This document shows, piece after piece, positions 1-64,000 of a stretch of DNA of 64,000 nucleotides. The stretch lies in contig JAGCGA010000033.1 in the NCBI GenBank assembly GCA_017649855.1, forward strand, positions 1,016 through 65,015, given 5' to 3'. The position numbers and the translations under genes are program-made. This stretch comes from Bacteroidales bacterium (lineage in GTDB: Bacteria; Bacteroidota; Bacteroidia; Bacteroidales; WCHB1-69). The notes under the pieces were generated by a model. It was given only the letters and a program-made list of their open reading frames with translations. It had not been told where the DNA came from and did not search any database. How positions within the stretch are numbered: position 1 is the stretch's first letter; every line of letters begins with the position of its first letter.

Positions 1-831
1 GAATTAGGAACACTGCTTTCCGGACGGTACATAGCCATCAATTTGCAGCCTTTTTCTTTTTCGGAATACGTATGTGCTTTCCCGGAAGATACCAACTCAG
101 ACCGTTTGTTCCGCCAATATATAAATTCTTCCTCCTTTCCCGAAGCGGTAAATTTATCATTGAATTCTCCCGAAATGGCAAATGAATATCTTAAATCGCT
201 CTACGAAACGGTTGTGGTAAAGGACATTGTGAAACGAAACAATTTAAGGAAGTTTGACACATTGAAACAAGTGTTGAACTTCTTGTTTGACAGTGTGGGA
301 AGTGTAGTATCTCCCAACAATATCACAGACGTGCTTCGCAAAAACGTCACAGAAAAACTGTCGCACAATACGGTACTGAAATATCTGCAGTACTTCACCG
401 AATCATATTTGATATACCCTGTGAGGTTGTACAATATAAAGGGCAAACGACTTCTACAAAGCAATTACAAATATTATGTGGTGGATCTGGGACTGAAAAG
501 CATATTGCAAAGCAATGCGTATGATGCTGATTTGGGGCACAAACTGGAAAATGTGGTTTATTTGGAACTCTTGTCGCGGGGTGGTGAAGTGTTCGCAGGG
601 CGGACAGACAATGGCGAAGTGGATTTCGTGGTTCAAAAATACGATGGTCAAAAGGAATATTATCAAGTTGCCTATACTGTTAGTGACAAAAAGACCTTAA
701 ACAGAGAACTTTCGTCATTAAGGAAGATTCGTGATTCATACCCCAAATACCTGCTTACAATGGATTTTGACAACAGTGATATTGACGGCATAAAGAAAAC
801 CAATGTAATTGACTGGTTGCTGAATTCATAA
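1..831 (+). CDS. AAA-family ATPase, C-terminal DUF4143-like part (5' end lies outside the window)
   Basis: Frame 1 is open from base 1 (ELGTLLSGRYIAINLQPFSFSEY...), so the Met at 43 in the ORF track is internal. The overall layout resembles the C-terminal DUF4143 module of Bacteroidota AAA ATPases. Confidence 0.6.
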   Translation, partial: ELGTLLSGRYIAINLQPFSFSEYVCAFPEDTNSDRLFRQYINSSSFPEAVNLSLNSPEMANEYLKSLYETVVVKDIVKRNNLRKFDTLKQVLNFLFDSVGSVVSPNNITDVLRKNVTEKLSHNTVLKYLQYFTESYLIYPVRLYNIKGKRLLQSNYKYYVVDLGLKSILQSNAYDADLGHKLENVVYLELLSRGGEVFAGRTDNGEVDFVVQKYDGQKEYYQVAYTVSDKKTLNRELSSLRKIRDSYPKYLLTMDFDNSDIDGIKKTNVIDWLLNS

Positions 832-922
832 TAGAGTTGCCCATTTCTCGCATTATGGGAACTTGCCGAAATCATGGTGCGTCGTTAAACTTGGTGATAT
901 TGGTAAATGGCAAGCAGGAGGC
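830..922 (+). pseudogene. 5' remnant of a type I R-M specificity subunit (hsdS fragment)
   Basis: It translates to ...HYGNLPKSWCVVKLGDIGKWQAGG, which matches the usual HsdS N-terminus (LPxxW..xKLGDI...GG[TP]). The reading frame then runs straight into a GC-rich non-coding element at about 923. Confidence 0.35.
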
Positions 923-1145
923 AAGAAGCGTGCAGAACGGCAGCTAACGACCCACGACAACCGCCGCGGGCACGCCGGAGATGTGTATGGGTGTGGCGGG
1001 GTGGCGCGATCCCCCACCCCGGACCCCGCCAGGGGTCAAAGCTTGGTAGGACAACGGTGACACGTGCTGCCCCACCCGCGGCGCGGGGTGCATGTGCGAT
1101 GAGGGGGAAAAGGAATCGGCGCGGAAATGAGGCGCGAGGCGACGA
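923..1145. repeat. GC-rich multi-hairpin element A (REP-like)
   Basis: There is an abrupt jump to GC-rich sequence inside an AT-rich island. It contains palindromes such as ccccacccgcggcgcgggg and ggaccccgccaggggtc. Bases 1017-1051 are the reverse complement of 14602-14635, with about 29 of 35 positions matching by eye. Confidence 0.5.
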
Positions 1146-1306
1146 TCACAAATGACAGCCTAACGCCTCGCACCTGTCCTTCCGCACCACGCGGTCGCGC
1201 ATGGGGGAAGGATTTTTAACGTTGCGGGCGATGTTTTGGACAAGTTCACGGTAATTGTCGCTTCCATCATCTTTTTTGTGGTAATAAGGCTTGATAGAGT
1301 TTGTCC
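1146..1306 (-). pseudogene. 3' remnant of an abiH paralogue
   Basis: The minus-strand translation is NSIKPYYHKKDDGSDNYRELVQNIARNVKNPSPMRDRVVRKDRCEALGCHL*. It aligns residue for residue with the C-terminus of the intact gene at 2178-3431 (VSIKPYYHQMDENKDDYRKLVQNIARNFTDPRLMRDRVVRKERCEPLGAK*). No upstream coding part remains. Confidence 0.75.
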
Positions 1307-1421
1307 CCACAGCCGAAAATTACACTATAATATCTCACTGTATTTCAACATCTTATAATTCACTCATATTTACTACTGACGAAATTTATCACTTTTAGTG
1401 ATTTTCGTCAATATATTTTTG

Positions 1422-1429
1422 TATCTTTG
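1422..1429 (+). promoter_or_regulatory. Bacteroidota -7 promoter box TATCTTTG (TAnnTTTG)
   Basis: It matches the TAnnTTTG consensus exactly and lies in an AT-rich context about 114 nt upstream of the ATG at 1543. Confidence 0.45.
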
Positions 1430-1542
1430 CAAAAAATTACTTATACGGTTGTAAATAACTGAAAACTAACAACTGACAACTGATACAGGTATCTAGTTTC
1501 CATTTTTTTATACATTTGCCGCATAATTTAAAACAATCGAAA

Positions 1543-2175
1543 ATGAAGAAAACAGCAATATTTTTAGTCTTTTTTGTGCTTGTCGCACTACTCAACGCTC
1601 AGAATCCAGCCTTAAGCGTTCCTAAGTTCAAGGGTATTGAAATCACGGGGACTGTTGACCAATTTGGCAGCAAGCTTACCAACCAGGGTTTCAAATTCTT
1701 GGGGAATGAAGATTATGGCTCTGTTTACATGGGCAGTTTTGCAGGTATAAATGATTGTCTTGTAATCTTAGTCCCTGTTGTGAATTCTAAGGATATTGCC
1801 TCGGTCAACGTGATTATTGGATTGACACTTTCCGATTACGATGTTTATACTTATGAATCTTGGGACAAACTTCTCAACGACTACAACAATTTAAAAGACC
1901 TTTTGACCCAAAAATATGGAGAACCCACTGAAGATAATGCTGGTTTTGCAGAAGATGCCTCTACGGGTAATTCATTTTTAAAACTACTTTCCGTCAAGGA
2001 AGGGCAATGTGAATACTATTCCATCTGGGGTGATTCCGACGTTGACAAAATGATGGTGGAATTAGCCATCAAGGGCGGCAAAAGCATGGGCTACGAAGCG
2101 GCGGTTATCACATTACACTATTGGAATGTTGATAAAACCAGAGATTCCCAAAAAGAGATACTGGACGATTTATGA
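1543..2175 (+). CDS. secreted hypothetical protein (signal peptide, no lipobox)
   Basis: The internal Met at 1543 gives MKKTAIFLVFFVLVALLNAQ, a classic signal peptide, so the start at 1516 in the track is unlikely. I recognise no family. Confidence 0.55.
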   Translation: MKKTAIFLVFFVLVALLNAQNPALSVPKFKGIEITGTVDQFGSKLTNQGFKFLGNEDYGSVYMGSFAGINDCLVILVPVVNSKDIASVNVIIGLTLSDYDVYTYESWDKLLNDYNNLKDLLTQKYGEPTEDNAGFAEDASTGNSFLKLLSVKEGQCEYYSIWGDSDVDKMMVELAIKGGKSMGYEAAVITLHYWNVDKTRDSQKEILDDL

Positions 2176-2177
2176 TT

Positions 2178-3431
2178 TTATTTAGCGCCTAACGGTTCAC
2201 ATCTTTCTTTTCGCACCACGCGGTCGCGCATGAGACGCGGATCAGTAAAATTGCGGGCGATGTTCTGCACCAATTTGCGATAATCGTCCTTGTTTTCATC
2301 CATCTGATGATAATACGGTTTTATGGAAACACAATTCGGATGTTCAAAAAGAGTGGAAAGAAGTGTTCGGTCTGTAACACCACAAGAGTGCCCCATTATG
2401 CAAATCTGGTAAAAATCCGATTCAATGAAAGCGAGCATTCTCCGATAATTGGAAGCATCAAGATAACGAAATGATTTGATGTGACGCAAATATTCATTGT
2501 CGTTTTTCTTCATAAGCACATTGTATTCGTCATCACGCTCATCCCCATATCCGAAGATAACGCTCTTTGGATTATTAAGTGTCCCGTGAATGTGATTGGC
2601 CTCAAACTTGCCCGGGTTTTCCGATTTAGGAAGGTACATGTCTGCAGTGTTAGTGTAGTTGAAATTGAGAAGCATAATGTTGTCAGGTAGTCGGTATGCC
2701 GGACATGCACTCTCCATAACATTATCGAATATACCAGAACGAATATCTGTCGCAAATTCGTTCTTAAAGTATTTAATAGAACTTTCTGCTGTCAGTAAGG
2801 ATCCATAATCTGTATAATATCCATCAATCAGTTTTTCCCATTCAACATCATCATAATTCAACCGATCCTTCATCATCTCATCCCATTGACTTTTTGATCC
2901 TATGGCTATTTCTTCTTTAGAGATTGGTGCCAATATCTGTTTTTGGATAGTAGGATTGAAGGAATATGTTGGTAGAGAATTCAAATATTCAATGAGTTTT
3001 TCCTTGATGAATTCTAAATCGTCATTAATCTGCTTCGGATCATCACTTGATTTTAAGAAAGCGTAGTAGATGTCTTCAATACTACACCAAGGTTTATATA
3101 TTTCTTTGCAAATTTTCTCAAATAAAAGGCTTGAATTGTAATAATCACATAGATTTCTGTCTCGTTGTGCTATTTCTAATACTTCTTGTTCAGTCCAAGG
3201 TTCATTAGGTTGACTTTTGCAGTAATGATATTTCCACACATCATACCAATTGACTAAATTAATGCTGTCCGATAAAGTAAAGGAGTAAAATCTGTCTCTC
3301 AAAGTTCTCCCACATTCATACAATAGTCGCGCACCCCATTCTTTCCTATACCAATTAATGAAATCAGAATAACGCGTAGGTAGTCTATGTGCCAAATCGA
3401 AGCCGTTACCGATTAGAACCAGTCTGTTCAT
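2178..3431 (-). CDS. AbiH-family abortive-infection protein
   Basis: The N-terminus MNRLVLIGNGFDLAHRLPTRYSDFINWY is the hallmark AbiH start (IGNGFDLAHGLPT.Y.DF). At 417 aa the size is typical. Confidence 0.75.
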   Translation of the reverse strand: MNRLVLIGNGFDLAHRLPTRYSDFINWYRKEWGARLLYECGRTLRDRFYSFTLSDSINLVNWYDVWKYHYCKSQPNEPWTEQEVLEIAQRDRNLCDYYNSSLLFEKICKEIYKPWCSIEDIYYAFLKSSDDPKQINDDLEFIKEKLIEYLNSLPTYSFNPTIQKQILAPISKEEIAIGSKSQWDEMMKDRLNYDDVEWEKLIDGYYTDYGSLLTAESSIKYFKNEFATDIRSGIFDNVMESACPAYRLPDNIMLLNFNYTNTADMYLPKSENPGKFEANHIHGTLNNPKSVIFGYGDERDDEYNVLMKKNDNEYLRHIKSFRYLDASNYRRMLAFIESDFYQICIMGHSCGVTDRTLLSTLFEHPNCVSIKPYYHQMDENKDDYRKLVQNIARNFTDPRLMRDRVVRKERCEPLGAK

Positions 3432-3486
3432 ATTTTTCTTGTTATTGAAAAATCATTCAATATACACCACATTATCATCACATCCA

Positions 3487-4218
3487 CTATTTTTCTTTTG
3501 ATTTCCCTCCCGCAGCATCTTCTGAAATTGGCAACGCAATAAATTCATTCAATTCCTTTCTTCTCAATCTCCATTGAGGAAGATAGTGCGTTAGGATGGC
3601 TTCAAACATTTTATTGTGATTCTTGACCTTCAAATGGGTCAATTCATGTGCCACAACATATTCAATACAGGAACGCGGAACCCTTGCAAGTTCCAAATTG
3701 AAGAGTAAATGCCTTTTCTTGTTGATGCAACTCCCCCATTGTGAACGCATTAATTTGACCTCCCATGTGACATCGGGCTCTTCCATTTTATTGGTCCATT
3801 CAGCAACCATCTCGGACAACAATGACTTTAATTCTCTCCTTTGCCATTCTCTTAGCACCTCTGCACGATGTTCAGTTGTCGTCCCTGGCTGGACTGTCAT
3901 TATTAACCAATCACCCTGTTTGGTAATTGTATGACTACATCTCGGTTTTTCCTCAATACGAAGACGGTAGCGTTGCCCGAAATGGTAGTATGTCTCGCCA
4001 GTCTCATAATTACGTTCGGTTTGCCTTGCTTGTTCAAGAACTTCCCTTCGTTTTTCTTCTATCCATTCCCATTTTGATATAATAAACGAACGAATATCAT
4101 TATCATCAAGATATTCGGGTGAAGACACGTGAACACGAGCATCTGGAGGATAAACCGCCAAATGCAAGTTTTTTATATTCTTGCGTTCTACTGCTATCTC
4201 AATTCCGTTCAGTTCCAT
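3487..4218 (-). CDS. DUF45/YgjP-like (M48-family) zinc metallopeptidase associated with type I R-M
   Basis: It carries the WGSC motif and HELTHL (HExxH). Its ATG at 4218 overlaps the hsdR stop codon as TGATG. The track's TTG start at 4221 is an alternative. Confidence 0.8.
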   Translation of the reverse strand: MELNGIEIAVERKNIKNLHLAVYPPDARVHVSSPEYLDDNDIRSFIISKWEWIEEKRREVLEQARQTERNYETGETYYHFGQRYRLRIEEKPRCSHTITKQGDWLIMTVQPGTTTEHRAEVLREWQRRELKSLLSEMVAEWTNKMEEPDVTWEVKLMRSQWGSCINKKRHLLFNLELARVPRSCIEYVVAHELTHLKVKNHNKMFEAILTHYLPQWRLRRKELNEFIALPISEDAAGGKSKEK

Positions 4219-7200
4219 CAATCAGGAAATTCTATAGTATGAGCGATGATTATCCCTAAAATATTTTCTGCTTCGAAACCCTCACCTTTTAAAGCTTTCT
4301 CTATCTGCCTTAACAATTGCTTCTTGATTTGCTTGTTCTGCCTGAATCTGGGTTGAGCAAATTGTTTAGCTATCGCATATATTCTTAAGGTTAGTTCTAT
4401 GTTCCCGCCCAAATTATCACACAGATTTTTCTTTGCGGCAGTGTCGAGGCGAGCATCCACAACATTGCCTTGCATCAATTCCTCACCAATCTTCTTGATC
4501 TGCTTCAAAAATTCCTTATACTCTATGACACCTTGTCGCAATTCTTCCAATAAACGATTAATACGATCAGAAAAACGCCTATATTCTTCAGGGTTTTGCT
4601 CGCGTTTACGATTAACGACACGACGGACATTCGCCGTCATAGTTTCAGCTACTCCACGCTGACCTCCCAACTCTTGTTCTGCTTCTATATCTACTTCAAC
4701 ATCTCCCGTCAACTCATTTATACTGATAATATCCAAGAAAGAAAAATCATTCAATTCTGCTAATTTCTCACTTCTAGGAGCAACGATATATCGGTCAAGC
4801 AGGCTGCGCATTTGCGCATCGTACAGTTTCATATCCACATAGTCGCCACTTCGTTGCATCAAGGCGTGACGTAACTCGTCATAGTCTTTCACCTTCCGAT
4901 AAATGCTTTCTGTTTCTTCTTTTGTAAACCCAGCTTCTTCCATCTCCATTGCAATGGCTGCATAACGACGGGACAAACGGTTTACTGCATTGTAGAAATC
5001 CTCACGTTTTGTAGCATTCTTAATAACCTCTGCTGCTTGTTCGTCCACAGGCGTATCCGGCTTGAAGCAGAAATAGTCGAAGAAGTTATCCAATTTCCGA
5101 GGCAATTCTACCGGTTCACACAATCGCTCAACATTTTGCAAAGCCTTTTCCAGTTCTTCACGACCTTTCTTTAATCGAGACTTTAACAATTCTGCTATTT
5201 CATCCTTTTGGAAGCCTTCAGTAGTTTCGCCATTTGTGTAACTCTCAATGGCTCCTTCAATAAAGTTGAACAACCCCCTGTAGTCAACGATATAACCAAA
5301 CTCCTTCTCTTCGCCATTCAGTCGGTTTACTCGACAAATAGCTTGGAATAAAGTGTGGTCTATCATCTTTCGGTCAAGATAGAGATAAGTTGCAGTAGGA
5401 GCATCGAAACCCGTCAACAATTTATCTACCACAATGAGCAACTTCATCTCGGCAGGACGGTTAATGAATTGGTCTTTTGCCCATTCCTCAAATTGTTCAG
5501 GAGTACGCTTGCCCATCATCTCCTTTGACCACTTATATTTCAGTTCTTCCTCCGTTTTCTTTTCACCAGCAAAACCAGAGGCCAAATTAATATCGGGTTC
5601 ATAGCTTGAAACGACCGCACAATGATTGGTAAAACCCTCTTCCTTGAACAAAGACCAATATTTATATGCCTCATAGATACTTTCGCAAACCAGCATGGCA
5701 TTACCATAGCCACCTGTTAGAGCCGGCTTTGTTTCCATATCAAATAGGATGTCGGCTATGACTCTTCTCATAGGTTGGTCACTGCTATAGATATTCTGTA
5801 ATTGCGCCCACCTGTCTTTCAGTGCTTCTTTGGCCTTTGGCGTAAGTTGCTGGGTGTGAATTTCAAAGAGCGCATTCAGCTTATCTGGGTCTTGCAATTC
5901 CTTTTCTACATTTCTTGCTTCGTAACGCAAATCTAGGATGACACCATCTTTTACAGCTTCATCGAAACGGTAAGAATGTATATAGCGGCCAATATTATCC
6001 TGACTTGACTTGCGTTCACCTTTCTTCAACAATGGTGTACCCGTGAAACCAATCATCATGACGTTTTCGCCCATAATCATCCTCATGGCCTTGTGCAACA
6101 AACCGCCTTGTGTGCGGTGACATTCGTCAATGAAAACAAACAGATTGCCTTTTGCCTTGAAATCCACAGGCAATTTCTCTGCCACTTCCTTTAGGTATTG
6201 ATCTATTGAACGCTTTCCAGCCTTTTGATATTCCTCTAAATTTTCTTTATCCGACGATGCACCAAATTTATGAATAAGTGTGGTGATCATCCATGGGGCT
6301 GTTGCATCTAACTTTGTCAACAGATCATTGCCGCTCTTGGCATGGTAAAAATCAATGTTATGATTCTTCAAATCAAGCAAGCCTGAATTGCGCAAGCCAT
6401 TGGTAATTTGCTTGTCAAGTTCGTCACGGTCGGTAATAATAACAACTCTTGCATCCTCAATATTCTGTTTAATCCATTTTGCCAGCCACACCATCGTGAG
6501 GCTCTTGCCCGAGCCTTGTGAATGCCAGATAATACCGCTGTCCTTTTTTTCAATGCGAGGGATGGCCGCGCGAAGTGCAAAGAATTGATTGGGACGCGCC
6601 ACTTTCTTTGTGCCACCATCATAAATAATACAATACTGTATGAAATGTATCAATCGCGTAGGCTCCAACATCTGCAACACTGAACGGTCCAACTCATTCT
6701 GAACATCGGCAAATGTTGGCTTGTCAAGCTGTTCATCATCGCTTATACCTGTAGGCTCTTTCCAATGCAAATAGTATTTCTGAGGTGTACAAGTAGTTGC
6801 ATAGAACAACCCTTCACTTGGATTGCCAGCCATACAAAGTTGCGAAGTGGTAAAAAACTGCGGAATATAACCTGATTGCTGGTTACGATAGTTCTGACGG
6901 ATGCCCTCTGCTACAGGAATGCCCTGTCGTTTCAACTCCAGCACTACCATTGCAATGCCGTTGATATAAACCACAATGTCTGGGCGACGGTGTTCCGTTA
7001 CAGGCAGACCATCACACCTAACCGTTACTTCTTCGGCAATCTCAAAGATATTGTTCTTCGGATTTTTCCAGTCAACCAGATGCACGGTCAGGTCTGTTTC
7101 GTTCAAGCCTCTGTGGATACTGACGCCATAGCATAACCGTTCATAAACCTTTTCGCTGGTTTCCATCAACGTCTCGAAGTTAGAACACTGCGCTATTTCC

Positions 7201-7421
7201 TCTTTCAGTTTCCTAACAGCCGACTTCGCCTGTTCACTTGTCAATTTCTGCTCACTTTGCTTCGTCAGAAAATCCATCAAGGACTCTTCCCGCAAATTGC
7301 TGTTTTCCACCTCTTTCAGGTTGCCGATATATTGATAGCCAGGCAGCCTGTCCTTGACAAGCCTCAACACTTGCTCCTGCGTCTCACGTTCACTTTGGGT
7401 TATGTTGTCAATGAATAGCAT
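4218..7421 (-). CDS. hsdR: type I restriction endonuclease subunit R
   Basis: The protein is 1067 aa. It has an N-terminal PD-(D/E)xK-like nuclease motif (RPDIVVYINGIAMVVLELK), a Walker A motif (SQGSGKSLT), a DEAH-type box (FIDECHRTQ) and helicase motif VI (QAICRVNR). Confidence 0.9.
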   Translation of the reverse strand: MLFIDNITQSERETQEQVLRLVKDRLPGYQYIGNLKEVENSNLREESLMDFLTKQSEQKLTSEQAKSAVRKLKEEIAQCSNFETLMETSEKVYERLCYGVSIHRGLNETDLTVHLVDWKNPKNNIFEIAEEVTVRCDGLPVTEHRRPDIVVYINGIAMVVLELKRQGIPVAEGIRQNYRNQQSGYIPQFFTTSQLCMAGNPSEGLFYATTCTPQKYYLHWKEPTGISDDEQLDKPTFADVQNELDRSVLQMLEPTRLIHFIQYCIIYDGGTKKVARPNQFFALRAAIPRIEKKDSGIIWHSQGSGKSLTMVWLAKWIKQNIEDARVVIITDRDELDKQITNGLRNSGLLDLKNHNIDFYHAKSGNDLLTKLDATAPWMITTLIHKFGASSDKENLEEYQKAGKRSIDQYLKEVAEKLPVDFKAKGNLFVFIDECHRTQGGLLHKAMRMIMGENVMMIGFTGTPLLKKGERKSSQDNIGRYIHSYRFDEAVKDGVILDLRYEARNVEKELQDPDKLNALFEIHTQQLTPKAKEALKDRWAQLQNIYSSDQPMRRVIADILFDMETKPALTGGYGNAMLVCESIYEAYKYWSLFKEEGFTNHCAVVSSYEPDINLASGFAGEKKTEEELKYKWSKEMMGKRTPEQFEEWAKDQFINRPAEMKLLIVVDKLLTGFDAPTATYLYLDRKMIDHTLFQAICRVNRLNGEEKEFGYIVDYRGLFNFIEGAIESYTNGETTEGFQKDEIAELLKSRLKKGREELEKALQNVERLCEPVELPRKLDNFFDYFCFKPDTPVDEQAAEVIKNATKREDFYNAVNRLSRRYAAIAMEMEEAGFTKEETESIYRKVKDYDELRHALMQRSGDYVDMKLYDAQMRSLLDRYIVAPRSEKLAELNDFSFLDIISINELTGDVEVDIEAEQELGGQRGVAETMTANVRRVVNRKREQNPEEYRRFSDRINRLLEELRQGVIEYKEFLKQIKKIGEELMQGNVVDARLDTAAKKNLCDNLGGNIELTLRIYAIAKQFAQPRFRQNKQIKKQLLRQIEKALKGEGFEAENILGIIIAHTIEFPD

Positions 7422-7433
7422 AACAAATAGGGT

Positions 7434-9248
7434 TTAGTTGTTCTCTTGAGGCACAAAACCATTGGCGCGCATCCAGTCAAGTCCTGTTTGCCAGCGGTTA
7501 CGGCTGATGCGTTTCTTTGATTCATGCCAGTTGTTCAGGACTTCGTTCAGTATATCGTCATCCGTAAAGGGCTGATGGCTTTGCAACAAGTCACCCCATG
7601 CACTGTAAAGGGTCGCGATAATCTCGCACTGCTCCGTTGGGCTGGATTTAAAGGTGTCGATTATCTTCTCAAACATAGGCATAACATCAGCGTAGTATTT
7701 TTCGAAATACTTCTTGTGTCCGCCTCGGTTCTGCATAGGTATATACTGGTATCCTTTGTCCTCTTTCTTTGCCTCAAACCATTTTTGTTTCTTCAACTGG
7801 CTATCAATAGAGCGGAGCGCTCTGTTGTCGTATGGGCCAGCAGCATCCCTATGATAGTGGGAGTCTATGTTGATGTGGCAAAGATGCTCTGTCAGGAAAA
7901 TCAGCTTTTCCATCTTCACATGTCCGAAGGTAGGTTCCTCGCAAAGACAATCGGCTATCTCTGCCGCCAATACGCTTCTCTTGAAGTACACATTTGCCGC
8001 TTTTGCTTTCGGAAGGTCTTGTTGTTTCGTCTCTGCTTCTATCAATCTTATTTGCCCTGTCAGCAGTTTTTGCATCATCCCTTCTTTCAACCGTATATAT
8101 TTATCTCTTTCTTCTTCGAGAGATTCGATTTCGTTGTCAATCGTAGTGAGAACATTGGCAATCGCTACTTGTTCTTCGTATAAGCAAGGTAGATTAATCT
8201 TTAACGGAGCAATATCTTTGGGGTGAATATGAGGTTGAGCCCCGCCTGTTTGTAATCGAAATATATCCTTTTGCTTTAGCAGTAAAACATAGTATATAAA
8301 ATCGATGAAGTAATCATTGCCTTCCGATATTGTTGAACAGTCTGTCGCAAATATCGGTCCTTTATAGTATGAAATGTATCCCGCATTTGCACCAGAGGCA
8401 CTGATGGTAATTGTTCTACCATTACGATTAGCAACATTATGGAACCCAGCAGGTGTTATTCCTCCAGCAATTACAGGAATATTACCAAATTGATACTCTG
8501 ACGATTTCAACATACATCCACGTTGGATACTGACAATTGTTCCTAATTCACTCTCCACCCATTCCCCATCGAATCCCGGCAACCTTTTCTTTCCAGTCAG
8601 CAATTGCTGCATAGCACCTTGCTTTATCAAGCGTTTCTTCTTTATTGTCTTTGAAAGGGAAGAAATCAGCTTGTCAACACCTGATAATGCCTCCGCTATC
8701 CGGCTCTGCTCCTGCTTGTCTTTGGGATAAACGACAATAGTGGAATCAATGGCCTTCTTCGATAGAGAAAGAACTTTGATTCCTTGCATGTGTGGAAGCA
8801 ACTGATTGTGATACAATGAAGAATTAAAAAAATATCCCAAGTATTTTGGGGAAAACAAATCTTGCTTTGGTCTGTTGACAATTGTATGTAATCCTGCAAC
8901 AATATCACCATTAACATTAATCAGTTCTGTTGCCTTTCCAGCTGTTTCGTCTTCAGCAGTATCAGCAACAATTATATCTCCTGAACGAAGTAACACATTT
9001 GGATTAATCGATATTCCTGTATCATCATTGATGTATGGTAACTCATCTGTTTCAGCGTCAACAATTTCTCCAAATTTCACAAGGACATCACCATAGTGTA
9101 CATTTCGCACAATTCCACTTTCATAATTCAAGCAGTCTCTTGATAATGTATTGGAATTAACATGAAGGAAAGTTTCTCCAACCGAAGACTTTTCCCAGTC
9201 TTCAGGAATCAACCCTATCTCCGTCTGTTTGAATTTTGTTTCAATCAT
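7434..9248 (-). CDS. hsdS: type I R-M specificity subunit with an extra C-terminal domain of about 200 aa
   Basis: It has two TRD halves, each followed by the conserved helices (KRLIKQGAMQQLLTGKKRL and YIRLKEGMMQKLLTGQIRL). The canonical HsdS ends near aa 404, but the ORF continues to aa 604. Confidence 0.85.
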   Translation of the reverse strand: MIETKFKQTEIGLIPEDWEKSSVGETFLHVNSNTLSRDCLNYESGIVRNVHYGDVLVKFGEIVDAETDELPYINDDTGISINPNVLLRSGDIIVADTAEDETAGKATELINVNGDIVAGLHTIVNRPKQDLFSPKYLGYFFNSSLYHNQLLPHMQGIKVLSLSKKAIDSTIVVYPKDKQEQSRIAEALSGVDKLISSLSKTIKKKRLIKQGAMQQLLTGKKRLPGFDGEWVESELGTIVSIQRGCMLKSSEYQFGNIPVIAGGITPAGFHNVANRNGRTITISASGANAGYISYYKGPIFATDCSTISEGNDYFIDFIYYVLLLKQKDIFRLQTGGAQPHIHPKDIAPLKINLPCLYEEQVAIANVLTTIDNEIESLEEERDKYIRLKEGMMQKLLTGQIRLIEAETKQQDLPKAKAANVYFKRSVLAAEIADCLCEEPTFGHVKMEKLIFLTEHLCHINIDSHYHRDAAGPYDNRALRSIDSQLKKQKWFEAKKEDKGYQYIPMQNRGGHKKYFEKYYADVMPMFEKIIDTFKSSPTEQCEIIATLYSAWGDLLQSHQPFTDDDILNEVLNNWHESKKRISRNRWQTGLDWMRANGFVPQENN

Positions 9249-9259
9249 TGCAATTTACT

Positions 9260-11713
9260 TTAAAATTCAACACCCATTTCTTGAAGATAACCCTTCACAA
9301 TATCGCGATAGCGGTTTACGTCGGCTTCCATCTCTGGTAGCGTCACCTTATACCGTTCGTTCAATGCCGTGATAGAAGTAATGATGTTTTGATGCTCAGC
9401 GGTCATCAAGGCTTGCAAACGGCTCTGCATGTCGGGCATCCACTTGTCATCAAACACCATCGTGCGTATTTCTTCTTCCCTCAAAGCCTTGTACTTCTTC
9501 AAGACATTCGCTGTGAGTCGGGCAACTTTGTCTTTCAAGTTCTTCTTTAGTTGCTCTTGCTCCTTGAAATGCTTCAAGAAGTCCTCCCACACAGGTATAG
9601 TGTCAGCATTTTCCTTGGGATTATTCTTACCATCCTTCCACAAAAAGCCAACGGCTTTGCAAAACTTTGCATTCACCTTGTCGCTCTCAATATCCTCAAA
9701 AGCATCAGCATATTCCTCCATAATGGTTCCCATTGCCACCTGTTCTGCGTCTATCAACTGCCGAGTATTGGTCACATCGGCTTGTTCCTTGGCAAAATAA
9801 CGATTGACAAGGATTGAGGAAGGCACGAGGTCGCAGGTCAAGTCCTCATAGCTGTAGGTTTTCTTTACTTCACCCTTTTTGTTGGTGGGCAGTTCCACGG
9901 TCACCTTCCAACCATCGCGACTAATCAGATAAAGGTCATCCTGCATTGTCACATCATTCCAGTAGGTCATCAGTTCATCATAGACAGCGTATGCATCGAC
10001 CAACGAACGACTGGACTTGAAAATGCGTAATATCTCGTCGCTCCAACGAATAATAGCCTTGCGGGGTACACTGCCAACACCCAGCGTTTGCAATTCCTCG
10101 TGCATAAACTGATGCCATGTTTCAAAAGCTTTGCCGTAATTGTCAGCCTGTAGCAGATAACTCTCATCTTGTTCTATAAGCTGGGCTAAATGGCTGCCGG
10201 CTTCTTTAGTCAGTTGCAAATAGCCGTCGTTCTCGTAGGGCTCAAATATCTTGTCGCGAAGCGACGGGCACACATTCCATAGTGTTTCCAAGGAATCAAT
10301 ATCAGCCAAAGGCAAGCCTCCATGAATATGGGCATGGAGATTTTGCTCAACTTCAGTAGAGCGTGGCGTAATGTAGCGGGGAATGTTCAGATTGTATTCG
10401 TTGCGTTCTATTTCTTCCCATTCCACCAAGCGGCAAAAGTGGTCTATCTGCTTTCCGGCCTCCCACGCATCACTGATACGGCGGATGTCCTGCTCACGAA
10501 GTCTGTTCTTTGCACCGTCCTTCTTGAATCCCTCTTTTGCATCCATCATAAAAATACCTTTTGAGGTTGCAGCGTTTTTCTTGTCAATAATGATGATGCA
10601 GGCCGGAATACCAGTGCCATAAAACAGGTTTGAGGGAAGTCCAATGATGCCACGTATCACCTTTTTGTCAATCAGATGTTTCCTGATTTTGGCTTCGGCC
10701 TCGCCTTTTTCTACCGAGCCACGGAACAACACGCCATGAGGTAGGATACAGGCACCCATGCCATCTGGTTTTATCGACTCGATGATGTGCAATAGAAACG
10801 CATAGTCTCCCTTGGATGTTGGCGGCACACCAATGTCCTTTTTCCATCGGCTATAAACATCATCTTCTTTGGCCGACTTCATCCACTTCTTCAGGGAAAA
10901 CGGAGGATTGGCAACCACATAGTCAAACTGGTCAAGCTTGACACCATGAGTATGCAAAGGCGTGTTCAATGTATCACCTTGTTGCAGGTCTGCCGTCATC
11001 ATGCCATGCAGAATCATATTCATCTTGGCCATGCTTATGGTAGAAAGATCTTTCTCCTGACCATAGATGCCAACGTTTACACCCTCTTTGGGAGCCTCGT
11101 CTCTGGCGCGAAGCAACAACGAACCCGAGCCGCAGGCAGGGTCGTAGATGTTTATTTGCGGACGATGGTCTTTGCTGATGCCAATAATGCGAGCCATCAA
11201 ACGGCTTACCTCGGCAGGAGTATAGAACTGTCCTTTAGACTTTCCCGACTGTGAGGCAAAATTGCGCATCAGATATTCGTATGCATCACCTATCAAATCG
11301 TCGTCACCAGCTCGGTTGGTACCGAAGTCGAGGTTCTTGTTTTCAAAAACTTCAACGAGACCCGTGATGGTATCAACCTTGTCCTTCCCCTTGCCCAACT
11401 TGTCTTCATTGTCGAAGTCGGCATTGACGAACACATTGTCAAGTCCAAAAGCGTTAGCTATTTTCGCCAACTTCACATTGATTTGCTCACCAATATCATT
11501 CTTGTGCTTCAGTTTGCGAATCTCATCGAAAGTGCAATCATCAGGCAGATCCTCCATCATGTCCTCATCTCCAGCCTTCTTCTTATCGCTGATATATTTC
11601 AAGAACAGCATGACCAGCACATAGTCCTTGTATAGACTTGCATCCATACCACCACGGAGTGCATCACAGCCCTCCCACAGCATACTATATAATTGTGATT
11701 TCTTGATTGCCAT
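9260..11713 (-). CDS. hsdM: type I R-M N6-adenine DNA methyltransferase subunit M (long form, 817 aa)
   Basis: It has the HsdM N-terminal domain (KSQLYSMLWEGCDALRG), SAM motif I (DPACGSGSLL) and catalytic motif IV (NPPF in VVANPPFSLKKW). A helical tail of about 330 aa follows. Confidence 0.9.
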   Translation of the reverse strand: MAIKKSQLYSMLWEGCDALRGGMDASLYKDYVLVMLFLKYISDKKKAGDEDMMEDLPDDCTFDEIRKLKHKNDIGEQINVKLAKIANAFGLDNVFVNADFDNEDKLGKGKDKVDTITGLVEVFENKNLDFGTNRAGDDDLIGDAYEYLMRNFASQSGKSKGQFYTPAEVSRLMARIIGISKDHRPQINIYDPACGSGSLLLRARDEAPKEGVNVGIYGQEKDLSTISMAKMNMILHGMMTADLQQGDTLNTPLHTHGVKLDQFDYVVANPPFSLKKWMKSAKEDDVYSRWKKDIGVPPTSKGDYAFLLHIIESIKPDGMGACILPHGVLFRGSVEKGEAEAKIRKHLIDKKVIRGIIGLPSNLFYGTGIPACIIIIDKKNAATSKGIFMMDAKEGFKKDGAKNRLREQDIRRISDAWEAGKQIDHFCRLVEWEEIERNEYNLNIPRYITPRSTEVEQNLHAHIHGGLPLADIDSLETLWNVCPSLRDKIFEPYENDGYLQLTKEAGSHLAQLIEQDESYLLQADNYGKAFETWHQFMHEELQTLGVGSVPRKAIIRWSDEILRIFKSSRSLVDAYAVYDELMTYWNDVTMQDDLYLISRDGWKVTVELPTNKKGEVKKTYSYEDLTCDLVPSSILVNRYFAKEQADVTNTRQLIDAEQVAMGTIMEEYADAFEDIESDKVNAKFCKAVGFLWKDGKNNPKENADTIPVWEDFLKHFKEQEQLKKNLKDKVARLTANVLKKYKALREEEIRTMVFDDKWMPDMQSRLQALMTAEHQNIITSITALNERYKVTLPEMEADVNRYRDIVKGYLQEMGVEF

Positions 11714-11715
11714 TG

Positions 11716-13665
11716 TTAATTGTCTTTTGTGTTATGACTTTCGTCAAATTCTTTTTCCAGTCGTTCCCGTAATCCTTTACGACAAAAATAATCTTTAAAC
11801 TTTGTCTTCCTTAAGAGCAATGTTCCAAATGTTGTTGCTACTGCAGCACCAATTGCAATAATAATAGACCAAATTGTTGGAAGAGCGGCCTTATAAAATT
11901 CGTTTACGCACCACAAAGCACAGATTGCAAGAATAAGTATAACATTTATCCATGTATCTTTGGCCAATTTACTCATTTTTGAATTAACGAACTCATCTTT
12001 ATCTTTTAGGTATTTGTCTTTTTCTAATAATTTGAGGCGCTCGTTCAAACCTTGTATTTGCAAATCTTTTTCTTCTATCTTCTTATTTAGTCCCTCTATT
12101 TCTGTCTCTGCATCATGTTTCTGTTTTAGTTTGAGGTTTTCTTCTTCACTAGTATATTCTTTCAACTTCTTAGCGAACTGTTCAACTGTCACATTGTCTG
12201 CAAGTAATGATTCGTCAACCTCTTTTTGTGTCAAATGACCTTCTGCCATTCGAATGCATAAATTAAAACTATCTTTTTCGGTAATACTTCCTATTGACAA
12301 AGCATCATCAGCTCGTTTCTTTATTATTTTCAAAGTCTCTCTTGTTGGCATCTTTGACCTTCTATATTTTGTCACATAAGAAGCCAAACCTCCCTTGGTA
12401 ATATCACTGATTGAGATGTTTTGTCCCTGAGCCGGATTTGACAACCATAATAAAACCAATAATTCATTAGCACTTATCAAATACCTATCATGTATCTTCC
12501 TTCCATAACTATAATCATAAGGTGAATATGAATTATGTAGGAACCAGCACTTGGCGTCAACAAATTCTTTTATATTTTGCCCTCTTTTCTTTTCAACATA
12601 ATATTTTGCCACCACATCATTAAGTGCACTTTCTTTGTTGTTTTGTCTGCTTTGGATCAGGTCTTTATATTCTCTTGATTTACTTGCTTTTTCAACAATT
12701 TCCCTGATCTGAGCTTCCTTTATGATAGTAATACCTTTATCATAAATTGTCTTAAAGACATTATCCTTTATCCTTTCAAGAGTGGTTTTGTCTATATTTC
12801 TTCGAATACAAGCGCTAAACACATCTGCGCATTTCACAGACCCTATATAGTCTTTGTTAGCAAAATCATTGATGCGGTTGCTAAGCAATATTTGAATTTG
12901 TTCAAAAGTACTATAAAGCATAGAAAATCGATAACCTAATTGACGACACAAATCGAATACTTGATTACAAGTATGGAAAGCATCTTCCGTATTAAGGTCG
13001 ATCAAACTAATAAAGAAGTTGGTATCTAATAATAATTCAGCATCCGTAACTTTTGTGGTGATATTTTGCTTCAAATAAGACTCAATAATACTACCTAAAT
13101 AGATCTTACCCATCAATTCAAATATAGAGGAGTTGTCAAGCCGTTCAGAAACATATTTTGGCACAAAATAATCTAAATCCAGTAAGTCCGAACGTTTGTC
13201 GGAGAACAACTCCATATTTTGGGCAAGAATAAATTTCTTTAGATCCTCAAAATCAAATTGATAACCATTTTCTTGGCAATAGGTACAATAATCATCTTTT
13301 AAAAGATTAATATTCTGTCCTTCCTGCTCGAACAATTCGTCAATATCATTAAACACATAACTTTTAATAATGAAAGAACCATCATTAAATAGTTCGAATA
13401 TGTTTTTATCATTTATTTGATATTCAATATTCTCTAATATCTTGCCAAGTATCGGCAGAGGAATGGAAATTTCAAATACAGCAAATATTTTGTCAGAGAT
13501 TTCTGTTAGTGAACGTCCCTTAAAATCTATAAGTCCGTGTTCTTTAGCATATTCTGATAAAGCTTTCTTCACCAGAGGAATATATAATTCTGATATAGCA
13601 GCCTTAGAAGAAGATGTTTCTTTCAAGTATCCAAGTAGCGAATATGTTGCTAACAATTTATCCAT
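11716..13665 (-). CDS. uncharacterised 649-aa protein with an N-terminal domain, a PIN-like DTN motif, a coiled coil and two C-terminal TM helices
   Basis: LLLDTNFFISLIDL at aa 211-224 is a typical PIN strand-1 motif. A heptad-rich segment spans aa 505-560 (EENLKLKQKHDAETEIEGLNKKIEEKDLQIQGLNERLKLLEKDK). Two hydrophobic stretches follow (WINVILILAICALWCV and LPTIWSIIIAIGAAVATTFGTLLL). Its stop codon lies 2 nt before the hsdM ATG. Confidence 0.6.
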   Translation of the reverse strand: MDKLLATYSLLGYLKETSSSKAAISELYIPLVKKALSEYAKEHGLIDFKGRSLTEISDKIFAVFEISIPLPILGKILENIEYQINDKNIFELFNDGSFIIKSYVFNDIDELFEQEGQNINLLKDDYCTYCQENGYQFDFEDLKKFILAQNMELFSDKRSDLLDLDYFVPKYVSERLDNSSIFELMGKIYLGSIIESYLKQNITTKVTDAELLLDTNFFISLIDLNTEDAFHTCNQVFDLCRQLGYRFSMLYSTFEQIQILLSNRINDFANKDYIGSVKCADVFSACIRRNIDKTTLERIKDNVFKTIYDKGITIIKEAQIREIVEKASKSREYKDLIQSRQNNKESALNDVVAKYYVEKKRGQNIKEFVDAKCWFLHNSYSPYDYSYGRKIHDRYLISANELLVLLWLSNPAQGQNISISDITKGGLASYVTKYRRSKMPTRETLKIIKKRADDALSIGSITEKDSFNLCIRMAEGHLTQKEVDESLLADNVTVEQFAKKLKEYTSEEENLKLKQKHDAETEIEGLNKKIEEKDLQIQGLNERLKLLEKDKYLKDKDEFVNSKMSKLAKDTWINVILILAICALWCVNEFYKAALPTIWSIIIAIGAAVATTFGTLLLRKTKFKDYFCRKGLRERLEKEFDESHNTKDN

Positions 13666-13692
13666 AATTATACAGTAGTAATCGCAATCAAA

Positions 13693-14358
13693 TTATTTCT
13701 CCCTCTCCAATCTAATCTCCCACAAGGTTTTCCCATTATGGCTAAAATACTTTGGTCCCTGGTAGGATTCGCTCTTGTTGTGCATTCCTTCGGGCAGGTA
13801 GGTGCCGCAAAAGGCAGAAAGGCTCCAGAGGCGGCCTTCATACTCCACCTTGTTTTTGCCTGCTACTTTTACAGGAAGGTTCAAAGCATCGAATATGATA
13901 GTGTCACCCACATTCAGGCCGATCATACTGAAATCAAAAGGTTTGCGTTGCTCTTTCTTCTCTTCCTTCTCTTTGATTTTCTGACCTTCCACAATTGGAT
14001 AAATCTGATAAGGCTTATCCGAATCATATCGCATAATGACGGCGTCCTCAATCGCACAGGCTATATCCATAAAAATGTCCAGTGCCACTTGTGGGTCAAC
14101 ATTGAAAAACTCCCTGTTTTGGCGTATGCGCAAATCAGTAAGACGATCTATCGTCTTATGCACTAACTTCTCCACCTCACCATATTTGACGGTTTTCATC
14201 GTGGCATAAATGTCGAATGGAAGTGGCACGGCTGTGTTATCCAATTCTTTTGAACGGACATCCACCGGGCGTGAACTCTTGCCTATTTTCACCCAATCCT
14301 CCTTAAAACTGGGATTCGTCAGAATGTAAACGTATCCTTCTTGCGGCTCTTTGGTCAT
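13693..14358 (-). CDS. T5orf172 / GIY-YIG-superfamily domain protein with an unassigned C-terminal domain
   Basis: The N-terminus GYVYILTNPSFKEDWVKIGKSSRPVDVRSKELDNTAVPLPF...EVEKLVHKTI...REFFNV fits the T5orf172 pattern. It is the first gene of the array. Confidence 0.7.
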   Translation of the reverse strand: MTKEPQEGYVYILTNPSFKEDWVKIGKSSRPVDVRSKELDNTAVPLPFDIYATMKTVKYGEVEKLVHKTIDRLTDLRIRQNREFFNVDPQVALDIFMDIACAIEDAVIMRYDSDKPYQIYPIVEGQKIKEKEEKKEQRKPFDFSMIGLNVGDTIIFDALNLPVKVAGKNKVEYEGRLWSLSAFCGTYLPEGMHNKSESYQGPKYFSHNGKTLWEIRLEREK

Positions 14359-14386
14359 ACAAAATGTTTTTCTACAATTACAGCCG

Positions 14387-14394
14387 CAAAAATA
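14387..14394 (-). promoter_or_regulatory. -7 promoter box TATTTTTG for the defence array
   Basis: The minus strand reads TATTTTTG, about 29 nt upstream of the ATG at 14358. It is the only clear TAnnTTTG box I see upstream of the co-directional array. Confidence 0.45.
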
Positions 14395-14399
14395 ACAAA

Positions 14400-14745
14400 T
14401 AATTGCAAAAAATCCGCATTTTCACACACCGGATTTCTTCGCCCTGCCCTCCCCTCCCGCGGCGCCTCTCGCCGTCATCAGGGCACGCGCGGGGCGCACC
14501 GCGGGCGTGGCCGGAACGCCATCCATCACACCCGTTCCGTAATCCACGACTACAGATATGGAACCCCTACGGGGTTGTCATATGGAGGCGGGGCCATGCA
14601 TTCCTACCGGACGTTGACCCCTGCGGGGTCTGGGGAATGACATCAAGGTATCTTGATGCATTCTATTACTACCCCGGCCTGCGGCCACCCCTTCTACCAT
14701 AGAAGGGGAATTTAGGGACACCGCATTCCATTGAACGTAAACCTG
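14400..14745. repeat. GC-rich multi-hairpin element B (REP-like)
   Basis: It is a chain of short hairpins: aatccg..cggatt, aacccctacggggtt, gacccctgcggggtc, catcaaggtatcttgatg and ccccttctaccatagaagggg. It shares the tcctacc..ttgacccctgcggggtc.gggg block with element A, in inverted orientation. Confidence 0.5.
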
Positions 14746-14771
14746 TTAAGTAATTGGAAAATAGTATTACG

Positions 14772-15947
14772 CTATGGCAGTTTGGACAATTCCCGATACA
14801 AAGCCAACCCTTTCGCCGTCAACAAGTATTTTTGGCGGGGATGTCGGGGAGATTGGGGGTACAACATGCGGACATAACCATCCGAAATGGCAGGGTTAAG
14901 ATGGTATTCCAAGAAATTGGGTCGATGTTTCAATCCTAACACACTCATAAGTTGAGATATAGAAAACTCATCACGTCCGATTATCCTTATCAGTTCAATA
15001 ATAAAAGGATTGTCTGTATGGAACAAATCCCGTACTTGTTCGGGTACTTGTTCGGGTACTTGTTCGGGTATTTGTCCTGTACTTGCAGGGGCCGCCAGAT
15101 TGGGCTGCAGGCTCCACTCCTTTGCGGGGTGGATATGCAGATATCGGTTTCTCAAATCCCATTGCTCTCCCAACAACATATTGCGGAAGAATCGCTCCAA
15201 ATAAACGGGAGAGTAGTCAATGCCTTTCACTGCACTCTTGTAGTTGGCGCGCACCAGCGCATTGCGAAAATACCAGGAATGATCGGCAAACATGTTGTTG
15301 TCTACCTTGAAACCGATGTGCCGAAGATAAAGAATGGTAAAGACCGCCGTGGTGCGGGTGTTGCCCTCACCAAATGGATGAATCTGCCATAATCCTGAAA
15401 CAAAGCGGGTGAGATGCGTTATGAATTCGTCAGACGAAACCCCTTGATAACTGTACTGACGTTCCTGTTCTATATCGTACTCCACGGCCCTTTGAAGGTC
15501 TTCCCAGTTGAGATAATTCACAGATTCGTATTCCAACACCCACTCCTTCTTGGAAATATCATAGTCGCGAACCTTACCGGCGTGTTTGAATACGCCTTCG
15601 AAAATCCTCCGATGCAAAGCGACAAATCCTTTGGAGCTAAAGTCAAAAGACTCAGAGGAGAGTATCTTGGTGATGTTGGCCGAAACTTTATCTGCCTCTT
15701 GCTTTTCGTCGTCATCGGGTTCACGCTTTGTCTTAGACAGATAATATGTTTTTATCAAATCACGCACCTCATCAATGTTGATTTCACCCTCAATGTGCTT
15801 GCGGGCAGTTTCTTTCAGATAGTCCGAAGTCGTAAGCCCGTCCACAGCCTGCAGTCCAATAGCAGTCTGCCAAATGGAGGCCTTTTCCTTTTTGCCTGGT
15901 TCCACCTGTCGGATGTATTCGTCAAAATCTGGGTATTGAGAGTTCAT
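14772..15947 (-). CDS. Fic/DOC family protein (AMPylase-type) with a C-terminal winged-helix-like domain
   Basis: It carries the Fic motif HPFGEGNTRTTAVF (HxFx[DE]GNxRxxR). The ATG at 15947 (MNSQYPDF) is more likely than the TTG at 15956 used in the track. Confidence 0.85.
   Translation of the reverse strand: MNSQYPDFDEYIRQVEPGKKEKASIWQTAIGLQAVDGLTTSDYLKETARKHIEGEINIDEVRDLIKTYYLSKTKREPDDDEKQEADKVSANITKILSSESFDFSSKGFVALHRRIFEGVFKHAGKVRDYDISKKEWVLEYESVNYLNWEDLQRAVEYDIEQERQYSYQGVSSDEFITHLTRFVSGLWQIHPFGEGNTRTTAVFTILYLRHIGFKVDNNMFADHSWYFRNALVRANYKSAVKGIDYSPVYLERFFRNMLLGEQWDLRNRYLHIHPAKEWSLQPNLAAPASTGQIPEQVPEQVPEQVRDLFHTDNPFIIELIRIIGRDEFSISQLMSVLGLKHRPNFLEYHLNPAISDGYVRMLYPQSPRHPRQKYLLTAKGLALYRELSKLP
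15032..15079. repeat. 12-bp tandem repeat (3 perfect copies and 1 degenerate copy) inside the Fic gene
   Basis: gtacttgttcgg occurs three times, followed by gtatttgtcctg. It encodes PEQVPEQVPEQV in the linker before the C-terminal domain. Confidence 0.9.
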
Positions 15948-15980
15948 ATTATCCAATTCATCAGTTTGATATTACATCTG

Positions 15981-15988
15981 CAAAGATA
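15981..15988 (-). promoter_or_regulatory. -7 promoter box TATCTTTG for the Fic gene
   Basis: The minus strand reads TATCTTTG, about 33 nt upstream of the ATG at 15947. Confidence 0.45.
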
Positions 15989-16100
15989 ACATTTTTTTCG
16001 GGAAAACAAGCATCCTAAACACCCTATTTTAACATACGCCTCCCAACTATATACTCATGCGCCGAGTGGCGGACATGATGCTTATCATGAAAAATTTCAT

Positions 16101-16108
16101 TATGTTTG
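16101..16108 (+). promoter_or_regulatory. -7 promoter box TATGTTTG
   Basis: A TAnnTTTG match lies upstream of the protease ATG at 16204. This argues against the start at 16057 in the track. Confidence 0.4.
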
Positions 16109-16203
16109 CCGCGCCGTTCGTCTCCTGTCTTATCCATACGACCTCGCAGGGAGGGATGGCACCCAAAACGTTTATCTACAGAGGTCCACATCTTACCATC
16201 ACA

Positions 16204-17745
16204 ATGAAGAACACACTACGTTTTTTGCTCATCCTGATGACAGCCTGCCTTTGCGGCACGACTAATGCCCAACCCGCCACCGAGCTGACCAACCTGGTGA
16301 TCTTCCTCCGCTTCGCCGACGACGCAGAGATCACCCATCCTTTTGCGGACATAGACACCATGTTCAACGGGAAAGCCCCCGACTGCTACAGCGTCTATAA
16401 TTTCTTCAAGGAGATGACCTACGACAAAATCCACTTCAACACCGTCTATACCAACAACATACAGAACGGGGTCATCGTGTCGTATTGCGACATTCATCCA
16501 CGGGGATATTACGAGCCTTACAGTCCGACCAATCCGGAAGGCTATACGGGGAGCAATCCCTTCATGGGGGTCTCCATGCGCGAGGCGGAGCTGCTGGGAC
16601 GCGCCGTCCGTTATGTGGACTCCCTGCATCTGGTGGACAACTCCGTTGTGCTGGACGGCAACGGGGACGGGAACATCGACAACCTCAGCTTCATCGTCAA
16701 GGGAGGCGTGGGTGCGTGGGCATCCATCCTGTGGCCCCACATGGAGTTCTTCCCACACGACTCCCTCGACTACGTGGTGACCCTCAACGGCGTCCGGCCC
16801 TACACGTTCAACTTCGAATTCGAGGGGGCGGGTCCGAGCTACTTCAGGACCGATGTCTTCCGGCATGAGATGGGCCACTCTCTGGGCCTGCCGGACCTCT
16901 ACCACTACCTCAACTTCCAAGGCGTGTCGCCCGCGGGCATGTGGGACATGATGGACAACAACTATGCGCCCAACCAGATATCGGCCATATACAAAAACAA
17001 GATCCTGCACGTTGCCGACGAGCCGGTCCAAATCACGGAGGACGGCGACTACACACTGCTCAGCTCTGGGTCAAGTCCGACCCAAAGCTGCTATTACATC
17101 AAGTCGGCCATCGACCCCACGCAGTGGTATGTGCTGGAATACCGCAACTGGTACGATCCTTTTGAGGCAGGCATCCCGGGCTGCGGCCTGGTCATCGGGC
17201 GATGGAACGACACCGTGCCACTCGACTACAACGGCATGTTTGCCAACGCCTTCTTCGACTTCTACAACCAGGCGCACCAATACTGGATATTCCGTCCGGG
17301 CAGCAGCGACGACATGACCAATGGAGACATCTGGAACGCCCATTTCAGTCAGGCCAGCGGTCGCACGAGCTTCGGTCCCGGCACCGACCCGCACCCATTC
17401 CTCACTGACGGCACGCCGGAGAACAGCTTTGAGATCACCAACATCTCAGAGAACGGCTATGAGCTGACCTTCCACGTCCACTTCTTCAACAGCGGCGTGG
17501 ACGAGCCTCTGCAGACCGAATGCCTGACCGTCTATCCGAACCCCGCCCACGACTATGTGTCCATCGACGGGCTGAGCCTCTCGCGTCTGGAATTATACAA
17601 CACCGTGGGGCAGCTGATCCTTGCCGAGGATATCCACGACCCGCACCATACGCTGTTCCTGTCCAGCCTGCCGGCGGGATCCTACCTCCTGAAGATCATC
17701 CGTGACAACGGCACCGAAACGGTCCGGAAGCTGATGAAGAGGTGA
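16204..17745 (+). CDS. secreted M6-like (immune inhibitor A-type) zinc metalloprotease with a T9SS C-terminal sorting domain
   Basis: The signal peptide MKNTLRFLLILMTACLCGTTNAQ starts at the internal Met. It has the zinc motif HEMGHSLGLPDLYH. The C-terminus LTVYPNPAHDYVSI...LPAGSYLLKI is a typical Por/T9SS CTD. Confidence 0.75.
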   Translation: MKNTLRFLLILMTACLCGTTNAQPATELTNLVIFLRFADDAEITHPFADIDTMFNGKAPDCYSVYNFFKEMTYDKIHFNTVYTNNIQNGVIVSYCDIHPRGYYEPYSPTNPEGYTGSNPFMGVSMREAELLGRAVRYVDSLHLVDNSVVLDGNGDGNIDNLSFIVKGGVGAWASILWPHMEFFPHDSLDYVVTLNGVRPYTFNFEFEGAGPSYFRTDVFRHEMGHSLGLPDLYHYLNFQGVSPAGMWDMMDNNYAPNQISAIYKNKILHVADEPVQITEDGDYTLLSSGSSPTQSCYYIKSAIDPTQWYVLEYRNWYDPFEAGIPGCGLVIGRWNDTVPLDYNGMFANAFFDFYNQAHQYWIFRPGSSDDMTNGDIWNAHFSQASGRTSFGPGTDPHPFLTDGTPENSFEITNISENGYELTFHVHFFNSGVDEPLQTECLTVYPNPAHDYVSIDGLSLSRLELYNTVGQLILAEDIHDPHHTLFLSSLPAGSYLLKIIRDNGTETVRKLMKR

Positions 17746-17749
17746 GAGG

Positions 17750-17900
17750 ATAGCCGTTGGCTATTAGCTATTAGCCATTAGCTGTTGGCCGTTAGCCGTT
17801 GGCTGTTGGGTTGGAACTTTGACTTTGACCGTTGACTTTGACCGTTGGCCGTTAGCCATGAACTAACAACTATTATCTGTTAACTATTAACTCTTAACTG
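17750..17900. repeat. array of degenerate words in a 7-nt register (agccgtt ggctatt agctatt ... gactttg ... tattaac)
   Basis: Read directly, there are about 21 consecutive units in a 7-nt (occasionally 6-nt) register with a TT core. The array starts 5 nt after the protease stop codon. Confidence 0.85.
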
Positions 17901-18052
17901 TGAAGAGTTCCTCCCTTTCGCACCGGGGTCGGGCAGTGTCCTGTAGCAAGTGATTCCCGCGGTGCGAGGATGGTTGGGGGTGCTGTCCCTCCCCAGACTG
18001 CACTGCGTTTAGTCTGGGGTTATTGAGATTACGTCTCTCCGAGACGTTGTGG
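17901..18052. repeat. GC-rich multi-hairpin element C
   Basis: It contains the hairpins tcgcaccg...cggtgcga, ccccagact...agtctgggg and acgtctc tcc gagacgt. It lies between convergent genes. Confidence 0.5.
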
Positions 18053-18255
18053 GATGGCCGTTAGCTGTTGGCCGTTAGCTGTTAGCCGTTAGCCATTAGC
18101 TATTGGCCATTAGCCATTGGCTGTTGGCCATGAACTACCAACTATTATCTATTATCTATTAACTGTTATCTATTAACTATCATTCTACCAAGCTCTTGCC
18201 CCTGCGGGGCCGCTCAAGGAATAACTATTATCTATTAACTCCTAACTTCCAACTC
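18053..18255. repeat. second 7-nt-register word array, with an embedded cccctgcgggg hairpin
   Basis: It reads ggccgtt agctgtt ggccgtt agctgtt agccgtt agccatt agctatt ggccatt agccatt ggctgtt ggccatg aactacc aactatt atctatt atctatt aactgtt atctatt aactatc, which is 18 units in perfect register. A hairpin lies at 18196-18215. Confidence 0.85.
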
Positions 18256-19035
18256 CTATCGTCTCTTCTTCTTCTTCGCTTCCCACTTCTTCACGGCCTT
18301 TTTGTAGCGTTCGCGGCAGCCTTTGATGTACTCGTCGGTGAACTTGGGGTTGCCGTACTTGGCCATGCGGCCCTGGATGATGGAGGCCTGGTTGGAGACG
18401 TAGCCAGAGGGGCGGGCCGGGTTGCGCTTCATGGGCGCAGGATAGCAGGCGGTGATGAGGGCGGCCTGGCGGGCGCTCAGATGCTTGGCGCTGCAGTGGA
18501 AATAGTGCTGTGCCGCGGCCTCTGCCCCGTAGATGCCCGGGCCCATCTCGATGACGTTGAGATAGACCTCCATGATGCGCTCCTTGCCCCAGAAGGTCTC
18601 GATCATAAAGGTGAAATAGACCTCGAAGCCCTTGCGCACCCACGAGCTCTTGGGCCAGAGGAAGACGTTCTTGGCGGTCTGCTGGGAGATGGTGCTGGCC
18701 CCGCGCTTGCGGCCATGCTCGCGCTCTTTGACGGCCTGGTCGATGGCGATGATGTCAAAGCCGCGATGGCCAAGGAAGTAGTTGTCCTCCGACGCGATGG
18801 CCGCCTTGTACATGTAGGGGGAGATCTCCTCGATGGGCTTCCACTTCTTCTCGATAGACTGGCCATCGAAGACCGCCCGACGGAGCATCAGCAGGGTCAC
18901 CGGCGGGTTGATCCAGCGGTAGGCGATCGGCAGCAGGATGCTGAGGAGGAATAATGCTAATACAATCTTACCGACAATCCTCCAAAAAGAGGATTTCTTC
19001 TTGGATTTGGGACTTTTGCTTTTCTTTGTAGCCAT
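18256..19035 (-). CDS. mtgA: monofunctional biosynthetic peptidoglycan transglycosylase (GT51)
   Basis: It has the motifs ASEDNYFLGHRGFD, GASTISQQTAKN and RIMEVYLN, plus an N-terminal basic tail and a TM anchor. Confidence 0.9.
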   Translation of the reverse strand: MATKKSKSPKSKKKSSFWRIVGKIVLALFLLSILLPIAYRWINPPVTLLMLRRAVFDGQSIEKKWKPIEEISPYMYKAAIASEDNYFLGHRGFDIIAIDQAVKEREHGRKRGASTISQQTAKNVFLWPKSSWVRKGFEVYFTFMIETFWGKERIMEVYLNVIEMGPGIYGAEAAAQHYFHCSAKHLSARQAALITACYPAPMKRNPARPSGYVSNQASIIQGRMAKYGNPKFTDEYIKGCRERYKKAVKKWEAKKKKRR

Positions 19036-19041
19036 AGCAGA

Positions 19042-20250
19042 TTAGTCGAGATGCAGGTTGTGGCCCATCTTATCCTGTTTGGTCTTGAGGTAGCGGGCAT
19101 TTTCCTTATTCGGGGCGATGATGATGGGGATCGTCTCGGTGATGTTGATGCCGTGGGCGTCGAGGCCGACGCGTTTGGCGGGGTTGTTGGTGATGAGGCG
19201 CACGTTGGTGGCTTTGAGGTCGCGCAGGATCTGGGCGCCGATGCCGTAGTCGCGCTCATCGGCCTTGAAGCCGAGTTCGAGGTTAGCCTCCACGGTGTCG
19301 CGTCCCAGCTCTTGCAGATGGTAAGCGCGCAGCTTGTTGATGAGGCCGATGCCTCTACCCTCCTGGCTCATGTAGAGGATGAGACCTTTGCCCTCCTTGT
19401 CCACCATCTGCATGGCGTTATGCAGCTGGTCGCCGCAGTCGCACTTGCAGGAGCCGAAGATGTCGCCCGTGGCGCATGAGGAGTGCACGCGGACCATCAC
19501 CGGCTCGCCGGCTTCCCACTCGCCCTTCTTGAGGGCCAGATGGGTGGCGCCGTTGTTCAGCTGCGTATAGGCGATGAGGCGGAAGGTGCCCCAGCGGGTA
19601 GGCAGGTTGACGTCCTCTTCCTTGCGGATGAGGGTCTCGCGTTGCAGCCGGTAAGCGATGAGCTTCTCGATGCTGGTCACCTTGATATCGTGTTTCTCGG
19701 CGATCTCCAGCAGCTGCGGCAGGCGGGCCATGGTGCCGTCGGGGTTGATGACCTCGATCAGCGAGCCCACAGGCTGCAGGCCTGCAAGACGGCACATGTC
19801 GACGGTCGCCTCCGTATGGCCGGCGCGCACCAGCACGCCCCCGTCACGGGCACGCAAGGGGTTCACATGGCCGGGACGCCCGAAGTTGCCGGGCTTCATC
19901 GTCGGGTCGGCCAACGCCCGGATGGTGGAGGCTCGGTCCGACATGGAGACACCCGTCGTGCATCCATAGCCCAACAGGTCCACCGTCACGGTGAACGGCG
20001 TGCCATGCATGGAGGTGTTGTCGTTGACCTGCATGGGCAGATCCAGCTGTTCACAACGCTCTTTGGTCAGGGGCACACAGAGGACCCCGCGTCCGTATTG
20101 CAGCATGAAGTTCACCTTCTCAGGCGTGATCTTCTCCGCCGCTATGATAAAATCTCCTTCATTCTCGCGGTCTTCATCATCCACCATGATGATGAACTTG
20201 CCCGCTTTCAAATCTTCTAAAGTCTCTTCAATAGAGCTCAGGTTTCTCAT
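19042..20250 (-). CDS. ribBA: bifunctional 3,4-dihydroxy-2-butanone-4-phosphate synthase / GTP cyclohydrolase II
   Basis: It has the RibB motif [12 protein letters not shown] and the RibA zinc site [21 protein letters not shown]. The start is moved to the ATG at 20250 ([18 protein letters not shown]) because the ATG at 20292 in the track lies inside a heptad-word array. Confidence 0.9.
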
Positions 20251-20335
20251 TAGTTTTGGTAGTTGGTTATTAAATACTTGGCTGTTGGCCATTAGCTATT
20301 AGCTGTTGGCTAATGGCTAAAGGCTAACAGCTATC
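20251..20335. repeat. 7-nt word array that switches polarity and can fold as a long imperfect hairpin
   Basis: It reads tagtttt ggtagtt ggttatt aaatact tggctgt tggccat tagctat tagctgt tggctaa tggctaa aggctaa cagctat. The second half is the complement type of the first. Confidence 0.7.
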
Positions 20336-21643
20336 TTAATTCAGTTTCGTGATCTTGAAGCCTTGGAAAGCCCAGGCAGTGCCATCCGGGGTTCCGTTCT
20401 TGTGATAGCGCAGGGCAAACCGGAACGTGGGAGACTGGATCGCACTCAAATCCAAGGCGTTACTCCATCCGAAGGAGGTGGGGAAGACATTCAGATTGGG
20501 GTTGAAGGGATGCCAGTCGCCATGCGTGGCAGGGTCCTCGCCATCGGTGTAGGAGGTGGAGTAATAGACTTGATAGTAGTTGGCCAGGCTGCCGCCCACA
20601 TTATTCTGATGCTTGATTTCCAGGACCACATTCTCCAGAGAGTTCAGACCTGCGAGGTTGATCACCGGGGAGATGAGCCAGTCGTCACACTCAACGCTGG
20701 AGGCATTGTGGAAGATGATGTCCGTGCTTTGGAAGCTGCGGTATTGCCAAGCGTCGGTGGCCGGATAGCGGCTCCACGTGCCACTGGTCAGGCTGTTGGC
20801 ATTCACATAGTTCTCCACGAGCACCTCATCCTGCAGCACCTCCTGCACATCCTCCTTGGTACGCAGCGTGAGCTGATACTCAGAGTTATAAACGGAGAGG
20901 ATACCGTACAGGCAGTATTCTTTGTTGGCATCGATGATGATGTTGCGGAAATAGGCATAGCTGGAAGTACGCACGATGATGGGGGTGCCGTTGATATAGA
21001 CGGTACGGTCGCAGGTGAAGTCGTTGGATGCAAGCGGCTGTCCATGATGTTGGGAGTCGAACTTGCAACCATTGATTTTGACGAGGCAGTTGACATTCTC
21101 AGGGGTCAGCTGGGTAGAGCCAGTGACCTCGATAGGATGGGCGATGAAGGGATGGTTGAGGTCTGGAAGACCATCTTTGTGCAGATAACGACCCAAAGCG
21201 CTGGGGCTAATACGACCCACGGAGCCGGGGTATTTCCAGCCAACCTGGTATTTGTTGTGATAGTCGCCCACGATGAGTCCACGACAGTCCAGATAGACGG
21301 TCTGACCTACGGGGTACTCGTTATACAAGCCGGAGCGGTCGATGGAGATCTCGATGCCGCCGGTCTCGTCCTGGATGGTCAGGTACTTGTAGCAGTTGCC
21401 GCCCTGGTCGGAGCTGACGACCACAGCCTTGACGATGAAGACCTCGTCAGAGCTGCAGATGGAGTCTTGGGCGCCAGTGCCCAGATTGGGATGCATGGCC
21501 TTGATGTCGGCGATGGTATGATTGGCGGCGGGGCCATCATACACGGGCACCTGAAATTCGGGTTCCTCCCAGCGGTTGCAGGAGCAGAACAAACCAGCCA
21601 TCACGGCTGACAATATAATGATATAGGAGCTTATTCTTTTCAT
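20336..21643 (-). CDS. surface lipoprotein with a DUF5689-like OB-fold N-terminal part and a choice-of-anchor-J-like C-terminal domain
   Basis: It has a lipoprotein signal (LFCSC). It is a paralogue of the next gene, sharing segments such as GNCYK(Y/F)..I(Q/E)D.T(G)GI.I.ID.S.LY..YPVGQ.V...C.GL..GDY. Confidence 0.5.
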   Translation of the reverse strand: MKRISSYIIILSAVMAGLFCSCNRWEEPEFQVPVYDGPAANHTIADIKAMHPNLGTGAQDSICSSDEVFIVKAVVVSSDQGGNCYKYLTIQDETGGIEISIDRSGLYNEYPVGQTVYLDCRGLIVGDYHNKYQVGWKYPGSVGRISPSALGRYLHKDGLPDLNHPFIAHPIEVTGSTQLTPENVNCLVKINGCKFDSQHHGQPLASNDFTCDRTVYINGTPIIVRTSSYAYFRNIIIDANKEYCLYGILSVYNSEYQLTLRTKEDVQEVLQDEVLVENYVNANSLTSGTWSRYPATDAWQYRSFQSTDIIFHNASSVECDDWLISPVINLAGLNSLENVVLEIKHQNNVGGSLANYYQVYYSTSYTDGEDPATHGDWHPFNPNLNVFPTSFGWSNALDLSAIQSPTFRFALRYHKNGTPDGTAWAFQGFKITKLN

Positions 21644-21652
21644 GATGGTCGA

Positions 21653-22912
21653 TTATTTTGCTAAACCGGTGATTGTAATATTGTTGATAGCCCATTGCAC
21701 ATTGTCACCCATCGTCTTGAAAGCAAAGCGGAAGTCCTCCGACTGTGCGCCTGCCGGCAGGTCAAAGTGCTCGTTCACGAAAGTGTTGGTCCCTTCCGTG
21801 GCACTGAGGGTGAGCGGGATCCACAGGGTGGTATTCACATCGCCCGTATAATGGTCTGTGTAGAAGCACATCGTCTTCTGTGCATTAAAGCCCTGCGGTG
21901 TGCGGTGTGTGAAGGAGAATGCCGGATCCGTCACATTGCTCAAATCGATAGCCGGCGAGATGAGCCAGCTGCCGTCAGCGGAGGAGCCATTATAGAAGAA
22001 GCCGGTGAAGCTGCTGTTGGACATGACCGACCAGTTGCTGCCGTGAATCCATCCATTGTCGAAAGCGGTGGCATAGTTGACGCTGAAGATGGTCTGTGTC
22101 TGTTGCGGGGCCACGAAGTCCTGCACATCTTCCAAACCGCGGATGACAATCTGCACAAAGTTGTTATAGCGTGTCAGGATGCCATAGACGGTGCCTGTGC
22201 CGACGGGCAGCATCTCGTTGATAAAGTCCGCATAGTTGCTAGTACGCATGGTGATGGTGCTGCCGTCCGCCATCCGGATGTCGTGACTGGTGGAGGCATT
22301 GGGCTGGCAGTAGGTAGCCGCGCCGCCCTCGATGAAGGTGGCGTTCTCCAGTTTCACCAAGCGGTTGTAGTAAGTGGTGGGAATGTTGTCGGCTTCAGGA
22401 ATGCTGTTCAGCACCAGCGGGGTGAATGCTTCATCCATGTTGATGGGCAGACCGTCGCAGAAGAGATACTTGGAGACCTTGGCAGAAGGGATGCCCTGCA
22501 TGGAGCCGTTCTCCCACATGCCCAACTGCGGCAGCTTGAAATAGTCGCCCAGCACCAAGCCGTCGCACTTGACGAAGACCCTCTGGCCAACCGGGTATTT
22601 GTGGTAGAGGGTGGAATTGTCAATCTTGATCTGGATACCGGCGGTACCATCTTCAATGTTGATGAATTTGTAGCAGTTGCCATGCTCGTCGGAGCTGACC
22701 ACGATACCGGAGATGATGGTGCCGGCAGGGATGGAGTCAAAGGAGTTGGTGGAACCGATGGTATGGTATTCCAACAGCTCGGCAATGGTCATATTGGCGA
22801 CCCCGTCAAAGGTCTGAACCGGAGCCACATCCTGTTCCCAGTTGCAGGAAGAGAGGAAGAGGCCTAAGCCGCATATCAGCGACAGAATGGATATATGTTT
22901 CATTATCTTCAT
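21653..22912 (-). CDS. paralogous surface lipoprotein (DUF5689-like / choice-of-anchor-J-like)
   Basis: It has a lipoprotein signal (LFLSSC) and is colinear with 20336-21643 in sequence. Confidence 0.5.
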   Translation of the reverse strand: MKIMKHISILSLICGLGLFLSSCNWEQDVAPVQTFDGVANMTIAELLEYHTIGSTNSFDSIPAGTIISGIVVSSDEHGNCYKFINIEDGTAGIQIKIDNSTLYHKYPVGQRVFVKCDGLVLGDYFKLPQLGMWENGSMQGIPSAKVSKYLFCDGLPINMDEAFTPLVLNSIPEADNIPTTYYNRLVKLENATFIEGGAATYCQPNASTSHDIRMADGSTITMRTSNYADFINEMLPVGTGTVYGILTRYNNFVQIVIRGLEDVQDFVAPQQTQTIFSVNYATAFDNGWIHGSNWSVMSNSSFTGFFYNGSSADGSWLISPAIDLSNVTDPAFSFTHRTPQGFNAQKTMCFYTDHYTGDVNTTLWIPLTLSATEGTNTFVNEHFDLPAGAQSEDFRFAFKTMGDNVQWAINNITITGLAK

Positions 22913-22930
22913 TGTTGTCCGTTTTTTCTG

Positions 22931-25480
22931 TTAATTGAATGTGAGATTGAGTCCGAGGTAGAATGTGGTGCCAAAGGCGTAGTAGTACTTGTTGGCAAAC
23001 TTGTTGACGTTATAGGAGGAGTAGTCGAAACGATATTGCTCCCATGCGGTGGTCACCAGGTTCTTGTTGTTGAGCAGGTTGGTGACGCTGGCATTAAAGC
23101 CGATCAGGCAGCCGCTCTTGATACGCCAAGACTTGCTGACCGACACATCCATGGTGAACTGGCCTTTGAGTCTCTCCTGGTCCACCACCTGATGGTAGAG
23201 TTCGGAGTTCTCGTCCAGGGCGCCGCGAGCGGTAGAGGTCCGGCGTTCGGGGTTAAGATCACAGAAGATCTTGTCGAAATAGTTACAGTTGATGTTTACC
23301 CACCAGTAATTATAGTTGAACTTCAAGCCAGCGGTGGTGGCCAGTTGCGGGGTGCCGGAGACATGGAAGTTCTTCCAATAGACGGTACGTTCCACATCGC
23401 CTTCAAAGTCGGTGCCGTTATCGGCATTCATGGTCACCTCGGCACGGTCGGAGTAGCGATAGTCGCCGTAGTTGCCGGCGAGGATGAGGGAGAACATGCT
23501 GCCGAGTTTGATTTCCATACCCAGCTCAGCGCCCAGATGACGTTGGTCGATGCCGGAGATGGAGTAGTTGACCATGCTGGCATAGTCGTCATGATAGAAG
23601 CTGATGAGGCGCGTAGCATCTATGATTTGCGCATAATAGGCGGTCAGACGCATCTTGATGCCGGGATAGGAGATGATGTAGGAGAAATCGCCGGCGAAGA
23701 TTTTCTCGTTCTTGAGGTTCTCCGTGTATTTGTTGCGGATACGCGGGGAGACGAAGGCGTTCAGAACACTCGGCGCCTGCGACGAAGCCATACCGTTCAA
23801 GACAAGGTAGTTACGGCCATTGATCTTGTAGGTCACACCCGCCTTGCCGGCGCCTTCGAGGAATCGTCTGACCTCAGACTTGCCATAGGACTCATCTTGG
23901 AAGCGGCCGTTCTGCATGTGGCCGAAGCGCCAGAACTCGGTGCCGCCGATCTCGCCGCCGACATGGAAATCGACATGATTATAGGTGAAGGTAGTCATGA
24001 CCCAGGCCTTCTGGGTGTAGATATGATAGTCGTAGTTATAGCCGAAGATGTCGCCTTGATAGAGCGTGTCGTTCATGTGGAGCAGGTCGTTGTACTGCAC
24101 GTTCTGGTCATCGGGGAAGTCGCCCTCGGAGAACTTATCCACGTCGAGCCAGTAGGCGCCACCCAGCATATCGTTGATCGTCTTGTAGTTTTTCTGTTTC
24201 ACGCCACGGAAGTCGACACCCGCAAAGAGTTTGACATGTTTTGTCAGGGTAGCGTTGACGTTAGAGCTGCCGCCGAGCAGGAAGTGGTCATAGATACGGT
24301 TCTCGACCATGTACTGGGCGCGTTTGCCCTGGATGGCGGCCAGCTGGTTCACCTCGTACATCTTGTCCCAGTTGACTTGGGTATAAGACTCGTCATTGGA
24401 GGCCCAATAGTTGAAGATATTGGGATAGTAATAGTTGGTGTCGCCGTTGTTAATCTGATAGGACGGCAGATAGCGGTAATAGTCGGGGCGCGGGTCTGGC
24501 ACATCGTACCAGTTCAGGGCTGTCGTGTTGTTGCGGCCGAAGGAGGTGGCGATGGTGGACTGCACCTGGATTTTATTGTTCTTGGGAGCGTAGGTATGGG
24601 TCAGCAGGATGACCGGCTCGCAGGTGGTGCGCACGCGGGCGTTCCGCTGTTTGCCTTGATACCAGCCCCAGTTGGCATTATAGTAATGGTTGTCGAGCAG
24701 ATCATACACCTCTTGGACCGCGTTGGCCTGCATGCCACGGGAGGTGTAGGAAGCAAAGGCTGACAAGTTCAGATGGTTGGCATCATCAAATTTCTTCTCC
24801 ACGGCAAAGAAACCGGCGAGGCTGTTATAGGTTGTGCCCTCCACATAGGAGAAGTTATGGCCGAAGCGTCCTGAGAGGGAGCCTGCTACGGACCAGCCGT
24901 TCTTCATCAGTCCGGTGGCACCGGTCACGATCACCCGGTTGTTGTAGGTGCGGTTGCTCATCGAGTAGGTAGCCCGCAGCTGACGGCGGAGGAAGCTGGC
25001 CCGCAGGTTGTAGTTGATGGCACCACCCACATTGCCGAAGGTGAACGCCGCCTCATTCAGGTTGGCGATGTTCTCCGGATAACGGAAGACGTGGTTCAGA
25101 CCTCCCCACTGCGAGTAGGAGGCCCGGTCCGTGATCATGCTGTTCATGGCAAAGCCGTTCAGGCACACATCCTGGTATTTGTTGTCCAGACCTCTAGCCC
25201 GGAAATAGGCGATGCTGAACGTGTAGGACGTATTGTTGGCGTAGATATCCTGGCTGGAGTGCAGCAAGCCGGGGATAAAGTGGTTGTCGCCACTCTCGCT
25301 GTCATCGCTTTGGCCTTCGCTGAGGTCGACAGAGGCGTTTTCCTCGCCCGTCACGTTGGTCACCTGGACCGTGTCCGCAGACGCTTTCTTATTATGCTTA
25401 CCCTTCTTCGAATCATCTTGGGCGCTCAGATACGGGAGCGCACACAGGAGAGCAAGAACACATAGTATCAGTTTTTTCAT
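22931..25480 (-). CDS. TonB-dependent-receptor-like outer-membrane beta-barrel protein
   Basis: It has a signal peptide, is 849 aa long, has alternating aromatic beta-strand patterns throughout, and ends in the terminal motif LGLNLTFN. It sits upstream of the two lipoprotein paralogues. Confidence 0.6.
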   Translation of the reverse strand: MKKLILCVLALLCALPYLSAQDDSKKGKHNKKASADTVQVTNVTGEENASVDLSEGQSDDSESGDNHFIPGLLHSSQDIYANNTSYTFSIAYFRARGLDNKYQDVCLNGFAMNSMITDRASYSQWGGLNHVFRYPENIANLNEAAFTFGNVGGAINYNLRASFLRRQLRATYSMSNRTYNNRVIVTGATGLMKNGWSVAGSLSGRFGHNFSYVEGTTYNSLAGFFAVEKKFDDANHLNLSAFASYTSRGMQANAVQEVYDLLDNHYYNANWGWYQGKQRNARVRTTCEPVILLTHTYAPKNNKIQVQSTIATSFGRNNTTALNWYDVPDPRPDYYRYLPSYQINNGDTNYYYPNIFNYWASNDESYTQVNWDKMYEVNQLAAIQGKRAQYMVENRIYDHFLLGGSSNVNATLTKHVKLFAGVDFRGVKQKNYKTINDMLGGAYWLDVDKFSEGDFPDDQNVQYNDLLHMNDTLYQGDIFGYNYDYHIYTQKAWVMTTFTYNHVDFHVGGEIGGTEFWRFGHMQNGRFQDESYGKSEVRRFLEGAGKAGVTYKINGRNYLVLNGMASSQAPSVLNAFVSPRIRNKYTENLKNEKIFAGDFSYIISYPGIKMRLTAYYAQIIDATRLISFYHDDYASMVNYSISGIDQRHLGAELGMEIKLGSMFSLILAGNYGDYRYSDRAEVTMNADNGTDFEGDVERTVYWKNFHVSGTPQLATTAGLKFNYNYWWVNINCNYFDKIFCDLNPERRTSTARGALDENSELYHQVVDQERLKGQFTMDVSVSKSWRIKSGCLIGFNASVTNLLNNKNLVTTAWEQYRFDYSSYNVNKFANKYYYAFGTTFYLGLNLTFN

Positions 25481-25503
25481 ACGCGTGGATTTTTACAGAA
25501 GCG

Positions 25504-25511
25504 CAAAAATA
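25504..25511 (-). promoter_or_regulatory. -7 promoter box TATTTTTG for the barrel/lipoprotein operon
   Basis: The minus strand reads TATTTTTG, about 24 nt upstream of the ATG at 25480. Confidence 0.4.
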
Positions 25512-25693
25512 CACAATTTTTGGTATGGTGAAGCACCTGTTGAAAATCCGTGCATATCCGTATGCGTCGTGGAGCGACGGCATCCTTGGGGACCCTCCGG
25601 ATGTGAATGACGGGAAGCATTCCTCGGAGAATTTCACAACAACCTGTTTAGAAGTAAATAAAAAAATATGAACATCGTATTCCATAATATTTT

Positions 25694-25701
25694 TATATTT
25701 G
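25694..25701 (+). promoter_or_regulatory. -7 promoter box TATATTTG for pgi
   Basis: A TAnnTTTG match lies about 60 nt upstream of the pgi start. Confidence 0.4.
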
Positions 25702-25762
25702 CGACCTCGTTATAAAGGAAGAACCGAAAATCCATAAAAGAGTAGGACGAACCATTAACTGC

Positions 25763-27070
25763 ATGCTTATGAAGCTCAACTACACGAATACATCATTTGC
25801 CGTCTCAGAAGAGGCTTTGTGTGCGCACAAGGCGCTTGCCGAGCAGGCCTATCAGACCACGGTCAGCAAGAGCGGCCGCGGCAACGACTTTTTAGGCTGG
25901 GTGGACCTGCCCGCCGGAATCAGTGAAGAGGATTTCGCCACCATCGAGCGATGTGCCGACCGTTTGGCCAGCAAGTCGGAGGTGACGGTCGTCATTGGCA
26001 TCGGAGGTTCCTACCTGGGCACCCGCGCCGTGGTGGAGGCATTGCAACACTCCTTTGGCGCCATGGTGCCGCAGCAGCGCCCCTACCTGCTCTATGCCGG
26101 CAACAACATGAGTGAAGACTATCTGCACGACCTGTTGGAGGTGTTAGACAAGAAGGACTACTCTTTGATTGTGATTTCCAAGTCGGGCACCACGACGGAG
26201 CCCGCCATCGCCTTCCGGGTGCTGAAGCAGCACTGTGAGCGCAAATATGGTCTGGAGGAGGCCCGCACGCGCATCGTGGCCGTCACGGATGCCGCACGCG
26301 GCGCCCTGCGCACTCTTGCCACCCAGGAGGGCTACGACACCTTCGTCATCCCCGACGATGTGGGCGGACGCTACTCCGTGCTGACCCCCGTGGGACTGCT
26401 GCCCATCGCGGTGGCCGGCTTCTCCATCCGCAAGCTGGTGGAAGGCGCCAAGGCTATCCGCACGGAACTCCTCGCCCACCCCGCCTTCGCCGACAACCCC
26501 GCCATGCAGTATGCACTGGTACGCTATATGCTCTACAACCAAGGCCTCAAGGTGGAACTGATGACCTCCTTCGAGCCTCGTCTCTTCTACTTCGTGGAGT
26601 GGTTCAAACAGCTCTTCGGCGAGAGCGAAGGCAAAGAGCACAAGGGCATCTTCCCCGCCGGCGCCATCTTCTCCACCGACCTGCACTCCCTCGGCCAGTA
26701 CATCCAAGAAGGCACCCGCCAACTCTTCGAGACCGTGCTGACCGTCGAGAAGGCCCACCATCATGTGGAGATCCCCTTCGACGAGAAGAATACCGACGGG
26801 CTCAACTACCTGCAACATCGCAGCATCGACGAGATCTGCCATATCGCCCAGCAGGGCACCTGCCAAGCCCATGTGTCCGGCGAAGTGCCGAACATCGAGA
26901 TCACCATCCCCGAGTTGTCTGAACACTACCTGGGCGAGCTGATCTACTTCTTCGAGTTCAGCTGTGCCGTCAGCGGTTATATGCTGGATGTCAACCCGTT
27001 TGACCAACCCGGCGTGGAAGCCTATAAACGCAACATGTTCCTGCTGCTTGGCAAACCCGGTGTTAAATAA
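25763..27070 (+). CDS. pgi: glucose-6-phosphate isomerase (short, roughly 440-aa type)
   Basis: It has the motifs GNDFLGWVDLP, IGIGGSYLG, ISKSGTTTEP, GGRYSVL and GESEGK. Confidence 0.9.
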   Translation: MLMKLNYTNTSFAVSEEALCAHKALAEQAYQTTVSKSGRGNDFLGWVDLPAGISEEDFATIERCADRLASKSEVTVVIGIGGSYLGTRAVVEALQHSFGAMVPQQRPYLLYAGNNMSEDYLHDLLEVLDKKDYSLIVISKSGTTTEPAIAFRVLKQHCERKYGLEEARTRIVAVTDAARGALRTLATQEGYDTFVIPDDVGGRYSVLTPVGLLPIAVAGFSIRKLVEGAKAIRTELLAHPAFADNPAMQYALVRYMLYNQGLKVELMTSFEPRLFYFVEWFKQLFGESEGKEHKGIFPAGAIFSTDLHSLGQYIQEGTRQLFETVLTVEKAHHHVEIPFDEKNTDGLNYLQHRSIDEICHIAQQGTCQAHVSGEVPNIEITIPELSEHYLGELIYFFEFSCAVSGYMLDVNPFDQPGVEAYKRNMFLLLGKPGVK

Positions 27071-27088
27071 TGCAAAAAAACGATCGTT

Positions 27089-28564
27089 TTGGCATCGTTC
27101 ATCCTCATATTTTTTGCATTCTACATTGTGATGCTGTTCGTCATCGCGGGCCTCACCTCGCGAAAGTCGGACAACCAGTCATACTTCACCGGCAACCGGA
27201 AGTCACCCTGGTTTGTGGTGGCATACGGCATGATCGGAAGCTCCCTGTCGGGAGTCACGTTCATGTCGGTGCCAGGCGATGTTTATACCACCCAGTTCAC
27301 CTACTTCGGGGTGGTCCTGGGCTACATCCTGGGCTATATCGTCATCGCCAAGCTACTGCTACCATTATATTATAGGCTGCAGGTGACCTCCATCTACGAA
27401 TACTTGGGCATGCGGGTAGGCAAGGAGGCCCACGCCACCGGCTCGCTGCTCTTCTTCATCTCGCGCCTGTTCGGTTCTGCATTACGCATGTATCTGGTTA
27501 TCTTCGTCTTGCAGATCTTCGTCTTCGACGGGTTGGGCATCCCCATCTGGCTGACCTCCATTGTGATGATCGCCATCATCCTGTTCTACACCTTCCGCAG
27601 CGGCCTCCGCACGGTGGTGTGGACCGACTTGTTGCAGACCACCTTCCTCATCGGGGCACTCGTCATCACGCTGATCGTCATCCTGCGCACCATGGACTCC
27701 TCCTTCTCGCAACTCTGGTCGGAGATGGCCACCGCCGGCAAGGGCGGGAGCGACTGCCGACTGATCTGGAACACCGACTGGCATAGCAACTGCTACTTCC
27801 TGAAGCAGATCATCGGCGGCATGTTCATCACCATCGCCATGACGGGCTTGGACCAGGACATGATGCAGAAGAACCTGTCGTGCAAGTCGTTGAAAGACGC
27901 CCAGCGCAATATGTTCTCTTTCACGGGTATTCTGGTGGTTGTCAACGTGCTCTTCCTGTTGTTGGGTGGCCTGCTACTGGTATTTGCCCAGCGCAATGGC
28001 ATCGACATCGCGAATATGCCGACCGACCGCATCTATCCCGAGATTGCCTTCCGCTATATCGGCAAGCTAGGCGCCATCGTCTTCATCTTCGGCCTTATCT
28101 CTGCCGGTTTCTCCTCTGCCGACGGCACCTTCACGGCACTGACCACCTCCGTGTGCTACGACATCCTCAAGATTCAGAATCGTCAGTATTCGGAAGAGCG
28201 CCAGGCCCGCATCCGCCGGATGGTGCACATCGTCATCGCCCTACTCTTCCTGTCGGTCATCATCTTCGTGTCAAGCCATCACAAAGATGCGCTCATCCGC
28301 ATCATCTTCAAGGTGGCCTCCTACACTTACGGTCCGCTGCTGGGGCTCTTCATCTTCGGCATGTTCACCCAGCGGGAGATTCCGGCCGGGCGCCGCTTCA
28401 TGATACCTGTCATCTCTCTGGTCATCCCCGCTTTCTGCTATGTGCTGGCCAGCTATTCGCAGCAGTGGTTCAACGGCTTCCAATTCGGCTATGAATTGCT
28501 GATTGTCAATGGATTATTGGTATTCCTCAGCCTGTTAGCCATTAGTAAGAAGAGTGATCAGTGA
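27089..28564 (+). CDS. sodium:solute symporter (SSF) family transporter
   Basis: It is a 491-aa polytopic membrane protein with a TTG start, about 13 hydrophobic segments, and SSF-like motifs (FFTGNRKSPW.., GLRTVVWTD). Confidence 0.7.
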   Translation: MASFILIFFAFYIVMLFVIAGLTSRKSDNQSYFTGNRKSPWFVVAYGMIGSSLSGVTFMSVPGDVYTTQFTYFGVVLGYILGYIVIAKLLLPLYYRLQVTSIYEYLGMRVGKEAHATGSLLFFISRLFGSALRMYLVIFVLQIFVFDGLGIPIWLTSIVMIAIILFYTFRSGLRTVVWTDLLQTTFLIGALVITLIVILRTMDSSFSQLWSEMATAGKGGSDCRLIWNTDWHSNCYFLKQIIGGMFITIAMTGLDQDMMQKNLSCKSLKDAQRNMFSFTGILVVVNVLFLLLGGLLLVFAQRNGIDIANMPTDRIYPEIAFRYIGKLGAIVFIFGLISAGFSSADGTFTALTTSVCYDILKIQNRQYSEERQARIRRMVHIVIALLFLSVIIFVSSHHKDALIRIIFKVASYTYGPLLGLFIFGMFTQREIPAGRRFMIPVISLVIPAFCYVLASYSQQWFNGFQFGYELLIVNGLLVFLSLLAISKKSDQ

Positions 28565-28650
28565 ACAGTGATCTGTGAGGAGTTTTTTTAATGCCAACAG
28601 CTAATGGCTAACAGCCAAAGTTCAAAGTCAAAGTCAATAGTCAAAGTATA
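28553..28650. repeat. 7-nt word array (agtgatc agtgaac agtgatc ... gccaaca gctaatg gctaaca gccaaag ttcaaag tcaaagt)
   Basis: Read directly. It begins within the last codons of the symporter gene and extends toward aqpZ. Confidence 0.75.
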
Positions 28651-28689
28651 AAAACCACACACCTTATTATTAACTAAAACCTTATCATT

Positions 28690-29376
28690 ATGAAAAAATT
28701 TATCGCTGAAATGATTGGAACGTTCGTGCTGACCCTGCTGGGTTGCGGTACGGCCATGTTTCTTGGATGCGCTACGCCTGCTGGTGTAGTGGGTACAGCT
28801 ATCGCCTTCGGTTTGACCGTGGTGGCCATGGCTTACACCATTGGTGGCATCTCCGGTTGTCACATCAACCCCGCCATCACCTTGGCAGTGGCACTCTCCG
28901 GCCGTATGAGCTGGAAGGATGCTTGCGGCTACTGGATTGGCCAGGTCATTGGTGGTATCCTCGCCGGCCTCGTGCTCTTCGCACTGGTCAATGTGGTGAC
29001 TCCTTCTGCCGAAGGCATTGCTGAAGGCATGCTGGGTCTCGGCTGCAACGGCGTGGCTAACGCTGGCGGCGTATGGGGTGCTTGCCTCGTAGAGGTTATC
29101 GCCACCTTCATCTTCGTGCTCGTGGTTCTCGGCACGACCGACTCCAAGCTGGGTGCTGGCAACTTCGCCGGTCTCGCCATCGGTCTCACCCTGATCCTGG
29201 TGCACCTCGTATGCATCAACCTGACGGGTACCTCTGTGAACCCTGCACGTTCCATCGGACCGGCCCTCTTCGCTGGTGGCCAGGCCCTGTGCGACCTCTG
29301 GGTGTTCATCTGCGCTCCGCTCGTGGGTGCCGCATTGTCCGCCCTCGTATGGAAAGGCCTCGCTTGCGAGAAATAA
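28690..29376 (+). CDS. aqpZ: aquaporin Z (MIP family water channel)
   Basis: It has two NPA boxes (HINPAITLA and SVNPARSIGPA) and is 228 aa long. Confidence 0.9.
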   Translation: MKKFIAEMIGTFVLTLLGCGTAMFLGCATPAGVVGTAIAFGLTVVAMAYTIGGISGCHINPAITLAVALSGRMSWKDACGYWIGQVIGGILAGLVLFALVNVVTPSAEGIAEGMLGLGCNGVANAGGVWGACLVEVIATFIFVLVVLGTTDSKLGAGNFAGLAIGLTLILVHLVCINLTGTSVNPARSIGPALFAGGQALCDLWVFICAPLVGAALSALVWKGLACEK

Positions 29377-29395
29377 CAAGCTGGTTTACCATCAC

Positions 29396-29436
29396 CAAAA
29401 AAGACGGGACTGTCCTTGGGCAGCCCCGTTTTTTTA
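29396..29436 (+). terminator. rho-independent terminator after aqpZ
   Basis: The sequence is aaaaaagacgggactg tccttggg cagccccgttttttt. It forms a GC-rich stem with one mismatch followed by a T-run. Confidence 0.75.
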
Positions 29437-29484
29437 TGATGAGAAATAGTATCTTGAACCTTGCTTTTTTCACAGAAAAAATGA

Positions 29485-29492
29485 TATATTTG
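29485..29492 (+). promoter_or_regulatory. -7 promoter box TATATTTG for the ABC-exporter operon
   Basis: A TAnnTTTG match lies about 90 nt upstream of the ATG at 29581. Confidence 0.4.
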
Positions 29493-29580
29493 CGGCTTGA
29501 AAAGTAGCGCTCGAGAAATCCAACCGAACGCCTTATATTTATTTTTGAATCAAAGACTTAAGAACATAAAAGAATTGATC

Positions 29581-30507
29581 ATGACCTCTTTGAAGTTGAC
29601 CTCTTCCCACCGTTTGGGCCTTTACCTTTGCCTTATGGTTTTCATCCTGACAGCCACCAGCTGTCGCAAGCACAAAAACGACGCGGACGCCTATGGTGTC
29701 TGCGAAGCCACGGAGATCACCGTCTCCTCCGAAGCCAACGGCAAGATGCTGGAATTCAAGATTCACGAAGGAGAGACCTATGGTGCCGGGGAGGTGGTAG
29801 GTTGTATTGACACCTTCCAGACTTATCTGCAAATCAAGCAGTTGGAATCGTCAATTAAAGCAGCCCTGGCGCGTCGACCGAACGCCACCACTCAGATACG
29901 GGTACTGGACGACAAGCTCTCCACCCTCAACAAGGAGAAGCAGCGTGTAAGCAACCTAATCGAAGCCAATGCCGCATCCACCAAGCAGTTGGATGACATC
30001 CAAGCGGAGATCAACATCACGAAGAGCCAGATTGCGGCCACCAAGTCCACCCTCTCCACCCAAGACCAGTCGTTGCTGGAAGAGGTGGAGGCGCTGCGAT
30101 TCCAGCTGCAACAGTTGCAACACGCCTTGGAAAGCTGCCATATCAAGACCCCCATTGCGGGCACCATCATCAACAAATACATCGAAGAGAGCGAGTTGGC
30201 CTATCAGGGCAAACCATTGTTCAAGATTGCGGACCTGAACAACATGTTCATCAAGGTTTACATCACCGAAGACCAGCTCTCCTCCATCAAGCTCAACCAG
30301 AAGGCAGTCGTACGTTTGGACAAGCCCGACGGCAAATTCATCAAGTTGGACGGCAAGGTCACCTGGATCTCTCCCAAGGCGGAGTTCACGCCGAAGATGA
30401 TCCAGACGAAGGACGAGCGTGCCAACCTGGTATATGCCGTGAAAGTAAGCTTCAAGAACGACGGCTCGGCCAAGATCGGCATGCCGGGCGATGTGCTGTT
30501 CAAATAG
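29581..30507 (+). CDS. HlyD-family periplasmic adaptor (YbhG-like)
   Basis: The internal Met gives a signal/lipoprotein-like N-terminus (LMVFILTATSC). It has a long coiled-coil middle and a beta-barrel C-terminus (GMPGDVLF). Confidence 0.75.
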   Translation: MTSLKLTSSHRLGLYLCLMVFILTATSCRKHKNDADAYGVCEATEITVSSEANGKMLEFKIHEGETYGAGEVVGCIDTFQTYLQIKQLESSIKAALARRPNATTQIRVLDDKLSTLNKEKQRVSNLIEANAASTKQLDDIQAEINITKSQIAATKSTLSTQDQSLLEEVEALRFQLQQLQHALESCHIKTPIAGTIINKYIEESELAYQGKPLFKIADLNNMFIKVYITEDQLSSIKLNQKAVVRLDKPDGKFIKLDGKVTWISPKAEFTPKMIQTKDERANLVYAVKVSFKNDGSAKIGMPGDVLFK

Positions 30508-30522
30508 TTAAGTCTGCGGGCT

Positions 30523-31449
30523 GTGAATGCGCTCTCTGTACAGAAGGTCAGCAAGGTTTACAACAAAACCGTCCAAGCGCTCCGGGACATCACCTTTGAG
30601 ATCCGGGAGGGCGAGTTGTTCGGTCTGGTAGGCCCTGACGGCGCAGGCAAGTCCACCCTTTTCAACATCCTCACCACGCTGTTGCTGCCCGACAGTGGCG
30701 ACATCAAGATCTTGGACATGGACTTGATTGCGGATTATAAGGCAGTAAGGCAGGTGATCGGCTATCTGCCGGGCACCTTCTCTTTGTATCCCGACCTCTC
30801 CGTCAAGGAGAATCTGGACTTCTTTGCCGTGATGTACAAGAGTGACATTGAGGCCAACATGGACCTCATCCGTCCCATCTGGCGTCAGATAGAGCCCTTC
30901 AGCAAGCGCAAGGCGGGCAAGCTCTCCGGCGGCATGAAGCAGAAGTTGGCGCTCTGTTGTGCGTTGATCCACCGACCCAGGATCCTCTTCTTGGATGAGC
31001 CCACCACCGGTGTGGATCCCGTATCCCGCAAGGAGTTCTGGGAGATCCTGCAGGCCATCCGCACCCAAGGCATCACCGTGCTGGTGTCCACCCCCTACAT
31101 GGACGAGGCCACCCTCTGCGACCGTATCGCCTTGATACAAAACGGCAGCATCCTGGGCATTGACACGCCAGAGGCTATCATGAAGCATTTCCGCGGTTCC
31201 CTCTACACCTTCCGTAGTGCGGACATCTTCTCACTCCTCAACGCGCTGAAACAGTGTCCCTTGCAATGCAACTACTACCCTTATGGGGAGCATTGCCATA
31301 TTGCCTTCTACGAAGACATGGAGAAGGCCATGCCGCAATTCCTGCAGTTCCTGGAGGAGCAGCACCAAGAGCACGGGGAGATCACAGCCATACAGCCCTC
31401 CATCGAGGACTGTTTTATAGAAATCGTCAAAATGAACAGCCATGAATAG
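30523..31449 (+). CDS. ABC transporter ATP-binding protein (first half of a split YbhF-like ATPase)
   Basis: It has Walker A GPDGAGKST, the signature LSGGMKQKL and Walker B ILFLDEPT. The start codon is GTG. Confidence 0.9.
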   Translation: MNALSVQKVSKVYNKTVQALRDITFEIREGELFGLVGPDGAGKSTLFNILTTLLLPDSGDIKILDMDLIADYKAVRQVIGYLPGTFSLYPDLSVKENLDFFAVMYKSDIEANMDLIRPIWRQIEPFSKRKAGKLSGGMKQKLALCCALIHRPRILFLDEPTTGVDPVSRKEFWEILQAIRTQGITVLVSTPYMDEATLCDRIALIQNGSILGIDTPEAIMKHFRGSLYTFRSADIFSLLNALKQCPLQCNYYPYGEHCHIAFYEDMEKAMPQFLQFLEEQHQEHGEITAIQPSIEDCFIEIVKMNSHE

Positions 31450-32161
31450 CATAGAGGTAGATCATCTGACGAAAAAATTCGGTGACTTCACGGCGGTCAA
31501 CGAGATCAGCTTCCAGGTCAAGGAGGGTGAGATCTTCGGCTTCCTGGGGGCCAACGGTGCTGGCAAGACCACGGCCATCAAGATGATGAGCGGTCTGTTG
31601 CAGCCCACCTCCGGCACGGCCATCGTGGCCGGCTATGATGTCGTCACCCAGCCCAAGCTCATCAAGCGCAACATCGGCTATATGAGCCAGCGCTTCTCCC
31701 TCTACAACGACCTCACCGTCTTCGAGAACATGCAGCTGTTCGGCACCATCTACAAGATCCCCCGCAAGGAGCTCAAGAAGCGCATCATGGACAGTCTGGC
31801 GGCCTTGGACATGACCAAGCAGGCCAACCTGCTGGTGCACTCCATTCCCTTAGGATGGAAACAGAAGCTAGCCTTTGCCACGGCCATCCTACACAAGCCC
31901 AAGATCGTCTTCCTCGACGAGCCCACCTCCGGCGTGGACCCCATCGTGCGCCGTGAATTCTGGAACCTCATCTACGAGACCGCCTCCACCGGCGTCACCA
32001 TCCTGGTCACCACCCACTACATGGATGAGGCGGAATACTGCCACCGCATCTCCATCATGGCCGACGGCAACATCCGGCTGTTGGGCACCCCCGAAGAGTT
32101 GAAACAGCAGGTCGGCGTGAACACCATCAACGATGTCTTTGTGGAATACGTAAAACATTAA
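31442..32161 (+). CDS. ABC transporter ATP-binding protein (second ATPase)
   Basis: It has Walker A GANGAGKTT and Walker B IVFLDEPTSG. It overlaps the preceding gene by 8 nt. Confidence 0.9.
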   Translation: MNSIEVDHLTKKFGDFTAVNEISFQVKEGEIFGFLGANGAGKTTAIKMMSGLLQPTSGTAIVAGYDVVTQPKLIKRNIGYMSQRFSLYNDLTVFENMQLFGTIYKIPRKELKKRIMDSLAALDMTKQANLLVHSIPLGWKQKLAFATAILHKPKIVFLDEPTSGVDPIVRREFWNLIYETASTGVTILVTTHYMDEAEYCHRISIMADGNIRLLGTPEELKQQVGVNTINDVFVEYVKH

Positions 32162-32173
32162 CCGACGGAAGAG

Positions 32174-33277
32174 ATGAAAGAGTTGCGCATGATATTAAAG
32201 AAGGAGTTCATCCACATCTTCCGTGACCGGATCACGCTCTTGCTGGTCCTGGCCATGCCGGTGGCATTGGTGCTGCTCTTCGGCTTCACCATCAGCACCG
32301 ACATTCACAATGCCAGCATCGCCGTGTTGGACCATGCCAAAGACACACAGTCACAGAACTTCATCCAGAAGCTCTCCTCTTCCAACTATTTCCAGATAGT
32401 CTCCTATCCTAGCACGGAAGCCGAGATCGACTTTCAGTTCAAGGAGAACAACATCAAGCTGGCCATCATCATCCCTCAGAATTTCGAGAGCCAGCTCGAG
32501 AAAGAGCATTCGGCCACCATCCAGATCATCGACGACGTCTCCGACCTCAACATCGCCTCCATCTTGAACAACTACGTCCGGTCGGTGACGCAAGACTTCC
32601 AGAACGAATACAACCAGCATATCACCTCGGCCGATGCCTTCAGCATCACCACCAAGATGGAGTACAACAGCAACATGGAGAGTGTCTATATGTTTGTGCC
32701 GGGCATCATCACGCTGATTATGATTCTGGTTACGGCCCTGATGAGTTCCATCACGCTGGCGCGTGAAAAGGAGACGGGCACCATGCGGATGCTCTTCATC
32801 ACGCCGGTCAACAAAATCCACATTGTCATCGGCAAGGTCATCCCCTATATGATCATCTCGTTCCTGAGCACGATCGTCATCATCATCATCAGCGTCTTTG
32901 TTTTCAAGATGCCCCTCAACGGAAGCATCCTCTTCTTACTCCTGCTCTGCATCATCTTCATGCTCACGGCAGCCTCCTTCGGCATGCTCATCTCAACCAT
33001 CAGCACCACCCAGCTCGACGCCATGATGATCACGATGATGGGACTGTTCCTTCCCACCGTGCTATTGTCGGGCTTCCTGTTCCCGCTCAACAGCATGCCC
33101 ATGATCTTCCAGGTGCTCGCCAATGTCTTCCCGGCCAAATGGTTCATCCTGGCCATCAAAGACGTGATGATCAAGGGCTCGGGTTTCTTCGACGTTTGGC
33201 CATACCTGACCATCCTTTTCGGCATGGCCGTTGTCTTCATCAGTATCAGTCTCAAAATGTTGGATAAAAGAAATTAG
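32174..33277 (+). CDS. ABC-2 type permease (YbhS/YbhR-like)
   Basis: It has an N-terminal TM helix, a large extracytoplasmic loop and five C-terminal TM helices. It is a paralogue of the next gene. Confidence 0.8.
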   Translation: MKELRMILKKEFIHIFRDRITLLLVLAMPVALVLLFGFTISTDIHNASIAVLDHAKDTQSQNFIQKLSSSNYFQIVSYPSTEAEIDFQFKENNIKLAIIIPQNFESQLEKEHSATIQIIDDVSDLNIASILNNYVRSVTQDFQNEYNQHITSADAFSITTKMEYNSNMESVYMFVPGIITLIMILVTALMSSITLAREKETGTMRMLFITPVNKIHIVIGKVIPYMIISFLSTIVIIIISVFVFKMPLNGSILFLLLLCIIFMLTAASFGMLISTISTTQLDAMMITMMGLFLPTVLLSGFLFPLNSMPMIFQVLANVFPAKWFILAIKDVMIKGSGFFDVWPYLTILFGMAVVFISISLKMLDKRN

Positions 33278-33280
33278 GCT

Positions 33281-34402
33281 ATGAGAACGATTCTGATATT
33301 GATCAAAAAAGAGTTTCTGCAGGTGTTCCGCAATCCCTTGTTGCTGAGCATCCTGATTGTGGCGCCCATGGTGCAGTTCATGATCTTCCCCTTCTGCGCC
33401 GATTATGAGATCAAGGTGTTGGACATTGCCTTCATCGACCATGACCGTTCCAATATCAGCCAAGAGATCATCCATAGCTTTGATGCCTCCGACATCTTTG
33501 TCACCCACGGCATCCTGAGCAACAAAAAGGAGGCCAACGAGATGATGAAGCACGACAAAGTGGACATCATCGTGGAGTTTCCCGCTCATTTTGAGCGACT
33601 CCTGATGAATGGCTCCCCCACCCGCATTGCGATTACGGCCAATGCCATCAACACCACCAAGGCGGGCATCGGCGTTGGCTACACCCAAGAGATCATCGGG
33701 GGCTACATGCAAGAATACATGGCACAGAACATGCACTATTCCGGCAATGAGATACCCGCCAACCTGAACCTCTCCCACATCTATTGGTACAATGAGCAGA
33801 TGAACTACAAGAACCTCATCGTGCCGGGCATCCTGGTCATCCTGGTCACCTTGATCGGCTGTTATGTGACGGCCTTGAACCTGGTGCGCGAGAAGGAAAT
33901 CGGCACCATCGAGCAGGTCAATGTGACCCCGATCCGGAGGTGGCAGTTCCTGCTGGGCAAGATGATTCCCTTCTGGATCCTCGGCATGGCGGAGTTCATC
34001 TTGGGACTGGTCATCATGAAGCTCGTCTTCGGCATCACCGTCCAAGGCAGCATCCCCATGTTGTTAGGCATCACCGCCATCTATCTGTTCGTCATGCTCG
34101 GCCTGGGATTCTTCATCTCCAGCGTCTCGGAAAACCAGCTGCAGGCCATGTTCATCGTGCTGTTCCTCTTCATCATCTTCGTGCTGTTGAGTGGACTGTT
34201 CACCCCGACAGAAGGCATGCCGAAATGGGCACACTACATCAACTATCTGAACCCCATGTCGTTCTATATGGAAGTCATCAAGAAAGTAGTGCTGAAAGGC
34301 AGTGCCTTCATCAGTGTGCAGAAGGAGACCCTCGTACTCGTCGGCATGGCGATCATCGTGAACACAGGCGCTATTTTGAGTTATCAGGAAAAGAGTAAAT
34401 AA
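33281..34402 (+). CDS. ABC-2 type permease (YbhS/YbhR-like)
   Basis: Its architecture matches 32174-33277. Confidence 0.8.
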   Translation: MRTILILIKKEFLQVFRNPLLLSILIVAPMVQFMIFPFCADYEIKVLDIAFIDHDRSNISQEIIHSFDASDIFVTHGILSNKKEANEMMKHDKVDIIVEFPAHFERLLMNGSPTRIAITANAINTTKAGIGVGYTQEIIGGYMQEYMAQNMHYSGNEIPANLNLSHIYWYNEQMNYKNLIVPGILVILVTLIGCYVTALNLVREKEIGTIEQVNVTPIRRWQFLLGKMIPFWILGMAEFILGLVIMKLVFGITVQGSIPMLLGITAIYLFVMLGLGFFISSVSENQLQAMFIVLFLFIIFVLLSGLFTPTEGMPKWAHYINYLNPMSFYMEVIKKVVLKGSAFISVQKETLVLVGMAIIVNTGAILSYQEKSK

Positions 34403-35019
34403 TGAAACGGTTTCAGCATATAACGGCACCCCTCATCCTTTTCCTGCTTGTCGGATTTGTTTTTCCCGTCAAGGCTGGGAGTACCGATTCCTTGCTCCAA
34501 AAGAAGGCATATGTTCATCTAGGTTTTGAGGCCGAATGGAACAAAGTACTGCGAAATCATCAGATCTTTCAATCAGGCAATGGTTATGGCGGATGCGCCA
34601 CTTTGACCTTTTCCACCAATTCCATCTTTTCTGTTGGCATTGGCGCGGGGTTTAACGGATACTATATCGCCCAAGAGGTTGGACGCCACATACACTACAT
34701 CCGTTACCATCTATTCATGACACGGGAATTCTTCACATTCCAGATCTTACCCTATAAGAAAAACTGGACTCCTTTCCTGAACTTCAAAATCGGCATGACA
34801 CAGTTTATCGGTCCAGACGAGTTTCGGGAGTTGGCATCCGAAAACAGATATGCTCCGATAAAACTCTTGATGAGTATCACCATCGGCGCTGCCCACAGAT
34901 TCCACCATGGCGACATCCTCTATTTTGGTGTTTCCTTTGACAGCATCAGTCGAAACTACGCGCTGACAACAAAAGTGGGATACCGTTTTCAATTAAATCA
35001 TCGAAAAGAACTTATATAA
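34402..35019 (+). CDS. small secreted, outer-membrane beta-barrel-like hypothetical protein
   Basis: It has a signal peptide (LILFLLVGFVFPVKA), an alternating hydrophobic pattern and a C-terminal aromatic region (VGYRFQL). The start codon abuts the permease stop codon. It is visibly less GC-rich than its neighbours. Confidence 0.4.
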   Translation: MKRFQHITAPLILFLLVGFVFPVKAGSTDSLLQKKAYVHLGFEAEWNKVLRNHQIFQSGNGYGGCATLTFSTNSIFSVGIGAGFNGYYIAQEVGRHIHYIRYHLFMTREFFTFQILPYKKNWTPFLNFKIGMTQFIGPDEFRELASENRYAPIKLLMSITIGAAHRFHHGDILYFGVSFDSISRNYALTTKVGYRFQLNHRKELI

Positions 35020-35046
35020 TACCATTCATACAAAAACCACCTATTC

Positions 35047-36198
35047 ATGCTGATATTAGAAAAACCATACGTATCTGAAACATTGATCAAGACTGCCATT
35101 GAGCAGCATCTCCCGGTCCTGCGCAACGCCATGTCGGAACAGATTGTAGCGAACGGATATCCGCTTCACCTCTACAACGACGAAGAGTTTGTGGCCGCCT
35201 ATCAGCAACGCGGACGTCTCTACACGATGTCGGAGAACGCCTTGGGCTGGCTGGTGGAGCATCTGCCAGACCAGGAACTTCTGGACAAGATCGCCCTGCT
35301 GAAAGACAAAGCCACCTTCCGCCGCATCTGCCAAGACATGTACCCCGACTTCTTTTTCTGCGAAGAGGAGATCGCCAAGCTGGACGGCATCCAGGCCGAC
35401 AAGCTCCCTTATCCGTTGGTGCTGAAGCCCTCCGTCGGCTTTTTGAGCGCCGGCGTGCATGTGGTGCATGATGTCCAGGAATGGCAGGCTGCCATCCGCG
35501 ACATCCAAGAGAACTTCCACAAGGTGAGCGCCCAATTCCCCGAATTCGTCATCGGCACACAGAAATTCTTGATTGAAGCCTATATCCATGGCGAGGAGTA
35601 CGCTGTGGACACCTACTTTGACGACCAGGGCGTCCCCACCATCCTCAATATCTTCCACCATCGCTTTGCCAACGAGTCAGACACCTCCGACCGTCTGTAC
35701 TGCTCCAGTAGAGCCTTATACGACCAATACGAGGAGCCTTTCATGAACTTCCTCGTACAACTCAACAAGGTATTGAAACTGCATGACTTCCCCATGCACA
35801 TTGAGTTCCGCTACGATGGACGGAAGGCTATCCCCATCGAGATCAACCCGTTGCGTTTTGCCGGATTCTGCCTGAACGAACTGCAGACCCACATCAGCGG
35901 CCTGCACCCGATCGTTGCCTATCTGGAAAACATCCACTTGAGCAAGGAGGAGATGTGGAAGGGCAAAGAGCAGGACACCTACAGTTTCCTCGTCTTGGAG
36001 CGCCCCGCCGACGCCAAGCCGGAGGAGCGTTTCAACGAGCGTAAGTTCCGCGAGGACATGATGGATGTGCTGGAGCTGCGTCCTTTGGCCGACCCTACCG
36101 TCGGTGTGGCTGCCACCGCCTTCATCCGTACCGACAACGCCCATCAAGCCGAATTAGAGCATATCCTGCATCTGGACATGCACGACTATATGATATAG
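35047..36198 (+). CDS. ATP-grasp domain protein of unknown substrate
   Basis: It has VLKPSVGFLSAGVHVV, EEYAVD and HIEFRYDGRKAIPIEINPLR, which are ATP-grasp signature segments. Confidence 0.7.
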   Translation: MLILEKPYVSETLIKTAIEQHLPVLRNAMSEQIVANGYPLHLYNDEEFVAAYQQRGRLYTMSENALGWLVEHLPDQELLDKIALLKDKATFRRICQDMYPDFFFCEEEIAKLDGIQADKLPYPLVLKPSVGFLSAGVHVVHDVQEWQAAIRDIQENFHKVSAQFPEFVIGTQKFLIEAYIHGEEYAVDTYFDDQGVPTILNIFHHRFANESDTSDRLYCSSRALYDQYEEPFMNFLVQLNKVLKLHDFPMHIEFRYDGRKAIPIEINPLRFAGFCLNELQTHISGLHPIVAYLENIHLSKEEMWKGKEQDTYSFLVLERPADAKPEERFNERKFREDMMDVLELRPLADPTVGVAATAFIRTDNAHQAELEHILHLDMHDYMI

Positions 36199-36214
36199 AG
36201 CAAAAATCACCATC

Positions 36215-38092
36215 ATGAAGACAACAATATTCTATAGGAAACAGTCTGGGCATCGTCTGCTCTTGATGACTATCGGCTTGGTATGCATCATCAATCTGTC
36301 CTCCTGTCAGAACAACAGCCTGCATCATCCCAAGCCGTCATGGTTCAAATATTACCATGTCTATGATGCGCATGAGCAACAGGCCTTCTATCGTCAGGCT
36401 ATCCCGCAGCACACGGATCCTGACTCCAACATCCAGTACGGGCTGCAGCATTTCTACGGACAACGCGACTACGAGCCCTTCTGGACCGGCAAAGGTCTTG
36501 ACGAGGCCATGAGCGGAACCCTCCTGACCTATCTGGCCGAGCTTACCCAGCACGGCATCAATCCCAAACAGCTGGGATATGACCATATTCAAAGGAGCAT
36601 CGACTCGCTGAAAAACCATCTGGTGGAGAACAGGGACAGTACGCTCTATCAACAGTTGCTGGATCTGGAGCTGGCCCTGACGAAGTCCTATCTGCGTTAT
36701 ATGACCACCATGCGATATGGCATCAGCGACCCCAAGACCGTCAACGGCGGAAAGTGGCTGTACAAGTATGAAAAGCCTGACACGGCCTTTGTGCAAGAGG
36801 CGCTTGCACAAATGGAACACTTGGAGAAGACGTTGCAGAAGGTGCAGATTGAAGACCCCGTGTACCGCCGTCATCAGGAGGAGTTGGCCCGCTGGTATCG
36901 GAAGGCGGAGCAGACGCCTGACACGCTGGCACAGGGCAACTGGTATAGACGCAGTGAGGATTCCAGATACAGGACGCTCTGCCAAAGACTGAAATGGATG
37001 GGGGTGTTAGACTCCGCCGCCACGGACACCAACCGGCTGACGCCTACTGTCCTGAAAGCCGTCAACCTGTTCCGTGCCGACAACGCCATCCCGACCAGTG
37101 ACACGTTGGACCGGGAGACCATCAGCAAGCTGAACCGGCCGGCCAGCTACTACATCAACCGCCTGTCGGCCAACATGGAGCGACTGCGGTGGCACGTCAC
37201 CCCGGCCAAAGACCGGACCTACATCGCGGTCAACATCCCCGACTTCACCCTGTGCACCTTCGTGGAGGACACCATAGCCTTCCAGACCCGGATATGCTGC
37301 GGGCGCACTGCCGACCCAGCCAAAGCCTCCTGGCGCAAGAAGGCGAACGGCCTCATCCTCGCCGCCAAGAGCGAGTCACCCCTGCTCTACAGCAAGATCA
37401 ACTATATCGTGCTCAACCCGGAATGGAACATCCCCTACGACATCATCAAGAACGAATACTACCAGAAGCTTTGCAAGAGCAACACGGCCGTCGTCAACAA
37501 AGAGCACCTCTACATCAAGGATGCCCGCAACGGACAGTATGTGAAGCCTGAGAGCATCGACTGGACCAAGGTCAACCGGCAGAACATCCCCTATCGGCTC
37601 TATCAGACCTCAGGACGCTATAATGCGTTGGGGCAGATCAAGTTCAGCTTCCCCAACACGGAGTCCGTCTATCTGCACGACACCAACAACAAGGGCGCCT
37701 TCAAGCGTCGGGTGCGTGCCCTTTCCCATGGCTGCATCCGTGTGGAAAACCCCTTCGAGCTCGCCGAGGTACTCTACGATCTCAACGAGTTCGACACCAT
37801 CCGCAAAGAGCAAATAGACATCATCATGGGCAAAGAGCCCACCACCGAGAAAGGAGAGAAGTATCTGGAGAAGCTGGAGGAACAAGACTCCATCCGTTAT
37901 GAGAAGCTCTCCGATTATGACAAGCAGTTCTACCGCAAGCTGATGCCCACCTCCATCCACCTGAAGAAGCAGATGCCGCTCTACATTGAGTACTACACCT
38001 GTTTTTTGGATGAGAAAGGGAGGATGCAATACCGCAACGACATCTACTACAAAGATGACAATATCTTGATTTTCACTGGAATGGAAAGATAG
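36215..38092 (+). CDS. L,D-transpeptidase (YcbB/LdtD-like, YkuD domain)
   Basis: The catalytic segment is YLHDTNNKGAFKRRVRALSHGCIRVENP (HxxxxxxSHGC). At 625 aa the size is typical of YcbB-like enzymes. Confidence 0.8.
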   Translation: MKTTIFYRKQSGHRLLLMTIGLVCIINLSSCQNNSLHHPKPSWFKYYHVYDAHEQQAFYRQAIPQHTDPDSNIQYGLQHFYGQRDYEPFWTGKGLDEAMSGTLLTYLAELTQHGINPKQLGYDHIQRSIDSLKNHLVENRDSTLYQQLLDLELALTKSYLRYMTTMRYGISDPKTVNGGKWLYKYEKPDTAFVQEALAQMEHLEKTLQKVQIEDPVYRRHQEELARWYRKAEQTPDTLAQGNWYRRSEDSRYRTLCQRLKWMGVLDSAATDTNRLTPTVLKAVNLFRADNAIPTSDTLDRETISKLNRPASYYINRLSANMERLRWHVTPAKDRTYIAVNIPDFTLCTFVEDTIAFQTRICCGRTADPAKASWRKKANGLILAAKSESPLLYSKINYIVLNPEWNIPYDIIKNEYYQKLCKSNTAVVNKEHLYIKDARNGQYVKPESIDWTKVNRQNIPYRLYQTSGRYNALGQIKFSFPNTESVYLHDTNNKGAFKRRVRALSHGCIRVENPFELAEVLYDLNEFDTIRKEQIDIIMGKEPTTEKGEKYLEKLEEQDSIRYEKLSDYDKQFYRKLMPTSIHLKKQMPLYIEYYTCFLDEKGRMQYRNDIYYKDDNILIFTGMER

Positions 38093-38095
38093 GGC

Positions 38096-39514
38096 ATGGC
38101 TACGCGGGAAGAGTTCACAGGACGGTTATATCATCATTTCTCCTTCACACCCACGCCTTCGCAGGCGGAGGCCATCGAGCGTTTGTCGGAGTTCATCTAC
38201 GACCGGGGAGAGCAGTTCCTCTTCATCATGAAGGGTTATGCCGGCACTGGCAAGACCAGCCTGATGAGTGCCTTGGTCGCTGCCTTGGACGAGTTGAAGG
38301 TACGTACGGTACTGTTGGCGCCTACCGGGCGCGCCGCCAAGGTATTGTCGCAATATACCGGCCGCAAGGCCTACACCATCCACAAGTGGATATACCGGAT
38401 TGCCCAGCGCGGCGGCGCGCACTACTTTGTCCGCAAGGAGAACAAATACCAGCACACCCTCTTCATCGTGGACGAGGCCTCCATGATCTCCGCCGAAGCG
38501 AACAGCGACGGCCTGGGCATGGCCAGCCTCCTGGACGACCTGATCGACTACGTCTATTCATCGCCGCACAACCGGATGCTGCTCATCGGGGATGATGCGC
38601 AGCTGCCACCCGTTCACGCGGTCGAGAGCCCGGCCCTCGCGGTGGACTACATGAAGCACACCTATGACGTGACGCCCTACACCTGCCGTCTCACCGACGT
38701 GGTGCGCCAGGCCCAGGAGTCCGGCATCCTCGCCTCCGCCACCACCTTGCGATACAAGATCGACACCGGCGACTTCTACCCTCCCCTTTTCTCCAAGCAG
38801 CCCATGCCCGATGTGAGCCGCATCCACGGGGGCGACCTGGAAGAGCTCTACAACAGTCTCTATGGCCAGTACGGCTCTGAGGAGATCGTCACCATCACCC
38901 GCTCCAACAAACGGGCCAACATCTTCAACCAGGAGATCCGTAACCGCATCCACTTCCGCGAGAACCGCATCGCCACCGGCGACTTCCTCATGGCCGTAAA
39001 GAACAACTACTACTGGGTTGACGAGGCTTCGGAAGTGGGCTTTCTGGCCAATGGCGACATCATGGAGGTGATGAGCATCCATCGCCAGCAGGAGATCTAC
39101 GGCTTCCATTTCGCGGATGTCACCGTCCGCCTGTGCGACTACCCCGACCAGCCCAACATAGACCTCAAGATCATCTTGGAGAGCTTGGAGGTGGAGAGCG
39201 CCTCGCTATCCTTTGAGGACAACCAGCGGCTCTACCAGGCCATCGCCGAAGACTATCAGGAGATCACGGATCCGCGGGCCCGCTTCATCCGTATCAAAAA
39301 CGACCCCTACCTCAATGCCGTGCAGGTCAAGTTCGCCTACGCGCTCACCTGCCACAAGACCCAGGGTGGCCAGTGGAAACAAGTCATCATCGACAAAGGA
39401 TTTGTGCCGGAAGACGGCTTTGACAAGGAGTTCCTCCGTTGGCTGTACACAGCCCTGACGCGGAGTACCGAGCAGGTCTATCTGCTCAACTTCGAGGATG
39501 AGTATTTCGACTAA
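38096..39514 (+). CDS. RecD-like SF1 DNA helicase / AAA ATPase
   Basis: It has Walker A GYAGTGKTS, Walker B LFIVDEASM and the C-terminal motif YALTCHKTQGGQW. Confidence 0.75.
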   Translation: MATREEFTGRLYHHFSFTPTPSQAEAIERLSEFIYDRGEQFLFIMKGYAGTGKTSLMSALVAALDELKVRTVLLAPTGRAAKVLSQYTGRKAYTIHKWIYRIAQRGGAHYFVRKENKYQHTLFIVDEASMISAEANSDGLGMASLLDDLIDYVYSSPHNRMLLIGDDAQLPPVHAVESPALAVDYMKHTYDVTPYTCRLTDVVRQAQESGILASATTLRYKIDTGDFYPPLFSKQPMPDVSRIHGGDLEELYNSLYGQYGSEEIVTITRSNKRANIFNQEIRNRIHFRENRIATGDFLMAVKNNYYWVDEASEVGFLANGDIMEVMSIHRQQEIYGFHFADVTVRLCDYPDQPNIDLKIILESLEVESASLSFEDNQRLYQAIAEDYQEITDPRARFIRIKNDPYLNAVQVKFAYALTCHKTQGGQWKQVIIDKGFVPEDGFDKEFLRWLYTALTRSTEQVYLLNFEDEYFD

Positions 39515-40680
39515 CGATCGCGCAGGGCATCACAGATCCGGCGCAGTCCCTCCTCCAAGGTGGCGCGTGGACATCCGAAGTTCAGCCGCATAAAGCCTTC
39601 CCCGTCGGCGCCATAGTCCAGGCCGCTGTTCAATCCCACCTTCCCCTCTTCAATCAGGATGCGTACCAGCTCTTCATGGGGCAAGCCATAGGCTCTGAAG
39701 TCGAGCCATAGCAAGAAAGAGGCTTCCGGGCGCATCGCCACCACCTTGGGTGCATGCTCAGCCAGATAGGCAAGAGCAAAGTCCACATTCTCTTGCAGAT
39801 ACGACAGCAGCTGAAGACGCCACTCCTCGCCATAGCGGAAGGCAGCCTCCGCCCCCACATAGGCGAAGAGATGCCCTAACGACAGCTCGTTGGCATCCAG
39901 GAAGCCGAAGAACTGGCGACGGATGTCAGGATCCGGCACATAGCAGACCGAAGAGCCCAGCCCCGCCATGTTGAAGGTCTTGCTGGGCGCAAAAAAGGTG
40001 ATGGCATTATGGAAAGCCTCCTCCGACACCGTCGTAAAGGAGGTGTGACGATGTCCCGGCAAGGTAAGGTCGGCATGGATCTCATCGGCGATGACAAGCA
40101 CCTTCTGCCGGTAACAGATCTCGGCGATGCGCCGTAGCTCCTCCGGAGTCCAGACCGTGCCCCCCGGATTGTGCGGGTTGGCGAGAATCATCACCTTACA
40201 CCCTTTGGCTTTCTCCTCCAAATCCTCATAGTCGATCTCAAAACGACCCTTCACGGTCTTCAAGCTGCTGCTGACAAAACGGCGGCCGCTGCGATGAGGC
40301 ACATTCAGGAAGGGAGGATAAACGGGAGTGGTCACCAAGACATGATCGCCGGGCTGGGTGAAGGCCTGCAAGACAAAGGCAATGCCCTGCACCACCCCGG
40401 GGATGAAGTGCATCTTCGACCACTTGGCCTCGATGCCGTAGTGCGACTGGAACCAGTTGACCACTGCACAGACATACGTGGTGGGCGCAAATGTGTAGCC
40501 AAAGACCTCATGGGCACAGCGTTCCCGGACAGCATTGACCACAAAGTCGGGAGTCTTGAAGTCCATATCCGCCACCCACATAGGCAACAGGTCATCCGTG
40601 CCGAAGACCTCCTTCAGCATATCATGTTTCACACAGGAAGTACCACGTCTGACGACGGGCTCATCAAAGTCGTAATTCAT
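39511..40680 (-). CDS. PatB/MalY-type PLP-dependent C-S lyase (aminotransferase class I/II)
   Basis: It has WVADMDF near the N-terminus, NPHNPGG and SPSKTFNMAG (the PLP lysine). It is 389 aa long. Confidence 0.8.
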   Translation of the reverse strand: MNYDFDEPVVRRGTSCVKHDMLKEVFGTDDLLPMWVADMDFKTPDFVVNAVRERCAHEVFGYTFAPTTYVCAVVNWFQSHYGIEAKWSKMHFIPGVVQGIAFVLQAFTQPGDHVLVTTPVYPPFLNVPHRSGRRFVSSSLKTVKGRFEIDYEDLEEKAKGCKVMILANPHNPGGTVWTPEELRRIAEICYRQKVLVIADEIHADLTLPGHRHTSFTTVSEEAFHNAITFFAPSKTFNMAGLGSSVCYVPDPDIRRQFFGFLDANELSLGHLFAYVGAEAAFRYGEEWRLQLLSYLQENVDFALAYLAEHAPKVVAMRPEASFLLWLDFRAYGLPHEELVRILIEEGKVGLNSGLDYGADGEGFMRLNFGCPRATLEEGLRRICDALRDR

Positions 40681-40778
40681 AATCAGTTGTCAGTTGTTAG
40701 TTAGAAGTTATAGTCAAGGTTCAAGTTGAGCTAGCTAATGGCCAATGGCTAATGGCTAACGGCTAACAGCCAACATCC
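40681..40778. repeat. 7-nt word array (cagttgt cagttgt tagttag aagttat agtcaag gttcaag ttgagct agctaat ggccaat ggctaat ggctaac ggctaac agccaac)
   Basis: It has 13 units in strict register. Its right end supplies the last three codons and the stop codon of the ispG ORF. Confidence 0.85.
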
Positions 40779-42118
40779 GTCTCCGCTATCAACGTTTCCA
40801 GCATGTCTAAAGCCTCCGGGATAGGGATCGGGTTGGTGAGTTTCTCCTTGGCTCGATAGACGCATACCAGTCCTTGGGAGGCGCCCACGATGCCATAGTC
40901 GGCATCGGCCATCTCGCCGGGTCCATTGACGATACAGCCCATCACCCCGATCTTGAGGCCGGGATGGTCGGCAAACCGTTCTTTGACCATGGCTACCACC
41001 GATTGGATGTCGTATTGGGTACGGCCGCAGGAGGGGCAGGATATGAACTCCGTCTTGCTCATCCGTATGCGGCAAGCCTGCAGGATGGTGGCCTGCAGAT
41101 CCTCCAGCTGCTGAGCCGTCATGCAGTCATTCTCCAGCACCAGGTCTTTGATATGATAACGATAGTAGGCGTAACCGGCCATAGCCGCCGCCGAGATCAT
41201 CCACTGCTCGGGGTCCGCCACAGAAGCGGAGTAATAGAGGGTTTGGCCTTTCACGACAGCCTCTTCGGGATGCAGTGTGGAGACCGTCTGCACAAGCCGA
41301 TGGGCAAAGGGAGTCTCATTCTCCGGGGGCTCCGTCAGGGATACGCGGATGGTGTCGCCCACGCCCATCAGGAGTAGCGCGCCGATGCCGGCGGCCGACT
41401 TCACCCGGCCTTCCAGACCACAGCCCGCCTCGGTGACACCGAGATGGAGGGGATATACCTGCCCACGCTGCCGCATAGCCTCGTGCAGCCGCAAGGTGGC
41501 CTCCATCATCGTCTGCACATTACTCGACTTCATGGAGATGACCATCTTGTGGAAGTCCGCCTGGTCGCAGATGTCGAGCCATTCCAAGGCCGACTGCACC
41601 ATAGCCTCCGGCGTGTTGCCATAGCGGTTCAGGATGCGGTCGCAAAGGGAGCCCTGGTTGATGCCAATCCGGAGCGCCGTGCCATGGGCCCGACAGATCT
41701 CGAACAACGGACGGGCACGCTCAGCCATCCGCCGCACCGCCTCCGCATATTCGTCGTCTGTCATCGTGAAAGAGGCAAAGACACGCTTGTCGGTGTAATT
41801 ACCAGGGTTGATGCGCACCTTCTCCACGAAGGAGGCCACCGCTTCAGCCACCTTCGGGTTGAAGTGGACATCGGCCACGATGGGGGTGTCATACCCTTTT
41901 TGGCGTAGCTGCTGCTGTATCTGGGCCAGCGGCTCCACCTCCCGCATCGTGGGCACCGTCAGGCGAACCATCTGGGCTCCGGCAGCTATCATCCGTTCGC
42001 ACTGGGCCACCGAAGCCGCCACATCCAGTGTGTCGGTGTTCGTCATCGACTGCACCACCACGGGCGCATCGCCGCCTATCGCAAGGCGGCCAATCTCGAA
42101 CTGGACATTGCTATGCAT
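40763..42118 (-). CDS. ispG: 4-hydroxy-3-methylbut-2-enyl diphosphate synthase
   Basis: It has VVVQSMTNT, RINPGN and the CPSCGRT Fe-S cluster motif. A moderate insert lies between the TIM barrel and the Fe-S domain. Confidence 0.9.
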   Translation of the reverse strand: MHSNVQFEIGRLAIGGDAPVVVQSMTNTDTLDVAASVAQCERMIAAGAQMVRLTVPTMREVEPLAQIQQQLRQKGYDTPIVADVHFNPKVAEAVASFVEKVRINPGNYTDKRVFASFTMTDDEYAEAVRRMAERARPLFEICRAHGTALRIGINQGSLCDRILNRYGNTPEAMVQSALEWLDICDQADFHKMVISMKSSNVQTMMEATLRLHEAMRQRGQVYPLHLGVTEAGCGLEGRVKSAAGIGALLLMGVGDTIRVSLTEPPENETPFAHRLVQTVSTLHPEEAVVKGQTLYYSASVADPEQWMISAAAMAGYAYYRYHIKDLVLENDCMTAQQLEDLQATILQACRIRMSKTEFISCPSCGRTQYDIQSVVAMVKERFADHPGLKIGVMGCIVNGPGEMADADYGIVGASQGLVCVYRAKEKLTNPIPIPEALDMLETLIAETDVGC

Positions 42119-43163
42119 GATGCTGGATTTTGCTGAATCCCTGGGCTTTGATCTCTATCTGATGATTGTCGGAGGTCAGCAGCTGACAGCCATAGGCCTT
42201 CTCCTTCACATAGCCAACGATCGAGACATTCTCCACATTCTTGATCTTCTCGAAATCCGCCTGCTTGATCGTAAACATCAGTTCATAGTCGTCGCCACCA
42301 TTGAGGGCTGCAACCGTATGGACGATGTCGAAGCTCTTCAGCGTGTTGAAGGTCAGCTCCGTCATGGGGATACGTTCCTCGAAGAGGATGGCGCCTTTGT
42401 CGGAGGCGTGACAGATCTGCATCAGGGCCGCGGCCATCCCGTCGCACACGTTGGCCATGGCGGTAGGGACAATGTTCTCGCGGCGGAGCGCCTCGATGAT
42501 GTCCAATCGGGCCTCCGGACGGAGCTGACGCTGTAGGAGATAGTCCTGACCGGCGAAGTCGGGCTGCACACCGGAGTTGGCGTCAAAGACCTTCTTCTCG
42601 CGTTCCAGGAGGAGCAGACCCGCGTAGGCTGCGGCATAGTCGCCCGACACACAAAGCAGCTCGTTCTCGGCCGCACCGGAACGTCTGGTCAGATGGGCTG
42701 ACTCGCACTCCCCTATCGCGGTCGCACTGACAATCAGGTCCCGACGGGAGGTCGTCACATCCAGACCGACAAGGTCCACATGCAGATTCTCACAGTTGGT
42801 GGCCACTCCGTCCAGTAGGTCTTGCACCGCCTTGAGGTCAAAACGGTTGGAGATAGCCACCGTGAGGGTCAACTGGGTGGGCACGGCGTTCATGGCCAGC
42901 AGGTCCGAGCAGACCACCGTCACGATCTTGTAGCCAAGGTACTGGAGGGGCACATAGGTGAGGTCGAAATGGACATTCTCCATGAAGACCTTCGAAGAGG
43001 TGACCACCTCGTCGGCACCGGGGGCGACGACAGAAGCATCATCACCCACGCCCACCACCGTGGAGGCGTTCTCTTGGGCAAAGCCTTTGGCCAACTCGGC
43101 AATGAGGTCATACTTGCCGACGGAGGGCATCCCCTCTTCGGCCCTGTTGTTCATATCTTGCAT
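42111..43163 (-). CDS. thiL: thiamine-monophosphate kinase (AIR-synthase-related fold)
   Basis: It has VGDDASVV and the SDLLAMNA motifs typical of ThiL. It overlaps ispG by 8 nt. Confidence 0.7.
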   Translation of the reverse strand: MQDMNNRAEEGMPSVGKYDLIAELAKGFAQENASTVVGVGDDASVVAPGADEVVTSSKVFMENVHFDLTYVPLQYLGYKIVTVVCSDLLAMNAVPTQLTLTVAISNRFDLKAVQDLLDGVATNCENLHVDLVGLDVTTSRRDLIVSATAIGECESAHLTRRSGAAENELLCVSGDYAAAYAGLLLLEREKKVFDANSGVQPDFAGQDYLLQRQLRPEARLDIIEALRRENIVPTAMANVCDGMAAALMQICHASDKGAILFEERIPMTELTFNTLKSFDIVHTVAALNGGDDYELMFTIKQADFEKIKNVENVSIVGYVKEKAYGCQLLTSDNHQIEIKAQGFSKIQHHA

Positions 43164-43178
43164 AAAAATAGAAATTGT

Positions 43179-44111
43179 CTATACGTAATAGTGCTTGGAG
43201 ATGGAAGCACATTGCTCGATGCTCTCGATGACATCGGCCATCAGCTTGGCAACGGAGACGACCCGCACCTTGCTGCACGGACGTTTCAACGGGATGGAGT
43301 CGGTAACCAGCACCGTCTCCAGCACGGAGTTCTCAATTCTCTCCAAAGCCTCACCGGAGAAGAGACCGTGTGCACACATGGCATTCACGCTCTTGGCACC
43401 CATCGCCTTGATGGCTTCCGCTGCTTTGCAGAGCGTGCCGGCCGTATCGATGATGTCATCCACCAGGATAACCTCCTTGCCACGAACGTCACCCAGGATA
43501 TGCAACGAGGCGACTTCGTTCTGTTTCTCTCTCTGCTTGAAGCCAATAGCCAGATCGCAGTTCAGAGCCTTGGCATAGGTGGAAGCACGCTTGGTACCAC
43601 CCGTGTCAGGAGAGGCAATCATAATGTCGGGATTGTTCAGACTCTGAATGTATGGAATAAACACATTGGAAGCGAAAAGATGGTCCACGGGTACCTCCAG
43701 GAATCCTTGGATCTGGTCAGCGTGCAAATCCATCGTGATCACGCGGTTCACGCCGGCAGTAGTCAGAAGGTTGCACATCAGCTTGGCACCGATGGAGGTT
43801 CTGGGTTTGTCTTTACGATCCTGACGGGCATAGCCGAAGTAAGGCATCACCGCAATGATGTTGCGCGCGGAAGCACGTTTCGCAGCATCAATGGCAATCA
43901 ACAGCTCAATGATGTTATCCGCCGGCGAGAAGGTCGGCTGGATGATGAAAACATCCTTACCACGAATGGTATCATTGAAATAAACCTGAATCTCTCCGTC
44001 TTTGAACTGGAGAATGTCCACCGGGAAAAGCGGCATGTTCAGGTGATCTGCAATACTTTTAGCTAACTCAGGATTGGCACGACCGGCCACCAATACATAG
44101 TTCTTATCCAT
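43179..44111 (-). CDS. prs: ribose-phosphate pyrophosphokinase
   Basis: It has YFGYARQDRK, MDLHADQIQGF and the PRPP loop ILVDDIIDTAGT. Confidence 0.92.
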   Translation of the reverse strand: MDKNYVLVAGRANPELAKSIADHLNMPLFPVDILQFKDGEIQVYFNDTIRGKDVFIIQPTFSPADNIIELLIAIDAAKRASARNIIAVMPYFGYARQDRKDKPRTSIGAKLMCNLLTTAGVNRVITMDLHADQIQGFLEVPVDHLFASNVFIPYIQSLNNPDIMIASPDTGGTKRASTYAKALNCDLAIGFKQREKQNEVASLHILGDVRGKEVILVDDIIDTAGTLCKAAEAIKAMGAKSVNAMCAHGLFSGEALERIENSVLETVLVTDSIPLKRPCSKVRVVSVAKLMADVIESIEQCASISKHYYV

Positions 44112-44155
44112 AACTGCTTAATATTTATTGATTTAGAAATTATCAAACCAAAGAG

Positions 44156-44163
44156 CAAAGATA
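44156..44163 (-). promoter_or_regulatory. -7 promoter box TATCTTTG for prs
   Basis: The minus strand reads TATCTTTG, about 45 nt upstream of the ATG at 44111. Confidence 0.4.
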
Positions 44164-44220
44164 CTCATACTCTCGTTAGCCCGCAATTAAAAAATATAAG
44201 AACTTATCAACACTTAAAGA

Positions 44221-44310
44221 TGGCTGTTAGCCATCAGCTATTAGCTGTTAGCCATTGGCTAGTTAAACTATGAACCTTGACTTTGAACTTTGACTAAAAC
44301 TGATAACTGC
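44221..44310. repeat. 7-nt word array (ggctgtt agccatc agctatt agctgtt agccatt ggctagt taaacta tgaacct tgacttt gaacttt gactaaa actgata actgcct)
   Basis: Read directly. It lies between the prfB stop codon and the prs promoter. Confidence 0.85.
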
Positions 44311-44311
44311 C

Positions 44312-45395
44312 TCAGTGTTCTTGCATCAGGTAGGCCTTGATGAAATCATCGATTTCGCCATCCATAACGGCATTCACATTGCCGGTCTCGTAGCCGGTAC
44401 GGAGGTCTTTGACCATCTTGTAGGGTTGCATCACATAGCTGCGGATCTGGCTACCCCACTCGATCTTTTTCTTGGAGCCTTCTATCTCGGCCATCTTCTC
44501 ACGCTTCTTCTCCAGTTCCAGCTGATAGAGGCGGGAGCGCAACATCGTCATCGCCATCTCCCGGTTTTGGTGTTGGAAGCGGGTTACCTGACACTCCACG
44601 ATGATGCCGGAAGGATGGTGGTGCAGACGGACGGCGGTTTCCACCTTGTTGACATTCTGTCCGCCGTGCCCGCTCGAGCGGTAGGTGTCCCAGCTGATGT
44701 CGGCGGGGTTGATGTCGATGACAATATCGTCATTGACAATAGGATAGGCGAACACGGAGGCGAAGGAGGTATGGCGACGGTTCGCGGAGTCGAAGGGAGA
44801 GAGGCGCACCAGCCGGTGGACGCCGATCTCGCTGCGCAGATAGCCATACGCATAGGGGCCTTCCACCTCGACGGAGACAGACTTGACGCCTGCCACATCC
44901 CCATCCTGCTGGTCCAGCATCTTGGTCTTAAAGCCATTACGCTCTGCCCAGCGCAGATACATGCGCAGGAGCATCTCTGCCCAGTCGCAACTCTCCGTGC
45001 CACCGGCACCCGCATTGATGGTGATTACCGCATTGAGGGAGTCCTCCTCATTGCGCATCATATTGCGAAACTCCAACTTCTCAACCATCTGGGTCAGACG
45101 CTGGAAGGACTGCTCCACCTCTTCTTCGGTGGCCTCGCCCGCCTCCAGGAAGTCATTGAGGATGGTCAGTTCTTCGCCTTGCTCAGCGGCTTGTTCATAG
45201 TCTTTGACCCATGCCTTGACCAAGGACATCTCCCGCAGCAACTGCTCTGCCTTCTTGGGATCATCCCAGAAGTCGGCCTGCTGGCTGATCTGTTCCTTTT
45301 CGGCTATCTCGGCCTGTTTCGCATCGATGTCAAAGATACCTCCTTAGCTCACCGAGCCTGTTAAGGATACTTTTTATCTGGTCGTTCGTTATCAT
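44312..45395 (-). CDS. prfB: peptide chain release factor 2, expressed through a programmed +1 frameshift
   Basis: The ATG at 45395 opens a 21-codon frame ([21 protein letters not shown]) that ends in CTT TGA C (plus-strand 45329-45335) and is preceded by AGGAGG. A +1 shift continues as [14 protein letters not shown]... into the 44312-45241 ORF, which carries SPF and GGQ ([10 protein letters not shown]). Confidence 0.92.
45329..45335 (-). promoter_or_regulatory. RF2 autoregulatory +1 frameshift site CUU UGA C
   Basis: The minus strand reads AGGAGG TAT CTT TGA C. The in-frame TGA occupies 45332-45330. Confidence 0.9.
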
Positions 45396-45407
45396 CGCAA
45401 TCGTTCT

Positions 45408-45854
45408 TTAAGCGTTTAAAAAAGCCATGATCTCGCCCATCTCAAAGCCTTTGGTCAGCAGGGCGCGGATCAGTTTGGCACGGTCGTCGGCATCGGCTTG
45501 GTTGAGTCTCTTCCACTTGTCCACCGTGGCGGCAAGCATAGCAGTATACTCCTCTGGGTCGATATCGGCCATAGCCTGGTCGATGACAGCCGGCGCCACC
45601 CCCTTGGCATAGAGTCCCTGGCGGATCTTGAGGCGTCCCCACTGGTTCTCCCGCATCTTGCCACGCACGAAGAGGGCCGCGAAGCGCGCGTCATCCACAA
45701 AGCTCTGGTCTTTCAGGCGGCGCAAGATCTCCTCACGCTGCGCACTGGAGATGGTCAGACCGGTCATCTTCTTGCGGACATCGGCCTCGCACCGCTCCTG
45801 ATAGGCGCAGTAGCGCTCCATCTTCACCATTATGTCTGAAGGCACTTCCACCAT
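45408..45854 (-). CDS. recX: RecX family regulatory protein
   Basis: It reads YCAYQERCEADVRKKM...FVDDARFAALFVRGK, a RecX-type three-helix repeat pattern. It is 148 aa long. Confidence 0.75.
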   Translation of the reverse strand: MVEVPSDIMVKMERYCAYQERCEADVRKKMTGLTISSAQREEILRRLKDQSFVDDARFAALFVRGKMRENQWGRLKIRQGLYAKGVAPAVIDQAMADIDPEEYTAMLAATVDKWKRLNQADADDRAKLIRALLTKGFEMGEIMAFLNA

Positions 45855-45856
45855 AG

Positions 45857-47455
45857 CTATTCGGTTTTATCGCTTTCGGTACTCGGAATGTTCCAAAGCA
45901 CGATCTCGTCCATATTGGAATTGTAATAGTGATGCTCCAGCAGATGGTAGCTCTGGTTGGCGACCAGCTTGATGCGCTTCTTATATTTGAATCTCCACTT
46001 GGTCAGGACAGAGGGAAAACCATGTTTCAGGAAAGCGTGCACGAAGGGGTGCACCATCACGGTCACCTTCGACTCCTGTTGTTTTTCAAAGAGGAATTCC
46101 AGGGTATTGTCAATTTCATCCTCAATCAGGATGGCGGGTTTCACCTTGCCGGTACCTTTGCAGGTCGGACACTGTTCGGTCGTCTCGATGATGGTGGCCT
46201 GACGCACGCGCTGACGCGTGATCTCCATCACACAGAACTTGTTGAGAGGCAATATGGTATGTTTGGCCTTGTCGTTTTTCATAAACTCCTGCATCGCCTT
46301 GTACAGTCCAGACTTGTGTTGAGCCGTGTGCAAGTCCACAAAGTCGATGGTGATGATGCCGCCCATATCCCGGAGACGCAGTTGCCGTGCGATCTCGGCT
46401 GCGGCTATCATATTGGTGTTCATCGCATTGTCTTCGGGCGACTGGTTCGACTTCAAGCGGTTGCCGCTGTTGACGTCGATCACATGCATCGCCTCGGTAT
46501 GTTCGATGATCAGATATACCCCACTCTTCACGGTCACCACCTTGCCAAAGGAGCCTTTGATCTGCTTGGCGACGTTGAAATGTTCGAAGATGGGTTGTTT
46601 GTCATTATACAGTTTGATGATGCCTTCCTGTGCGGGCGAATAGGTATGCACGTAGCTTTTCACCTCGTTGAAGACATCCTGTGTGTCAATGTAAATGGCG
46701 CTGAAGGAGTCGTTGAGCATCTCCCGCAAGAGCGAAGAGACGCAGTCGCTTTCTTGCGACAGGCAGGCGCCGGACTTGGCGGTGAAGAGGTTCTCCACGG
46801 TGGTGTCCCACTTGTAGCGGAGCTTGTCCAGGTCGGAGGTCAGCTCTTCCGCCGACTTATGTTCCGCGACGGTGCGGATGATGATGCCGAAGTTGCGGGG
46901 TTTGATGCCCTGCACGATGCTGCGCAGCCGTTTGCGTTCCGCGGTGCTGCGGATCTTCTGGGAGATGGAGACCTTGTCGCCAAAGGGCACCAGCACCAGA
47001 TAGCGGCCAGCGAAGGAGATCTCCGTGGTGATACGCGGGCCCTTGGTGGAGATGGGCTCTTTGGCCACCTGCACCATCAATAGCTGACCGGAGGTGATGA
47101 CATCCCCGATCTTCCCGTTCTTGGGTACCTCTTCCAAATACTGTACCCTACTGATACTCCGCTTGCCCGTGGTGATAGCCTGACTGACAAAGGCATTGGT
47201 CGTGCGCGCATGAATGCCCAAATCCAAATAGTGGAGAAAGGCATCCTTTTCACTGCCGATATCCACAAAGGCGGCATTCAGTCCCGGCATGATCTTCCGG
47301 ACTTTGCCTACATAAATATTGCCTACAGAGAACTTCGCCGTTGACTTCTCCGTGTGTATCTCCATCAACTTCTTATCCTCTAACAGAGCCACCTGCACCT
47401 CTTGATCGTGCGTGGTGATAATCAGCTCTTTAGAAATTTCTGTAGTCTCTTCCAT
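45857..47455 (-). CDS. rng: ribonuclease G/E family endoribonuclease
   Basis: It has an S1 domain (GNIYVGKVRKIMPGLNAAFVDIG), the DNase-I-like segment GGIITIDFVD and the zinc link CPTCKGTG. Confidence 0.85.
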   Translation of the reverse strand: MEETTEISKELIITTHDQEVQVALLEDKKLMEIHTEKSTAKFSVGNIYVGKVRKIMPGLNAAFVDIGSEKDAFLHYLDLGIHARTTNAFVSQAITTGKRSISRVQYLEEVPKNGKIGDVITSGQLLMVQVAKEPISTKGPRITTEISFAGRYLVLVPFGDKVSISQKIRSTAERKRLRSIVQGIKPRNFGIIIRTVAEHKSAEELTSDLDKLRYKWDTTVENLFTAKSGACLSQESDCVSSLLREMLNDSFSAIYIDTQDVFNEVKSYVHTYSPAQEGIIKLYNDKQPIFEHFNVAKQIKGSFGKVVTVKSGVYLIIEHTEAMHVIDVNSGNRLKSNQSPEDNAMNTNMIAAAEIARQLRLRDMGGIITIDFVDLHTAQHKSGLYKAMQEFMKNDKAKHTILPLNKFCVMEITRQRVRQATIIETTEQCPTCKGTGKVKPAILIEDEIDNTLEFLFEKQQESKVTVMVHPFVHAFLKHGFPSVLTKWRFKYKKRIKLVANQSYHLLEHHYYNSNMDEIVLWNIPSTESDKTE

Positions 47456-47471
47456 ATTTTTCTATAAAACA

Positions 47472-47511
47472 ATGAAAACTAAATAAAACGGGTGTTTTAT
47501 TTAGTTTTCAT
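47472..47511 (-). other. perfect 18-bp hairpin in the rng leader
   Basis: atgaaaactaaataaaac gggt gttttatttagttttcat forms a perfect 18-bp stem. It ends 17 nt upstream of the rng ATG at 47455. Confidence 0.8.
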
Positions 47512-47533
47512 CGAAATTTTAACTCATAAAAGA

Positions 47534-47623
47534 TTATTTGTTTTTATGTCTGTTCTTTCTGAGACGTTTTTTTCTTTTATGAGTCGACATTTTATGTCTT
47601 TTTCTCTTTTTTCCACTTGGCAT
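47534..47623 (-). CDS. 29-aa highly basic peptide, bS22-like small ribosomal protein candidate
   Basis: The minus strand encodes ATG..TAA: MPSGKKRKRHKMSTHKRKKRLRKNRHKNK*. It is too short for the ORF track. The pattern resembles the mycobacterial/Bacteroidota bS22 family (KKR.KRMSKKKHRKLL.R.R). Confidence 0.55.
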   Translation of the reverse strand: MPSGKKRKRHKMSTHKRKKRLRKNRHKNK

Positions 47624-47650
47624 AGTTGAATGGATTTTATGTGTTAATGA

Positions 47651-47932
47651 TTATTTGGAATTCTTTACTGCATTAACGAAAGTCTTGCACGGTTTGAATG
47701 CAGGAATATTGTGAGCAGGAATAGTGATGGTCTTAGCTTTGGAGATATCACGAGCAGTCTTCTGAGCTCTTTCCTTAATAATAAAACTACCAAAACCTCT
47801 CAAGTAAACGTTTTCACCGCCTACCATAGAGTTCTTCACGCTATCCATAAATTTTTCAACGATAGTTTGAACACTTGCTTTGTCCATTCCGGTCTTGCCG
47901 GCAATGTCATTCACGATATCAGCTTTTGTCAT
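47651..47932 (-). CDS. hup: HU family DNA-binding protein
   Basis: The internal Met gives MTKADIVNDIAGKTGMDKASVQTIVEKFMDSV...GFGSFIIKERAQKTARDISKAKTITIPAHNIPAFKP, a canonical HU. The -7 box at 47982-47975 excludes the upstream Met in the track. Confidence 0.9.
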   Translation of the reverse strand: MTKADIVNDIAGKTGMDKASVQTIVEKFMDSVKNSMVGGENVYLRGFGSFIIKERAQKTARDISKAKTITIPAHNIPAFKPCKTFVNAVKNSK

Positions 47933-47974
47933 AGTACTTATTTTTAATTGTTTAAACAAATATTTTTGGAACGG

Positions 47975-47982
47975 CAAAAATA
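47975..47982 (-). promoter_or_regulatory. -7 promoter box TATTTTTG for the HU gene
   Basis: The minus strand reads TATTTTTG, about 43 nt upstream of the ATG at 47932. Confidence 0.45.
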
Positions 47983-48124
47983 CAAATAATTTGTTCTAAT
48001 TCTTCACCTTACGGATTTTTTTTTCAAAAAATCGATTATCACCATTAAATAGTGGGTTTTTCAGCCATCCAGGCCAGGGCCTACCAGGCCTGGAAACGAC
48101 AATATTCTTTAATTAATCAGCGAG

Positions 48125-48955
48125 TTAATAGATTTTTTCTGCCACTTTAGACGCCAAACGGCTAGCCCCGATGCGGAAGAGATTCCGGTTCATCCATTCT
48201 TGTCCCAGCACATTATGGAGCAGCTTGACATAATAGACTGCCGTGTCGGGATCGGAGATACCGCCTGCGGCCTTGATGCCGACCCGCTTGCCGGTGTTCT
48301 GGTAATGGAACTTGATGGCGTCCATCATCACCAGAAAGGCCTCGGGGGTGGCATTGACCGCAATCTTGCCGGTGGATGTCTTGATAAAGTCGGCCCCGGC
48401 GGCGATGGCGATCTGGGAGGCCTTGAAGATGTTCTGGGGCGTCTTCAGCTCGCCGGTCTCCAGGATCACCTTCAGCTTGGCTTCGCGACAAGCGTCCCGG
48501 ATAGCCAGTATCTCGTCATAGACCGTCTGGTAGTCACCCTTCAGGAACGTCCCCCGGGAGATGACCATGTCGATCTCGTCTGCGCCCTGCGCTACAGCAT
48601 AACGCACCTCGGCCACCTTGACCTCGATGGGCGACTGCCCCGCGGGGAAGGCACCCGCCACGGAGGCTACCGTGATGGGATTGCGCTGCAGCGCCTCCAC
48701 CGCAGTGTGCACATAGGGAGGATAGACACAGACCGCCGCCGGCATACAGCCCGCCTGCTTTTTGAAATCCAGAGCTTTCTGGCATAGCGCCTGCACCACC
48801 TGCTCATTATCAGTCCCCTCCAAGGTGGTCAGGTCGATGCTGGAAAGGATAAAACGGTACAGCTCCGGCTCCGGCATGGGAAGCGGACGATGATGTACAA
48901 TATTCAAACGGTCTTCGATTTGTTCGGTCCTATACGGATAATTCTCGATATTCAT
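48125..48955 (-). CDS. deoC: deoxyribose-phosphate aldolase (long form)
   Basis: It has SIDLTTLEG, DMVISRG, KVILETGEL and the Schiff-base lysine context FIKTSTGK. Confidence 0.85.
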   Translation of the reverse strand: MNIENYPYRTEQIEDRLNIVHHRPLPMPEPELYRFILSSIDLTTLEGTDNEQVVQALCQKALDFKKQAGCMPAAVCVYPPYVHTAVEALQRNPITVASVAGAFPAGQSPIEVKVAEVRYAVAQGADEIDMVISRGTFLKGDYQTVYDEILAIRDACREAKLKVILETGELKTPQNIFKASQIAIAAGADFIKTSTGKIAVNATPEAFLVMMDAIKFHYQNTGKRVGIKAAGGISDPDTAVYYVKLLHNVLGQEWMNRNLFRIGASRLASKVAEKIY

Positions 48956-48970
48956 GATAATGTTGACAAT

Positions 48971-50068
48971 TTATAGCGTTGATTGGGATTCTTTCTTTTT
49001 AAAACGGTCGATGGCCACTTTCAAGGAGAAGATGTGGGAGTATTGGGCAATGGAGAGATTGCCGAGATCGGTGAAGGCATAGTCGATGGAGACGATATTC
49101 TTGATGCAGACGCCGAGGCCCAAGTTGATTTGGAGGGTAATCCTGTTCCGTCCGTCAAAGTCGGGTTCCCACTGGAAGTTGCCGATGCCGGCGCGCAAGG
49201 CGACGATCTTCTTGTAGGCAAACTCCACGCCCAGATGCGGGTCAATGCTGAGCACATTGCTCCGTATCAGCGTATTGCGTTTACCGTCAAAGGTGCAATC
49301 GAAATCCAGGGCCACGGTCCCGTTGAAGCCCTTGCCCATCTCGAAACGCTTGGCGCCGCCCAAAAGGAGTTTGGGGATCGTCAGCTCCAGGCCGTTTTCA
49401 GGGATCTCGTTGCCCGTCTCCTCAAACACCTGCATCACCTCGTCGGAGAGCTGATAGCGCCACGCATTGAAGGTGGAGGTGCCGTCGCGCAGCATGGCTC
49501 CGGCCTGCCATCCCTTATTATTATATTGTAGGCCGAAGTCGAGGCCGAAGCCCCACGCCCGGGCGAACTTGCCGATGCCGCGAGTGATGATCTTGGCATT
49601 GGCACCCACGGAAAGACCTTGCACCTTGGCAAAGTTGTAGGCATAACTCAACAGGATGGCATTGTCGGCAGCAGAGAAATAGGTGATGCGGTCATAGTCA
49701 ACATTCCCTTGAGCATCAATCAGTTCGGTGGTGTTCATGATATTGTCCACCCCAAAACGGATGTAGGAGAGCGCCACCGTATTGCGGTCATCGATCTTGA
49801 AGCCGAAGCCGGCATAGTCGTATTTGGAGATGCCGGCGAAGTATTCGGCGTGCATCAGCGACAGTTCATAACGCTTGTCCATGCGGCTCAGGCCGGCAGG
49901 ATTCCAGTAGGCTGCCGTAACATCATCGGCGATGGCGGTCATGGTGTTAGCCATGGCCAGGCCGCGCGCCCCGATGCCCAACGAGAGGAACTCGTTGCTA
50001 TACTTGTTCTGTGCAGATCCGAGGAAGGCACCGAGCAAGAAGGCCGTAGCTATCAGTATCTTTTTCAT
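48971..50068 (-). CDS. PorV/PorQ-like outer-membrane beta-barrel protein (T9SS-associated family)
   Basis: It has a signal peptide, and the N-terminal segment LSLGIGARGLAMANTMTAIADDVTAAYWNPAGL is typical of PorV/PorQ/FadL-like barrels. Confidence 0.5.
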   Translation of the reverse strand: MKKILIATAFLLGAFLGSAQNKYSNEFLSLGIGARGLAMANTMTAIADDVTAAYWNPAGLSRMDKRYELSLMHAEYFAGISKYDYAGFGFKIDDRNTVALSYIRFGVDNIMNTTELIDAQGNVDYDRITYFSAADNAILLSYAYNFAKVQGLSVGANAKIITRGIGKFARAWGFGLDFGLQYNNKGWQAGAMLRDGTSTFNAWRYQLSDEVMQVFEETGNEIPENGLELTIPKLLLGGAKRFEMGKGFNGTVALDFDCTFDGKRNTLIRSNVLSIDPHLGVEFAYKKIVALRAGIGNFQWEPDFDGRNRITLQINLGLGVCIKNIVSIDYAFTDLGNLSIAQYSHIFSLKVAIDRFKKKESQSTL

Positions 50069-51238
50069 TTATTCTTTGGGTTTCTTGTTTTTAGCATACT
50101 CTCTTCGATCGCCATCAAAGAGTTCATACCCCTGAAAACGGCACTCAATAGCACCGTTGAAGAGGGTTTTCTTAAGAGAGGGACGTAGTCCTATGGCATT
50201 GAGAGCGTCCTTGTCGGAGCTGATGACAAAGGCACGACAGCCTGCATAGCGGTGTTTCAGGGTGGTGCCTATGCTTGCATACAGTTCTTGCAGGTCTCTC
50301 ACTTGAAGTCGCTCGCCGTAGGGAGGGTTCATCATCACCAGCGCGGGCGTGCGAGCAGGCTTCGTGTCGGCCATGTCTTTACGCTCCAGCGTGACAAAAT
50401 CCTGAAGTCTGGCTTTGATGACATTCGTCTCGGCGATATCGAGGAAACGGCCGTTGATATCCGATCCATAGAAGTTGACGGGCACATCCTCGCGAATTTT
50501 CGCCTCTCTACGGACAGACTTCCACAAATCGCTATCGAAGTTCTTCCAATGCATGAAGCCATAGTCGCGGCGATAGAATCCGGCGGGGATATTCAGGGCG
50601 CGCATGGCAGCCTCCACGAGCAGCGTACCACCCCCGCACATCGGGTCGATAAAGTCACACTCGCCATGCCAACCGGAAAGCTGAATCATGGCAGCACCCA
50701 CCACCTCGTTGATGGGGGCGGGATGGTTGCTCACCTTATAACCGCGCTTGTGCAGCGACTCGCCGGAGCTGTCCACGAAGAGCTGGGCCTCGTTCCGGTA
50801 GATGTGGAGCGTGAACTGCACATCGGGATCTTCCTTGTCCACGGAGGGACGTATCCCATACAGATCCCGAAAACGGTCGCAGATCGCGTCCTTGGCCAGC
50901 AAGGCGGCAAAGAGCGGGGTCTTGAAGATGGTGTCAGACATCGTGGCATGCACCACCATAGTGCCGTCTTCCCGCAGGAACTGCTCCGCGGGGAAGTTGA
51001 AGATCTGGTCGTAGAACTGACGGTTGTTGACGAAGGTAAATTTGCTCTGACGCCACAAGATACGCAAGGCGGTACGACAGAAATAGTTGGCGCGGTACAT
51101 CATCGCCATGTCACCCTCAAAGGCCACCGCCCGGCTCATAATCTGGCAGTTCCGGGCGCCTAAGGCGGTCAGTTCCTCCGCCAGCAGGGGCTCCAAATTG
51201 GCAAACGTCTTCGCAATAAAATATTCGGTCTTTTCCAT
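50069..51238 (-). CDS. THUMP-domain class I SAM-dependent RNA methyltransferase (RlmL/K-like)
   Basis: It has motif I DPMCGGGTL and the catalytic motif MNPPYGERL. The start is set at the ATG at 51238 (MEKTEYF) because a -7 box at 51261-51254 overlaps the track's Met at 51256. Confidence 0.8.
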   Translation of the reverse strand: MEKTEYFIAKTFANLEPLLAEELTALGARNCQIMSRAVAFEGDMAMMYRANYFCRTALRILWRQSKFTFVNNRQFYDQIFNFPAEQFLREDGTMVVHATMSDTIFKTPLFAALLAKDAICDRFRDLYGIRPSVDKEDPDVQFTLHIYRNEAQLFVDSSGESLHKRGYKVSNHPAPINEVVGAAMIQLSGWHGECDFIDPMCGGGTLLVEAAMRALNIPAGFYRRDYGFMHWKNFDSDLWKSVRREAKIREDVPVNFYGSDINGRFLDIAETNVIKARLQDFVTLERKDMADTKPARTPALVMMNPPYGERLQVRDLQELYASIGTTLKHRYAGCRAFVISSDKDALNAIGLRPSLKKTLFNGAIECRFQGYELFDGDRREYAKNKKPKE

Positions 51239-51253
51239 AATTCGAAACGGCCG

Positions 51254-51261
51254 CAAATATA
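51254..51261 (-). promoter_or_regulatory. -7 promoter box TATATTTG
   Basis: The minus strand reads TATATTTG, about 16 nt upstream of the ATG at 51238. Confidence 0.4.
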
Positions 51262-51390
51262 CACAAATTTCAGATATATGCCGACAGCAGAAATTGCCCC
51301 TGAACCATCGTGTCCATCGGCTCCGCCATTTCCGATCGAAAACGGGGACACCCTCCTGTATTTTTTCATTTCAACTTTTCATTTTTTTGT

Positions 51391-51398
51391 TATTTTTG
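51391..51398 (+). promoter_or_regulatory. -7 promoter box TATTTTTG
   Basis: It lies about 28 nt upstream of the NUDIX ATG at 51426. Confidence 0.45.
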
Positions 51399-51425
51399 CG
51401 CTTGTTCTGAATTTAGAAGCATAAT

Positions 51426-51854
51426 ATGTGTAAATCACAACAATATACGATAATAGAGGCTGCCGGCGGCATTGTGAAGAATGAAAACGATGAAATCCTG
51501 ATGATTTTCCGTCGGGAGAAATGGGATTTCCCGAAAGGCAAGGTCGAGGACGGCGAATCGTGGGAGGAGGCCGCCTTGCGGGAGGTCAAGGAGGAGACTG
51601 GCGTACAGGGCCTTCAGCTGGGGGAGGCACTGCCCATGACGGAGCACACCTACACGCTGGAGGGCACGCCCATCCTCAAGCACACCCACTGGTATCGCAT
51701 GAGCGCCCCCAAGCAGGCACTCGCGCCCCAGACGGAAGAAGATATAGCCCAAGCCCTTTGGATTCCCCAAGCGCAAGTGGCAAGTCTTCTGGAAGAGAAC
51801 TCCTTCCCTACCCTCATCCGGTTATGGCAAAATTATACCAAAAACAATGAGTAA
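51426..51854 (+). CDS. NUDIX hydrolase
   Basis: It has the Nudix box GKVEDGESWEEAALREVKEETGV. Confidence 0.8.
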   Translation: MCKSQQYTIIEAAGGIVKNENDEILMIFRREKWDFPKGKVEDGESWEEAALREVKEETGVQGLQLGEALPMTEHTYTLEGTPILKHTHWYRMSAPKQALAPQTEEDIAQALWIPQAQVASLLEENSFPTLIRLWQNYTKNNE

Positions 51855-53280
51855 TCCGCATCAACACATAAAACACCTCTTCACCCTGTTCGTGGTGCTC
51901 TTCGCGAGCACGCTGTCCGGGCAGAATGTCTCCGGCTATTGGGAGGGACAACTCAAGGTGATGGGAGACTCCCTGACCATTGGTGTCTTTGTGGAGCAAG
52001 GCGACACTCTCCTGGTGGAACTGGACAGTCCCGACCAATATGCCTTCCAGATTCCAGCCACCCTTGCGACCTTGAAAGACAGTGTATTGAAGTGGACCAT
52101 CGCTTCGCTGGCCGCTTCATACGAAGGCAAGCTTTCAAAAGACGGGCAGCGCATCGAGGGCACCTTCAAGCAAGGGGGCTCCTTCCCGCTGACCCTATAT
52201 GCCGGGCACTCGCGCAAAAAGTTGAACCGCCCGCAGGAGCCGAAGCCCCCCTACCCATACAGCGAAGAAGAGATCAGCATCAAAGAGCCCCAGGGACGTT
52301 ACGACTATGTGACGGGCACGCTGACAATGCCAGCCACACCCGCCAAGGCGCTGGTCATCCTCATCTCCGGCTCCGGCTGGCAAGACCGCGACGAGAGCAT
52401 CTTTGCTCACAAGCCCTTCAAGGTGATTGCCGACGCCCTGACGCGCGACGGCTATGCCGTCTATCGCTACGACGACCTGCCCAAAGCAGTATTCCAGAAT
52501 GCCACCACGCTGGACTTCGCCGACGTGGTCAACAGAATCCGAGACACCCTCAGCCAACATCCGGCCCTGCGGCATATACCCGTGGGACTGCTTGGCCATA
52601 GCGAAGGCAGTCTGGTGGCCTACATCGTCGACAACAAACGTCCCGTGGACTTTATCATCACCATGGGCGGGGTGGCACAGCCCATCCGACAGATCCTGTG
52701 CTACCAGAATGCAGCCATCGCCATGGCCAACGGGTACACCTGCGAGGAGGCCACCCAGAGCACGACCGAATCCGACCGCCTCTACGCCATCGTGGAGAAA
52801 GCCCCCACCCGCGAGAAGGCCATGGAACGGATGAGGAAATATCTCGAAAGAGGTGGCGTGCGCCGGACGGCCAAGTCATTGGGTTTCAACCCCAACCAAC
52901 TCCAGCACCAGGCCATCCAGACCCTCTGCTCCCCCTGGTTCTACACGCTCTTCCATCTGGACCCCAAGCCCTACCTCCAGCATCTCTCCTGCCCCTTCCT
53001 CGCCATCAACGGCCAACTGGACCTGCAGGTGGAGGCAGGCCAATCCGTCAGACTGATGCGGCAGTACCTTGACCCGAAATCATACAAGAATCCTTACTCC
53101 TTTTACGATGCGCCCTTGGCATACCACACCTACCGCATCATCCCCTCTGCCAACCATCTGCTGCAGACCTGCAAGACTGGTTCGCCTAACGAATACGGAG
53201 AAATTGAGGAGACCATCAAACCGGAAGTGTTACAACTTATGACCGATTGGCTCAACCATATCCTCAATCATTATTATTAA
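51847..53280 (+). CDS. secreted alpha/beta-hydrolase fold protein
   Basis: It has a signal peptide, the nucleophile elbow GHSEGS and a late SANHLL histidine context. It overlaps the NUDIX gene by 8 nt. Confidence 0.6.
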   Translation: MSNPHQHIKHLFTLFVVLFASTLSGQNVSGYWEGQLKVMGDSLTIGVFVEQGDTLLVELDSPDQYAFQIPATLATLKDSVLKWTIASLAASYEGKLSKDGQRIEGTFKQGGSFPLTLYAGHSRKKLNRPQEPKPPYPYSEEEISIKEPQGRYDYVTGTLTMPATPAKALVILISGSGWQDRDESIFAHKPFKVIADALTRDGYAVYRYDDLPKAVFQNATTLDFADVVNRIRDTLSQHPALRHIPVGLLGHSEGSLVAYIVDNKRPVDFIITMGGVAQPIRQILCYQNAAIAMANGYTCEEATQSTTESDRLYAIVEKAPTREKAMERMRKYLERGGVRRTAKSLGFNPNQLQHQAIQTLCSPWFYTLFHLDPKPYLQHLSCPFLAINGQLDLQVEAGQSVRLMRQYLDPKSYKNPYSFYDAPLAYHTYRIIPSANHLLQTCKTGSPNEYGEIEETIKPEVLQLMTDWLNHILNHYY

Positions 53281-53313
53281 AATCATATTATTAACATCTA
53301 AAATATTTTCACA

Positions 53314-54171
53314 ATGGATTTATCAGGAAGAAGAGAAAGTACAAATGTGGACGACAGACGTGGCTCTGCCGGCACCAAAGTTGGCATCGGATGCGGCGGT
53401 ATCATCCTCATCGTCATCATCTCCTTGCTTATGGGCAAGAATCCCATGGAATTACTGCAACGGGTTGGCCAACAACAACAATCACAAACGGAGGCTACCA
53501 CGCACGTGGCCTCCGCGGAGGAAGACTCCCTAGCCGTTTTCACCAAGAAGATCCTGGCCGGCACCGAGGACATCTGGACCGAAGAGTTCCGCAAGATCGG
53601 CAAGACCTACCAGCCCCCGAAGTTGGTCCTGTTCACCAACAGCGTTCAGTCTGGCTGCGGTAACGCCAACTCTTCCGTGGGTCCCTTCTACTGCTCTGCG
53701 GACCAGACCGTCTATATCGACCTCTCCTTCTTTATGAATATGAAGAAACAAATCGGGGCCGATGGCGACTTCGCCTACGCCTACGTCATCGCCCATGAAG
53801 TCGGCCACCATGTGCAGAACCAACTCGGCATCCTCAATGCTGCGCACCAGAAGATGGCCCAAGTCAGCAAGACGGAGAGCAACAAGATCAGCGTATGCCT
53901 GGAGTTGCAAGCCGACTACTTCGCAGGTGTCTGGGCACACCACGACAACAACCGTTTCAAATCCCTGGAGGACGGCGATATTGAAGAGGGCCTGAATGTC
54001 GCTTCCAAGATCGGTGACGACTACCTGCAAAAGCAGGCATACGGCTACACCGTACCGGAGAGCTTCAACCACGGCACCTCTGCACAACGTGCCCGCTGGC
54101 TGAAGAAAGGCCTCACCACGGGCGACATCAAGGGTGGCGACACCTTCTCGGTAGGATATAACAACCTATAG
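53314..54171 (+). CDS. YpfJ-family neutral zinc metallopeptidase
   Basis: The N-terminus is GRRESTNVDDRRG, followed by a TM segment, FYC..D..VYIDL and AHEVGHHVQN. Confidence 0.8.
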   Translation: MDLSGRRESTNVDDRRGSAGTKVGIGCGGIILIVIISLLMGKNPMELLQRVGQQQQSQTEATTHVASAEEDSLAVFTKKILAGTEDIWTEEFRKIGKTYQPPKLVLFTNSVQSGCGNANSSVGPFYCSADQTVYIDLSFFMNMKKQIGADGDFAYAYVIAHEVGHHVQNQLGILNAAHQKMAQVSKTESNKISVCLELQADYFAGVWAHHDNNRFKSLEDGDIEEGLNVASKIGDDYLQKQAYGYTVPESFNHGTSAQRARWLKKGLTTGDIKGGDTFSVGYNNL

Positions 54172-54179
54172 TCTCTACG

Positions 54180-55550
54180 GTGCTGACGCATAACGCCATA
54201 GAATACACGCTACGACACCTCTTCCGTGTGGCACTACCCCACACGGAAGACTTCGTTTTAGGCTTCTCTGTTGAAGACCTCCTGCTGACCATCCACTTGC
54301 AGGACGGCTTCACCGTCTCCATCCCTTTGTTGGATGAGCAAGAGGAAGAGGCTTTTCTGAAAGGACAGTTGCCCGTCTCCGATCTGGAGTTGTGCGCCAA
54401 CCACACCAGCGAGGTGATCGTGTTCCGGCCAGCACATTATGAGTCTGACGAGCTGAAAGTTGAGGACAAGCATGTCAGCTTCTACTTTGACATCGTCACC
54501 CCCTCTTTTCTGCTGCTCTCTCGCAAAGAGGAGACCTTGACGGACGCGCGCGACCGTCACGGACGCTTTCGCTACCAGGACAGCCTATCCAGTAGCAGTC
54601 GGTACGGGCTCATCATGGTTCCCTTGGTGGACGAGTACGCGCTGATCCTACGGGAGAAGCTGCTGGAGGCCGGATTCCCCGCCCATCGTTTGAAGAAGAG
54701 GCAGGGACGGCTGATCCCCACCCACGACATCGACCATCTCATGCGCTTCACGGGCCAGTGGCAGGCCTTCAAGTCCATCTTCGGGCGCGACCTGCTGCTC
54801 GACCATAAGCTGCGGGTGGTCAAGCACTCGCTACGCGAGTACCGCGAATGGAAACAAGACCGCAGTCGGGACCCCTACATCACCGCCATCCAGGACCTGG
54901 TAGAAATGGAAAAAGGCCTGCCAGCCATCTTCTTCTTCATGGCACAGACGGCTGAAGACCAGGATGCTGCTTACGACATCAGAGCGAAGGAGACCGCCGC
55001 GGCCCTGCGTATGGTGAGCGATGCCGGCATGACGATCGGCCTGCATGGCAGCTACGACAGCTATGACGACGAGCAGTTGCTCAGCGCCCAGCGCCAGCGG
55101 CTGCAAGATGTCTCCGGGCAGCCTGTCACCTGCGGGCGGCAACACTACCTGCGCTTTGAGGCTGGCGCCAGCGGACGGCAACCCTCCCTGGAGGTCTGGC
55201 AAAAGAGCGGCATCACCGACGACTACTCGCTGGGCTACGCCGAGTACCCCGGCTTCCGCTGCGGCACCTGCCACCCCTACCCGCTCTACGATCTTCAAAA
55301 CGACAAAGCCACCACCTGCATCGAACACCCGCTCATCCTCATGGATGGCACTCTCTTCGACTATTTGCGCCTCAGCTTCCAAGACTGCAAGTCTATGATT
55401 CAGAAGCACTACAACAGCTGCATGGCCGTCGAGGGCGACTTCGTCATACTCTGGCACAACCACCTGCTGCGACGCATCTTTTACCCGCTCACCCAACATC
55501 TATACAAACCACTTATCCAACAACATCTTTCCAAAGCCAACAACCTATGA
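54180..55550 (+). CDS. polysaccharide-deacetylase-like hypothetical protein
   Basis: It has a GTG start, an IPTHDIDH motif and a GLHGSYDSY motif reminiscent of metal-dependent deacetylase folds. The family assignment is tentative. Confidence 0.35.
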   Translation: MLTHNAIEYTLRHLFRVALPHTEDFVLGFSVEDLLLTIHLQDGFTVSIPLLDEQEEEAFLKGQLPVSDLELCANHTSEVIVFRPAHYESDELKVEDKHVSFYFDIVTPSFLLLSRKEETLTDARDRHGRFRYQDSLSSSSRYGLIMVPLVDEYALILREKLLEAGFPAHRLKKRQGRLIPTHDIDHLMRFTGQWQAFKSIFGRDLLLDHKLRVVKHSLREYREWKQDRSRDPYITAIQDLVEMEKGLPAIFFFMAQTAEDQDAAYDIRAKETAAALRMVSDAGMTIGLHGSYDSYDDEQLLSAQRQRLQDVSGQPVTCGRQHYLRFEAGASGRQPSLEVWQKSGITDDYSLGYAEYPGFRCGTCHPYPLYDLQNDKATTCIEHPLILMDGTLFDYLRLSFQDCKSMIQKHYNSCMAVEGDFVILWHNHLLRRIFYPLTQHLYKPLIQQHLSKANNL

Positions 55551-56593
55551 CCCGCATTCTACATATCATCCATGCTCCCGACAGCCCTGACTGGGACCTT
55601 TTGAAAAATGCCTCTGCCAACGGAATGGAGCATCTTATCCTAGGAGCCCGAACTGAAGACACACCTGGCACATGCGATTGTCCTGGTGTAGTCATGGGGG
55701 ACATCCCCACCGCCGACATCCATCTGATCCACGCTCACAGCTGGATGGCCGACGGCTCAACGGCTTGGAAAATCCATCAAGAACAGGGCATACCCTACAT
55801 CCTCAGCTTATCCGAAGAGGACATCCAATATGCCCACGCACTCTCTCTGAGGCTGCATTCGGACCGGCTGCGCATCCTGCAGGATGCCAGCAAGGTCATC
55901 TTCCCTCACCCCCAGTTTTTTCACGCCTTCAACCAGGCCCTTTCCGACAGCCAAGCCGACCAGCTTTTCGGCAAGTCCTCCATCATCTGCCGCAGCATAC
56001 AACCGCTCTTCTTGCAGCAACTATACCTGCACAAGCCCGTGGCATTAGTCCACATCCGGCTTCTCTACATCGTGCAACATCCCGATTACGAAAGCGAGCT
56101 CTCACTCATCCACAAGGCCATGAAAGAGATTCAGCATCAGAACCTGAGCGTATCCCTGACGGTTGCCGCCAGCTCACTTTCCGCCAAAGAGCAAGACAAG
56201 ATCAAGCGCCAGGGTGTACAATGGGCGCCCTACACGACCGCCGAGGAACTGCTCGAGATATATCGTGCACACCACATAGTCCTGATGATCGGGGATCGGC
56301 TGCAGAGCACCTGCCGGTTTGCCGAGGCACTATCGCAGGGCATGCCGGTAATATACTCCCGTCACAGCTGTCTGGACGGCCTCATCGACAACCCAGAATG
56401 CCGAATTGAGAAAGATCACACCCATACGTTGGCAGAGAAGATCATCGAGATCAGCCAGCGATATGCCACTGCCATACACCATATCAGCGAACTGCACCCA
56501 TTGTTGAAATTCAATGGCCGCGAGATCGCACAGGAATATCACCGGCTCTATGCCATCTGTCACAGCCTGCATAACCATGACAGCAGGATATAA
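55547..56593 (+). CDS. glycosyltransferase-like protein (GT4-like, tentative)
   Basis: It overlaps the upstream gene by 4 nt. It has the size of a two-Rossmann-domain protein, and its C-terminal half contains an E..(A)LSQGMPVI-type segment. Confidence 0.35.
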   Translation: MTRILHIIHAPDSPDWDLLKNASANGMEHLILGARTEDTPGTCDCPGVVMGDIPTADIHLIHAHSWMADGSTAWKIHQEQGIPYILSLSEEDIQYAHALSLRLHSDRLRILQDASKVIFPHPQFFHAFNQALSDSQADQLFGKSSIICRSIQPLFLQQLYLHKPVALVHIRLLYIVQHPDYESELSLIHKAMKEIQHQNLSVSLTVAASSLSAKEQDKIKRQGVQWAPYTTAEELLEIYRAHHIVLMIGDRLQSTCRFAEALSQGMPVIYSRHSCLDGLIDNPECRIEKDHTHTLAEKIIEISQRYATAIHHISELHPLLKFNGREIAQEYHRLYAICHSLHNHDSRI

Positions 56594-56598
56594 GACCA

Positions 56599-56672
56599 TT
56601 GAAAATAAAAATTGAAAATTGGAAGAATAGAAACGGCTTTCTCAACCTCCAATTTTCAATTTCAATTCTGCA
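56599..56672. terminator. bidirectional hairpin terminator built from 7-nt words
   Basis: attgaaaattgga (56611-56623) pairs with tccaattttcaat (56648-56660). On the minus strand the stem is followed by TTTTTATTTT. It lies between convergent genes. Confidence 0.6.
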
Positions 56673-56685
56673 TCTTCAACTATGG

Positions 56686-58182
56686 CTACCGGGCGTTTCG
56701 CTTATACAGGTCAAACACCGTCTTCACCGGATTGAAGGTCTCGATCGGCACTTCCACGAAGATGGTGATCCAGTCACTCATGGCTCCGTTCCATAGGCCT
56801 GGCAACTCCATAGCCTTCAAGTCACGGCCGTTGAACGACTTGCTGGAGATGAATCCAGTCTCAGGGTCCACATAATCGAGCAAATTGAACTTCTGGCCTT
56901 TATAGTCCTTGATGGCACACACCAGATCCACGGGATTGAAGTGGGTGGCGTGCTCCAGGATATTGCGTTGTTCATCATTGGCCTTGTCGATTTGGGAAGA
57001 CTCCACAATCTGCAAAGAGCAGGCGCCCTCCTTGTCTTCCACCCAGAAGGGGCCACCGCCAGGTTCGCCCTCATTCTTCACCATGCCGCAAATGCGCAAT
57101 GGACGGTTGAACTTATCGTAGAGGCTCTCCAGCGAGCAATCATCTTCCAAGGAGATCTGCAGCTCAGACTCGGCAAAATCCATCATCTCGCACAACAGCA
57201 TCTCATCCACATCCCCCTTCTCTATCCGCTTTAGATAACTAAAGATACGTTGTTGTAACTGAACCAGATAACCAGCCAGAACTTTCTTATATCGGATGGT
57301 CGGAGCGATACGGTCTTCCGTGATGACATTGTCGATATTCTTCACAAAAACGACATCGGCATCCATCTTATTCAGGTTATGGATGAGAGCGCCATGACCG
57401 GCAGGACGGAAGAGCAGATGTCCTTGGTCGTCGCGGAACGGCGTGTTATCCGGATTGGCGGCGATGGTGTCGGTGGCAGGGTCCTGGACAGAGAAGGTGA
57501 TGTGATAGGTCACCCCGTAACGCTTTTCATATTTCGGGACCACCGCGCGGACGAGTTGCTCGAAGCCCTCCTTATGAGAGGGTGAGATGGTGAAATGGAG
57601 CTGGCATTGGCCACCATTGTTGGCATACAGCGCCGCCTCAACCAAATGCTCCTCCAAGGAAGTGCGAATCTCCTGCTCGTACCGATGGAATCTCAGCATA
57701 CCTTTCGGCTTGTTACCATAATCGAGCCCTTCTTCCAAGAGCAGGTAACGGATAATGGTGCGGTAGTCACCCTGCTGGCGCACCTGTTCCAAATCAAGAC
57801 CCGCCTTCTTCATTACCTCCGTCAAATCCTCATAGAAGGGATAGACCGGCAAATCTCGCAAAAAGGTCTCAGCCTTCGGGCGCAAGGACTCCGGATCATC
57901 CGTCAGGATGGCAAAGAGGTCCTTGAACATGCGGGTGGCCGCACCCGAAGCGGGCACGAACTTGAGCAATTGGAGACCGCTGGTGGCCGCTTCGTAGTCC
58001 GCCTCGATTTCTTCCACCACGTCTGGGGAAAGGCGTACAATGCCATCATCAATGACGGCAGCCCGGTTCAGATGGGCAAACGGAAAACCCTGGGCGAAAC
58101 GCGCCAGCTGCTGTTCAACAACAGAGACATCACATCCATGATGCTTGATCATTTCTTGATCTTGAATTGAAAACTGTTCCAT
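56686..58182 (-). CDS. conserved Bacteroidota protein, DUF4301-like (family name from memory, unverified)
   Basis: This 498-aa ORF has clean coding statistics. The PASGAATRMFK loop is reminiscent of nucleotidyltransferase P-loops. Confidence 0.4.
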   Translation of the reverse strand: MEQFSIQDQEMIKHHGCDVSVVEQQLARFAQGFPFAHLNRAAVIDDGIVRLSPDVVEEIEADYEAATSGLQLLKFVPASGAATRMFKDLFAILTDDPESLRPKAETFLRDLPVYPFYEDLTEVMKKAGLDLEQVRQQGDYRTIIRYLLLEEGLDYGNKPKGMLRFHRYEQEIRTSLEEHLVEAALYANNGGQCQLHFTISPSHKEGFEQLVRAVVPKYEKRYGVTYHITFSVQDPATDTIAANPDNTPFRDDQGHLLFRPAGHGALIHNLNKMDADVVFVKNIDNVITEDRIAPTIRYKKVLAGYLVQLQQRIFSYLKRIEKGDVDEMLLCEMMDFAESELQISLEDDCSLESLYDKFNRPLRICGMVKNEGEPGGGPFWVEDKEGACSLQIVESSQIDKANDEQRNILEHATHFNPVDLVCAIKDYKGQKFNLLDYVDPETGFISSKSFNGRDLKAMELPGLWNGAMSDWITIFVEVPIETFNPVKTVFDLYKRNAR

Positions 58183-58203
58183 ATCGGCATTATTTTTTAT
58201 GTT

Positions 58204-58965
58204 TTACTCTACAATCAACGAAGCTTCCGCTTTCCGCTTCGACTTCTTGCCTCTCTTTTTGGCTTTGGAATCATGACTCTTTGAATCCAGGTCCATGCCT
58301 CCAAAGATTTTGTCCAAGGCGGACAAATGCAGTGACACATCAAACCAGATGTCCACCGTGTCGTCCGGAGACGCTTCGTCAAAGACGGTCATCACATCGC
58401 AATTCCCAACGAGGGACTGCTGGCGGAGGTTGAGTCCGAGAATCGCATAGATGATAAAATACTCATCAGAGATATCCACCACCTTATAGGCGGTTTTCTG
58501 TTCACGCCCGTCGCCCGAGGCCAGGATCACGCTCAGGACCTGATTGAGCCGCGTCTCATAAAGACTGTTGTCCTGTCCGAGGTTCTTCGCGAAGAGCCAA
58601 GCGTCGAAAAGCAGGTCTATGGAGCAGGGAGACTTCCCCAACTCTTTCAGGCACAGCGCCATGGCATTTTCATAATCCTCCTTTTTCTTCAACTCCACCA
58701 AAGCTTGGGATGCGCCCGTATAGGTATATTCCGTCGAAAAGAAGCTGCCGTAATAAAGGGTTGCCAGCTCCTCAATGGTCAAGGAGGAATCGCCAGATTC
58801 AAACCGGAGAATCATGGTTTTGAACTGTTCCGGCTGCGACTGGACGAACTTTTCAATCTTGTCATAATCCACCTTCAAGGGCTTGTCTCCCATCTGGGCT
58901 TTCAAGGGGATATAAAGCGCGCAGGTGAGCAGCACAAGGAAAAACAAACGGAGGGTCTTTTTCAT
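58204..58965 (-). CDS. secreted hypothetical protein
   Basis: It has the signal peptide MKKTLRLFFLVLLTCALYIPLKAQ and a basic C-terminal tail. Confidence 0.45.
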   Translation of the reverse strand: MKKTLRLFFLVLLTCALYIPLKAQMGDKPLKVDYDKIEKFVQSQPEQFKTMILRFESGDSSLTIEELATLYYGSFFSTEYTYTGASQALVELKKKEDYENAMALCLKELGKSPCSIDLLFDAWLFAKNLGQDNSLYETRLNQVLSVILASGDGREQKTAYKVVDISDEYFIIYAILGLNLRQQSLVGNCDVMTVFDEASPDDTVDIWFDVSLHLSALDKIFGGMDLDSKSHDSKAKKRGKKSKRKAEASLIVE

Positions 58966-59010
58966 ATATCCAAGGTTTAGAATGATGATGCAAAACTAAA
59001 AAATAACAGG

Positions 59011-59478
59011 TCACACCGCACCCAACTCCGGTATCTTTTTGGCCAGGAATTGCAGAAAACCGTCGCAGCCCTCCTGCACATCGTCCCAGGTAGCCTCGAA
59101 GACGCGGGTGTACCAAGGGTCGGCCACATCGCGGGGCGTGTCGGTATAGTCCATCAGCAGGGAGATCTTGTGGTCTCTGTCGGGTCCGAACATGCGCTGG
59201 AGATTCCGCAGGTTGTTCTGATCCATGGCGATGATGAAATCGTAATGCTGATAGTCTTGGGTCGTCATCTGCCGAGCCGTCTTGCCAGCGCATGAGATAC
59301 CATGCTCCTGCAGAAGACGCCGTACGGGCGGATAGACAGGATTGCCAATCTCCTCACGGCTGGTAGCGGCGGAGGCAATCTCAAAACGGGCAGCAAGGCC
59401 CCGCTCCGAGACTTTCTGTTTCAGCACGAACTCAGCCATAGGGCTCCGGCAAATGTTGCCATGACAGATAAAAAGCAC
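59011..59478 (-). CDS. low-molecular-weight protein-tyrosine phosphatase
   Basis: It has the P-loop CHGNICRSPMAE and the DP loop (RDVADPWY). The start is placed at the GTG at 59478 (VLFICHGN...) because a -7 box at 59504-59497 lies inside the ORF called in the track. The ORF is open up to 59562. Confidence 0.8.
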   Translation of the reverse strand: MLFICHGNICRSPMAEFVLKQKVSERGLAARFEIASAATSREEIGNPVYPPVRRLLQEHGISCAGKTARQMTTQDYQHYDFIIAMDQNNLRNLQRMFGPDRDHKISLLMDYTDTPRDVADPWYTRVFEATWDDVQEGCDGFLQFLAKKIPELGAV

Positions 59479-59496
59479 TTTGATGATATACGCTGG

Positions 59497-59504
59497 CAAA
59501 GATA
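59497..59504 (-). promoter_or_regulatory. -7 promoter box TATCTTTG for the phosphatase gene
   Basis: The minus strand reads TATCTTTG. It is back-to-back with the plus-strand box at 59552-59559. Confidence 0.4.
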
Positions 59505-59551
59505 CATAATTTGGAAATACAAACAGATGTTTCAGATTGGGGAATATTATG

Positions 59552-59559
59552 TATCTTTG
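59552..59559 (+). promoter_or_regulatory. -7 promoter box TATCTTTG for the kal-kce pair
   Basis: It lies about 47 nt upstream of the ATG at 59606. Confidence 0.45.
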
Positions 59560-59605
59560 CACCGCGTTTTTGCGAATTAATGTTTAACCCCTAAATAGAA
59601 ACATA

Positions 59606-60004
59606 ATGGAAGAGAAAAAAACATCCATGATCCGATTGAGAATGAGCTCTCAAGACGCTCATTATGGTGGTAACTTAGTAGATGGCGCCCACATGCTGGC
59701 CTTGTTTGGCGATGTGGCTACCGAATTGCTCATCATGCAAGATGGCGACGAGGGTCTGTTCTGCGCCTACGACAATGTGGAATTCCTGGCACCGGTTTAT
59801 GCCGGCGACTATATCGAGGCTGTCGGTGAGATCACCAAGGTGGGCAACACCTCCCGCAAGATGGTCTTTGAGGCCCGCAAGGTCATCGCCCCGCGTCCTG
59901 ACATCAGCGCTTCTGCCGCCGACGTGCTCCCCGAGCCTATCGTCGTCTGCCGCGCCTCCGGCACCTGCGTGGTCCCCAAACAATGCCAAAGAAAAAATGT
60001 TTAA
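59606..60004 (+). CDS. kal: hotdog-fold protein, 3-aminobutyryl-CoA ammonia-lyase (Kal)-like
   Basis: It has the size of a 132-aa hotdog-fold protein. The segment [23 protein letters not shown] and its adjacency to a Kce-type gene fit the lysine-fermentation kal. Confidence 0.5.
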
Positions 60005-60117
60005 TTGTTTAACTGTTTAATTGTTTAAGCATAAATTGCTTTATTATACAGAGAATATTCAGCACCGAACAATAACATTTTCAACATTTCATCAATTCAA
60101 CAATTCAACTATTAACA
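60001..60117. repeat. AT-rich 7-nt word arrays (taattgt ttaactg tttaatt gtttaag ... ttcaaca tttcatc aattcaa caattca actatta)
   Basis: Read directly between kal and kce. Confidence 0.6.
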
Positions 60118-60948
60118 ATGGATAAACTGATCATTACCGCCGCTATTTGCGGTGCGGAAGTAACGAAAGAACAGAACCCCGCCGTGCCTTACACGGTGGA
60201 AGAGATTGTCAAAGAGGCCAAGTCGGCAGTCGATGCCGGAGCTGCCATCGTGCACCTGCACGTACGTGAAGACGACGGCACGCCGACTCAGAGTCGCGAT
60301 CGCTTCCAAGAGTGCGAGGAGGCCATCTACAAGGCATGTCCCAACGTCATCCTGATCCCGTCCACGGGTGGTGCTGTGGGCATGACTCCCGACGAACGTC
60401 TGCAGTCCACCGACACCACTCCCATCCCGGAGATGGCCACCTTGGACTGTGGTACCTGCAACTTCGGGGATGAGATCTTCGACAACACCATGCCGACGAT
60501 GCGCGCCTTTGGCAAACGCATGATCGAACGTGGCATCAAGCCCGAGTACGAGTGCTTTGAGATGGGCCATCTGGACACCATCCTGACAATGGCTCGCAAG
60601 GGTGAGGTGCCCGGCACGCCCATGCAGTTCAACTTCGTCTTAGGCGTTCCCGGCTGCACGCCTGCCACGGTGCCCAACCTCTGCTGGCTTGTCCAGAACA
60701 TCCCGGCAGGCTCCACCTGGACCTGCACCGGCATCGGCCGCCACGCCTTCACCCTCGCCGCTCCCACCATCGTGATGGGCGGCAACGTGCGCGTGGGCTT
60801 TGAAGACAACCTCTACCTCGAAAGAGGCGTCCTCGCCAAGTCCAACGGCGAACTCGTGGACAAGGTCGTCCGCATGGCCAAGCTGCTCGGCCGCCAGGTG
60901 GCCACCTCCGACGAAGCCCGCGAGATCCTCGGCCTCGCCAAGAGATAG
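60118..60948 (+). CDS. kce: 3-keto-5-aminohexanoate cleavage enzyme (BKACE/DUF849 family)
   Basis: The N-terminus LIITAAICGAEVTKEQNPAVPYTVEEI, the segment IVHLHVRED and the 276-aa size are typical of Kce. Confidence 0.75.
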   Translation: MDKLIITAAICGAEVTKEQNPAVPYTVEEIVKEAKSAVDAGAAIVHLHVREDDGTPTQSRDRFQECEEAIYKACPNVILIPSTGGAVGMTPDERLQSTDTTPIPEMATLDCGTCNFGDEIFDNTMPTMRAFGKRMIERGIKPEYECFEMGHLDTILTMARKGEVPGTPMQFNFVLGVPGCTPATVPNLCWLVQNIPAGSTWTCTGIGRHAFTLAAPTIVMGGNVRVGFEDNLYLERGVLAKSNGELVDKVVRMAKLLGRQVATSDEAREILGLAKR

Positions 60949-60964
60949 TCTGTCAATCAGGCAA

Positions 60965-60998
60965 CAAAAAAAAGGACGCTGCACAGCGTCCTTTTTTG
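60965..60998. terminator. bidirectional rho-independent terminator
   Basis: caaaaaaaaggacgctgcacagcgtccttttttg is a GC stem flanked by an A-run and a T-run. It lies between convergent kce and the NhaD-like gene. Confidence 0.8.
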
Positions 60999-61022
60999 TT
61001 ATGATCACTTTCGGCGGACAGG

Positions 61023-62432
61023 CTAGAATGCCATCGGCATGGCAGCCATGGCTGTCACCGCATGCGTGGCGGAAACACCTATCATGATAAAGAGCTTGTC
61101 CAACAGGATATAACAGCCGATGCCGGCCAGATAGCCCAGCAAGGCATACGGAGTGATGTGTTTCAGATACCAGATGAAGTCGATCTTCTCCATACCCATC
61201 ACCGCCACGCCGGCAGCGGAACCGATGATGAGCAGGCTGCCACCCGTACCCGCACAGTAGGCCAGGAAGACCCAGAAGAGGTGATCCATCGGGAAGGTGT
61301 ACATACCCATGGCACCTGCCACCAACGGCACATTGTCGATGATGGAGGACAAGATACCAATCACGGAGTCGATCAGATAGAAGTTGCCATGGAAGACATT
61401 GTCGAGGCTGGCGGCCAGCATGGAGAGATGACCTGCACTCTGCAATCCGGCCACGGCCAACAGGATACCCAGGAAGAAGAGAATGCTGGGGATGTCAATA
61501 CGGGTGAGCACCCCGGAGATCGTGAACTTGCGCATCTCCTCCTGGCTGGTCTTGTGCAGGATCTCCGTCACAATCCAGAGGATGGAAAGGCCCAACATAA
61601 TGCCCATATAAGGCTTCAGGTGGGTAAGGATCTTGAAGATCGGGACGAAGACCAAAGCGGCGATACCCATGAAGAAGATCAAGTTGCGCTGCCAGGTCGG
61701 GATGCTGTTGTTCACCTCCTGTTTCGGACGCTGGGAGGCATCGATCTCGCCACGCTCCACGAAGGAGACCACGATGAGCGGGATAATCATGGAGACGAGA
61801 CTCGGGATGAGGCAATGCAGCATCACGGCACCCGTGGAGACACGGCCTGCAATCCAGAGCATGATGGTGGTCACATCGCCAATGGGGCTCCACGCGCCAC
61901 CCGCATTCGCTGCCAAAATCACCATACCACCGAAGAACCAGCGGTCGTGCTTGTCGGGCAACAGTTTACGGAGCAAGGCTACCATCACGATAGCCGTGGT
62001 CAAGTTGTCCAAAATGGCAGAGAAGAAGAAGGTGATAAAACTCAAGATCCAAAGCAGCTTTACCTTGTTTGTGGTCTTGATATTGTCAGTAATGATGTTG
62101 AATCCTCCATATGTGTCGATCAGCTCCACCACCGTCATGGCACCCATCAGGTAGAAGAGGATCTCCGCGATGTCGCCCAAATGCTCAATCAGCTCATGGG
62201 TGGTGATGAAATCGATAAAGGGATGCACCGAGTCGGGATGTGCCACCTTGAAGGCCTCATAGCCCGCGCCAAAGCCGGCAGTCTCATAGATTCCCGGACC
62301 GGTCAGCACATAGACCGTCCAAATGAGCACGCCCGTCAGCAAAGCAAAAGCGGTCTTGTTGATTTTCAATGGATGTTCAAAAGCTATACAAAGATAGCCG
62401 ATTACAAAAATGACAATCATCAAGTAAAACAT
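61023..62432 (-). CDS. nhaD: NhaD/ArsB-superfamily Na+/H+ antiporter-like transporter
   Basis: It is a 469-aa polytopic membrane protein. The N-terminus IGYLCIAFEHPLKINKTAFALLTG is typical of NhaD-type antiporters. Confidence 0.65.
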   Translation of the reverse strand: MFYLMIVIFVIGYLCIAFEHPLKINKTAFALLTGVLIWTVYVLTGPGIYETAGFGAGYEAFKVAHPDSVHPFIDFITTHELIEHLGDIAEILFYLMGAMTVVELIDTYGGFNIITDNIKTTNKVKLLWILSFITFFFSAILDNLTTAIVMVALLRKLLPDKHDRWFFGGMVILAANAGGAWSPIGDVTTIMLWIAGRVSTGAVMLHCLIPSLVSMIIPLIVVSFVERGEIDASQRPKQEVNNSIPTWQRNLIFFMGIAALVFVPIFKILTHLKPYMGIMLGLSILWIVTEILHKTSQEEMRKFTISGVLTRIDIPSILFFLGILLAVAGLQSAGHLSMLAASLDNVFHGNFYLIDSVIGILSSIIDNVPLVAGAMGMYTFPMDHLFWVFLAYCAGTGGSLLIIGSAAGVAVMGMEKIDFIWYLKHITPYALLGYLAGIGCYILLDKLFIMIGVSATHAVTAMAAMPMAF

Positions 62433-62455
62433 ATCTGCAGAATTTTAGATTTCAC

Positions 62456-63184
62456 TTAGAAAATACTCAACGAGATGCCCACAGACATTGGATGAATCTT
62501 GGGACCTTTGCCAGCTTCAAAGAGCGGCGTCACTTGGAAACTGTAATAGAGATCCACAAACTTCCAGCCGATACGGGTATAGAAGTCTACATTGTACTTA
62601 AGCTTGTGCTCCATGCGCAGATTCTTGACCATGATAGTGTCAGATGCGGTGGTGTAATCCTGACCTTTGTATTTCTGGGAGACCTCGGCGACAAGGCCGA
62701 CACGCGCACCAATGCTGAACTTGAACCCGTTCTCATGACGATACCGGAACTCCAAGGGGATATTGACACTCAAATAATTCATCTTCAGCAAGTTGTACTC
62801 CACCGTAGAGGGCAGTATGTTATACTTCATCAAGCCGCTCTCCTTATCGTACAACAACAAGGCATTGCTGAACTGGGTATGATAGGTCACGCCCACGCCC
62901 AAACCGAATGCCAAGGGTTTGTCTTTGATTTTGAAGTCCCACATGGCAGAGATATTGAAGCCGGGATCGAACTTCTTATAGTTCACCTGTGAGGGCATAC
63001 CCATCCAGAAAGAATGGAAGATATCCATCACCAGCCGGTCTCTGAAAACCACCGGTTTCGCCTCGGCATCTTTGCTTGAAGTATAGGGAGTCACATCGTT
63101 CTGGGCACTCAGACTTTGGAATCCGAGGAACGCCATCATAGCCAATAAAAAAAGCTTTTTGTACATCGTTTTACTATTCGTCAA
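62456..63184 (-). CDS. small outer-membrane beta-barrel protein
   Basis: It has a signal peptide (LSAQ), an alternating amphipathic strand pattern, and ends in ...GISLSIF (terminal aromatic residue). Confidence 0.5.
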   Translation of the reverse strand: MTNSKTMYKKLFLLAMMAFLGFQSLSAQNDVTPYTSSKDAEAKPVVFRDRLVMDIFHSFWMGMPSQVNYKKFDPGFNISAMWDFKIKDKPLAFGLGVGVTYHTQFSNALLLYDKESGLMKYNILPSTVEYNLLKMNYLSVNIPLEFRYRHENGFKFSIGARVGLVAEVSQKYKGQDYTTASDTIMVKNLRMEHKLKYNVDFYTRIGWKFVDLYYSFQVTPLFEAGKGPKIHPMSVGISLSIF

Positions 63185-63207
63185 TGAAGTTGCAAAAATA
63201 CAAAAAA

Positions 63208-64000
63208 TTACATTTCACCTTCGCCTCCGGAATATTCATCTTCTGCAATCCGAACTGGGCGATTACGATAGTTGTTAAGTTTATAGGTGAGATTCAAGGA
63301 GATATTGAAACCGGAGTTCTCACGGATACTGTATGATTCATAACCAATAGGCTCGTCCAGGCCTGACCAGGAGGAGACCTCCATCATACGTACTTTCGGG
63401 ATGAAATAGAGCAAGTTGCGAATGTTCAAGCTGACCACCAAAGAGTTGTCGAGGAATCCTTTCTTCAAGCCCAGGTTCAGGCGGTAGTTGGCGGAGCGGC
63501 GACCTTGGCCGATGCCGTAGGTGCCCCAGCCCATACTTCCAGAGGTCAGCGTGGAGGAACGATAGCGGAAATCGAGTTGAAGGTCGAAATCCTTGCCCAG
63601 CGTGAAGGTCTGGCTCACACCGGCATTCCAAGCCCAGTCGCGGGAGAGGTTCTCATCCAACAGGTTGTCACTGTCGATCAAGTTACGGTAGAAACTGCCG
63701 GTCACGTTGACGCGATACACCTTCTTGACGCGATAGCTGAAGAAGAGCTCGAGGCCGAAGTTCTGGCTCTTGTTAAGGTTCTGGTAGGAGGTCATCGTGT
63801 AGGGCATATCGGTGAGCGGGTCACGAAGGATTTCGGTATAGCGAGTGATCAGGTTGGTACGGCGGCGGTAGAAGGTGGTGAAGGTAAAGGAGCACTTCTG
63901 TTGGGAGTACATATAGCCCAGCTCAAAGGAGTTGGCGAATTCGGGTTCCAGCGCCGGGTTGCCCGTCATGCGGTTCTCGCGGTCGGAGTCGTCAATGAAG
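63208..64000 (-). CDS. TonB-dependent receptor / outer-membrane beta-barrel family protein, C-terminal part (5' end outside the window)
   Basis: The frame stays open to the window edge. It has the barrel strand pattern and NPALEPE-type late TBDR motifs. Confidence 0.6.
   Translation of the reverse strand, partial: FIDDSDRENRMTGNPALEPEFANSFELGYMYSQQKCSFTFTTFYRRRTNLITRYTEILRDPLTDMPYTMTSYQNLNKSQNFGLELFFSYRVKKVYRVNVTGSFYRNLIDSDNLLDENLSRDWAWNAGVSQTFTLGKDFDLQLDFRYRSSTLTSGSMGWGTYGIGQGRRSANYRLNLGLKKGFLDNSLVVSLNIRNLLYFIPKVRMMEVSSWSGLDEPIGYESYSIRENSGFNISLNLTYKLNNYRNRPVRIAEDEYSGGEGEM

Follow-up and report, generated by a model that had tools for sequence, protein, structure and literature searches.

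The DNA analysed here, a 64,000-nucleotide stretch from a Bacteroidales bacterium (the window), carries a Type I R-M operon accompanied by accessory genes, one of which, gene 2, belongs to a previously undescribed family of membrane-anchored, PIN-like proteins that we predict to be nucleases. Members of this family are found beside R-M genes of several kinds and, from a comparison of related loci (given L numbers below), the locus is best read as an R-M hub of modular make-up whose accessory effectors can be exchanged, and not as a fixed system. The array comprises seven co-directional genes, listed here from the first to the last together with the appendage of hsdS:

13693..14358, minus strand: gene 1, encoding a 221-amino-acid T5orf172 (GIY-YIG-related) protein assigned with Pfam and PADLOC, with a separate C-terminal domain at about residues 125-221
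11716..13665, minus strand: gene 2, encoding a 649-amino-acid protein of the undescribed family, with a predicted winged helix, PIN-like nuclease, coiled-coil stalk and C-terminal transmembrane hairpin
9260..11713, minus strand: hsdM, long form, 817 amino acids, with N6_Mtase and HsdM_N domains
7434..9248, minus strand: hsdS, 604 amino acids, with two target-recognition domains (Methylase_S) and a C-terminal appendage
7437..8024, minus strand: HsdS appendage, residues 409-604, a mobile domain with partial PADLOC matches, weakly Panacea-like
4218..7421, minus strand: hsdR, 1067 amino acids, with HSDR_N, SWI2_SNF2 and T1R_D3-like domains
3487..4218, minus strand: gene for a DUF45/YgjP-like (SprT-family) zinc metallopeptidase (PF01863) with a HELTH (HExxH) motif
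2178..3431, minus strand: gene 7, an AbiH-family gene (PF14253), convergent with a plus-strand gene at 1516-2175

All seven are minus-strand open reading frames at the coordinates first proposed for them, the DUF45 frame spanning 3487-4221 when counted from an alternative TTG start. The original prediction had labelled the genes T5orf172, PIN-like/TM, hsdM, hsdS with an extra domain, hsdR, DUF45 and abiH. Profile matches in Pfam, PADLOC and NCBIfam uphold six of these labels; that of gene 2, which has no match in these three databases, is supported by structure, conserved residues and hydrophobic segments.

By its domain content, the R-M core is a complete Type I operon of the long-HsdM class. 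HsdM matches PF02384 (N6_Mtase; E=4.1e-104), PF12161 (HsdM_N; E=1.3e-14) and, end to end, the PADLOC model MTase_I PDLC03027, and scores 266 bits with TIGR00497, for which the cut-off is 242.75. HsdS matches PF01420 (Methylase_S) in two stretches and PADLOC Specificity_I across residues 2-403, while HsdR has HSDR_N (E=2.8e-34), SWI2_SNF2 (E=9e-60) and T1R_D3-like domains and matches PADLOC REase_I PDLC03044 (E=3.9e-284) and TIGR00348 (458 bits). The peptidase aligns with 204 of the 207 profile positions of PF01863 (E=1.4e-54), and its gene is kept after hsdR in L001, L002, L004, L005, L010 and L012. The same succession of hsdR and DUF45, with overlapping stop and start codons, is found on three unrelated plasmids, from Euhalothece, Klebsiella and Bartonella. 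An hsdM-hsdS-hsdR operon with a DUF45/SprT-like peptidase is a standard, widespread arrangement, in which the DUF45-hsdR pairing is ordinary and widely annotated; the order in the window is that of other Type I operons with a trailing DUF45/SprT-family metalloprotease, and nothing material is different.

The genes are closely packed, with spacers of 27, 2, 11, 12 and 55 nt and a 1-nt overlap between the hsdR stop codon and the DUF45 ATG, all as originally described. The junction at the overlap reads TTGATG: the ATG at 4218 shares one nucleotide with the TGA stop codon, and an in-frame TTG at 4221 provides an alternative start for the DUF45 gene. We found no terminator-like sites in the intergenic gaps of the array, and a Pfam domain search detected no integrase or transposase within it. 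We infer that the genes may be co-transcribed, and two elements bear on where transcription would begin:

14387..14394, minus strand: Bacteroidetes-type -7 promoter box TATTTTTG, a match to TAnnTTTG that starts 36 nt upstream of the gene 1 ATG
11783..11790, minus strand: candidate internal promoter box TATTTTTG, 70 nt upstream of the hsdM ATG, overlapping the Y-F-C codons of gene 2

Judged by its agreement with the consensus, the first of these would act as a promoter; TAnnTTTG also precedes gene 1 in L001, L002 and L003, at -25 to -39. This box had been thought the only clear one. It is real, but there are eight such boxes on the minus strand inside the array. The box upstream of hsdM occurs at an identical offset in L005 and L010, at -71 in L006 and at -63 in L003, a conservation that may be owed solely to the conserved DYFC peptide motif. 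Since this is a candidate internal promoter, the R-M genes may be transcribed separately. A Fic/DOC gene (14772..15956, minus strand; Pfam Fic and Fic-like_C) is a co-directional neighbour in the island, outside the tight array, with its own TAnnTTTG at 15981-15988; in L015, a Fic gene is directly upstream of the gene 2 homologue.

The original prediction suggested that the accessory genes may work with the R-M complex as one multi-layer system, which in its strict form would be obligate and co-evolved, with each part needing the others. The tight co-directional packing, the consensus box at the head of the array and the lack of terminators between its genes are in keeping with this, and the combination that the prediction had suggested looking for in other genomes, T5orf172 with gene 2 and hsdMSR, does recur, together with DUF45, in L001/L011, L002/L017 and L010. 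Indeed, the full seven-gene order is found again in L002/L017 and, except for the HsdS appendage, in L010. Nonetheless, we consider an obligate system highly improbable, given the comparative data. The AbiH slot holds a TIR gene in L005 and L012 and an HTH-M78 gene in L001, and is empty in L004; even where AbiH is present (L002, L010), it is only 52-53% identical, as against 89-96% for the neighbouring genes. The slot of gene 1 is likewise occupied by an HTH gene in L005, L012 and L014 and by a 117-amino-acid open reading frame in L006 and L016. Gene 2 is found with other R-M families, and gene 1 is found without gene 2. The DUF45-hsdR pairing, as described above, is general. GC3 among the seven genes ranges from 0.28 to 0.56, a spread that marks the array as a recombinational mosaic. 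Gene 2 has a GC3 of 0.28, compared with 0.52-0.54 in its two neighbours, which indicates a separate origin. Our analysis shows that the close spacing of co-directional genes in such islands is a sign of modular assembly and not of a fixed multi-gene machine.

Gene 7 encodes a 417-amino-acid protein that exceeds the Pfam threshold for AbiH (PF14253; E=8.8e-27, 95.2 bits versus a cut-off of 30.9), although the PADLOC AbiH model covers just residues 3-28 (E=1.7e-8); it is a distant member of the family named for the Lactococcus abortive-infection gene, predicted to be SIR2-like. AbiH/SIR2-type genes have previously been linked to Type I R-M (PMC3506569). The HsdS appendage consists of about 196 extra C-terminal residues that match the C-terminus of PADLOC MTase_I PDLC03039 (479-700) and Specificity_I PDLC03196. 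It has 88 homologues, either fused to HsdS or stand-alone (about 260 amino acids), and stand-alone proteins also occur outside R-M loci. SocA_Panacea (PF13274, SocA/DUF4065) was matched weakly by two of 24 members (best E=0.0093) and not by the sequence in the window, and a PDB search gave no relative. In L010, HsdS is 401 amino acids long and lacks the appendage, in an array that is otherwise identical, which likewise speaks against a fixed system.

The product of gene 2 has 378 close homologues, and the family comprises about 337 clusters at 50% identity. A confident AF2 model built from a 119-sequence alignment (pLDDT 89.6, pTM 0.79) shows the following parts:

13363..13596, minus strand: residues 24-101, a winged helix-turn-helix-like unit, modelled in the order helix-strand-helix-helix-strand-strand
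12421..13053, minus strand: residues about 205-415, a PIN-like nuclease core with D214, D228, T253, D350, R361 and N378
11956..12186, minus strand: residues 494-570, a coiled-coil stalk, the soluble part of the AF2 helix 494-590
11812..11952, minus strand: residues 572-618, a transmembrane hairpin of two hydrophobic helices (Kyte-Doolittle segments 572-590 and 600-618)

The core, as modelled, has the three-layer alpha/beta/alpha PIN fold with a parallel sheet. Its best PDB fold matches in Foldseek are the PIN proteins 2fe1 and 1w8i, with probabilities of 0.98-0.99 and TM(target) of 0.46-0.54 at weak E-values of 0.16-0.4, followed by HARP and VapC; the top match in BFVD is annotated 'PIN like domain' (probability 1.00, with a modest E-value of 6.9e-3). 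By sequence, gene 2 matched no Pfam PIN family at E<=0.01, and the PDB search gave no relative. D214, D350 and R361 are invariant in all 119 family sequences, T253 is present in 117, and position 228 is acidic (E or D) in 105. The fourth canonical acidic position of PIN proteins is N in the window (N378); in the family it is N in 67 and D in 27 of the 119 sequences (94 together). The resulting pattern of D, E/D, D and N/D with a conserved T fits a PIN active site. The N-terminal unit is tentatively a winged helix, with Foldseek matches to the Cdt1 C-terminal domain, ORC, Cdc6 and I73R at probabilities of 0.44-0.77. The stalk is one unbroken helix of about 95 residues in the model, and the profile matches of gene 2 are limited to geminin and PKG coiled coils. 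At least one hydrophobic segment lies within the last 140 residues in 118 of 119 family members, and at least two in 90.

The association of gene 2 with R-M genes is clear. R-M genes lie within two genes of gene 2 relatives at 22 of 26 loci (18 of 22 once near-duplicate arrays are dropped) and directly adjoin them at 21 of 26, always co-directionally. The partners belong to at least six families: the long-HsdM Type I operons, EcoEI-type (L003), EcoR124-type (L006, L016) and HindI-type (L008, L021) systems, the HSDR_N_2-N6_Mtase single-chain type (L015, L024) and an N6_N4 methyltransferase (L009). Linkage persists from 39% to 95% identity. The gene 2 homologue beside the EcoEI-type system is 78% identical, compared with 72-84% beside the long-HsdM type; gene 2 thus changes R-M family with little sequence change, which speaks against its being the dedicated physical partner of particular Hsd subunits.

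It is possible, although we lean against it, that genes 1, 2 and 7 each work alone, in defence or as toxins, having been brought next to R-M genes by common recombination hotspots and sharing at most a promoter, with no cross-talk with the R-M enzyme. Such independence would be consistent with the free exchange of accessory slots and the sharp differences in GC3 described above, with the treatment of gene 1 by PADLOC as a single-gene candidate, and with the lack of a conserved small partner gene beside gene 2 at the loci compared. It would also be consistent with the more distant gene 2 relatives (27-35% identity), which are not co-transcribed with R-M genes: one is alone among housekeeping genes (L032), one is on a mobilisable element (L029), one adjoins an AAA_13 ATPase (L030), and one is convergent to a Type I system (L040). 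However, generic clustering in defence islands would be expected to give more varied neighbours, whereas gene 2 is found near R-M genes specifically, and not near other defence genes, across all these families. Moreover, in L008 and L021 it separates hsdS from hsdR, and the spacers at related loci are 2-30 nt (2 nt to hsdM in the window).

Gene 1 has its own association with R-M genes, such that both leading genes are non-random R-M neighbours, as the original prediction supposed. It matches Pfam T5orf172 (PF10544; E=8.5e-14) and, over its full length (residues 5-220), the PADLOC candidate PDC-S57 (PDLC05041; E=8.9e-64); it has 6328 homologues, and its GIY...YIG, R, E and N-x-E-F motifs appear intact, as would be expected of a working nuclease. 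We describe it as a predicted T5orf172/GIY-YIG-type nuclease. Close relatives flank R-M genes in the absence of gene 2 (L033-L036, L044-L046, L048-L049), and these are adenine-methyltransferase R-M genes. In both respects, gene 1 resembles the T5orf172 nucleases of m6A R-M systems, some of which are fused to RAMA (Iyer et al., 2016; PMC4738411). It differs in that RAMA was not detected: six C-terminal regions of the gene 1 type gave no match to PF18755 at E<=10, and E was 0.73 in a pairwise comparison with a genuine RAMA domain. Our literature search found no paper with an experimental test of PDC-S57.

Genes 1 and 2 could instead serve the R-M cassette itself, with gene 1 controlling or mobilising the cassette as a protein that is either similar to a homing endonuclease or a domesticated DNA binder, and gene 2 stabilising it as an addiction toxin, neither of them killing phage. 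Both nucleases and a domesticated repressor are known among T5orf172 proteins (CapR and Odn in Vibrio PLE/ICP1; PMC8096241, PMC8263062), and homing endonucleases are among the PHROG matches of gene 1. R-M cassettes of differing content have gene 1 at their 5' edge, the gene 1-gene 2 pair has moved as a unit to another R-M type (the EcoEI-type system of L003), and at one chromosomal site gene 1 is present both with an MmeI-type R-M gene (L048) and without it (L047), an observation that would equally suit independent neighbours. We nonetheless regard service to the cassette as unlikely: gene 2 has no antitoxin-like partner at the loci compared and no member in the plasmid and phage collections searched, the array contains no integrase or transposase, and gene 1 has the apparent motifs of an active nuclease.

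We propose that the R-M operon is a hub that collects accessory genes, with gene 2 as a latent second-line nuclease, an overall explanation that we judge evenly balanced between right and wrong. In this reading, the locus is a defence island that a gut or rumen Bacteroidales genome gained by horizontal transfer, built around the Type I operon and its DUF45 gene, with two R-M-linked genes leading and a variable slot, here AbiH, trailing. The R-M enzyme would be the first line, cutting unmethylated incoming DNA. Gene 2 would be anchored in the inner membrane by its C-terminal hairpin, with its winged helix and PIN-like nuclease kept on the cytoplasmic side by the stalk. Evasion or inhibition of restriction, or the sensing of phage nucleic acid, would trigger it to cut RNA or DNA and thereby end the infection; gene 1 and AbiH would be further, independent layers.

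The role of gene 2 is probably that of a latent effector by analogy with PrrC (in EcoprrI) and RloC, anticodon nucleases that are likewise embedded co-directionally in or next to hsdMSR and kept across loci (PMC12707154, PMC3506569), and for which R-M is the first line. PrrC and PARIS are precedents for R-M guardians (PMC12707154), and R-M loci of Types I and III are also known to harbour toxin-like genes (PMC3506569). PrrC and RloC have an N-terminal ABC-type ATPase and a C-terminal anticodon-nuclease domain, whereas gene 2 has neither (no AAA_13, PrrC or other ATPase was found in Pfam, NCBIfam or PADLOC); it has instead a PIN-like core, stalk and membrane anchor, and its R-M partners include systems other than Type I. 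With VapC-like PIN nucleases it shares the fold and the acidic pattern with T, and PIN-like genes coupled to Type I subunits have been described (Matelska et al., 2017; PMC5499597, section 17). By contrast with PIN nucleases, gene 2 has no Pfam PIN match and no antitoxin, and its 649 residues include a winged helix, stalk and transmembrane hairpin; by contrast with the published PIN-hsd cases, which were described as not conserved between relatives (PMC5499597), its linkage to R-M genes is retained as the sequences diverge.

A bolder proposal, which we think rather doubtful, is that gene 2 is the first of a new class of guardians for restriction systems in general: a membrane-anchored, stalked PIN-like nuclease stationed where phage DNA enters, which checks how restriction has turned out or whether anti-restriction factors are present. 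Since it would depend on no particular Hsd partner, such a guardian could join Type I, single-chain and Type II R-M operons with equal ease, and PDC-S57 would be another module of this type that depends on R-M.

R-M is the most common bacterial defence, and few of the guardian or back-up effectors tied to it are understood, such as PrrC, RloC and PARIS. Our analysis places the PADLOC candidate PDC-S57 in an R-M-associated context. Gene 2 represents a sizeable family with a confidently predicted architecture and cross-family linkage to R-M genes in gut and rumen Bacteroidales, and this linkage makes its coupling to restriction a testable hypothesis in an important, under-studied phylum. Found next to many different restriction systems, gene 2 may serve as a new guardian or back-up effector.

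The seven genes of the array form consecutive minus-strand ORFs in the ORF listing, at the coordinates claimed for them, and the claimed spacers of 27, 2, 11, 12 and 55 nt are all correct. The proposed overlap between hsdR and the DUF45 peptidase gene is also present: the junction reads TTGATG, with the ATG at 4218 sharing one base with the TGA stop, and an in-frame TTG at 4221 is an alternative DUF45 gene start. Domain searches (Pfam, PADLOC, NCBIfam) backed the domain labels given to the genes, with the exception of gene 2, which matched none. As an observation on the array, the original prediction is largely confirmed.

13693-14358, minus strand: gene 1, T5orf172 (E=8.5e-14), matched full-length by PADLOC PDC-S57 (E=8.9e-64)
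11716-13665, minus strand: gene 2, zero matches in Pfam, NCBIfam and PADLOC
9260-11713, minus strand: hsdM, 817 aa, end-to-end match to PADLOC MTase_I PDLC03027
7434-9248, minus strand: hsdS, two Methylase_S stretches and ~196 additional residues
4218-7421, minus strand: hsdR, encoding HsdR
3487-4218, minus strand: DUF45 gene, YgjP-like/DUF45 (E=1.4e-54), with a HELTH motif
2178-3431, minus strand: abiH, AbiH at 95 bits (cut-off 30.9)

The downstream edge of the array is a convergent 219-aa ORF (1516-2175, plus strand) whose stop lies 2 nt from the abiH stop; it has a signal-peptide-like N-terminus and TAnnTTTG boxes at 1414-1429, and it matched no family. The flank holds T9SS and DUF5689 genes; together with a 100% identical protein recorded for a Bacteroidales MAG, these mark the host as a MAG of that order. 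A DUF4143 ORF of 262 aa (43-831, plus strand) lacks the Pfam AAA_14 ATPase match carried by full-length relatives, and is therefore probably a truncated remnant; among the comparison loci, L008 has a full-length AAA_14-DUF4143 gene separating gene 2 from hsdR, and L010 has a relative upstream of the array. On the other side, a Fic/DOC gene (14772-15956, minus strand) with its own promoter box at 15981-15988 is separated from gene 1 by a 413-nt spacer (14359-14771) that is GC-rich (53%) and contains several short palindromes by eye. We considered this spacer as a repeated element and found no second copy in the window; L002/L017 share just a 49-nt stretch of it. L015 likewise has a Fic gene (3-914), immediately upstream of its gene 2 homologue.

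Gene 2 is the novel part of the locus, belonging to a sizeable protein family for which there is no model. There are 378 close full-length homologues of 645-650 aa, and a profile search of 1.84 billion representatives returned 337 clusters at E<=1e-3 and 162 at E<=1e-30, mostly of 650-740 aa and matching across the entire profile. Plasmid and phage collections gave zero matches, the sole match in PHROG was weak and to the transmembrane tail, and a profile search of the PDB found no sequence relatives, only coiled-coil noise. An AF2 model built from a 119-sequence alignment (pLDDT 89.6, pTM 0.79), replacing an unusable 15-sequence run (pLDDT 59.5), predicts an N-terminal winged-helix-like unit (helix-strand-helix-helix-strand-strand), an alpha/beta core at ~205-415 followed by helical repeats, a single continuous helix at 494-590 and a second, hydrophobic helix at 597-619. 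In the PDB, Foldseek placed the PIN-domain proteins PAE0151 (2fe1) and AF1683 (1w8i) at the top, with probabilities of 0.98-0.99. Next came the PIN-like RNase P HARP, a VapC toxin and Exo1; E-values for these fold matches were modest (0.16-0.4). The best match in a viral structure library is named 'PIN like domain' (E=6.9e-3, probability 1.00). D214, D350 and R361 are invariant in the 119-sequence alignment, T253 is kept in 117 sequences, position 228 is acidic in 105, and position 378 is N or D in 94. These residues make up the active-site pattern of PIN proteins; the fourth position is N in the window protein. Membership of the PIN superfamily is thus proposed from predicted fold and conserved residues only. 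Hydrophobic segments span 572-590 and 600-618, and 118 of the 119 family members have at least one such segment within their last 140 residues.

Our scans of genome and metagenome contigs yielded 26 loci with gene 2 relatives at 39-95% identity, which we annotated by tblastn or blastp against the window proteins, plus Pfam. R-M genes directly adjoin the gene 2 homologue, co-directionally, at 21 loci, and are two genes away at one more (L009); with near-duplicates collapsed (L002=L017, L001~L011, L005~L012, L006~L016), 18 of 22 loci are R-M-linked. The partner is a long-HsdM Type I system with DUF45 in the window, L001, L002, L004, L005, L010, L012 and L014, an EcoEI-type system in hsdR-hsdM order in L003, an EcoR124-type system with fused HsdM/S in L006 and L016, a HindI-type system with gene 2 between hsdS and hsdR in L008 and L021, a single-chain HSDR_N_2-N6_Mtase type in L015 and L024, and an N6_N4 methyltransferase with RAMA in L009. 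The loci counted as exceptions are L013 (adjoining a SIR2 gene), L019, L023 (adjoining an HNH gene) and L026, whose length does not allow linkage to be judged. The association of gene 2 with R-M systems is strong within the Bacteroidales clade and promiscuous as to R-M family, and this promiscuity points to a generic link rather than a specific partnership between proteins. In L021, ~7 kb with nine uncharacterised genes lies between the gene 2 homologue and hsdR (12057-19131); the insert includes a 642-aa protein without a Pfam match, and an equally long protein follows gene 2 in L022.

In the main rival explanation, genes 1, 2 and 7 each act as a single-gene defence of their own and occur at the same hotspots as R-M cassettes. 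Distant, solo relatives of gene 2 (27-35% identity) support it: they are not embedded in R-M operons, but are carried by a mobilisable element (L029), beside an AAA_13 ATPase (L030/L031), alone amid housekeeping genes (L032), convergent to a Type I operon (L040/L041), or after an SLFN_AlbA_2-HATPase gene (L042/L043). The specificity of the gene 2 neighbours for R-M genes and its intra-operon positions argue against independence. In L030 (2630-7897), and also in L031, a 188-aa ORF and then the 736-aa AAA_13 ATPase come after the gene 2 relative (27% identity); PrrC and RloC have ATPases of the AAA_13 family.

Gene 1 precedes gene 2 in the window, L001/L011, L002/L017, L003 and L010; L005, L012 and L014 have an HTH gene in its place, and L006 and L016 a 117-aa ORF. 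Genes 1 and 2 recur with long-HsdM R-M genes (L001/L011, L002/L017, L010); both also occur beside other R-M families. With 6328 homologues, the gene 1 family is far larger than that of gene 2, and all four close homologues (74-80% identity) lie beside R-M genes in the absence of gene 2: one precedes an N6_Mtase/Eco57I gene (L033), one precedes EcoEI-type hsdR-hsdM (L034-L036), one lies 4 nt past an hsdR (L044-L046), and one is separated by a small ORF from an MmeI-type enzyme (L048/L049). This 1254-aa enzyme is present in two genomes and missing from a third (L047), which keeps the gene 1 homologue at the same chromosomal site (~6001-11024), which suggests a hotspot for R-M insertion with gene 1 as its marker. 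Published work describes T5orf172 nucleases, fused to RAMA, that provide the restriction component of m6A R-M systems (PMC4738411). RAMA as the C-terminal domain of gene 1 is not supported; searches with that region did not detect it, and a literature search on PDC-S57 found nothing useful.

The extra C-terminal residues of HsdS match the C-termini of two PADLOC models, a long HsdS model (PDLC03196) and an HsdM model (PDLC03039) other than the one matched by the window HsdM. This appendage is found in most long-HsdM arrays and is absent from L010, where HsdS is 401 aa. Its 88 homologues are HsdS fusions or stand-alone ~260-aa proteins, the latter either paired with a sigma-70-like 225-aa ORF in islands or alone outside R-M loci. 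In L027 (7363-8783) and L028 (7363-8792), the ~260-aa homologue overlaps the upstream 225-aa ORF, which looks like a sigma-70/ECF-type factor and is unrelated to any window protein; the pair lies in islands beside ThiF/E2/JAB ubiquitin-like defence genes and may be an unrecognised two-gene module. A likeness of the appendage to Panacea is only hinted at, a weak lead from 2 of 24 family members that match (best E=0.009). A sequence-profile search of the PDB gave coiled-coil noise only, and a literature search on YwgA found nothing useful.

The DUF45 gene is kept after hsdR in every long-HsdM array. DUF45 had 545 plasmid matches, and in all three plasmids inspected, which represent three phyla, it comes immediately after hsdR, either abutting or slightly overlapping it; the hsdR-DUF45 pairing is ordinary. 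A literature search combining DUF45 or COG1451 with (type I) restriction found nothing useful. The slot past DUF45 is occupied by AbiH in the window, L002/L017 and L010, by a TIR protein in L005/L012 and, in L001, by an HTH-M78 protein that has a promoter box of its own; it is empty in L004. The AbiH proteins of L002/L017 and L010 are only 52-53% identical to that of the window, against 89-96% for neighbouring genes. The only Rfam matches, sub-threshold ones to archaeal C/D-box sRNAs inside abiH (2826-2880, minus strand; 31.5 bits against a gathering score of 44), are almost certainly due to chance.

Base composition also bears on the independence of the accessory genes. GC content is 32-46% in the array and 54% in the remainder of the window, and GC3 is a mosaic: 0.28 in gene 2, 0.33 in the hsdS recognition domains, 0.37 in abiH, 0.52 in gene 1, 0.54 in hsdM and 0.56 in the HsdS appendage, with 0.80 in a flanking host gene. 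This mosaic, and the free shuffling of the accessory genes, fit the idea of independent defences.

Contrary to the claim of a single TAnnTTTG box, there are eight on the minus strand inside the array. In four loci, gene 1 has such a box 25-39 nt ahead of it. Another, TATTTTTG (11783-11790, minus strand), lies 70 nt upstream of the hsdM ATG and is exactly the gene 2 codons Y-F-C in the conserved tail motif KDYFCRK. This box recurs relative to hsdM at -77 in both L005 and L010, and L006 has it at -71; in seven of nine loci examined, the 3' end of gene 2 holds a box that overlaps the D-Y-F-C codons, 63-120 nt ahead of the first R-M gene. A promoter of their own, within gene 2, may therefore serve the R-M genes. 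The box might instead be a side effect of peptide conservation; KDYFCRK may owe its conservation to a concealed promoter for the R-M genes that follow, or the dependence may run the other way. In the window, no consensus box precedes hsdS, hsdR, DUF45 or abiH, and a scan found no terminator-like sites between array genes; a sigma-70 promoter scan is uninformative for Bacteroidetes. Co-transcription of genes 3-7 is plausible.

One obligate seven-gene system is not supported, as AbiH, gene 1 and the HsdS appendage are swapped or missing in related loci, and the interpretation in the original prediction is only partly supported. The best-supported picture, drawn from comparative genomics and predicted structure, is of a modular hub: a standard Type I R-M operon with DUF45 forms the core, with two R-M-linked accessory genes in front and a variable abortive-infection slot behind. 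We infer that gene 2 is a membrane-anchored, latent nuclease with the role of guardian or second line, by the same logic as PARIS and as PrrC and RloC, which are embedded in hsd loci (PMC12707154). Gene 2 lacks the ATPase and anticodon-nuclease domains of PrrC and RloC and so lies outside that family. A guardian role would also agree with the wider idea that toxin-like effectors are carried in R-M loci (PMC3506569), and PIN-like genes coupled to Type I subunits have been noted earlier, as non-conserved arrangements (PMC5499597, section 17). R-M operons with linked accessory effectors are a known kind of locus; this one includes, as gene 2, a member of an unmodelled and sizeable protein family.

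Follow-up and report, generated by a model that had tools for sequence, protein, structure and literature searches.

The hsd operon of this Bacteroidales genome raises the question of why the specificity subunit of a type I restriction-modification (R-M) system should carry some 200 residues beyond the point at which the canonical HsdS ends, and of what these residues might do. A first-pass annotation of the window (the whole 64,000-nucleotide stretch of DNA analyzed here) had proposed that the extension is a Panacea/SocA-like antitoxin domain linking the R-M complex to a toxin, with a neighboring PIN-like protein or a DUF45 peptidase as the candidate toxin. We examined the extension itself, its relatives in other genomes and the genes around it.

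A specificity subunit with an additional C-terminal domain

The 604-aa open reading frame is a type I R-M specificity subunit with two TRDs and with HsdM and HsdR as neighbors (Table 1). Pfam Methylase_S (PF01420) matches aa 1–404 in two stretches (E = 1.9e-28), and the PADLOC model Specificity_I (PDLC03098) aligns aa 2–403 to model positions 13–439 of 443, while the PADLOC MTase_I and long Specificity_I models match the region that follows. As the first-pass annotation had described, the frame reads on for about 200 residues beyond KLLTGQIRL at aa 404 (nt 7437–8036); we refer to this extension as the tail. On the same strand, hsdM lies upstream with 11 nt between its stop and the hsdS start, and hsdR starts 12 nt past the hsdS stop, so that the hsdS–hsdR junction is too tight for a darTG-type insert. 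The gene for an unannotated 649-aa protein is also a member of the hsd operon. At the edges of the island, neither flanking repeats nor tRNA genes were found.

Table 1 Features of the hsd operon and subdivisions of its HsdS (nucleotide positions in the window)
Feature	Coordinates	Strand	Basis and remarks
YgjP-like / DUF45 (M48-type) metallopeptidase	3487..4221	(-)	Pfam PF01863, 1.4e-54; 4-nt overlap with hsdR stop
hsdR, 1067 aa	4218..7421	(-)	Pfam HSDR_N, SWI2_SNF2, T1R_D3-like
hsdS with C-terminal extension, 604 aa	7434..9248	(-)	ORF list, Pfam, PADLOC; stop codon counted in
Predicted DarG-C-terminal-domain-like (probably Panacea-superfamily) domain, about aa 419–604, ~185 aa	7437..7994	(-)	AlphaFold2, hhalign, NCBIfam, dN/dS
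Predicted flexible linker, about aa 405–418 (IEAETKQQDLPKAKAA...)	7995..8036	(-)	Low pLDDT; weakly conserved in family alignment
Canonical two-TRD HsdS body, aa 1–404, ending ...KLLTGQIRL	8037..9248	(-)	Pfam PF01420, PADLOC PDLC03098
hsdM, 817 aa (long form)	9260..11713	(-)	Pfam N6_Mtase 4e-104, HsdM_N
Unannotated protein, 649 aa, C-terminal transmembrane helices	11716..13665	(-)	2 nt upstream of hsdM

An AlphaFold2 model of the tail (210 aa, starting at aa 395 and built on a 48-sequence alignment) has a mean pLDDT of 89 and a pTM of 0.83, with values of 84–98 in the domain proper and a mean of 51–57 over the first 20 residues, which reach into the linker. The predicted fold is compact and helical with a single beta-hairpin, and the model indicates that the last ~185 residues of HsdS are an independently folding domain. 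Its motifs are YFKRxVLAAEI, FGHVKxxKLxFLxE, AAGPYD, SID, CEIIATLYxxW, NWHxSKKR and WM. The tail is kept by purifying selection, with dN/dS of 0.10–0.16 against close relatives. In an alignment of 230 tail domains, 35 columns reach at least 85% identity, and many polar residues, common to the forms fused to R-M subunits and to the stand-alone forms associated with sigma factors, are at least 97% conserved.

Single-sequence searches of Pfam, NCBIfam and PHROGs with the window tail gave no match, nor did PDB sequence searches with either the single tail or the 48-sequence family profile, and Foldseek of the tail model against PDB and BFVD returned nothing at E ≤ 1e-3. The best of the weak Foldseek matches were winged-helix proteins (MarR/ZitR, ScpB and MecI). 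A DNA-binding winged helix was considered and given a low rank, as conservation falls on helix 2, the GP loop and helix 5 and spares the 'recognition' helix and the wing.

Relationship of the tail to DarG and Panacea

As judged from profile comparisons, the tail is most closely related, among known domains, to the DarT-binding domain at the C-terminus of DarG (DarG-CTD), with Panacea/SocA more distant. By hhalign, the 230 tail domains align end to end with DarG-CTD (from loci L044 and L040 and from PDB 7YK3_B) over 174 of 187 columns, at a probability of 91.4% and E = 9.2e-7. The NCBIfam model antitoxin_DarG (NF048014) matches 28 of 48 family members, always in its non-macro half (best E 5.3e-11), and the PADLOC DarG model matches the family over positions 150–326 of 329 (E = 7e-11 and 9e-13, roughly 1e-11 to 1e-13). 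The window tail by itself falls below significance against both of these DarG models, and the kinship rests on the family profile. PDB 7YK3 is absent among the 50 Foldseek matches listed for the tail model. In direct alignments the tails are only 14–20% identical to DarG-CTD, the DarG of their own locus included, with motif blocks in common, and because this identity is so low we treat the tails as a sister family apart from DarG-CTD.

At roughly 185 aa, the tail is about as long as the DarG-CTD of DarTG2 (EPEC DarG aa 127–330; M. tuberculosis DarG CTD, PDB 7YK3 chain B), and the motif blocks common to the two are R-x-x-L-L, (E/K)-I/F-x-K-L-M/x-Y/F-F/L-x-x-E, G-P-Y, E-L/I-L/I-S/A-T and W-x-x-R/S-K. 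Like DarG-CTD, it is C-terminal in a larger protein and is found at the hsdS–hsdR junction of type I R-M operons. The carrier differs, as the tail sits on HsdS or HsdM whereas DarG-CTD sits on a macrodomain, and Pfam detects no Macro domain in the HsdS of the window. In DarG, this domain takes hold of the DarT toxin and obstructs its DNA-binding groove. [quoted passage not shown] 2023, it blocks the active site of DarT as an ssDNA mimic. Net charge gives no sign of an ssDNA-mimic surface on the tails, which have a median pI of 8.9 (6.5 for the window tail), compared with a median of 5.2 for Panacea.

The Panacea profile PF13274 does not match the window tail at E ≤ 0.1, and matches 3 of the 48 family members (best E 0.009). 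Real PF13274 proteins were fetched with a synthetic DUF4065 consensus that served as bait only. Aligned by hhalign to 120 such proteins trimmed to the domain, the tail gives a co-linear match with a probability of 24–28% (P = 6e-4 to 8e-4) and a score of 28.7, which exceeds a column-shuffled null (13.8 ± 2.8) by about 5 SD and compares with 11–16 for unrelated families; with untrimmed alignments the probability is 0.9%. DarG-CTD versus Panacea reaches 47%. These similarities suggest that the tail family, DarG-CTD and Panacea probably form one superfamily. Panacea/SocA (PF13274, DUF4065) and the tail both have a central-helix K-x-Q-K-L-x-Y followed by G-P-(V/Y) and, further on, a pair of helices that ends in W, both are compact and mostly helical with two short strands, and both often occur as accessory domains fused to other modules. 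However, the beta-hairpin of the tail model follows helix 3 and does not surround the GP motif as in Panacea, and the bicistronic toxin partner of Panacea has no counterpart at the window locus. No Panacea proteins were picked up when the collected loci were scanned by regex. The original assignment holds as far as an antitoxin-type lineage is concerned, but DarG-CTD replaces Panacea as the closest family, given the silence of PF13274 and the contrast between the two hhalign probabilities.

Distribution of the tail and its genomic neighbors

An exhaustive profile search recovered 1,954 clusters (50% identity) at E ≤ 1e-3, spanning many phyla, and the best matches are mostly proteins of 590–660 aa with the tail domain at the C-terminus. 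The domain is present in 169 species genomes. By tblastn, the tail has no match in the phage collection and one stand-alone homolog in the plasmid collection. One source labels protein P0030 'YwgA'. The family is large, formerly unannotated and without Pfam coverage, and the HsdS-tail fusion is widespread but undescribed. The tail occurs on HsdS, on a second HsdM, between HsdM and HsdS, or as a separate protein, and each of the R-M architectures (S-tail; M + M'-tail + S; M + M'-tail-S) has one tail per methylase core.

All five of the loci closest to the window (L003–L007) have the same in-frame HsdS-tail fusion, so the frameshift or the separate genes in close relatives that had been envisaged as an alternative are not what these genomes contain. 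One could still suppose that the tail is a functionless remnant, produced when a deletion joined the 3' half of an embedded darG to hsdS, or that sequencing or assembly introduced a frameshift, as the tail lies exactly at the hsdS–hsdR junction, which is the site of embedded darTG in related systems (PMC12255303). The data on selection and distribution in effect refute this extremely improbable reading: the low dN/dS is joined by a confident predicted fold, by the large number of clusters across phyla, by independent HsdM fusions and stand-alone genes, and by the in-frame fusion in all close relatives.

Two of the collected loci, L040 and L044, have the gene order HsdS~tail-DarT-DarG-HsdR, with a DarT match to PF14487 at 1e-61. 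DarTG modules inside type I R-M operons have been known since 2016, and in these two loci, which have DarT-DarG downstream of HsdS~tail, the gene order makes a physical tie of the R-M complex to a toxin plausible. In EPEC, DarTG is flanked by the hsdS and hsdR genes of an R-M system whose last gene codes for an M48 peptidase (PMC12255303). This RRDM island (rptR-hsdM-hsdS-darT-darG-hsdR-M48) and the window have the same skeleton, with a long HsdM, HsdS, HsdR and an M48/DUF45 gene translationally coupled to hsdR, and both have a DarG-related module between the HsdS body and HsdR. In the window, however, the module consists of only the non-enzymatic domain, fused in frame to HsdS, without the DarT toxin, the macrodomain or an RptR-like gene. 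The E. coli relatives that we looked at (L090 and L091) have an HsdS without a tail. A jackhmmer search with the DarG macrodomain recovered it in L040 and L044 only, and neither a macrodomain nor DarT turned up anywhere in the 64 kb of the window. Of the 66 fused loci, 64 likewise lack both, in the case of DarT out to 10 kb.

The homology to a DarT-binding domain, and the coexistence of tail and DarT in L040 and L044, could also mean that the tail is an orphan immunity device, which from its place on an abundant housekeeping-like complex sequesters DarT from mobile elements or from elsewhere in the genome; phages do carry orphan antitoxin-like genes against DarTG (PMC11825919, PMC11481870). 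We consider this very unlikely, as antitoxin–toxin recognition is usually specific while the tails are so divergent even from the DarG of their own locus, DarT is missing from the surroundings of nearly all fused loci, and the sigma-associated forms would be left unexplained.

A model built on the first-pass annotation has a Panacea-type antitoxin or adaptor hold a neighbor, either the PIN-like membrane protein of 649 aa or the DUF45 peptidase, in a latent state on the R-M complex, which would resemble the way PrrC is held. The 649-aa gene does belong to the same tight operon, 2 nt from hsdM, and four of the five loci nearest the window preserve it; the tail–Panacea similarity is weak but non-random, and domains of the Panacea type have many mutually unrelated toxins as partners (PMC8832971). 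Nevertheless, the 649-aa protein is confined to L003, L004, L006 and L007 of the nearest clade; L005 lacks it, as do the remaining tailed loci, which leaves its proposed role as tail partner unsupported. It has no significant match in Pfam, NCBIfam or PADLOC and no detectable toxin domain, the PIN reading having been made by eye only. The DUF45 peptidase fares no better as a partner: among the three tailed R-M classes, ii and iii lack it, and the gene is also found downstream of hsdR in E. coli systems with an untailed HsdS, as is an M48 peptidase gene in the EPEC RRDM island (PMC12255303). With PF13274 also blind to the window tail, we regard this adaptor model as improbable. The other cargo genes of tailed loci are diverse (YhcG/DUF1016-like, AlbA_2/Schlafen-like, Fic and RhuM-like) and none tracks the tail. 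In 11 of 43 complete operons, M, S~tail and R have no cargo gene among them, and therefore no locus-encoded toxin is consistently on hand. When HsdR and HsdM of tailed and untailed systems were compared, no additional domain clearly stood out as co-varying with the tail and thereby pointing to a docking site.

Stand-alone relatives of the tail lie directly downstream of ECF sigma factor genes and overlap them, which is the position of an anti-sigma factor, and these pairs lie divergently beside Bub and CBASS operons. ECF sigma factors are the main upstream partner family of the stand-alone forms (NCBIfam, Foldseek), while a second family has a weak NCBIfam match; no likeness was seen between the two partner families, nor between either of them and PDB sequences. 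We also asked whether the sigma and tail-protein pair might be CapK/CapS and ruled this out. Compared with cytoplasmic anti-sigma factors of ECF sigma factors, the stand-alone relatives hold the same gene position, beside the operon that is presumably regulated, but they have no recognizable anti-sigma domain, and their C-terminal domain is DarG-CTD-like. Elsewhere the same niche is filled by the stress sensors CapW, CapH+CapP and CapK+CapS (PMC13373217).

This gene arrangement, and the parallel with those stress sensors, would suit a reading in which the tail, instead of holding a toxin, senses a stress or phage cue (a DNA-damage product or an anti-restriction protein) and switches the R-M system between restriction and modification or alleviation, with the stand-alone relatives acting as sensing anti-sigma factors of immune operons. 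A sensory role has been suggested for accessory Panacea domains by Ernits et al. (PMC10440598), the polar residues conserved across R-M-fused and sigma-associated forms hint at a common ligand, and many tailed operons are without a cargo gene. Against this, the characterized relative, DarG-CTD, is a protein binder (PMC7003065), and the conserved residues may be a mere structural core, as in Panacea. On balance we find the sensor reading rather unlikely, if less so than the adaptor model.

A putative clamp tethered to the methyltransferase core

By analogy with DarG, there is about an even chance that the tail is a tethered antitoxin-type clamp or regulator with a putative partner. A predicted flexible linker of ~14 residues ties the tail domain to the C-terminal helix of HsdS; being tethered to HsdS, the tail is therefore present in exactly one copy per M2S1 methyltransferase core. 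It would work as DarG-CTD does, as a clamp on a DNA-acting partner protein, and would couple the activity of that partner to the state of the R-M complex. The anti-sigma position of the stand-alone relatives would fit such a partner-holding role. Both the binding of a protein by the tail and the choice of that protein are inferred from this analogy. In L040 and L044 the obvious partner would be DarT. For the window, the candidates in order of preference would be an R-M component, above all the HsdR motor/nuclease, then the 649-aa membrane protein, and then a DarT-like toxin acting in trans. With HsdR as the partner, the tail would be a built-in regulator of restriction.

The anticodon nuclease PrrC is kept latent by the EcoprrI type Ic R-M complex, and an attack on the complex sets off a second line of defense. 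The proposed clamp follows the same concept; PrrC is a separate protein encoded within the hsd operon, and HsdS is not known to have a dedicated PrrC-binding domain. No latent effector was identified in the window.

More speculatively, and we think it unlikely in this full form, the DarG-CTD-like family may serve as a general immunity 'clamp'. R-M cores would be wired through it to a DNA-acting effector (DarT in loci of the L040/L044 type, HsdR or another protein elsewhere), and the stand-alone forms would be a new type of anti-sigma factor controlling Bub and CBASS through a dedicated ECF sigma factor. If this were true, a disturbance of the R-M complex would set free or readjust a second activity, and the frequent embedding of DarTG in type I R-M operons would be explained.

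The crosstalk of DarTG with type I R-M systems has been a standing question since 2016, to which the tail would give a concrete physical link, testable because hundreds of HsdS and HsdM proteins bear the type of domain with which DarG holds DarT and because two loci adjoin DarT-DarG. A large family that is now hidden under 'restriction endonuclease subunit S' or 'hypothetical protein' can now be named and assigned a likely way of acting. Its stand-alone members might provide a new regulator, of the sigma/anti-sigma type, for the Bub and CBASS immune operons, and if the tail regulates HsdR, it would represent a new way of controlling restriction.

The extra domain of the window HsdS and its operon

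The first-pass annotation held that the HsdS reading frame of the window runs on past its specificity body, and the 200 residues after aa 404 are borne out. Residues 1-404 form a standard two-TRD body (two Pfam Methylase_S matches; PADLOC Specificity_I over aa 2-403). In an AlphaFold2 model of the tail (48-sequence alignment; pLDDT 89, pTM 0.83), about aa 405-418 are a low-confidence linker, and the remainder folds compactly into eight or nine helices plus one beta-hairpin. The in-frame fusion is kept in all five nearest loci. When 1.84 billion representative proteins were searched exhaustively with the profile, 1,954 clusters matched at E <= 1e-3, the top matches being mostly proteins of 590-660 aa that carry the domain C-terminally. 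A genome scan found the domain in 169 species; carriers include Bacteroidota, Proteobacteria, Planctomycetota, Verrucomicrobiota, Acidobacteriota, Firmicutes, Spirochaetes, Chlorobi and one archaeon. Tail dN/dS against close relatives was 0.10-0.16 (HsdM, about 0.05). Because the tail is folded, fused in frame in relatives, widespread and of low dN/dS, a decaying remnant and an assembly artefact are ruled out, as is the frameshift that the first-pass annotation had raised as a danger. The tail is flexibly tethered, widely distributed and under purifying selection.

The fused gene lies in a tight minus-strand operon ordered T5orf172/PDC-S57, a 649-aa protein, HsdM, HsdS~tail, HsdR (1067 aa) and a DUF45/M48-type peptidase, with AbiH and Fic genes on the flanks (Pfam); the T5orf172 and Fic genes both adjoin the R-M genes on their upstream side. 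The gap between the hsdS stop and the hsdR start is only 12 nt, and the DUF45/YgjP-like gene is probably translationally coupled to hsdR, since it overlaps the hsdR stop by 4 nt. The peptidase has a weak SprT-like match (E = 2e-4), and its gene is also the last one in the EPEC RRDM island and in two E. coli systems (L090, L091). These two systems, which encode an RptR-like protein and an M48 peptidase, also share the long HsdM, of which aa 454-817 in the window (~360 residues past N6_Mtase) have no Pfam domain. G+C content shifts from about 40% to 55-60% near 16 kb, which suggests the edge of a low-GC defence island (AbiH, R-M operon, T5orf172/PDC-S57, Fic); no tRNA gene or flanking repeat marking an island was found in window 1-20000. 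A 141-nt direct repeat (1158-1298 and 2187-2327, 71% identity) has its second copy at the 3' end of the AbiH gene, and the first copy could be what is left of another AbiH-like gene.

Coordinates of the R-M operon genes, tailed loci and stand-alone pairs
Feature	Sequence	Positions	Strand	Details
DUF45/YgjP-like metallopeptidase	window	3487-4221	minus	
HsdS~tail	window	7434-9248	minus	604 aa; Pfam Methylase_S x2, PADLOC Specificity_I
HsdM	window	9260-11713	minus	817 aa
649-aa protein	window	11716-13665	minus	2 nt upstream of hsdM
T5orf172 protein	window	13693-14358	minus	PADLOC candidate system PDC-S57, E = 9e-64
Fic protein	window	14772-15956	minus	Fic-like_C domain
HsdS~tail-DarT-DarG-HsdR	L044	2-5049		archaeon, Ca. 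Syntrophoarchaeum
HsdS~tail-DarT-DarG-HsdR	L040	425-5652		Planctomycetota
HsdM (HsdM_N + N6_Mtase) + tail + two-TRD HsdS, single chain	L079	3056-6394		1112 aa
same single chain	L082	2-2368		cut by contig end
Sigma + stand-alone pair	L001	7394-8744		
Sigma + stand-alone pair	L002	7363-8783		
Sigma + stand-alone pair	L083	6106-7552		plasmid NZ_CP120684.1
Sigma + stand-alone pair	L084/L085	7001-8430		
Sigma + stand-alone pair	L086, L087, L088	7001-8436		
Sigma + stand-alone pair	L089	6263-7698		

Relation of the tail to Panacea and DarG

The tail had first been called Panacea/SocA-like. Pfam PF13274 does not match the window tail, and it matches three of 48 tail-family members at noise-level E-values. 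For a remote-homology test, 120 genuine PF13274 proteins were retrieved with a synthetic bait. Comparison of untrimmed profiles was negative, and domain-trimmed profiles (230 tails versus 120 Panacea proteins) scored 28.7 (P = 6e-4, probability 28%) and aligned co-linearly across the KxQKLxY helix, the GP(Y/V) motif and a pair of helices further on. This score exceeds those of all controls, namely reversed sequences (12.6 and 16.7), sixty column shuffles (13.8 +/- 2.8, maximum 21.9) and unrelated real families (11-16), which argues that, at the profile level, the resemblance noted in the first-pass annotation is non-random, yet it falls far short of what family membership would require.

A closer relative is the C-terminal, DarT-binding domain of the DarG antitoxin (DarG-CTD). 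NCBIfam antitoxin_DarG is matched by 28/48 tail-family members (best 5e-11), always on model positions about 155-334, beyond the macrodomain, and the PADLOC DarG model agrees. By itself the window tail is below significance on DarG HMMs, and 7YK3 is not among the top 50 Foldseek matches of the tail model. A match at 8e-28 links the C-terminal half of the L044 DarG to PDB 7YK3 chain B, which is the C-terminal domain of M. tuberculosis DarG, and hhalign aligned the tail family with three DarG-CTDs, including L044 and 7YK3_B, over 174 of 187 columns (probability 91.4%, E = 9e-7). DarG-CTD against Panacea gave 47%, which places it, by profile, as a bridge between the other two families. The only part of DarG with a Pfam model is its macrodomain, hence the missing Pfam annotation of the tail. 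Identity is 38-65% among tail classes and 16-20% between tails and DarG-CTD, and the L040 and L044 tails are no nearer to the DarG of their own locus, which argues, from sequence, for an old sister family of DarG-CTD and not recent local duplications. We consider it very probable that the tail is a DarG-CTD-like domain of the Panacea superfamily.

Architectures and stand-alone relatives

Four arrangements were found among 80 fetched loci: (i) the class of the window, with HsdM (about 810-990 aa), HsdS~tail, HsdR and DUF45; (ii) HsdM (650-710 aa), HsdS~tail and HsdR, lacking DUF45; (iii) a plain HsdM of about 500 aa together with a tail-bearing second HsdM (707-750 aa), an ordinary HsdS and HsdR, a class that includes the single chains of HsdM, tail and HsdS in L079 and L082; and (iv) stand-alone proteins of about 260 aa. 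A separate plain HsdM gene lies just upstream of the single chain in L079. Every R-M architecture has exactly one tail per M2S1 core. The PADLOC 'MTase_I' and long 'Specificity_I' models already include the domain, unlabelled.

Each stand-alone relative is encoded just downstream of a small gene, often overlapping it. The main upstream partner family is a divergent ECF sigma factor, as some sources name it: TIGR02937 matches 31 of 34 members, and the top Foldseek matches of an AF2 model (pLDDT 88) are essentially all ECF sigma factors; a second partner family has weaker matches of this kind. At seven or more loci, one of them on a Tunicatimonas plasmid, the pair is transcribed divergently from Bub-type operons (small gene, Multi_ubiq, Prok-E2, ThiF, with or without BubE), and in L001 it adjoins CBASS. 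This niche beside immune operons is that of the swappable regulators CapW, CapH+CapP and CapK+CapS (PMC13373217); the pair was checked and is not CapK/CapS. The order sigma then tail protein parallels DarT then DarG, which suggests by analogy that the stand-alone domain may likewise hold its upstream-encoded, DNA-binding partner. The two genes resemble a so far undescribed regulator of immune operons, of the sigma/anti-sigma type.

DarTG in R-M operons and candidate partners of the tail

In L044 and L040, true DarT-DarG pairs directly follow HsdS~tail, ahead of HsdR (DarT, PF14487 at 1e-61; DarG, PADLOC DarG at 1e-140). These operons have two DarG-CTD-type domains, in HsdS and DarG, and one DarT. 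[quoted passage not shown] 2023, DarG-CTD is described as an ssDNA mimic blocking the DarT active site. In EPEC the genes run rptR-hsdM-hsdS-darT-darG-hsdR-M48, and the junction of hsdS with hsdR is termed a hotspot (PMC12255303). Fetched E. coli systems of the same R-M family have an untailed HsdS (412-457 aa) and other cargo, that is, extra genes among M, S and R, at this junction; the family can therefore do without the tail, which sits exactly where DarTG is otherwise embedded.

No DarT or macrodomain occurs in the window or in 64 of the 66 fused loci. Neither partner proposed in the first-pass annotation consistently accompanies the tail. The 649-aa protein, with no significant match in Pfam, NCBIfam or PADLOC and by eye a PIN-like motif ('LLLDTNFFISL'), a coiled-coil stretch and two C-terminal transmembrane helices, is conserved only in the nearest clade (L003, L004, L006, L007) and missing from L005; the DUF45 peptidase is missing from classes (ii) and (iii) and also accompanies untailed HsdS. 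Cargo across tailed loci is varied, and of the 43 complete operons, 11, spread over at least seven lineages, carry none among M, S~tail and R. A toxin encoded in the locus is thus not regularly at hand, and HsdM, HsdS and HsdR are the sole proteins shared by every fused locus. The tail could be a tethered antitoxin-type clamp or regulator of a partner protein, an explanation to which we give an even chance; a sensor domain is a serious rival. For a clamp or regulator in the DarT-less window, the leading candidate partner would be HsdR or the R-M machine itself, followed by the 649-aa protein and then a DarT in trans.

Type I R-M, the DarG C-terminal domain and DarTG inside R-M operons are already known. 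Our literature search found no description of HsdS or HsdM fused to the tail domain, and neither the fusion nor its breadth and one-per-core logic seem to have been described. The fusion makes the long-standing question of crosstalk between R-M and DarTG directly testable, and the stand-alone relatives bring to light a candidate new class of regulators for Bub and CBASS operons.

Follow-up and report, generated by a model that had tools for sequence, protein, structure and literature searches.

The 649-residue open reading frame lying in front of hsdM in a 64,000-nucleotide stretch of a Bacteroidales genome (contig JAGCGA010000033.1; this whole stretch is referred to as the window) is a genuine, conserved and unnamed gene heading a type I restriction-modification (R-M) operon, and the encoded protein is probably an accessory phage-defence effector. 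The reading that we prefer, at about an even chance, is that of an autonomous effector of the abortive-infection type, which would be anchored in the inner membrane, co-expressed with the R-M enzyme as a second layer and membrane-perturbing; control by the R-M complex would not be required. The original prediction of a membrane-anchored PIN-type nuclease, possibly a latent effector controlled by the R-M complex, is partly supported.

The open reading frame and its minus-strand orientation had been called correctly, as had the two-nucleotide gap to hsdM (Table 1). A 'hypothetical protein' from a Bacteroidales bacterium metagenome-assembled genome (P0001) is 100% identical to the product. At equivalent junctions elsewhere, the gene and a methyltransferase gene overlap by up to 4 nt or are up to 7 nt apart. 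The tight junction with the methylase gene is kept across methyltransferases that are 21-48% identical. The gene belongs to a single minus-strand string comprising T5orf172/PDC-S57, HsdM/S/R, YgjP and AbiH, located within a low-GC island. The T5orf172 gene is a variable partner, its place being taken by a small XRE-HTH gene at several other loci. When a VapBC-like toxin-antitoxin (TA) layout was looked for, no small open reading frame was found between the T5orf172 gene and the 649-residue gene, and the island has no flanking tRNA within 22 kb. A scan for sigma-70 promoters and intrinsic terminators returned 46 promoter-like sites versus 35 expected and no terminator between the cistrons, which is uninformative for a Bacteroidales operon.

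Table 1. Features of the 649-residue gene, its product and its operon neighbours (window coordinates).
Feature	Coordinates	Strand	Description and basis
649-aa open reading frame	11716..13665	(-)	ATG start, TAA stop at 11716-11718
Winged-helix-like N-terminal domain, residues 1-105	13351..13665	(-)	H-H-strand-H-H-strand-strand in AF2
Helical linker domain, residues 106-203	13057..13350	(-)	terminal conserved YLGS(I/L)I motif, G191 invariant; AF2 and alignment
PIN-like alpha/beta core, residues 204-445	12331..13056	(-)	AF2, Foldseek, Pfam matches in relatives
D214 codon	13024..13026	(-)	end of strand 1 (LLLDTN); D in 110/110 diverse family members
Q256 codon	12898..12900	(-)	canonical PIN Glu position after strand 2; E in 92/110 (84%) of family
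D350 codon	12616..12618	(-)	second invariant Asp, ALND/ALHD motif, helix before strand 4
Small helical domain, residues 446-493	12187..12330	(-)	conserved D465, R472-M-x-E-G; AF2 and alignment
Long charged helix, residues 494-571	11953..12186	(-)	coiled-coil heptads at about 517-548; helix runs on into TM1
TM1, residues 572-590 (WINVILILAICALWCVNEF)	11896..11952	(-)	Kyte-Doolittle 1.94; AF2
Predicted periplasmic loop YKAALP, residues 591-596	11878..11895	(-)	short; charge/hydropathy analysis
TM2, residues 597-620	11806..11877	(-)	Kyte-Doolittle 2.10; AF2
Basic C-terminal helices, residues 621-649 (KDYFCRKGLRERLEKEFD)	11719..11805	(-)	predicted cytoplasmic; conserved in clade
Junction of the 649-aa gene and hsdM	11711..11718	(-)	TAA, CA (2-nt spacer), ATG
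hsdM, next cistron	9260..11713	(-)	817 aa; HsdM_N + N6_Mtase, E 4e-104
hsdS	7434..9248	(-)	604 aa
hsdR	4218..7421	(-)	1067 aa
Upstream T5orf172 / PADLOC candidate PDC-S57 cistron	13693..14358	(-)	221 aa, 27 nt upstream of the 649-aa gene

An AlphaFold (AF2) model computed on a 110-sequence alignment reached a pLDDT of 88.4 and a pTM of 0.76; an earlier AF2 run on a shallow alignment of 31 sequences (pLDDT 65, residues 363-438 unmodelled) was discarded, both defects being fixed by the deeper alignment. The modelled protein runs from a winged helix through a helical linker, a PIN-like alpha/beta core and a helical domain to a long helix that enters the first transmembrane segment (TM1); a short loop leads to TM2, after which comes a basic helix. 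A helical region of about 200 residues had been predicted before the PIN motif; helices are found there, but the region also holds a winged-helix-like unit with strands that had been missed. Its elements in the model are helix 24-42, strand 47-50, helices 53-64 and 70-84, and strands 90-92 and 98-101, and Foldseek matched the domain to winged helices of the Cdt1 C-terminal domain, ORC WH, PadR, MarR and ASFV I73R. Conservation in this domain concerns T7-Y8-S-L-L, P30, G50, P69 (100%), D95 and F98.

The central domain is probably a PIN-like core of the DUF4935/PIN_12 type, as judged from the model. Its strands (residues 210-213, 246-250, 313-315, 373-377 and 396-398) are flanked by helices in a three-layer alpha/beta/alpha fold; strand 2 is followed by a long helical insert (helices 251-309) and strand 3 by further helices (317-360). 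The structure search that had been proposed as a check supports a PIN-like fold, PIN proteins being the top Foldseek matches in both the PDB and BFVD. The best PDB matches were 2fe1 (PAE0151, probability 0.96) and 1w8i (AF1683, probability 0.99), with a TM-target of 0.47-0.51 and weak E-values of 0.28-0.32, and further matches were HARP, VapC 7vwo and Exo1; the best BFVD match was a phage 'PIN like domain' protein (E 9e-3, probability 1.00, 231 columns). Among 65 family members, PIN_3, PIN and PIN_12 led the recurrent globular Pfam families (12, 8 and 4 matches, respectively); 35 independent genome-derived members gave 13, 3 and 2 matches, all sub-threshold. The best E-values of relatives were 1.3e-5 for PIN_12 and 5e-4 for PIN_3, and the PIN matches that were inspected scored 14-16 bits versus cut-offs of 27-32, none being shown to reach the gathering score. 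The 649-residue protein itself gave no sequence match to the PIN clan (CL0280) even at E <= 10, and a profile of its PIN region retrieved no PIN protein from the PDB sequences. This profile did match cyanovirin-N (E 6e-4), an all-beta lectin, but over a stretch that is helical in the model; the match was therefore treated as chance and rejected. A DUF433 neighbour at locus L061 was considered for deriving a genuine PIN alignment but dropped, as the open reading frame is no real protein.

The strand-1 motif LLLDTNFFISLIDL (LLLDTNFF; residues 211-224, nt 13035-12994) lies where it had been reported, and its Asp is invariant. Among the same 110 diverse members, T215 is present in 106 and R361 is also invariant. 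Column 256 is Gln throughout the clade of the 649-residue protein, E255 adjoining it in this protein and N255-Q256 being found in close relatives; position 228 is acidic in 88% of members, and no conserved acid is seen after strand 3 in the alignment. The replacement of the canonical Glu by Gln in the clade makes nuclease activity uncertain. The qualification of the motif as textbook PIN was overstated: the PIN-like fold and the invariant D214 hold, but there is no sequence-level match and the canonical Glu is Gln256.

Residues 494-590 form a single unbroken helix in the model, comprising the coiled coil and TM1. The predicted coiled coil is significant (heptad score 0.825 versus 0.476 +/- 0.106 for shuffled sequences, reached by 2 of 500 shuffles) but narrower than the residues 505-560 initially proposed, and the long helix gave weak profile matches to the geminin and PKG coiled coils. 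The two C-terminal hydrophobic helices, also predicted, were recovered at residues 572-590 and 597-618 by their 19-residue Kyte-Doolittle peaks (Table 1), all values for residues 1-555 being below 1.6. The numbers of K/R residues flanking the TM pair, 4 and 10 versus 1 in the loop, indicate an N-in/C-in topology. N588, E589 and an L-P-T motif are kept within the clade. Searches of the 649-residue protein against NCBIfam, PHROGs and PADLOC found nothing, with no match at E <= 0.01 to the 5027 defence protein models of PADLOC-DB 2.0; Pfam gave only a sub-threshold 6PGD match, the PDB sequences only coiled-coil noise, and no validated defence protein matching it was found. PADLOC matches among 65 family members were limited to four weak LeoBC matches and two singletons. 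That no PADLOC, Pfam or NCBIfam model matches is in keeping with the claim of an undescribed architecture, but PIN-like genes coupled to type I R-M are known in general (PMC5499597).

The TM tails are the most variable region of the family and fall into at least three classes. Pfam MCU (PF04678) was matched by 17 of 65 members, and a genuine MCU domain occupies the tail position in about 30% of representatives. The matches reach 68 bits and span positions 26-177 of 177; five of the eight MCU-matching members checked (P0181, P0176, P0171, P0177 and P0238) exceed the gathering score, and P0176 matched the MCU structure 6dnf with an E-value of 5e-5. MCU-type tails carry the motif W-(D/N)-x-(M/L)-E-P, for instance GWDIMEP in P0203 and GWNIMEPVVYF in P0176. 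The tail of the 649-residue protein has an MCU-like order of elements and the N-in/C-in topology (helix 494-590, loop 591-596, TM2 597-620 and helix 629-648 in the model). The selectivity-filter motif W-D-x-x-E-P ('DIME') is absent from it, the TM1/TM2 turn reading L-W-C-V-N-E-F-Y-K-A-A-L-P-T, and W585-C-V-N-E589-F has neither D nor P in register with the MCU filter. The protein has no Pfam MCU match, whole-protein Foldseek did not retrieve MCU structures, and its tail scored -2.2 bits by hmmsearch with an HMM of the MCU-type tails of the family. Direct comparison of the window-type tail with the MCU-type tails by hhalign gave a probability of 88-94%, but the score of 42.0 was to be compared with 35.7 for the reversed-sequence control. 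As the tail failed both this control and the HMM test, MCU homology is not claimed for the 649-residue protein, and channel activity is for this protein an analogy only. A chain of hhalign comparisons connects the window-type tail, the class of the 649-residue protein, to an 'HSNINAF'-type tail (126.7) and the latter to the MCU-type (57.8 versus a control of 35). The searchable literature contained no paper tying the calcium uniporter to phage defence.

Homologues of the 649-residue protein numbered 378 in one search; another gave 356 clusters at 50% identity. The sources searched contained no description of the family, whose members belong mostly to the Bacteroidota and are common in those of the gut and rumen. 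Their distribution is patchy, with no fixed chromosomal position and with defence or mobile genes as neighbours, and in 16 of 17 loci the genes (27-36% GC) are far AT-richer than those around them, suggesting cassette-like mobility. The location of family genes in defence islands is circumstantial evidence of a link to defence. Type I R-M or N6_Mtase genes were found within three genes at 15 of 40 species-representative genome loci. For the clade of proteins at least 50% identical, such loci account for all 8 of the genome loci and for 7 of the 8 distinct metagenome contexts. The gene is habitually inserted directly before the N6-adenine methyltransferase gene, in type I R-M systems and in one other; its position in the R-M loci varies, as it may precede hsdM, follow hsdS or hsdR, or lie between hsdM and hsdR. 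In 9 of 10 pairs from this clade, the target proteins are 62-76% identical versus 21-48% for the adjacent methyltransferases. The genes at L004-L006, whose products are 71% identical to the 649-residue protein, have no R-M neighbour and adjoin HNH_4, an MTase/HIT gene and AbiH. More distant members adjoin integrases, AAA_21/RloB, TIR/SEFIR or DUF433, or stand alone, as do all four MCU-type contexts examined, outside R-M loci.

PrrC/EcoprrI provides a precedent for a guard: physical contact with the HsdM/HsdS/HsdR complex would keep a latent RNase or membrane effector inactive until a phage anti-restriction protein put the R-M enzyme out of action. Such a role would fit the tight, possibly translationally coupled position of the gene before the methyltransferase genes of at least three divergent lineages, the presence of every clade genome locus in type I R-M or N6_Mtase loci, albeit at varying positions, and the PIN genes coupled to type I R-M that have been noted in the literature (PMC5499597). 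However, a single conserved protein-protein interface is unlikely with partner methyltransferases so divergent while the target is conserved, the genes at L004-L006, most of the distant members and the four MCU-type contexts examined are free of R-M, and there is no similarity to PrrC or RloC; we consider a guard unlikely. The AT-richness of the genes, and a 60-72-aa HTH_3 gene located about 10-50 nt upstream in five of nine distinct clade contexts, could reflect an addiction module, in which a PIN/TM toxin, normally with the small XRE-HTH protein as repressor/antitoxin, would stabilise the island or R-M operon as a selfish cassette and would not sense phage; PIN proteins are classic TA toxins. 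This is improbable given that the HTH gene is absent at the 649-residue gene and its closest relatives, where the T5orf172 gene is found instead, and that DUF5131 or an unknown 212-aa protein lies upstream at other clade loci. Moreover, a protein of 649 residues with three extra domains is unlike type II toxins, and tblastn found no homologue in 72,556 plasmids and 50,697 phage records.

The conservation of D214, T215, D350 and R361 indicates an active or binding site, and the tails are variable, as expected if a soluble PIN nuclease were the sole effector and the TM hairpin a tether to the phage DNA entry site or near membrane-bound ribosomes, forming no pore. We find this quite improbable: the second catalytic acid is gone in the clade, the coiled coil continues straight into TM1, as in MCU, and the complete MCU pore domain that about 30% of the family carry, with its selectivity-filter motif kept, is no simple anchor. 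A housekeeping membrane protein could also occur in variable regions by chance, for example a cation channel regulated through its nucleic-acid-binding head, or a protein that regulates R-M expression; the MCU-type relatives have a physiological Ca2+ channel as a homologue, and the winged helix could serve as a transcription factor. Patchy, AT-rich and foreign-looking genes with defence or mobile neighbours, lacking a fixed chromosomal position and present in R-M operons of differing architecture, make such a function very unlikely.

For the autonomous defence effector that we prefer, we infer the following mechanism. The protein would be anchored in the inner membrane, probably as an oligomer, with its nucleic-acid-binding half facing the cytoplasm, where the wHTH/PIN module would recognise, and might cut, nucleic acid associated with infection as the putative trigger. 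The uninterrupted helix of coiled coil and TM1 would then carry the signal to the module of two membrane helices, and this module would open or perturb the membrane. Through co-expression, restriction would act as the first layer and the 649-residue protein as the second. A broader and rather doubtful extension is that the family constitutes a new class of single-protein immune effectors in which a winged-helix/PIN nucleic-acid sensor gates a coiled-coil-coupled two-helix channel. The MCU-type tail would then be ancestral and the window-type tail degenerate, the 649-residue gene would represent an R-M-coupled branch, and the MCU pore would have close bacterial relatives acting in anti-phage conflict. 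Such relatives are already seen for gasdermins, TIR, cGAS/STING and CorA-type effectors.

If the protein is a defence effector, it adds to the accessory genes of type I R-M operons a module that is new and widespread (some 356 clusters at 50% identity), and would offer a tractable case of layered immunity in which restriction is backed by a membrane-directed abortive response. The finding at the family level, a bacterial wHTH-PIN head joined to a complete MCU pore domain with a W-D/N-x-M/L-E-P filter in variable, defence-like neighbourhoods, may outweigh it, and makes testable the role of bacterial MCU homologues and the use of the uniporter pore in prokaryotic conflict systems. If the PIN domain is inactive and the tail a plain anchor, the 649-residue gene is one more uncharacterised passenger of a defence island.

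In DUF4935 proteins, described as mono-cistronic and about 350 residues long, strand 2 of the PIN core is followed by a long helical insert and strand 3 by two helices (PMC5499597). The 649-residue protein resembles DUF4935/PIN_12 (PF16289) in its alpha/beta core with hhhhDTN at strand 1, in the like helical additions that follow strands 2 and 3, and in having 1w8i as a common structural neighbour (PMC5499597); many family members match these Pfam models weakly, the PIN_12 match of one relative scoring 15.7 bits versus a cut-off of 32. It differs in its operonic context and in being twice the size, with a winged helix at the N-terminus and a coiled coil and two TM helices at the C-terminus, and in the Gln found in its clade in place of the canonical Glu. 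Matelska et al. 2017 reported transcriptional coupling between PIN-like genes and those for type I R-M subunits, with the antitoxin sometimes missing; these encode small TA-type PIN toxins, in arrangements not conserved between related species (PMC5499597). In both cases a PIN-like gene shares an operon with hsdM, hsdS and hsdR (PMC5499597). Here, in contrast, a large membrane protein holds its position before the methyltransferases of divergent lineages.

Like PrrC and RloC, the 649-residue gene is an accessory gene of nuclease type lying within a type I R-M operon, and it would follow the logic of a second line of defence. Both are anticodon nucleases embedded in type I R-M loci, PrrC combining an ABC-ATPase with a HEPN-like nuclease; they have no sequence or fold relationship to the 649-residue protein, which carries TM helices and has homologues existing without R-M. 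The tails of distant family members resemble MCU (PF04678; 6dnf, 6xqn, 6dt0) in the succession of coiled coil 1, TM1, W-D/N-x-M/L-E-P, TM2 and coiled coil 2; the N-terminal domain of eukaryotic MCU is not known to be related to wHTH-PIN. Membrane effectors of ion-channel descent in defence systems include CorA in type III CRISPR, Cam1, Csx28 and RexB. Homology to these is absent and no signalling-nucleotide sensor domain was detected in the 649-residue protein; the likeness is one of concept, by analogy, in that a sensor domain in the cytoplasm, linked to a module that perturbs the membrane, may lead to abortive infection.

The open reading frame of the original prediction, its motif, two hydrophobic helices and the 2-nt gap to hsdM were all borne out (see table). 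Between the TAA of this gene, here called the target, and the ATG of hsdM lie the nucleotides CA, and hsdM encodes an 817-aa protein with HsdM_N and N6_Mtase domains (E 4e-104). Kyte-Doolittle analysis agreed with two TM helices, with hydrophobic segments at residues 572-590 (peak 1.94) and 597-618 (peak 2.10) and no peak as high as 1.6 in residues 1-555. Because K/R residues are frequent in the flanks of this pair (4 and 10) compared with its six-residue loop (1), an N-in/C-in topology is indicated. Heptad periodicity was significant at residues ~517-548 (0.825 versus 0.476 +/- 0.106 in shuffled sequences, 2/500 shuffles being as high), and the coiled coil placed at 505-560 was thus retained in a shorter form.

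Features of the target, of its predicted structure (AlphaFold) and of the surrounding genes
Feature	Position	Strand	Remark
Fic/DOC protein with Fic-like C-terminal domain	14772-15956	-	upstream of the seven-cistron run
T5orf172/PADLOC PDC-S57	14358..13693	-	first cistron, directly upstream of the target, 27-nt spacer
Target	13665..11716	-	second cistron; ATG at 13665 to TAA 11718-11716; 649 aa
LLLDTNFFISLIDL	residues 211-224, nt 13035-12994	-	D214 codon nt 13026-13024
HsdM	11713..9260	-	third cistron, 2-nt spacer after the target
HsdS	9248..7434	-	fourth cistron
HsdR	7421..4218	-	fifth cistron
YgjP-like metallopeptidase	4221..3487	-	sixth cistron, 4-nt overlap with hsdR stop
AbiH homologue, 417 aa	3431..2178	-	seventh cistron
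Winged-helix-like unit	H24-42, E47-50, H53-64, H70-84, E90-92, E98-101		AlphaFold
Helical linker	residues 109-199		AlphaFold
Alpha/beta core, five strands	210-213, 246-250, 313-315, 373-377, 396-398		AlphaFold
Helical domain	residues 399-486		AlphaFold
One helix holding heptads and TM1	residues 494-590		AlphaFold
Loop	residues 591-596		AlphaFold
TM2	residues 597-620		AlphaFold
Basic helix	residues 629-648		AlphaFold

Searches with the window protein found no matching model in Pfam, NCBIfam, PHROGs or PADLOC, nor any match among PDB sequences. One search retrieved 378 homologues and another 356 clusters at 50% identity, most homologues being 640-740 aa long. A 110-sequence alignment yielded a confident AlphaFold model (pLDDT 88.4, pTM 0.76), in which the first ~200 residues, originally described as helical, hold a helical linker but also a winged-helix-like unit with strands. 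Two PIN proteins, PAE0151 (2fe1, prob 0.96) and AF1683 (1w8i, prob 0.99), were the best Foldseek matches in the PDB; HARP RNase P, a VapC and Exo1 came lower in the list and winged-helix proteins matched the N-terminus. The best match in BFVD (E 9e-3, prob 1.00, 231 columns) was a phage protein annotated 'PIN like domain'. PIN_3, PIN and PIN_12 were the leading recurrent globular Pfam families among relatives (24 matches among 65 members; in the genome-derived set, 18 among 35 independent fragments, best 1.3e-5). Matelska et al. (PMC5499597), who cite 1w8i among their structures, describe for DUF4935/PIN_12 an extended helical insertion behind strand 2 and helices after strand 3, and the target model likewise has both. 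Given these structural matches, recurrent families and DUF4935-type inserts, we accept the predicted PIN-like fold, from fold and family transitivity but without a significant sequence match for the window protein itself. Catalytic competence is a question separate from fold. In the family alignment D214, D350 and R361 show no variation, and T215 and T253 almost none. At column 256, the place of the canonical Glu behind strand 2, 84% of members have E but the window's whole clade has Q.

The target belongs to a run of seven consecutive minus-strand cistrons within a low-GC island (window 1-16000, 34-47% GC; surrounding backbone 52-59%). At 32.4% GC it is the lowest of the island's genes, the abutting genes having 44.4% and 46.3% and the backbone 54%; this discontinuity is sharp and cassette-like, with spacers of just 27 nt and 2 nt. 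The upstream T5orf172/MUG113 (GIY-YIG-like) protein matches PDC-S57 (E 9e-64), which PADLOC lists as a candidate single-gene system, and a member of its family also lies between hsdR and hsdM at two other loci with target homologues (L034, L036). Between the T5orf172 and Fic genes, 14359-14771 (413 nt, 53% GC) lacks a plausible ORF on the operon strand, is unlike either flank in composition and could contain the operon promoter or an island boundary. The N6_Mtase domain of HsdM stops near residue 453, leaving a C-terminal extension of ~360 residues without a Pfam match, and the full-length protein fits PADLOC MTase_I model PDLC03027. HsdS is unusually long (604 aa); its residues 377-601 resemble the C-terminal part (positions 479-700) of the PADLOC type I methyltransferase model PDLC03039 (E 1e-53), so that it carries an extra domain which elsewhere forms part of HsdM by fusion.

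The neighbourhood statistics cover 40 loci from genomes and 12 look-ups in metagenomes, less than a full census. The window was compared with eight distinct metagenome contexts encoding proteins at least 66% identical to its own. The gene following the target was an N6-adenine methyltransferase in 8/9 contexts, with spacing from a 4-nt overlap to a 7-nt gap: an 817-847-aa HsdM, a 1146-aa HsdM-S fusion, or a 933-aa HSDR_N_2/N6_Mtase/Eco57I protein beside Dnd-like genes. The exception, L004, carried HNH_4, MTase/HIT and AbiH. Target proteins were 62-76% identical pairwise whereas, in 9/10 pairs, the adjoining methyltransferases were only 21-48% identical, so that the target is the conserved element and the methyltransferase an interchangeable partner. 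Five contexts had a small XRE-HTH gene upstream of the target, the window and its nearest relatives had T5orf172, and the others had DUF5131 or an unknown protein. In a single context (L014, 8964-15956, and L015) a Methylase_S-like gene comes after the 933-aa methyltransferase, and beyond it lie a 59-aa Sp-DndD fragment, an SMC/AAA_23 ATPase and a DndE/TrwB-like protein, a set that looks like a composite R-M/Dnd-like system. L012, a type I R-M locus with a 66%-identical target homologue, has another nested accessory gene, an AAA_14/DUF4143 ATPase, between hsdS and hsdR (12785-14137).

Among the 40 species-representative genome loci, almost all from Bacteroidota, type I R-M or N6_Mtase genes lay within three genes of the target in 15, including all eight loci of the clade at least 50% identical to the window protein. 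The position of the target in those eight varied: in front of hsdM or hsdR, behind hsdS or hsdR, or between hsdM and hsdR. Elsewhere the neighbours were integrases, AAA_21/RloB, DUF234 ATPases or HTH genes, or the target stood alone. The target gene had 27-36% GC in 17/17 loci (L001, L004, L010, L012, L014, L016, L017, L019, L020, L023, L034, L035, L041, L047, L050, L053, L059), with neighbours at 31-55%; no homologues were found in plasmid and phage collections. These data are consistent with a single-gene module that is autonomous and moves horizontally, one clade of which would have settled repeatedly at the head of N6-methyltransferase operons.

The tails of the family differ. A Pfam scan of 65 diverse members gave 17 matches to PF04678 (mitochondrial calcium uniporter, MCU); five of eight MCU-type members checked exceeded the gathering score (best 68 bits, cut-off 30.8, span 26-177 of 177). 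Their TM1-TM2 turns (GWNIMEPVVYF, DWNKIEPVTYF, GWDIMEPW and similar) correspond to the MCU 'DIME' filter, and one such protein, P0176, directly matches MCU structure 6dnf (E 5e-5). An HMM built on these tails recovered ~33 in total among 157 scored. The family thus combines a constant wHTH-PIN-helical head with at least three tail classes: MCU-type, 'HSNINAF' type and window type. The window-type tail (W-C-V-N-E-F-Y ... L-P-T) is a clear homologue of the HSNINAF type (hhalign 126.7, reversed control 28.7), which in turn has a weak relationship with the MCU type (57.8, control 35.1). Compared directly with the MCU type, the window tail did not rise above control (hhalign 42.0 versus 35.7 reversed; hmmsearch -2.2 bits), and the window protein was therefore not classed as an MCU; it shares element order and topology with MCU, nothing further. 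A bona fide PF04678 pore domain with a W-D/N-x-M/L-E-P filter sits on the wHTH-PIN head in P0176, P0177, P0181, P0171, P0203, P0238 and others; MCU-type loci include L053 (7992-10055), L056, L059, L060 and L062. In the four MCU-type contexts retrieved, the genes were stand-alone, beside ThiF and a conjugative (ICE)-type topoisomerase, DUF433, or a SEFIR/TIR protein, with no R-M locus in any of the four.

The reading we hold most likely, at about even confidence, is that the target is a membrane-directed accessory defence effector of abortive-infection type. The wHTH/PIN head would act as a nucleic-acid sensor and perhaps also as a nuclease, and the coiled-coil/TM module would be the output. 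By inference we favour membrane output over a passive anchor because the coiled coil continues into TM1 as one helix and relatives carry genuine channel domains. A tethered nuclease lacking pore function is rather improbable. Control by the R-M complex, raised in the original prediction, would make the target a PrrC-like guard held latent by that complex. This is possible but unlikely: some homologues have no R-M partner, and the partner methyltransferases have diverged, both of which weaken the idea. A TA-like addiction cassette is equally doubtful, and a role outside defence is the least probable reading.

PrrC and RloC are classic accessory nucleases of type I R-M loci. The literature searched gave no description of the target family, of the wHTH-PIN-coiled-coil-2TM architecture or of PIN-MCU fusions, and the family is absent from PADLOC 2.0. 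Full-text search found no link between the calcium uniporter and anti-phage defence, and no bacterial MCU proteins described beyond inclusion in phylogenies. Coupling of PIN-like genes to type I R-M operons had been noted in general terms (PMC5499597). The window gene would be an R-M-nested accessory effector, a kind already known, and the family-level connection to MCU is a more novel lead than the window gene itself.
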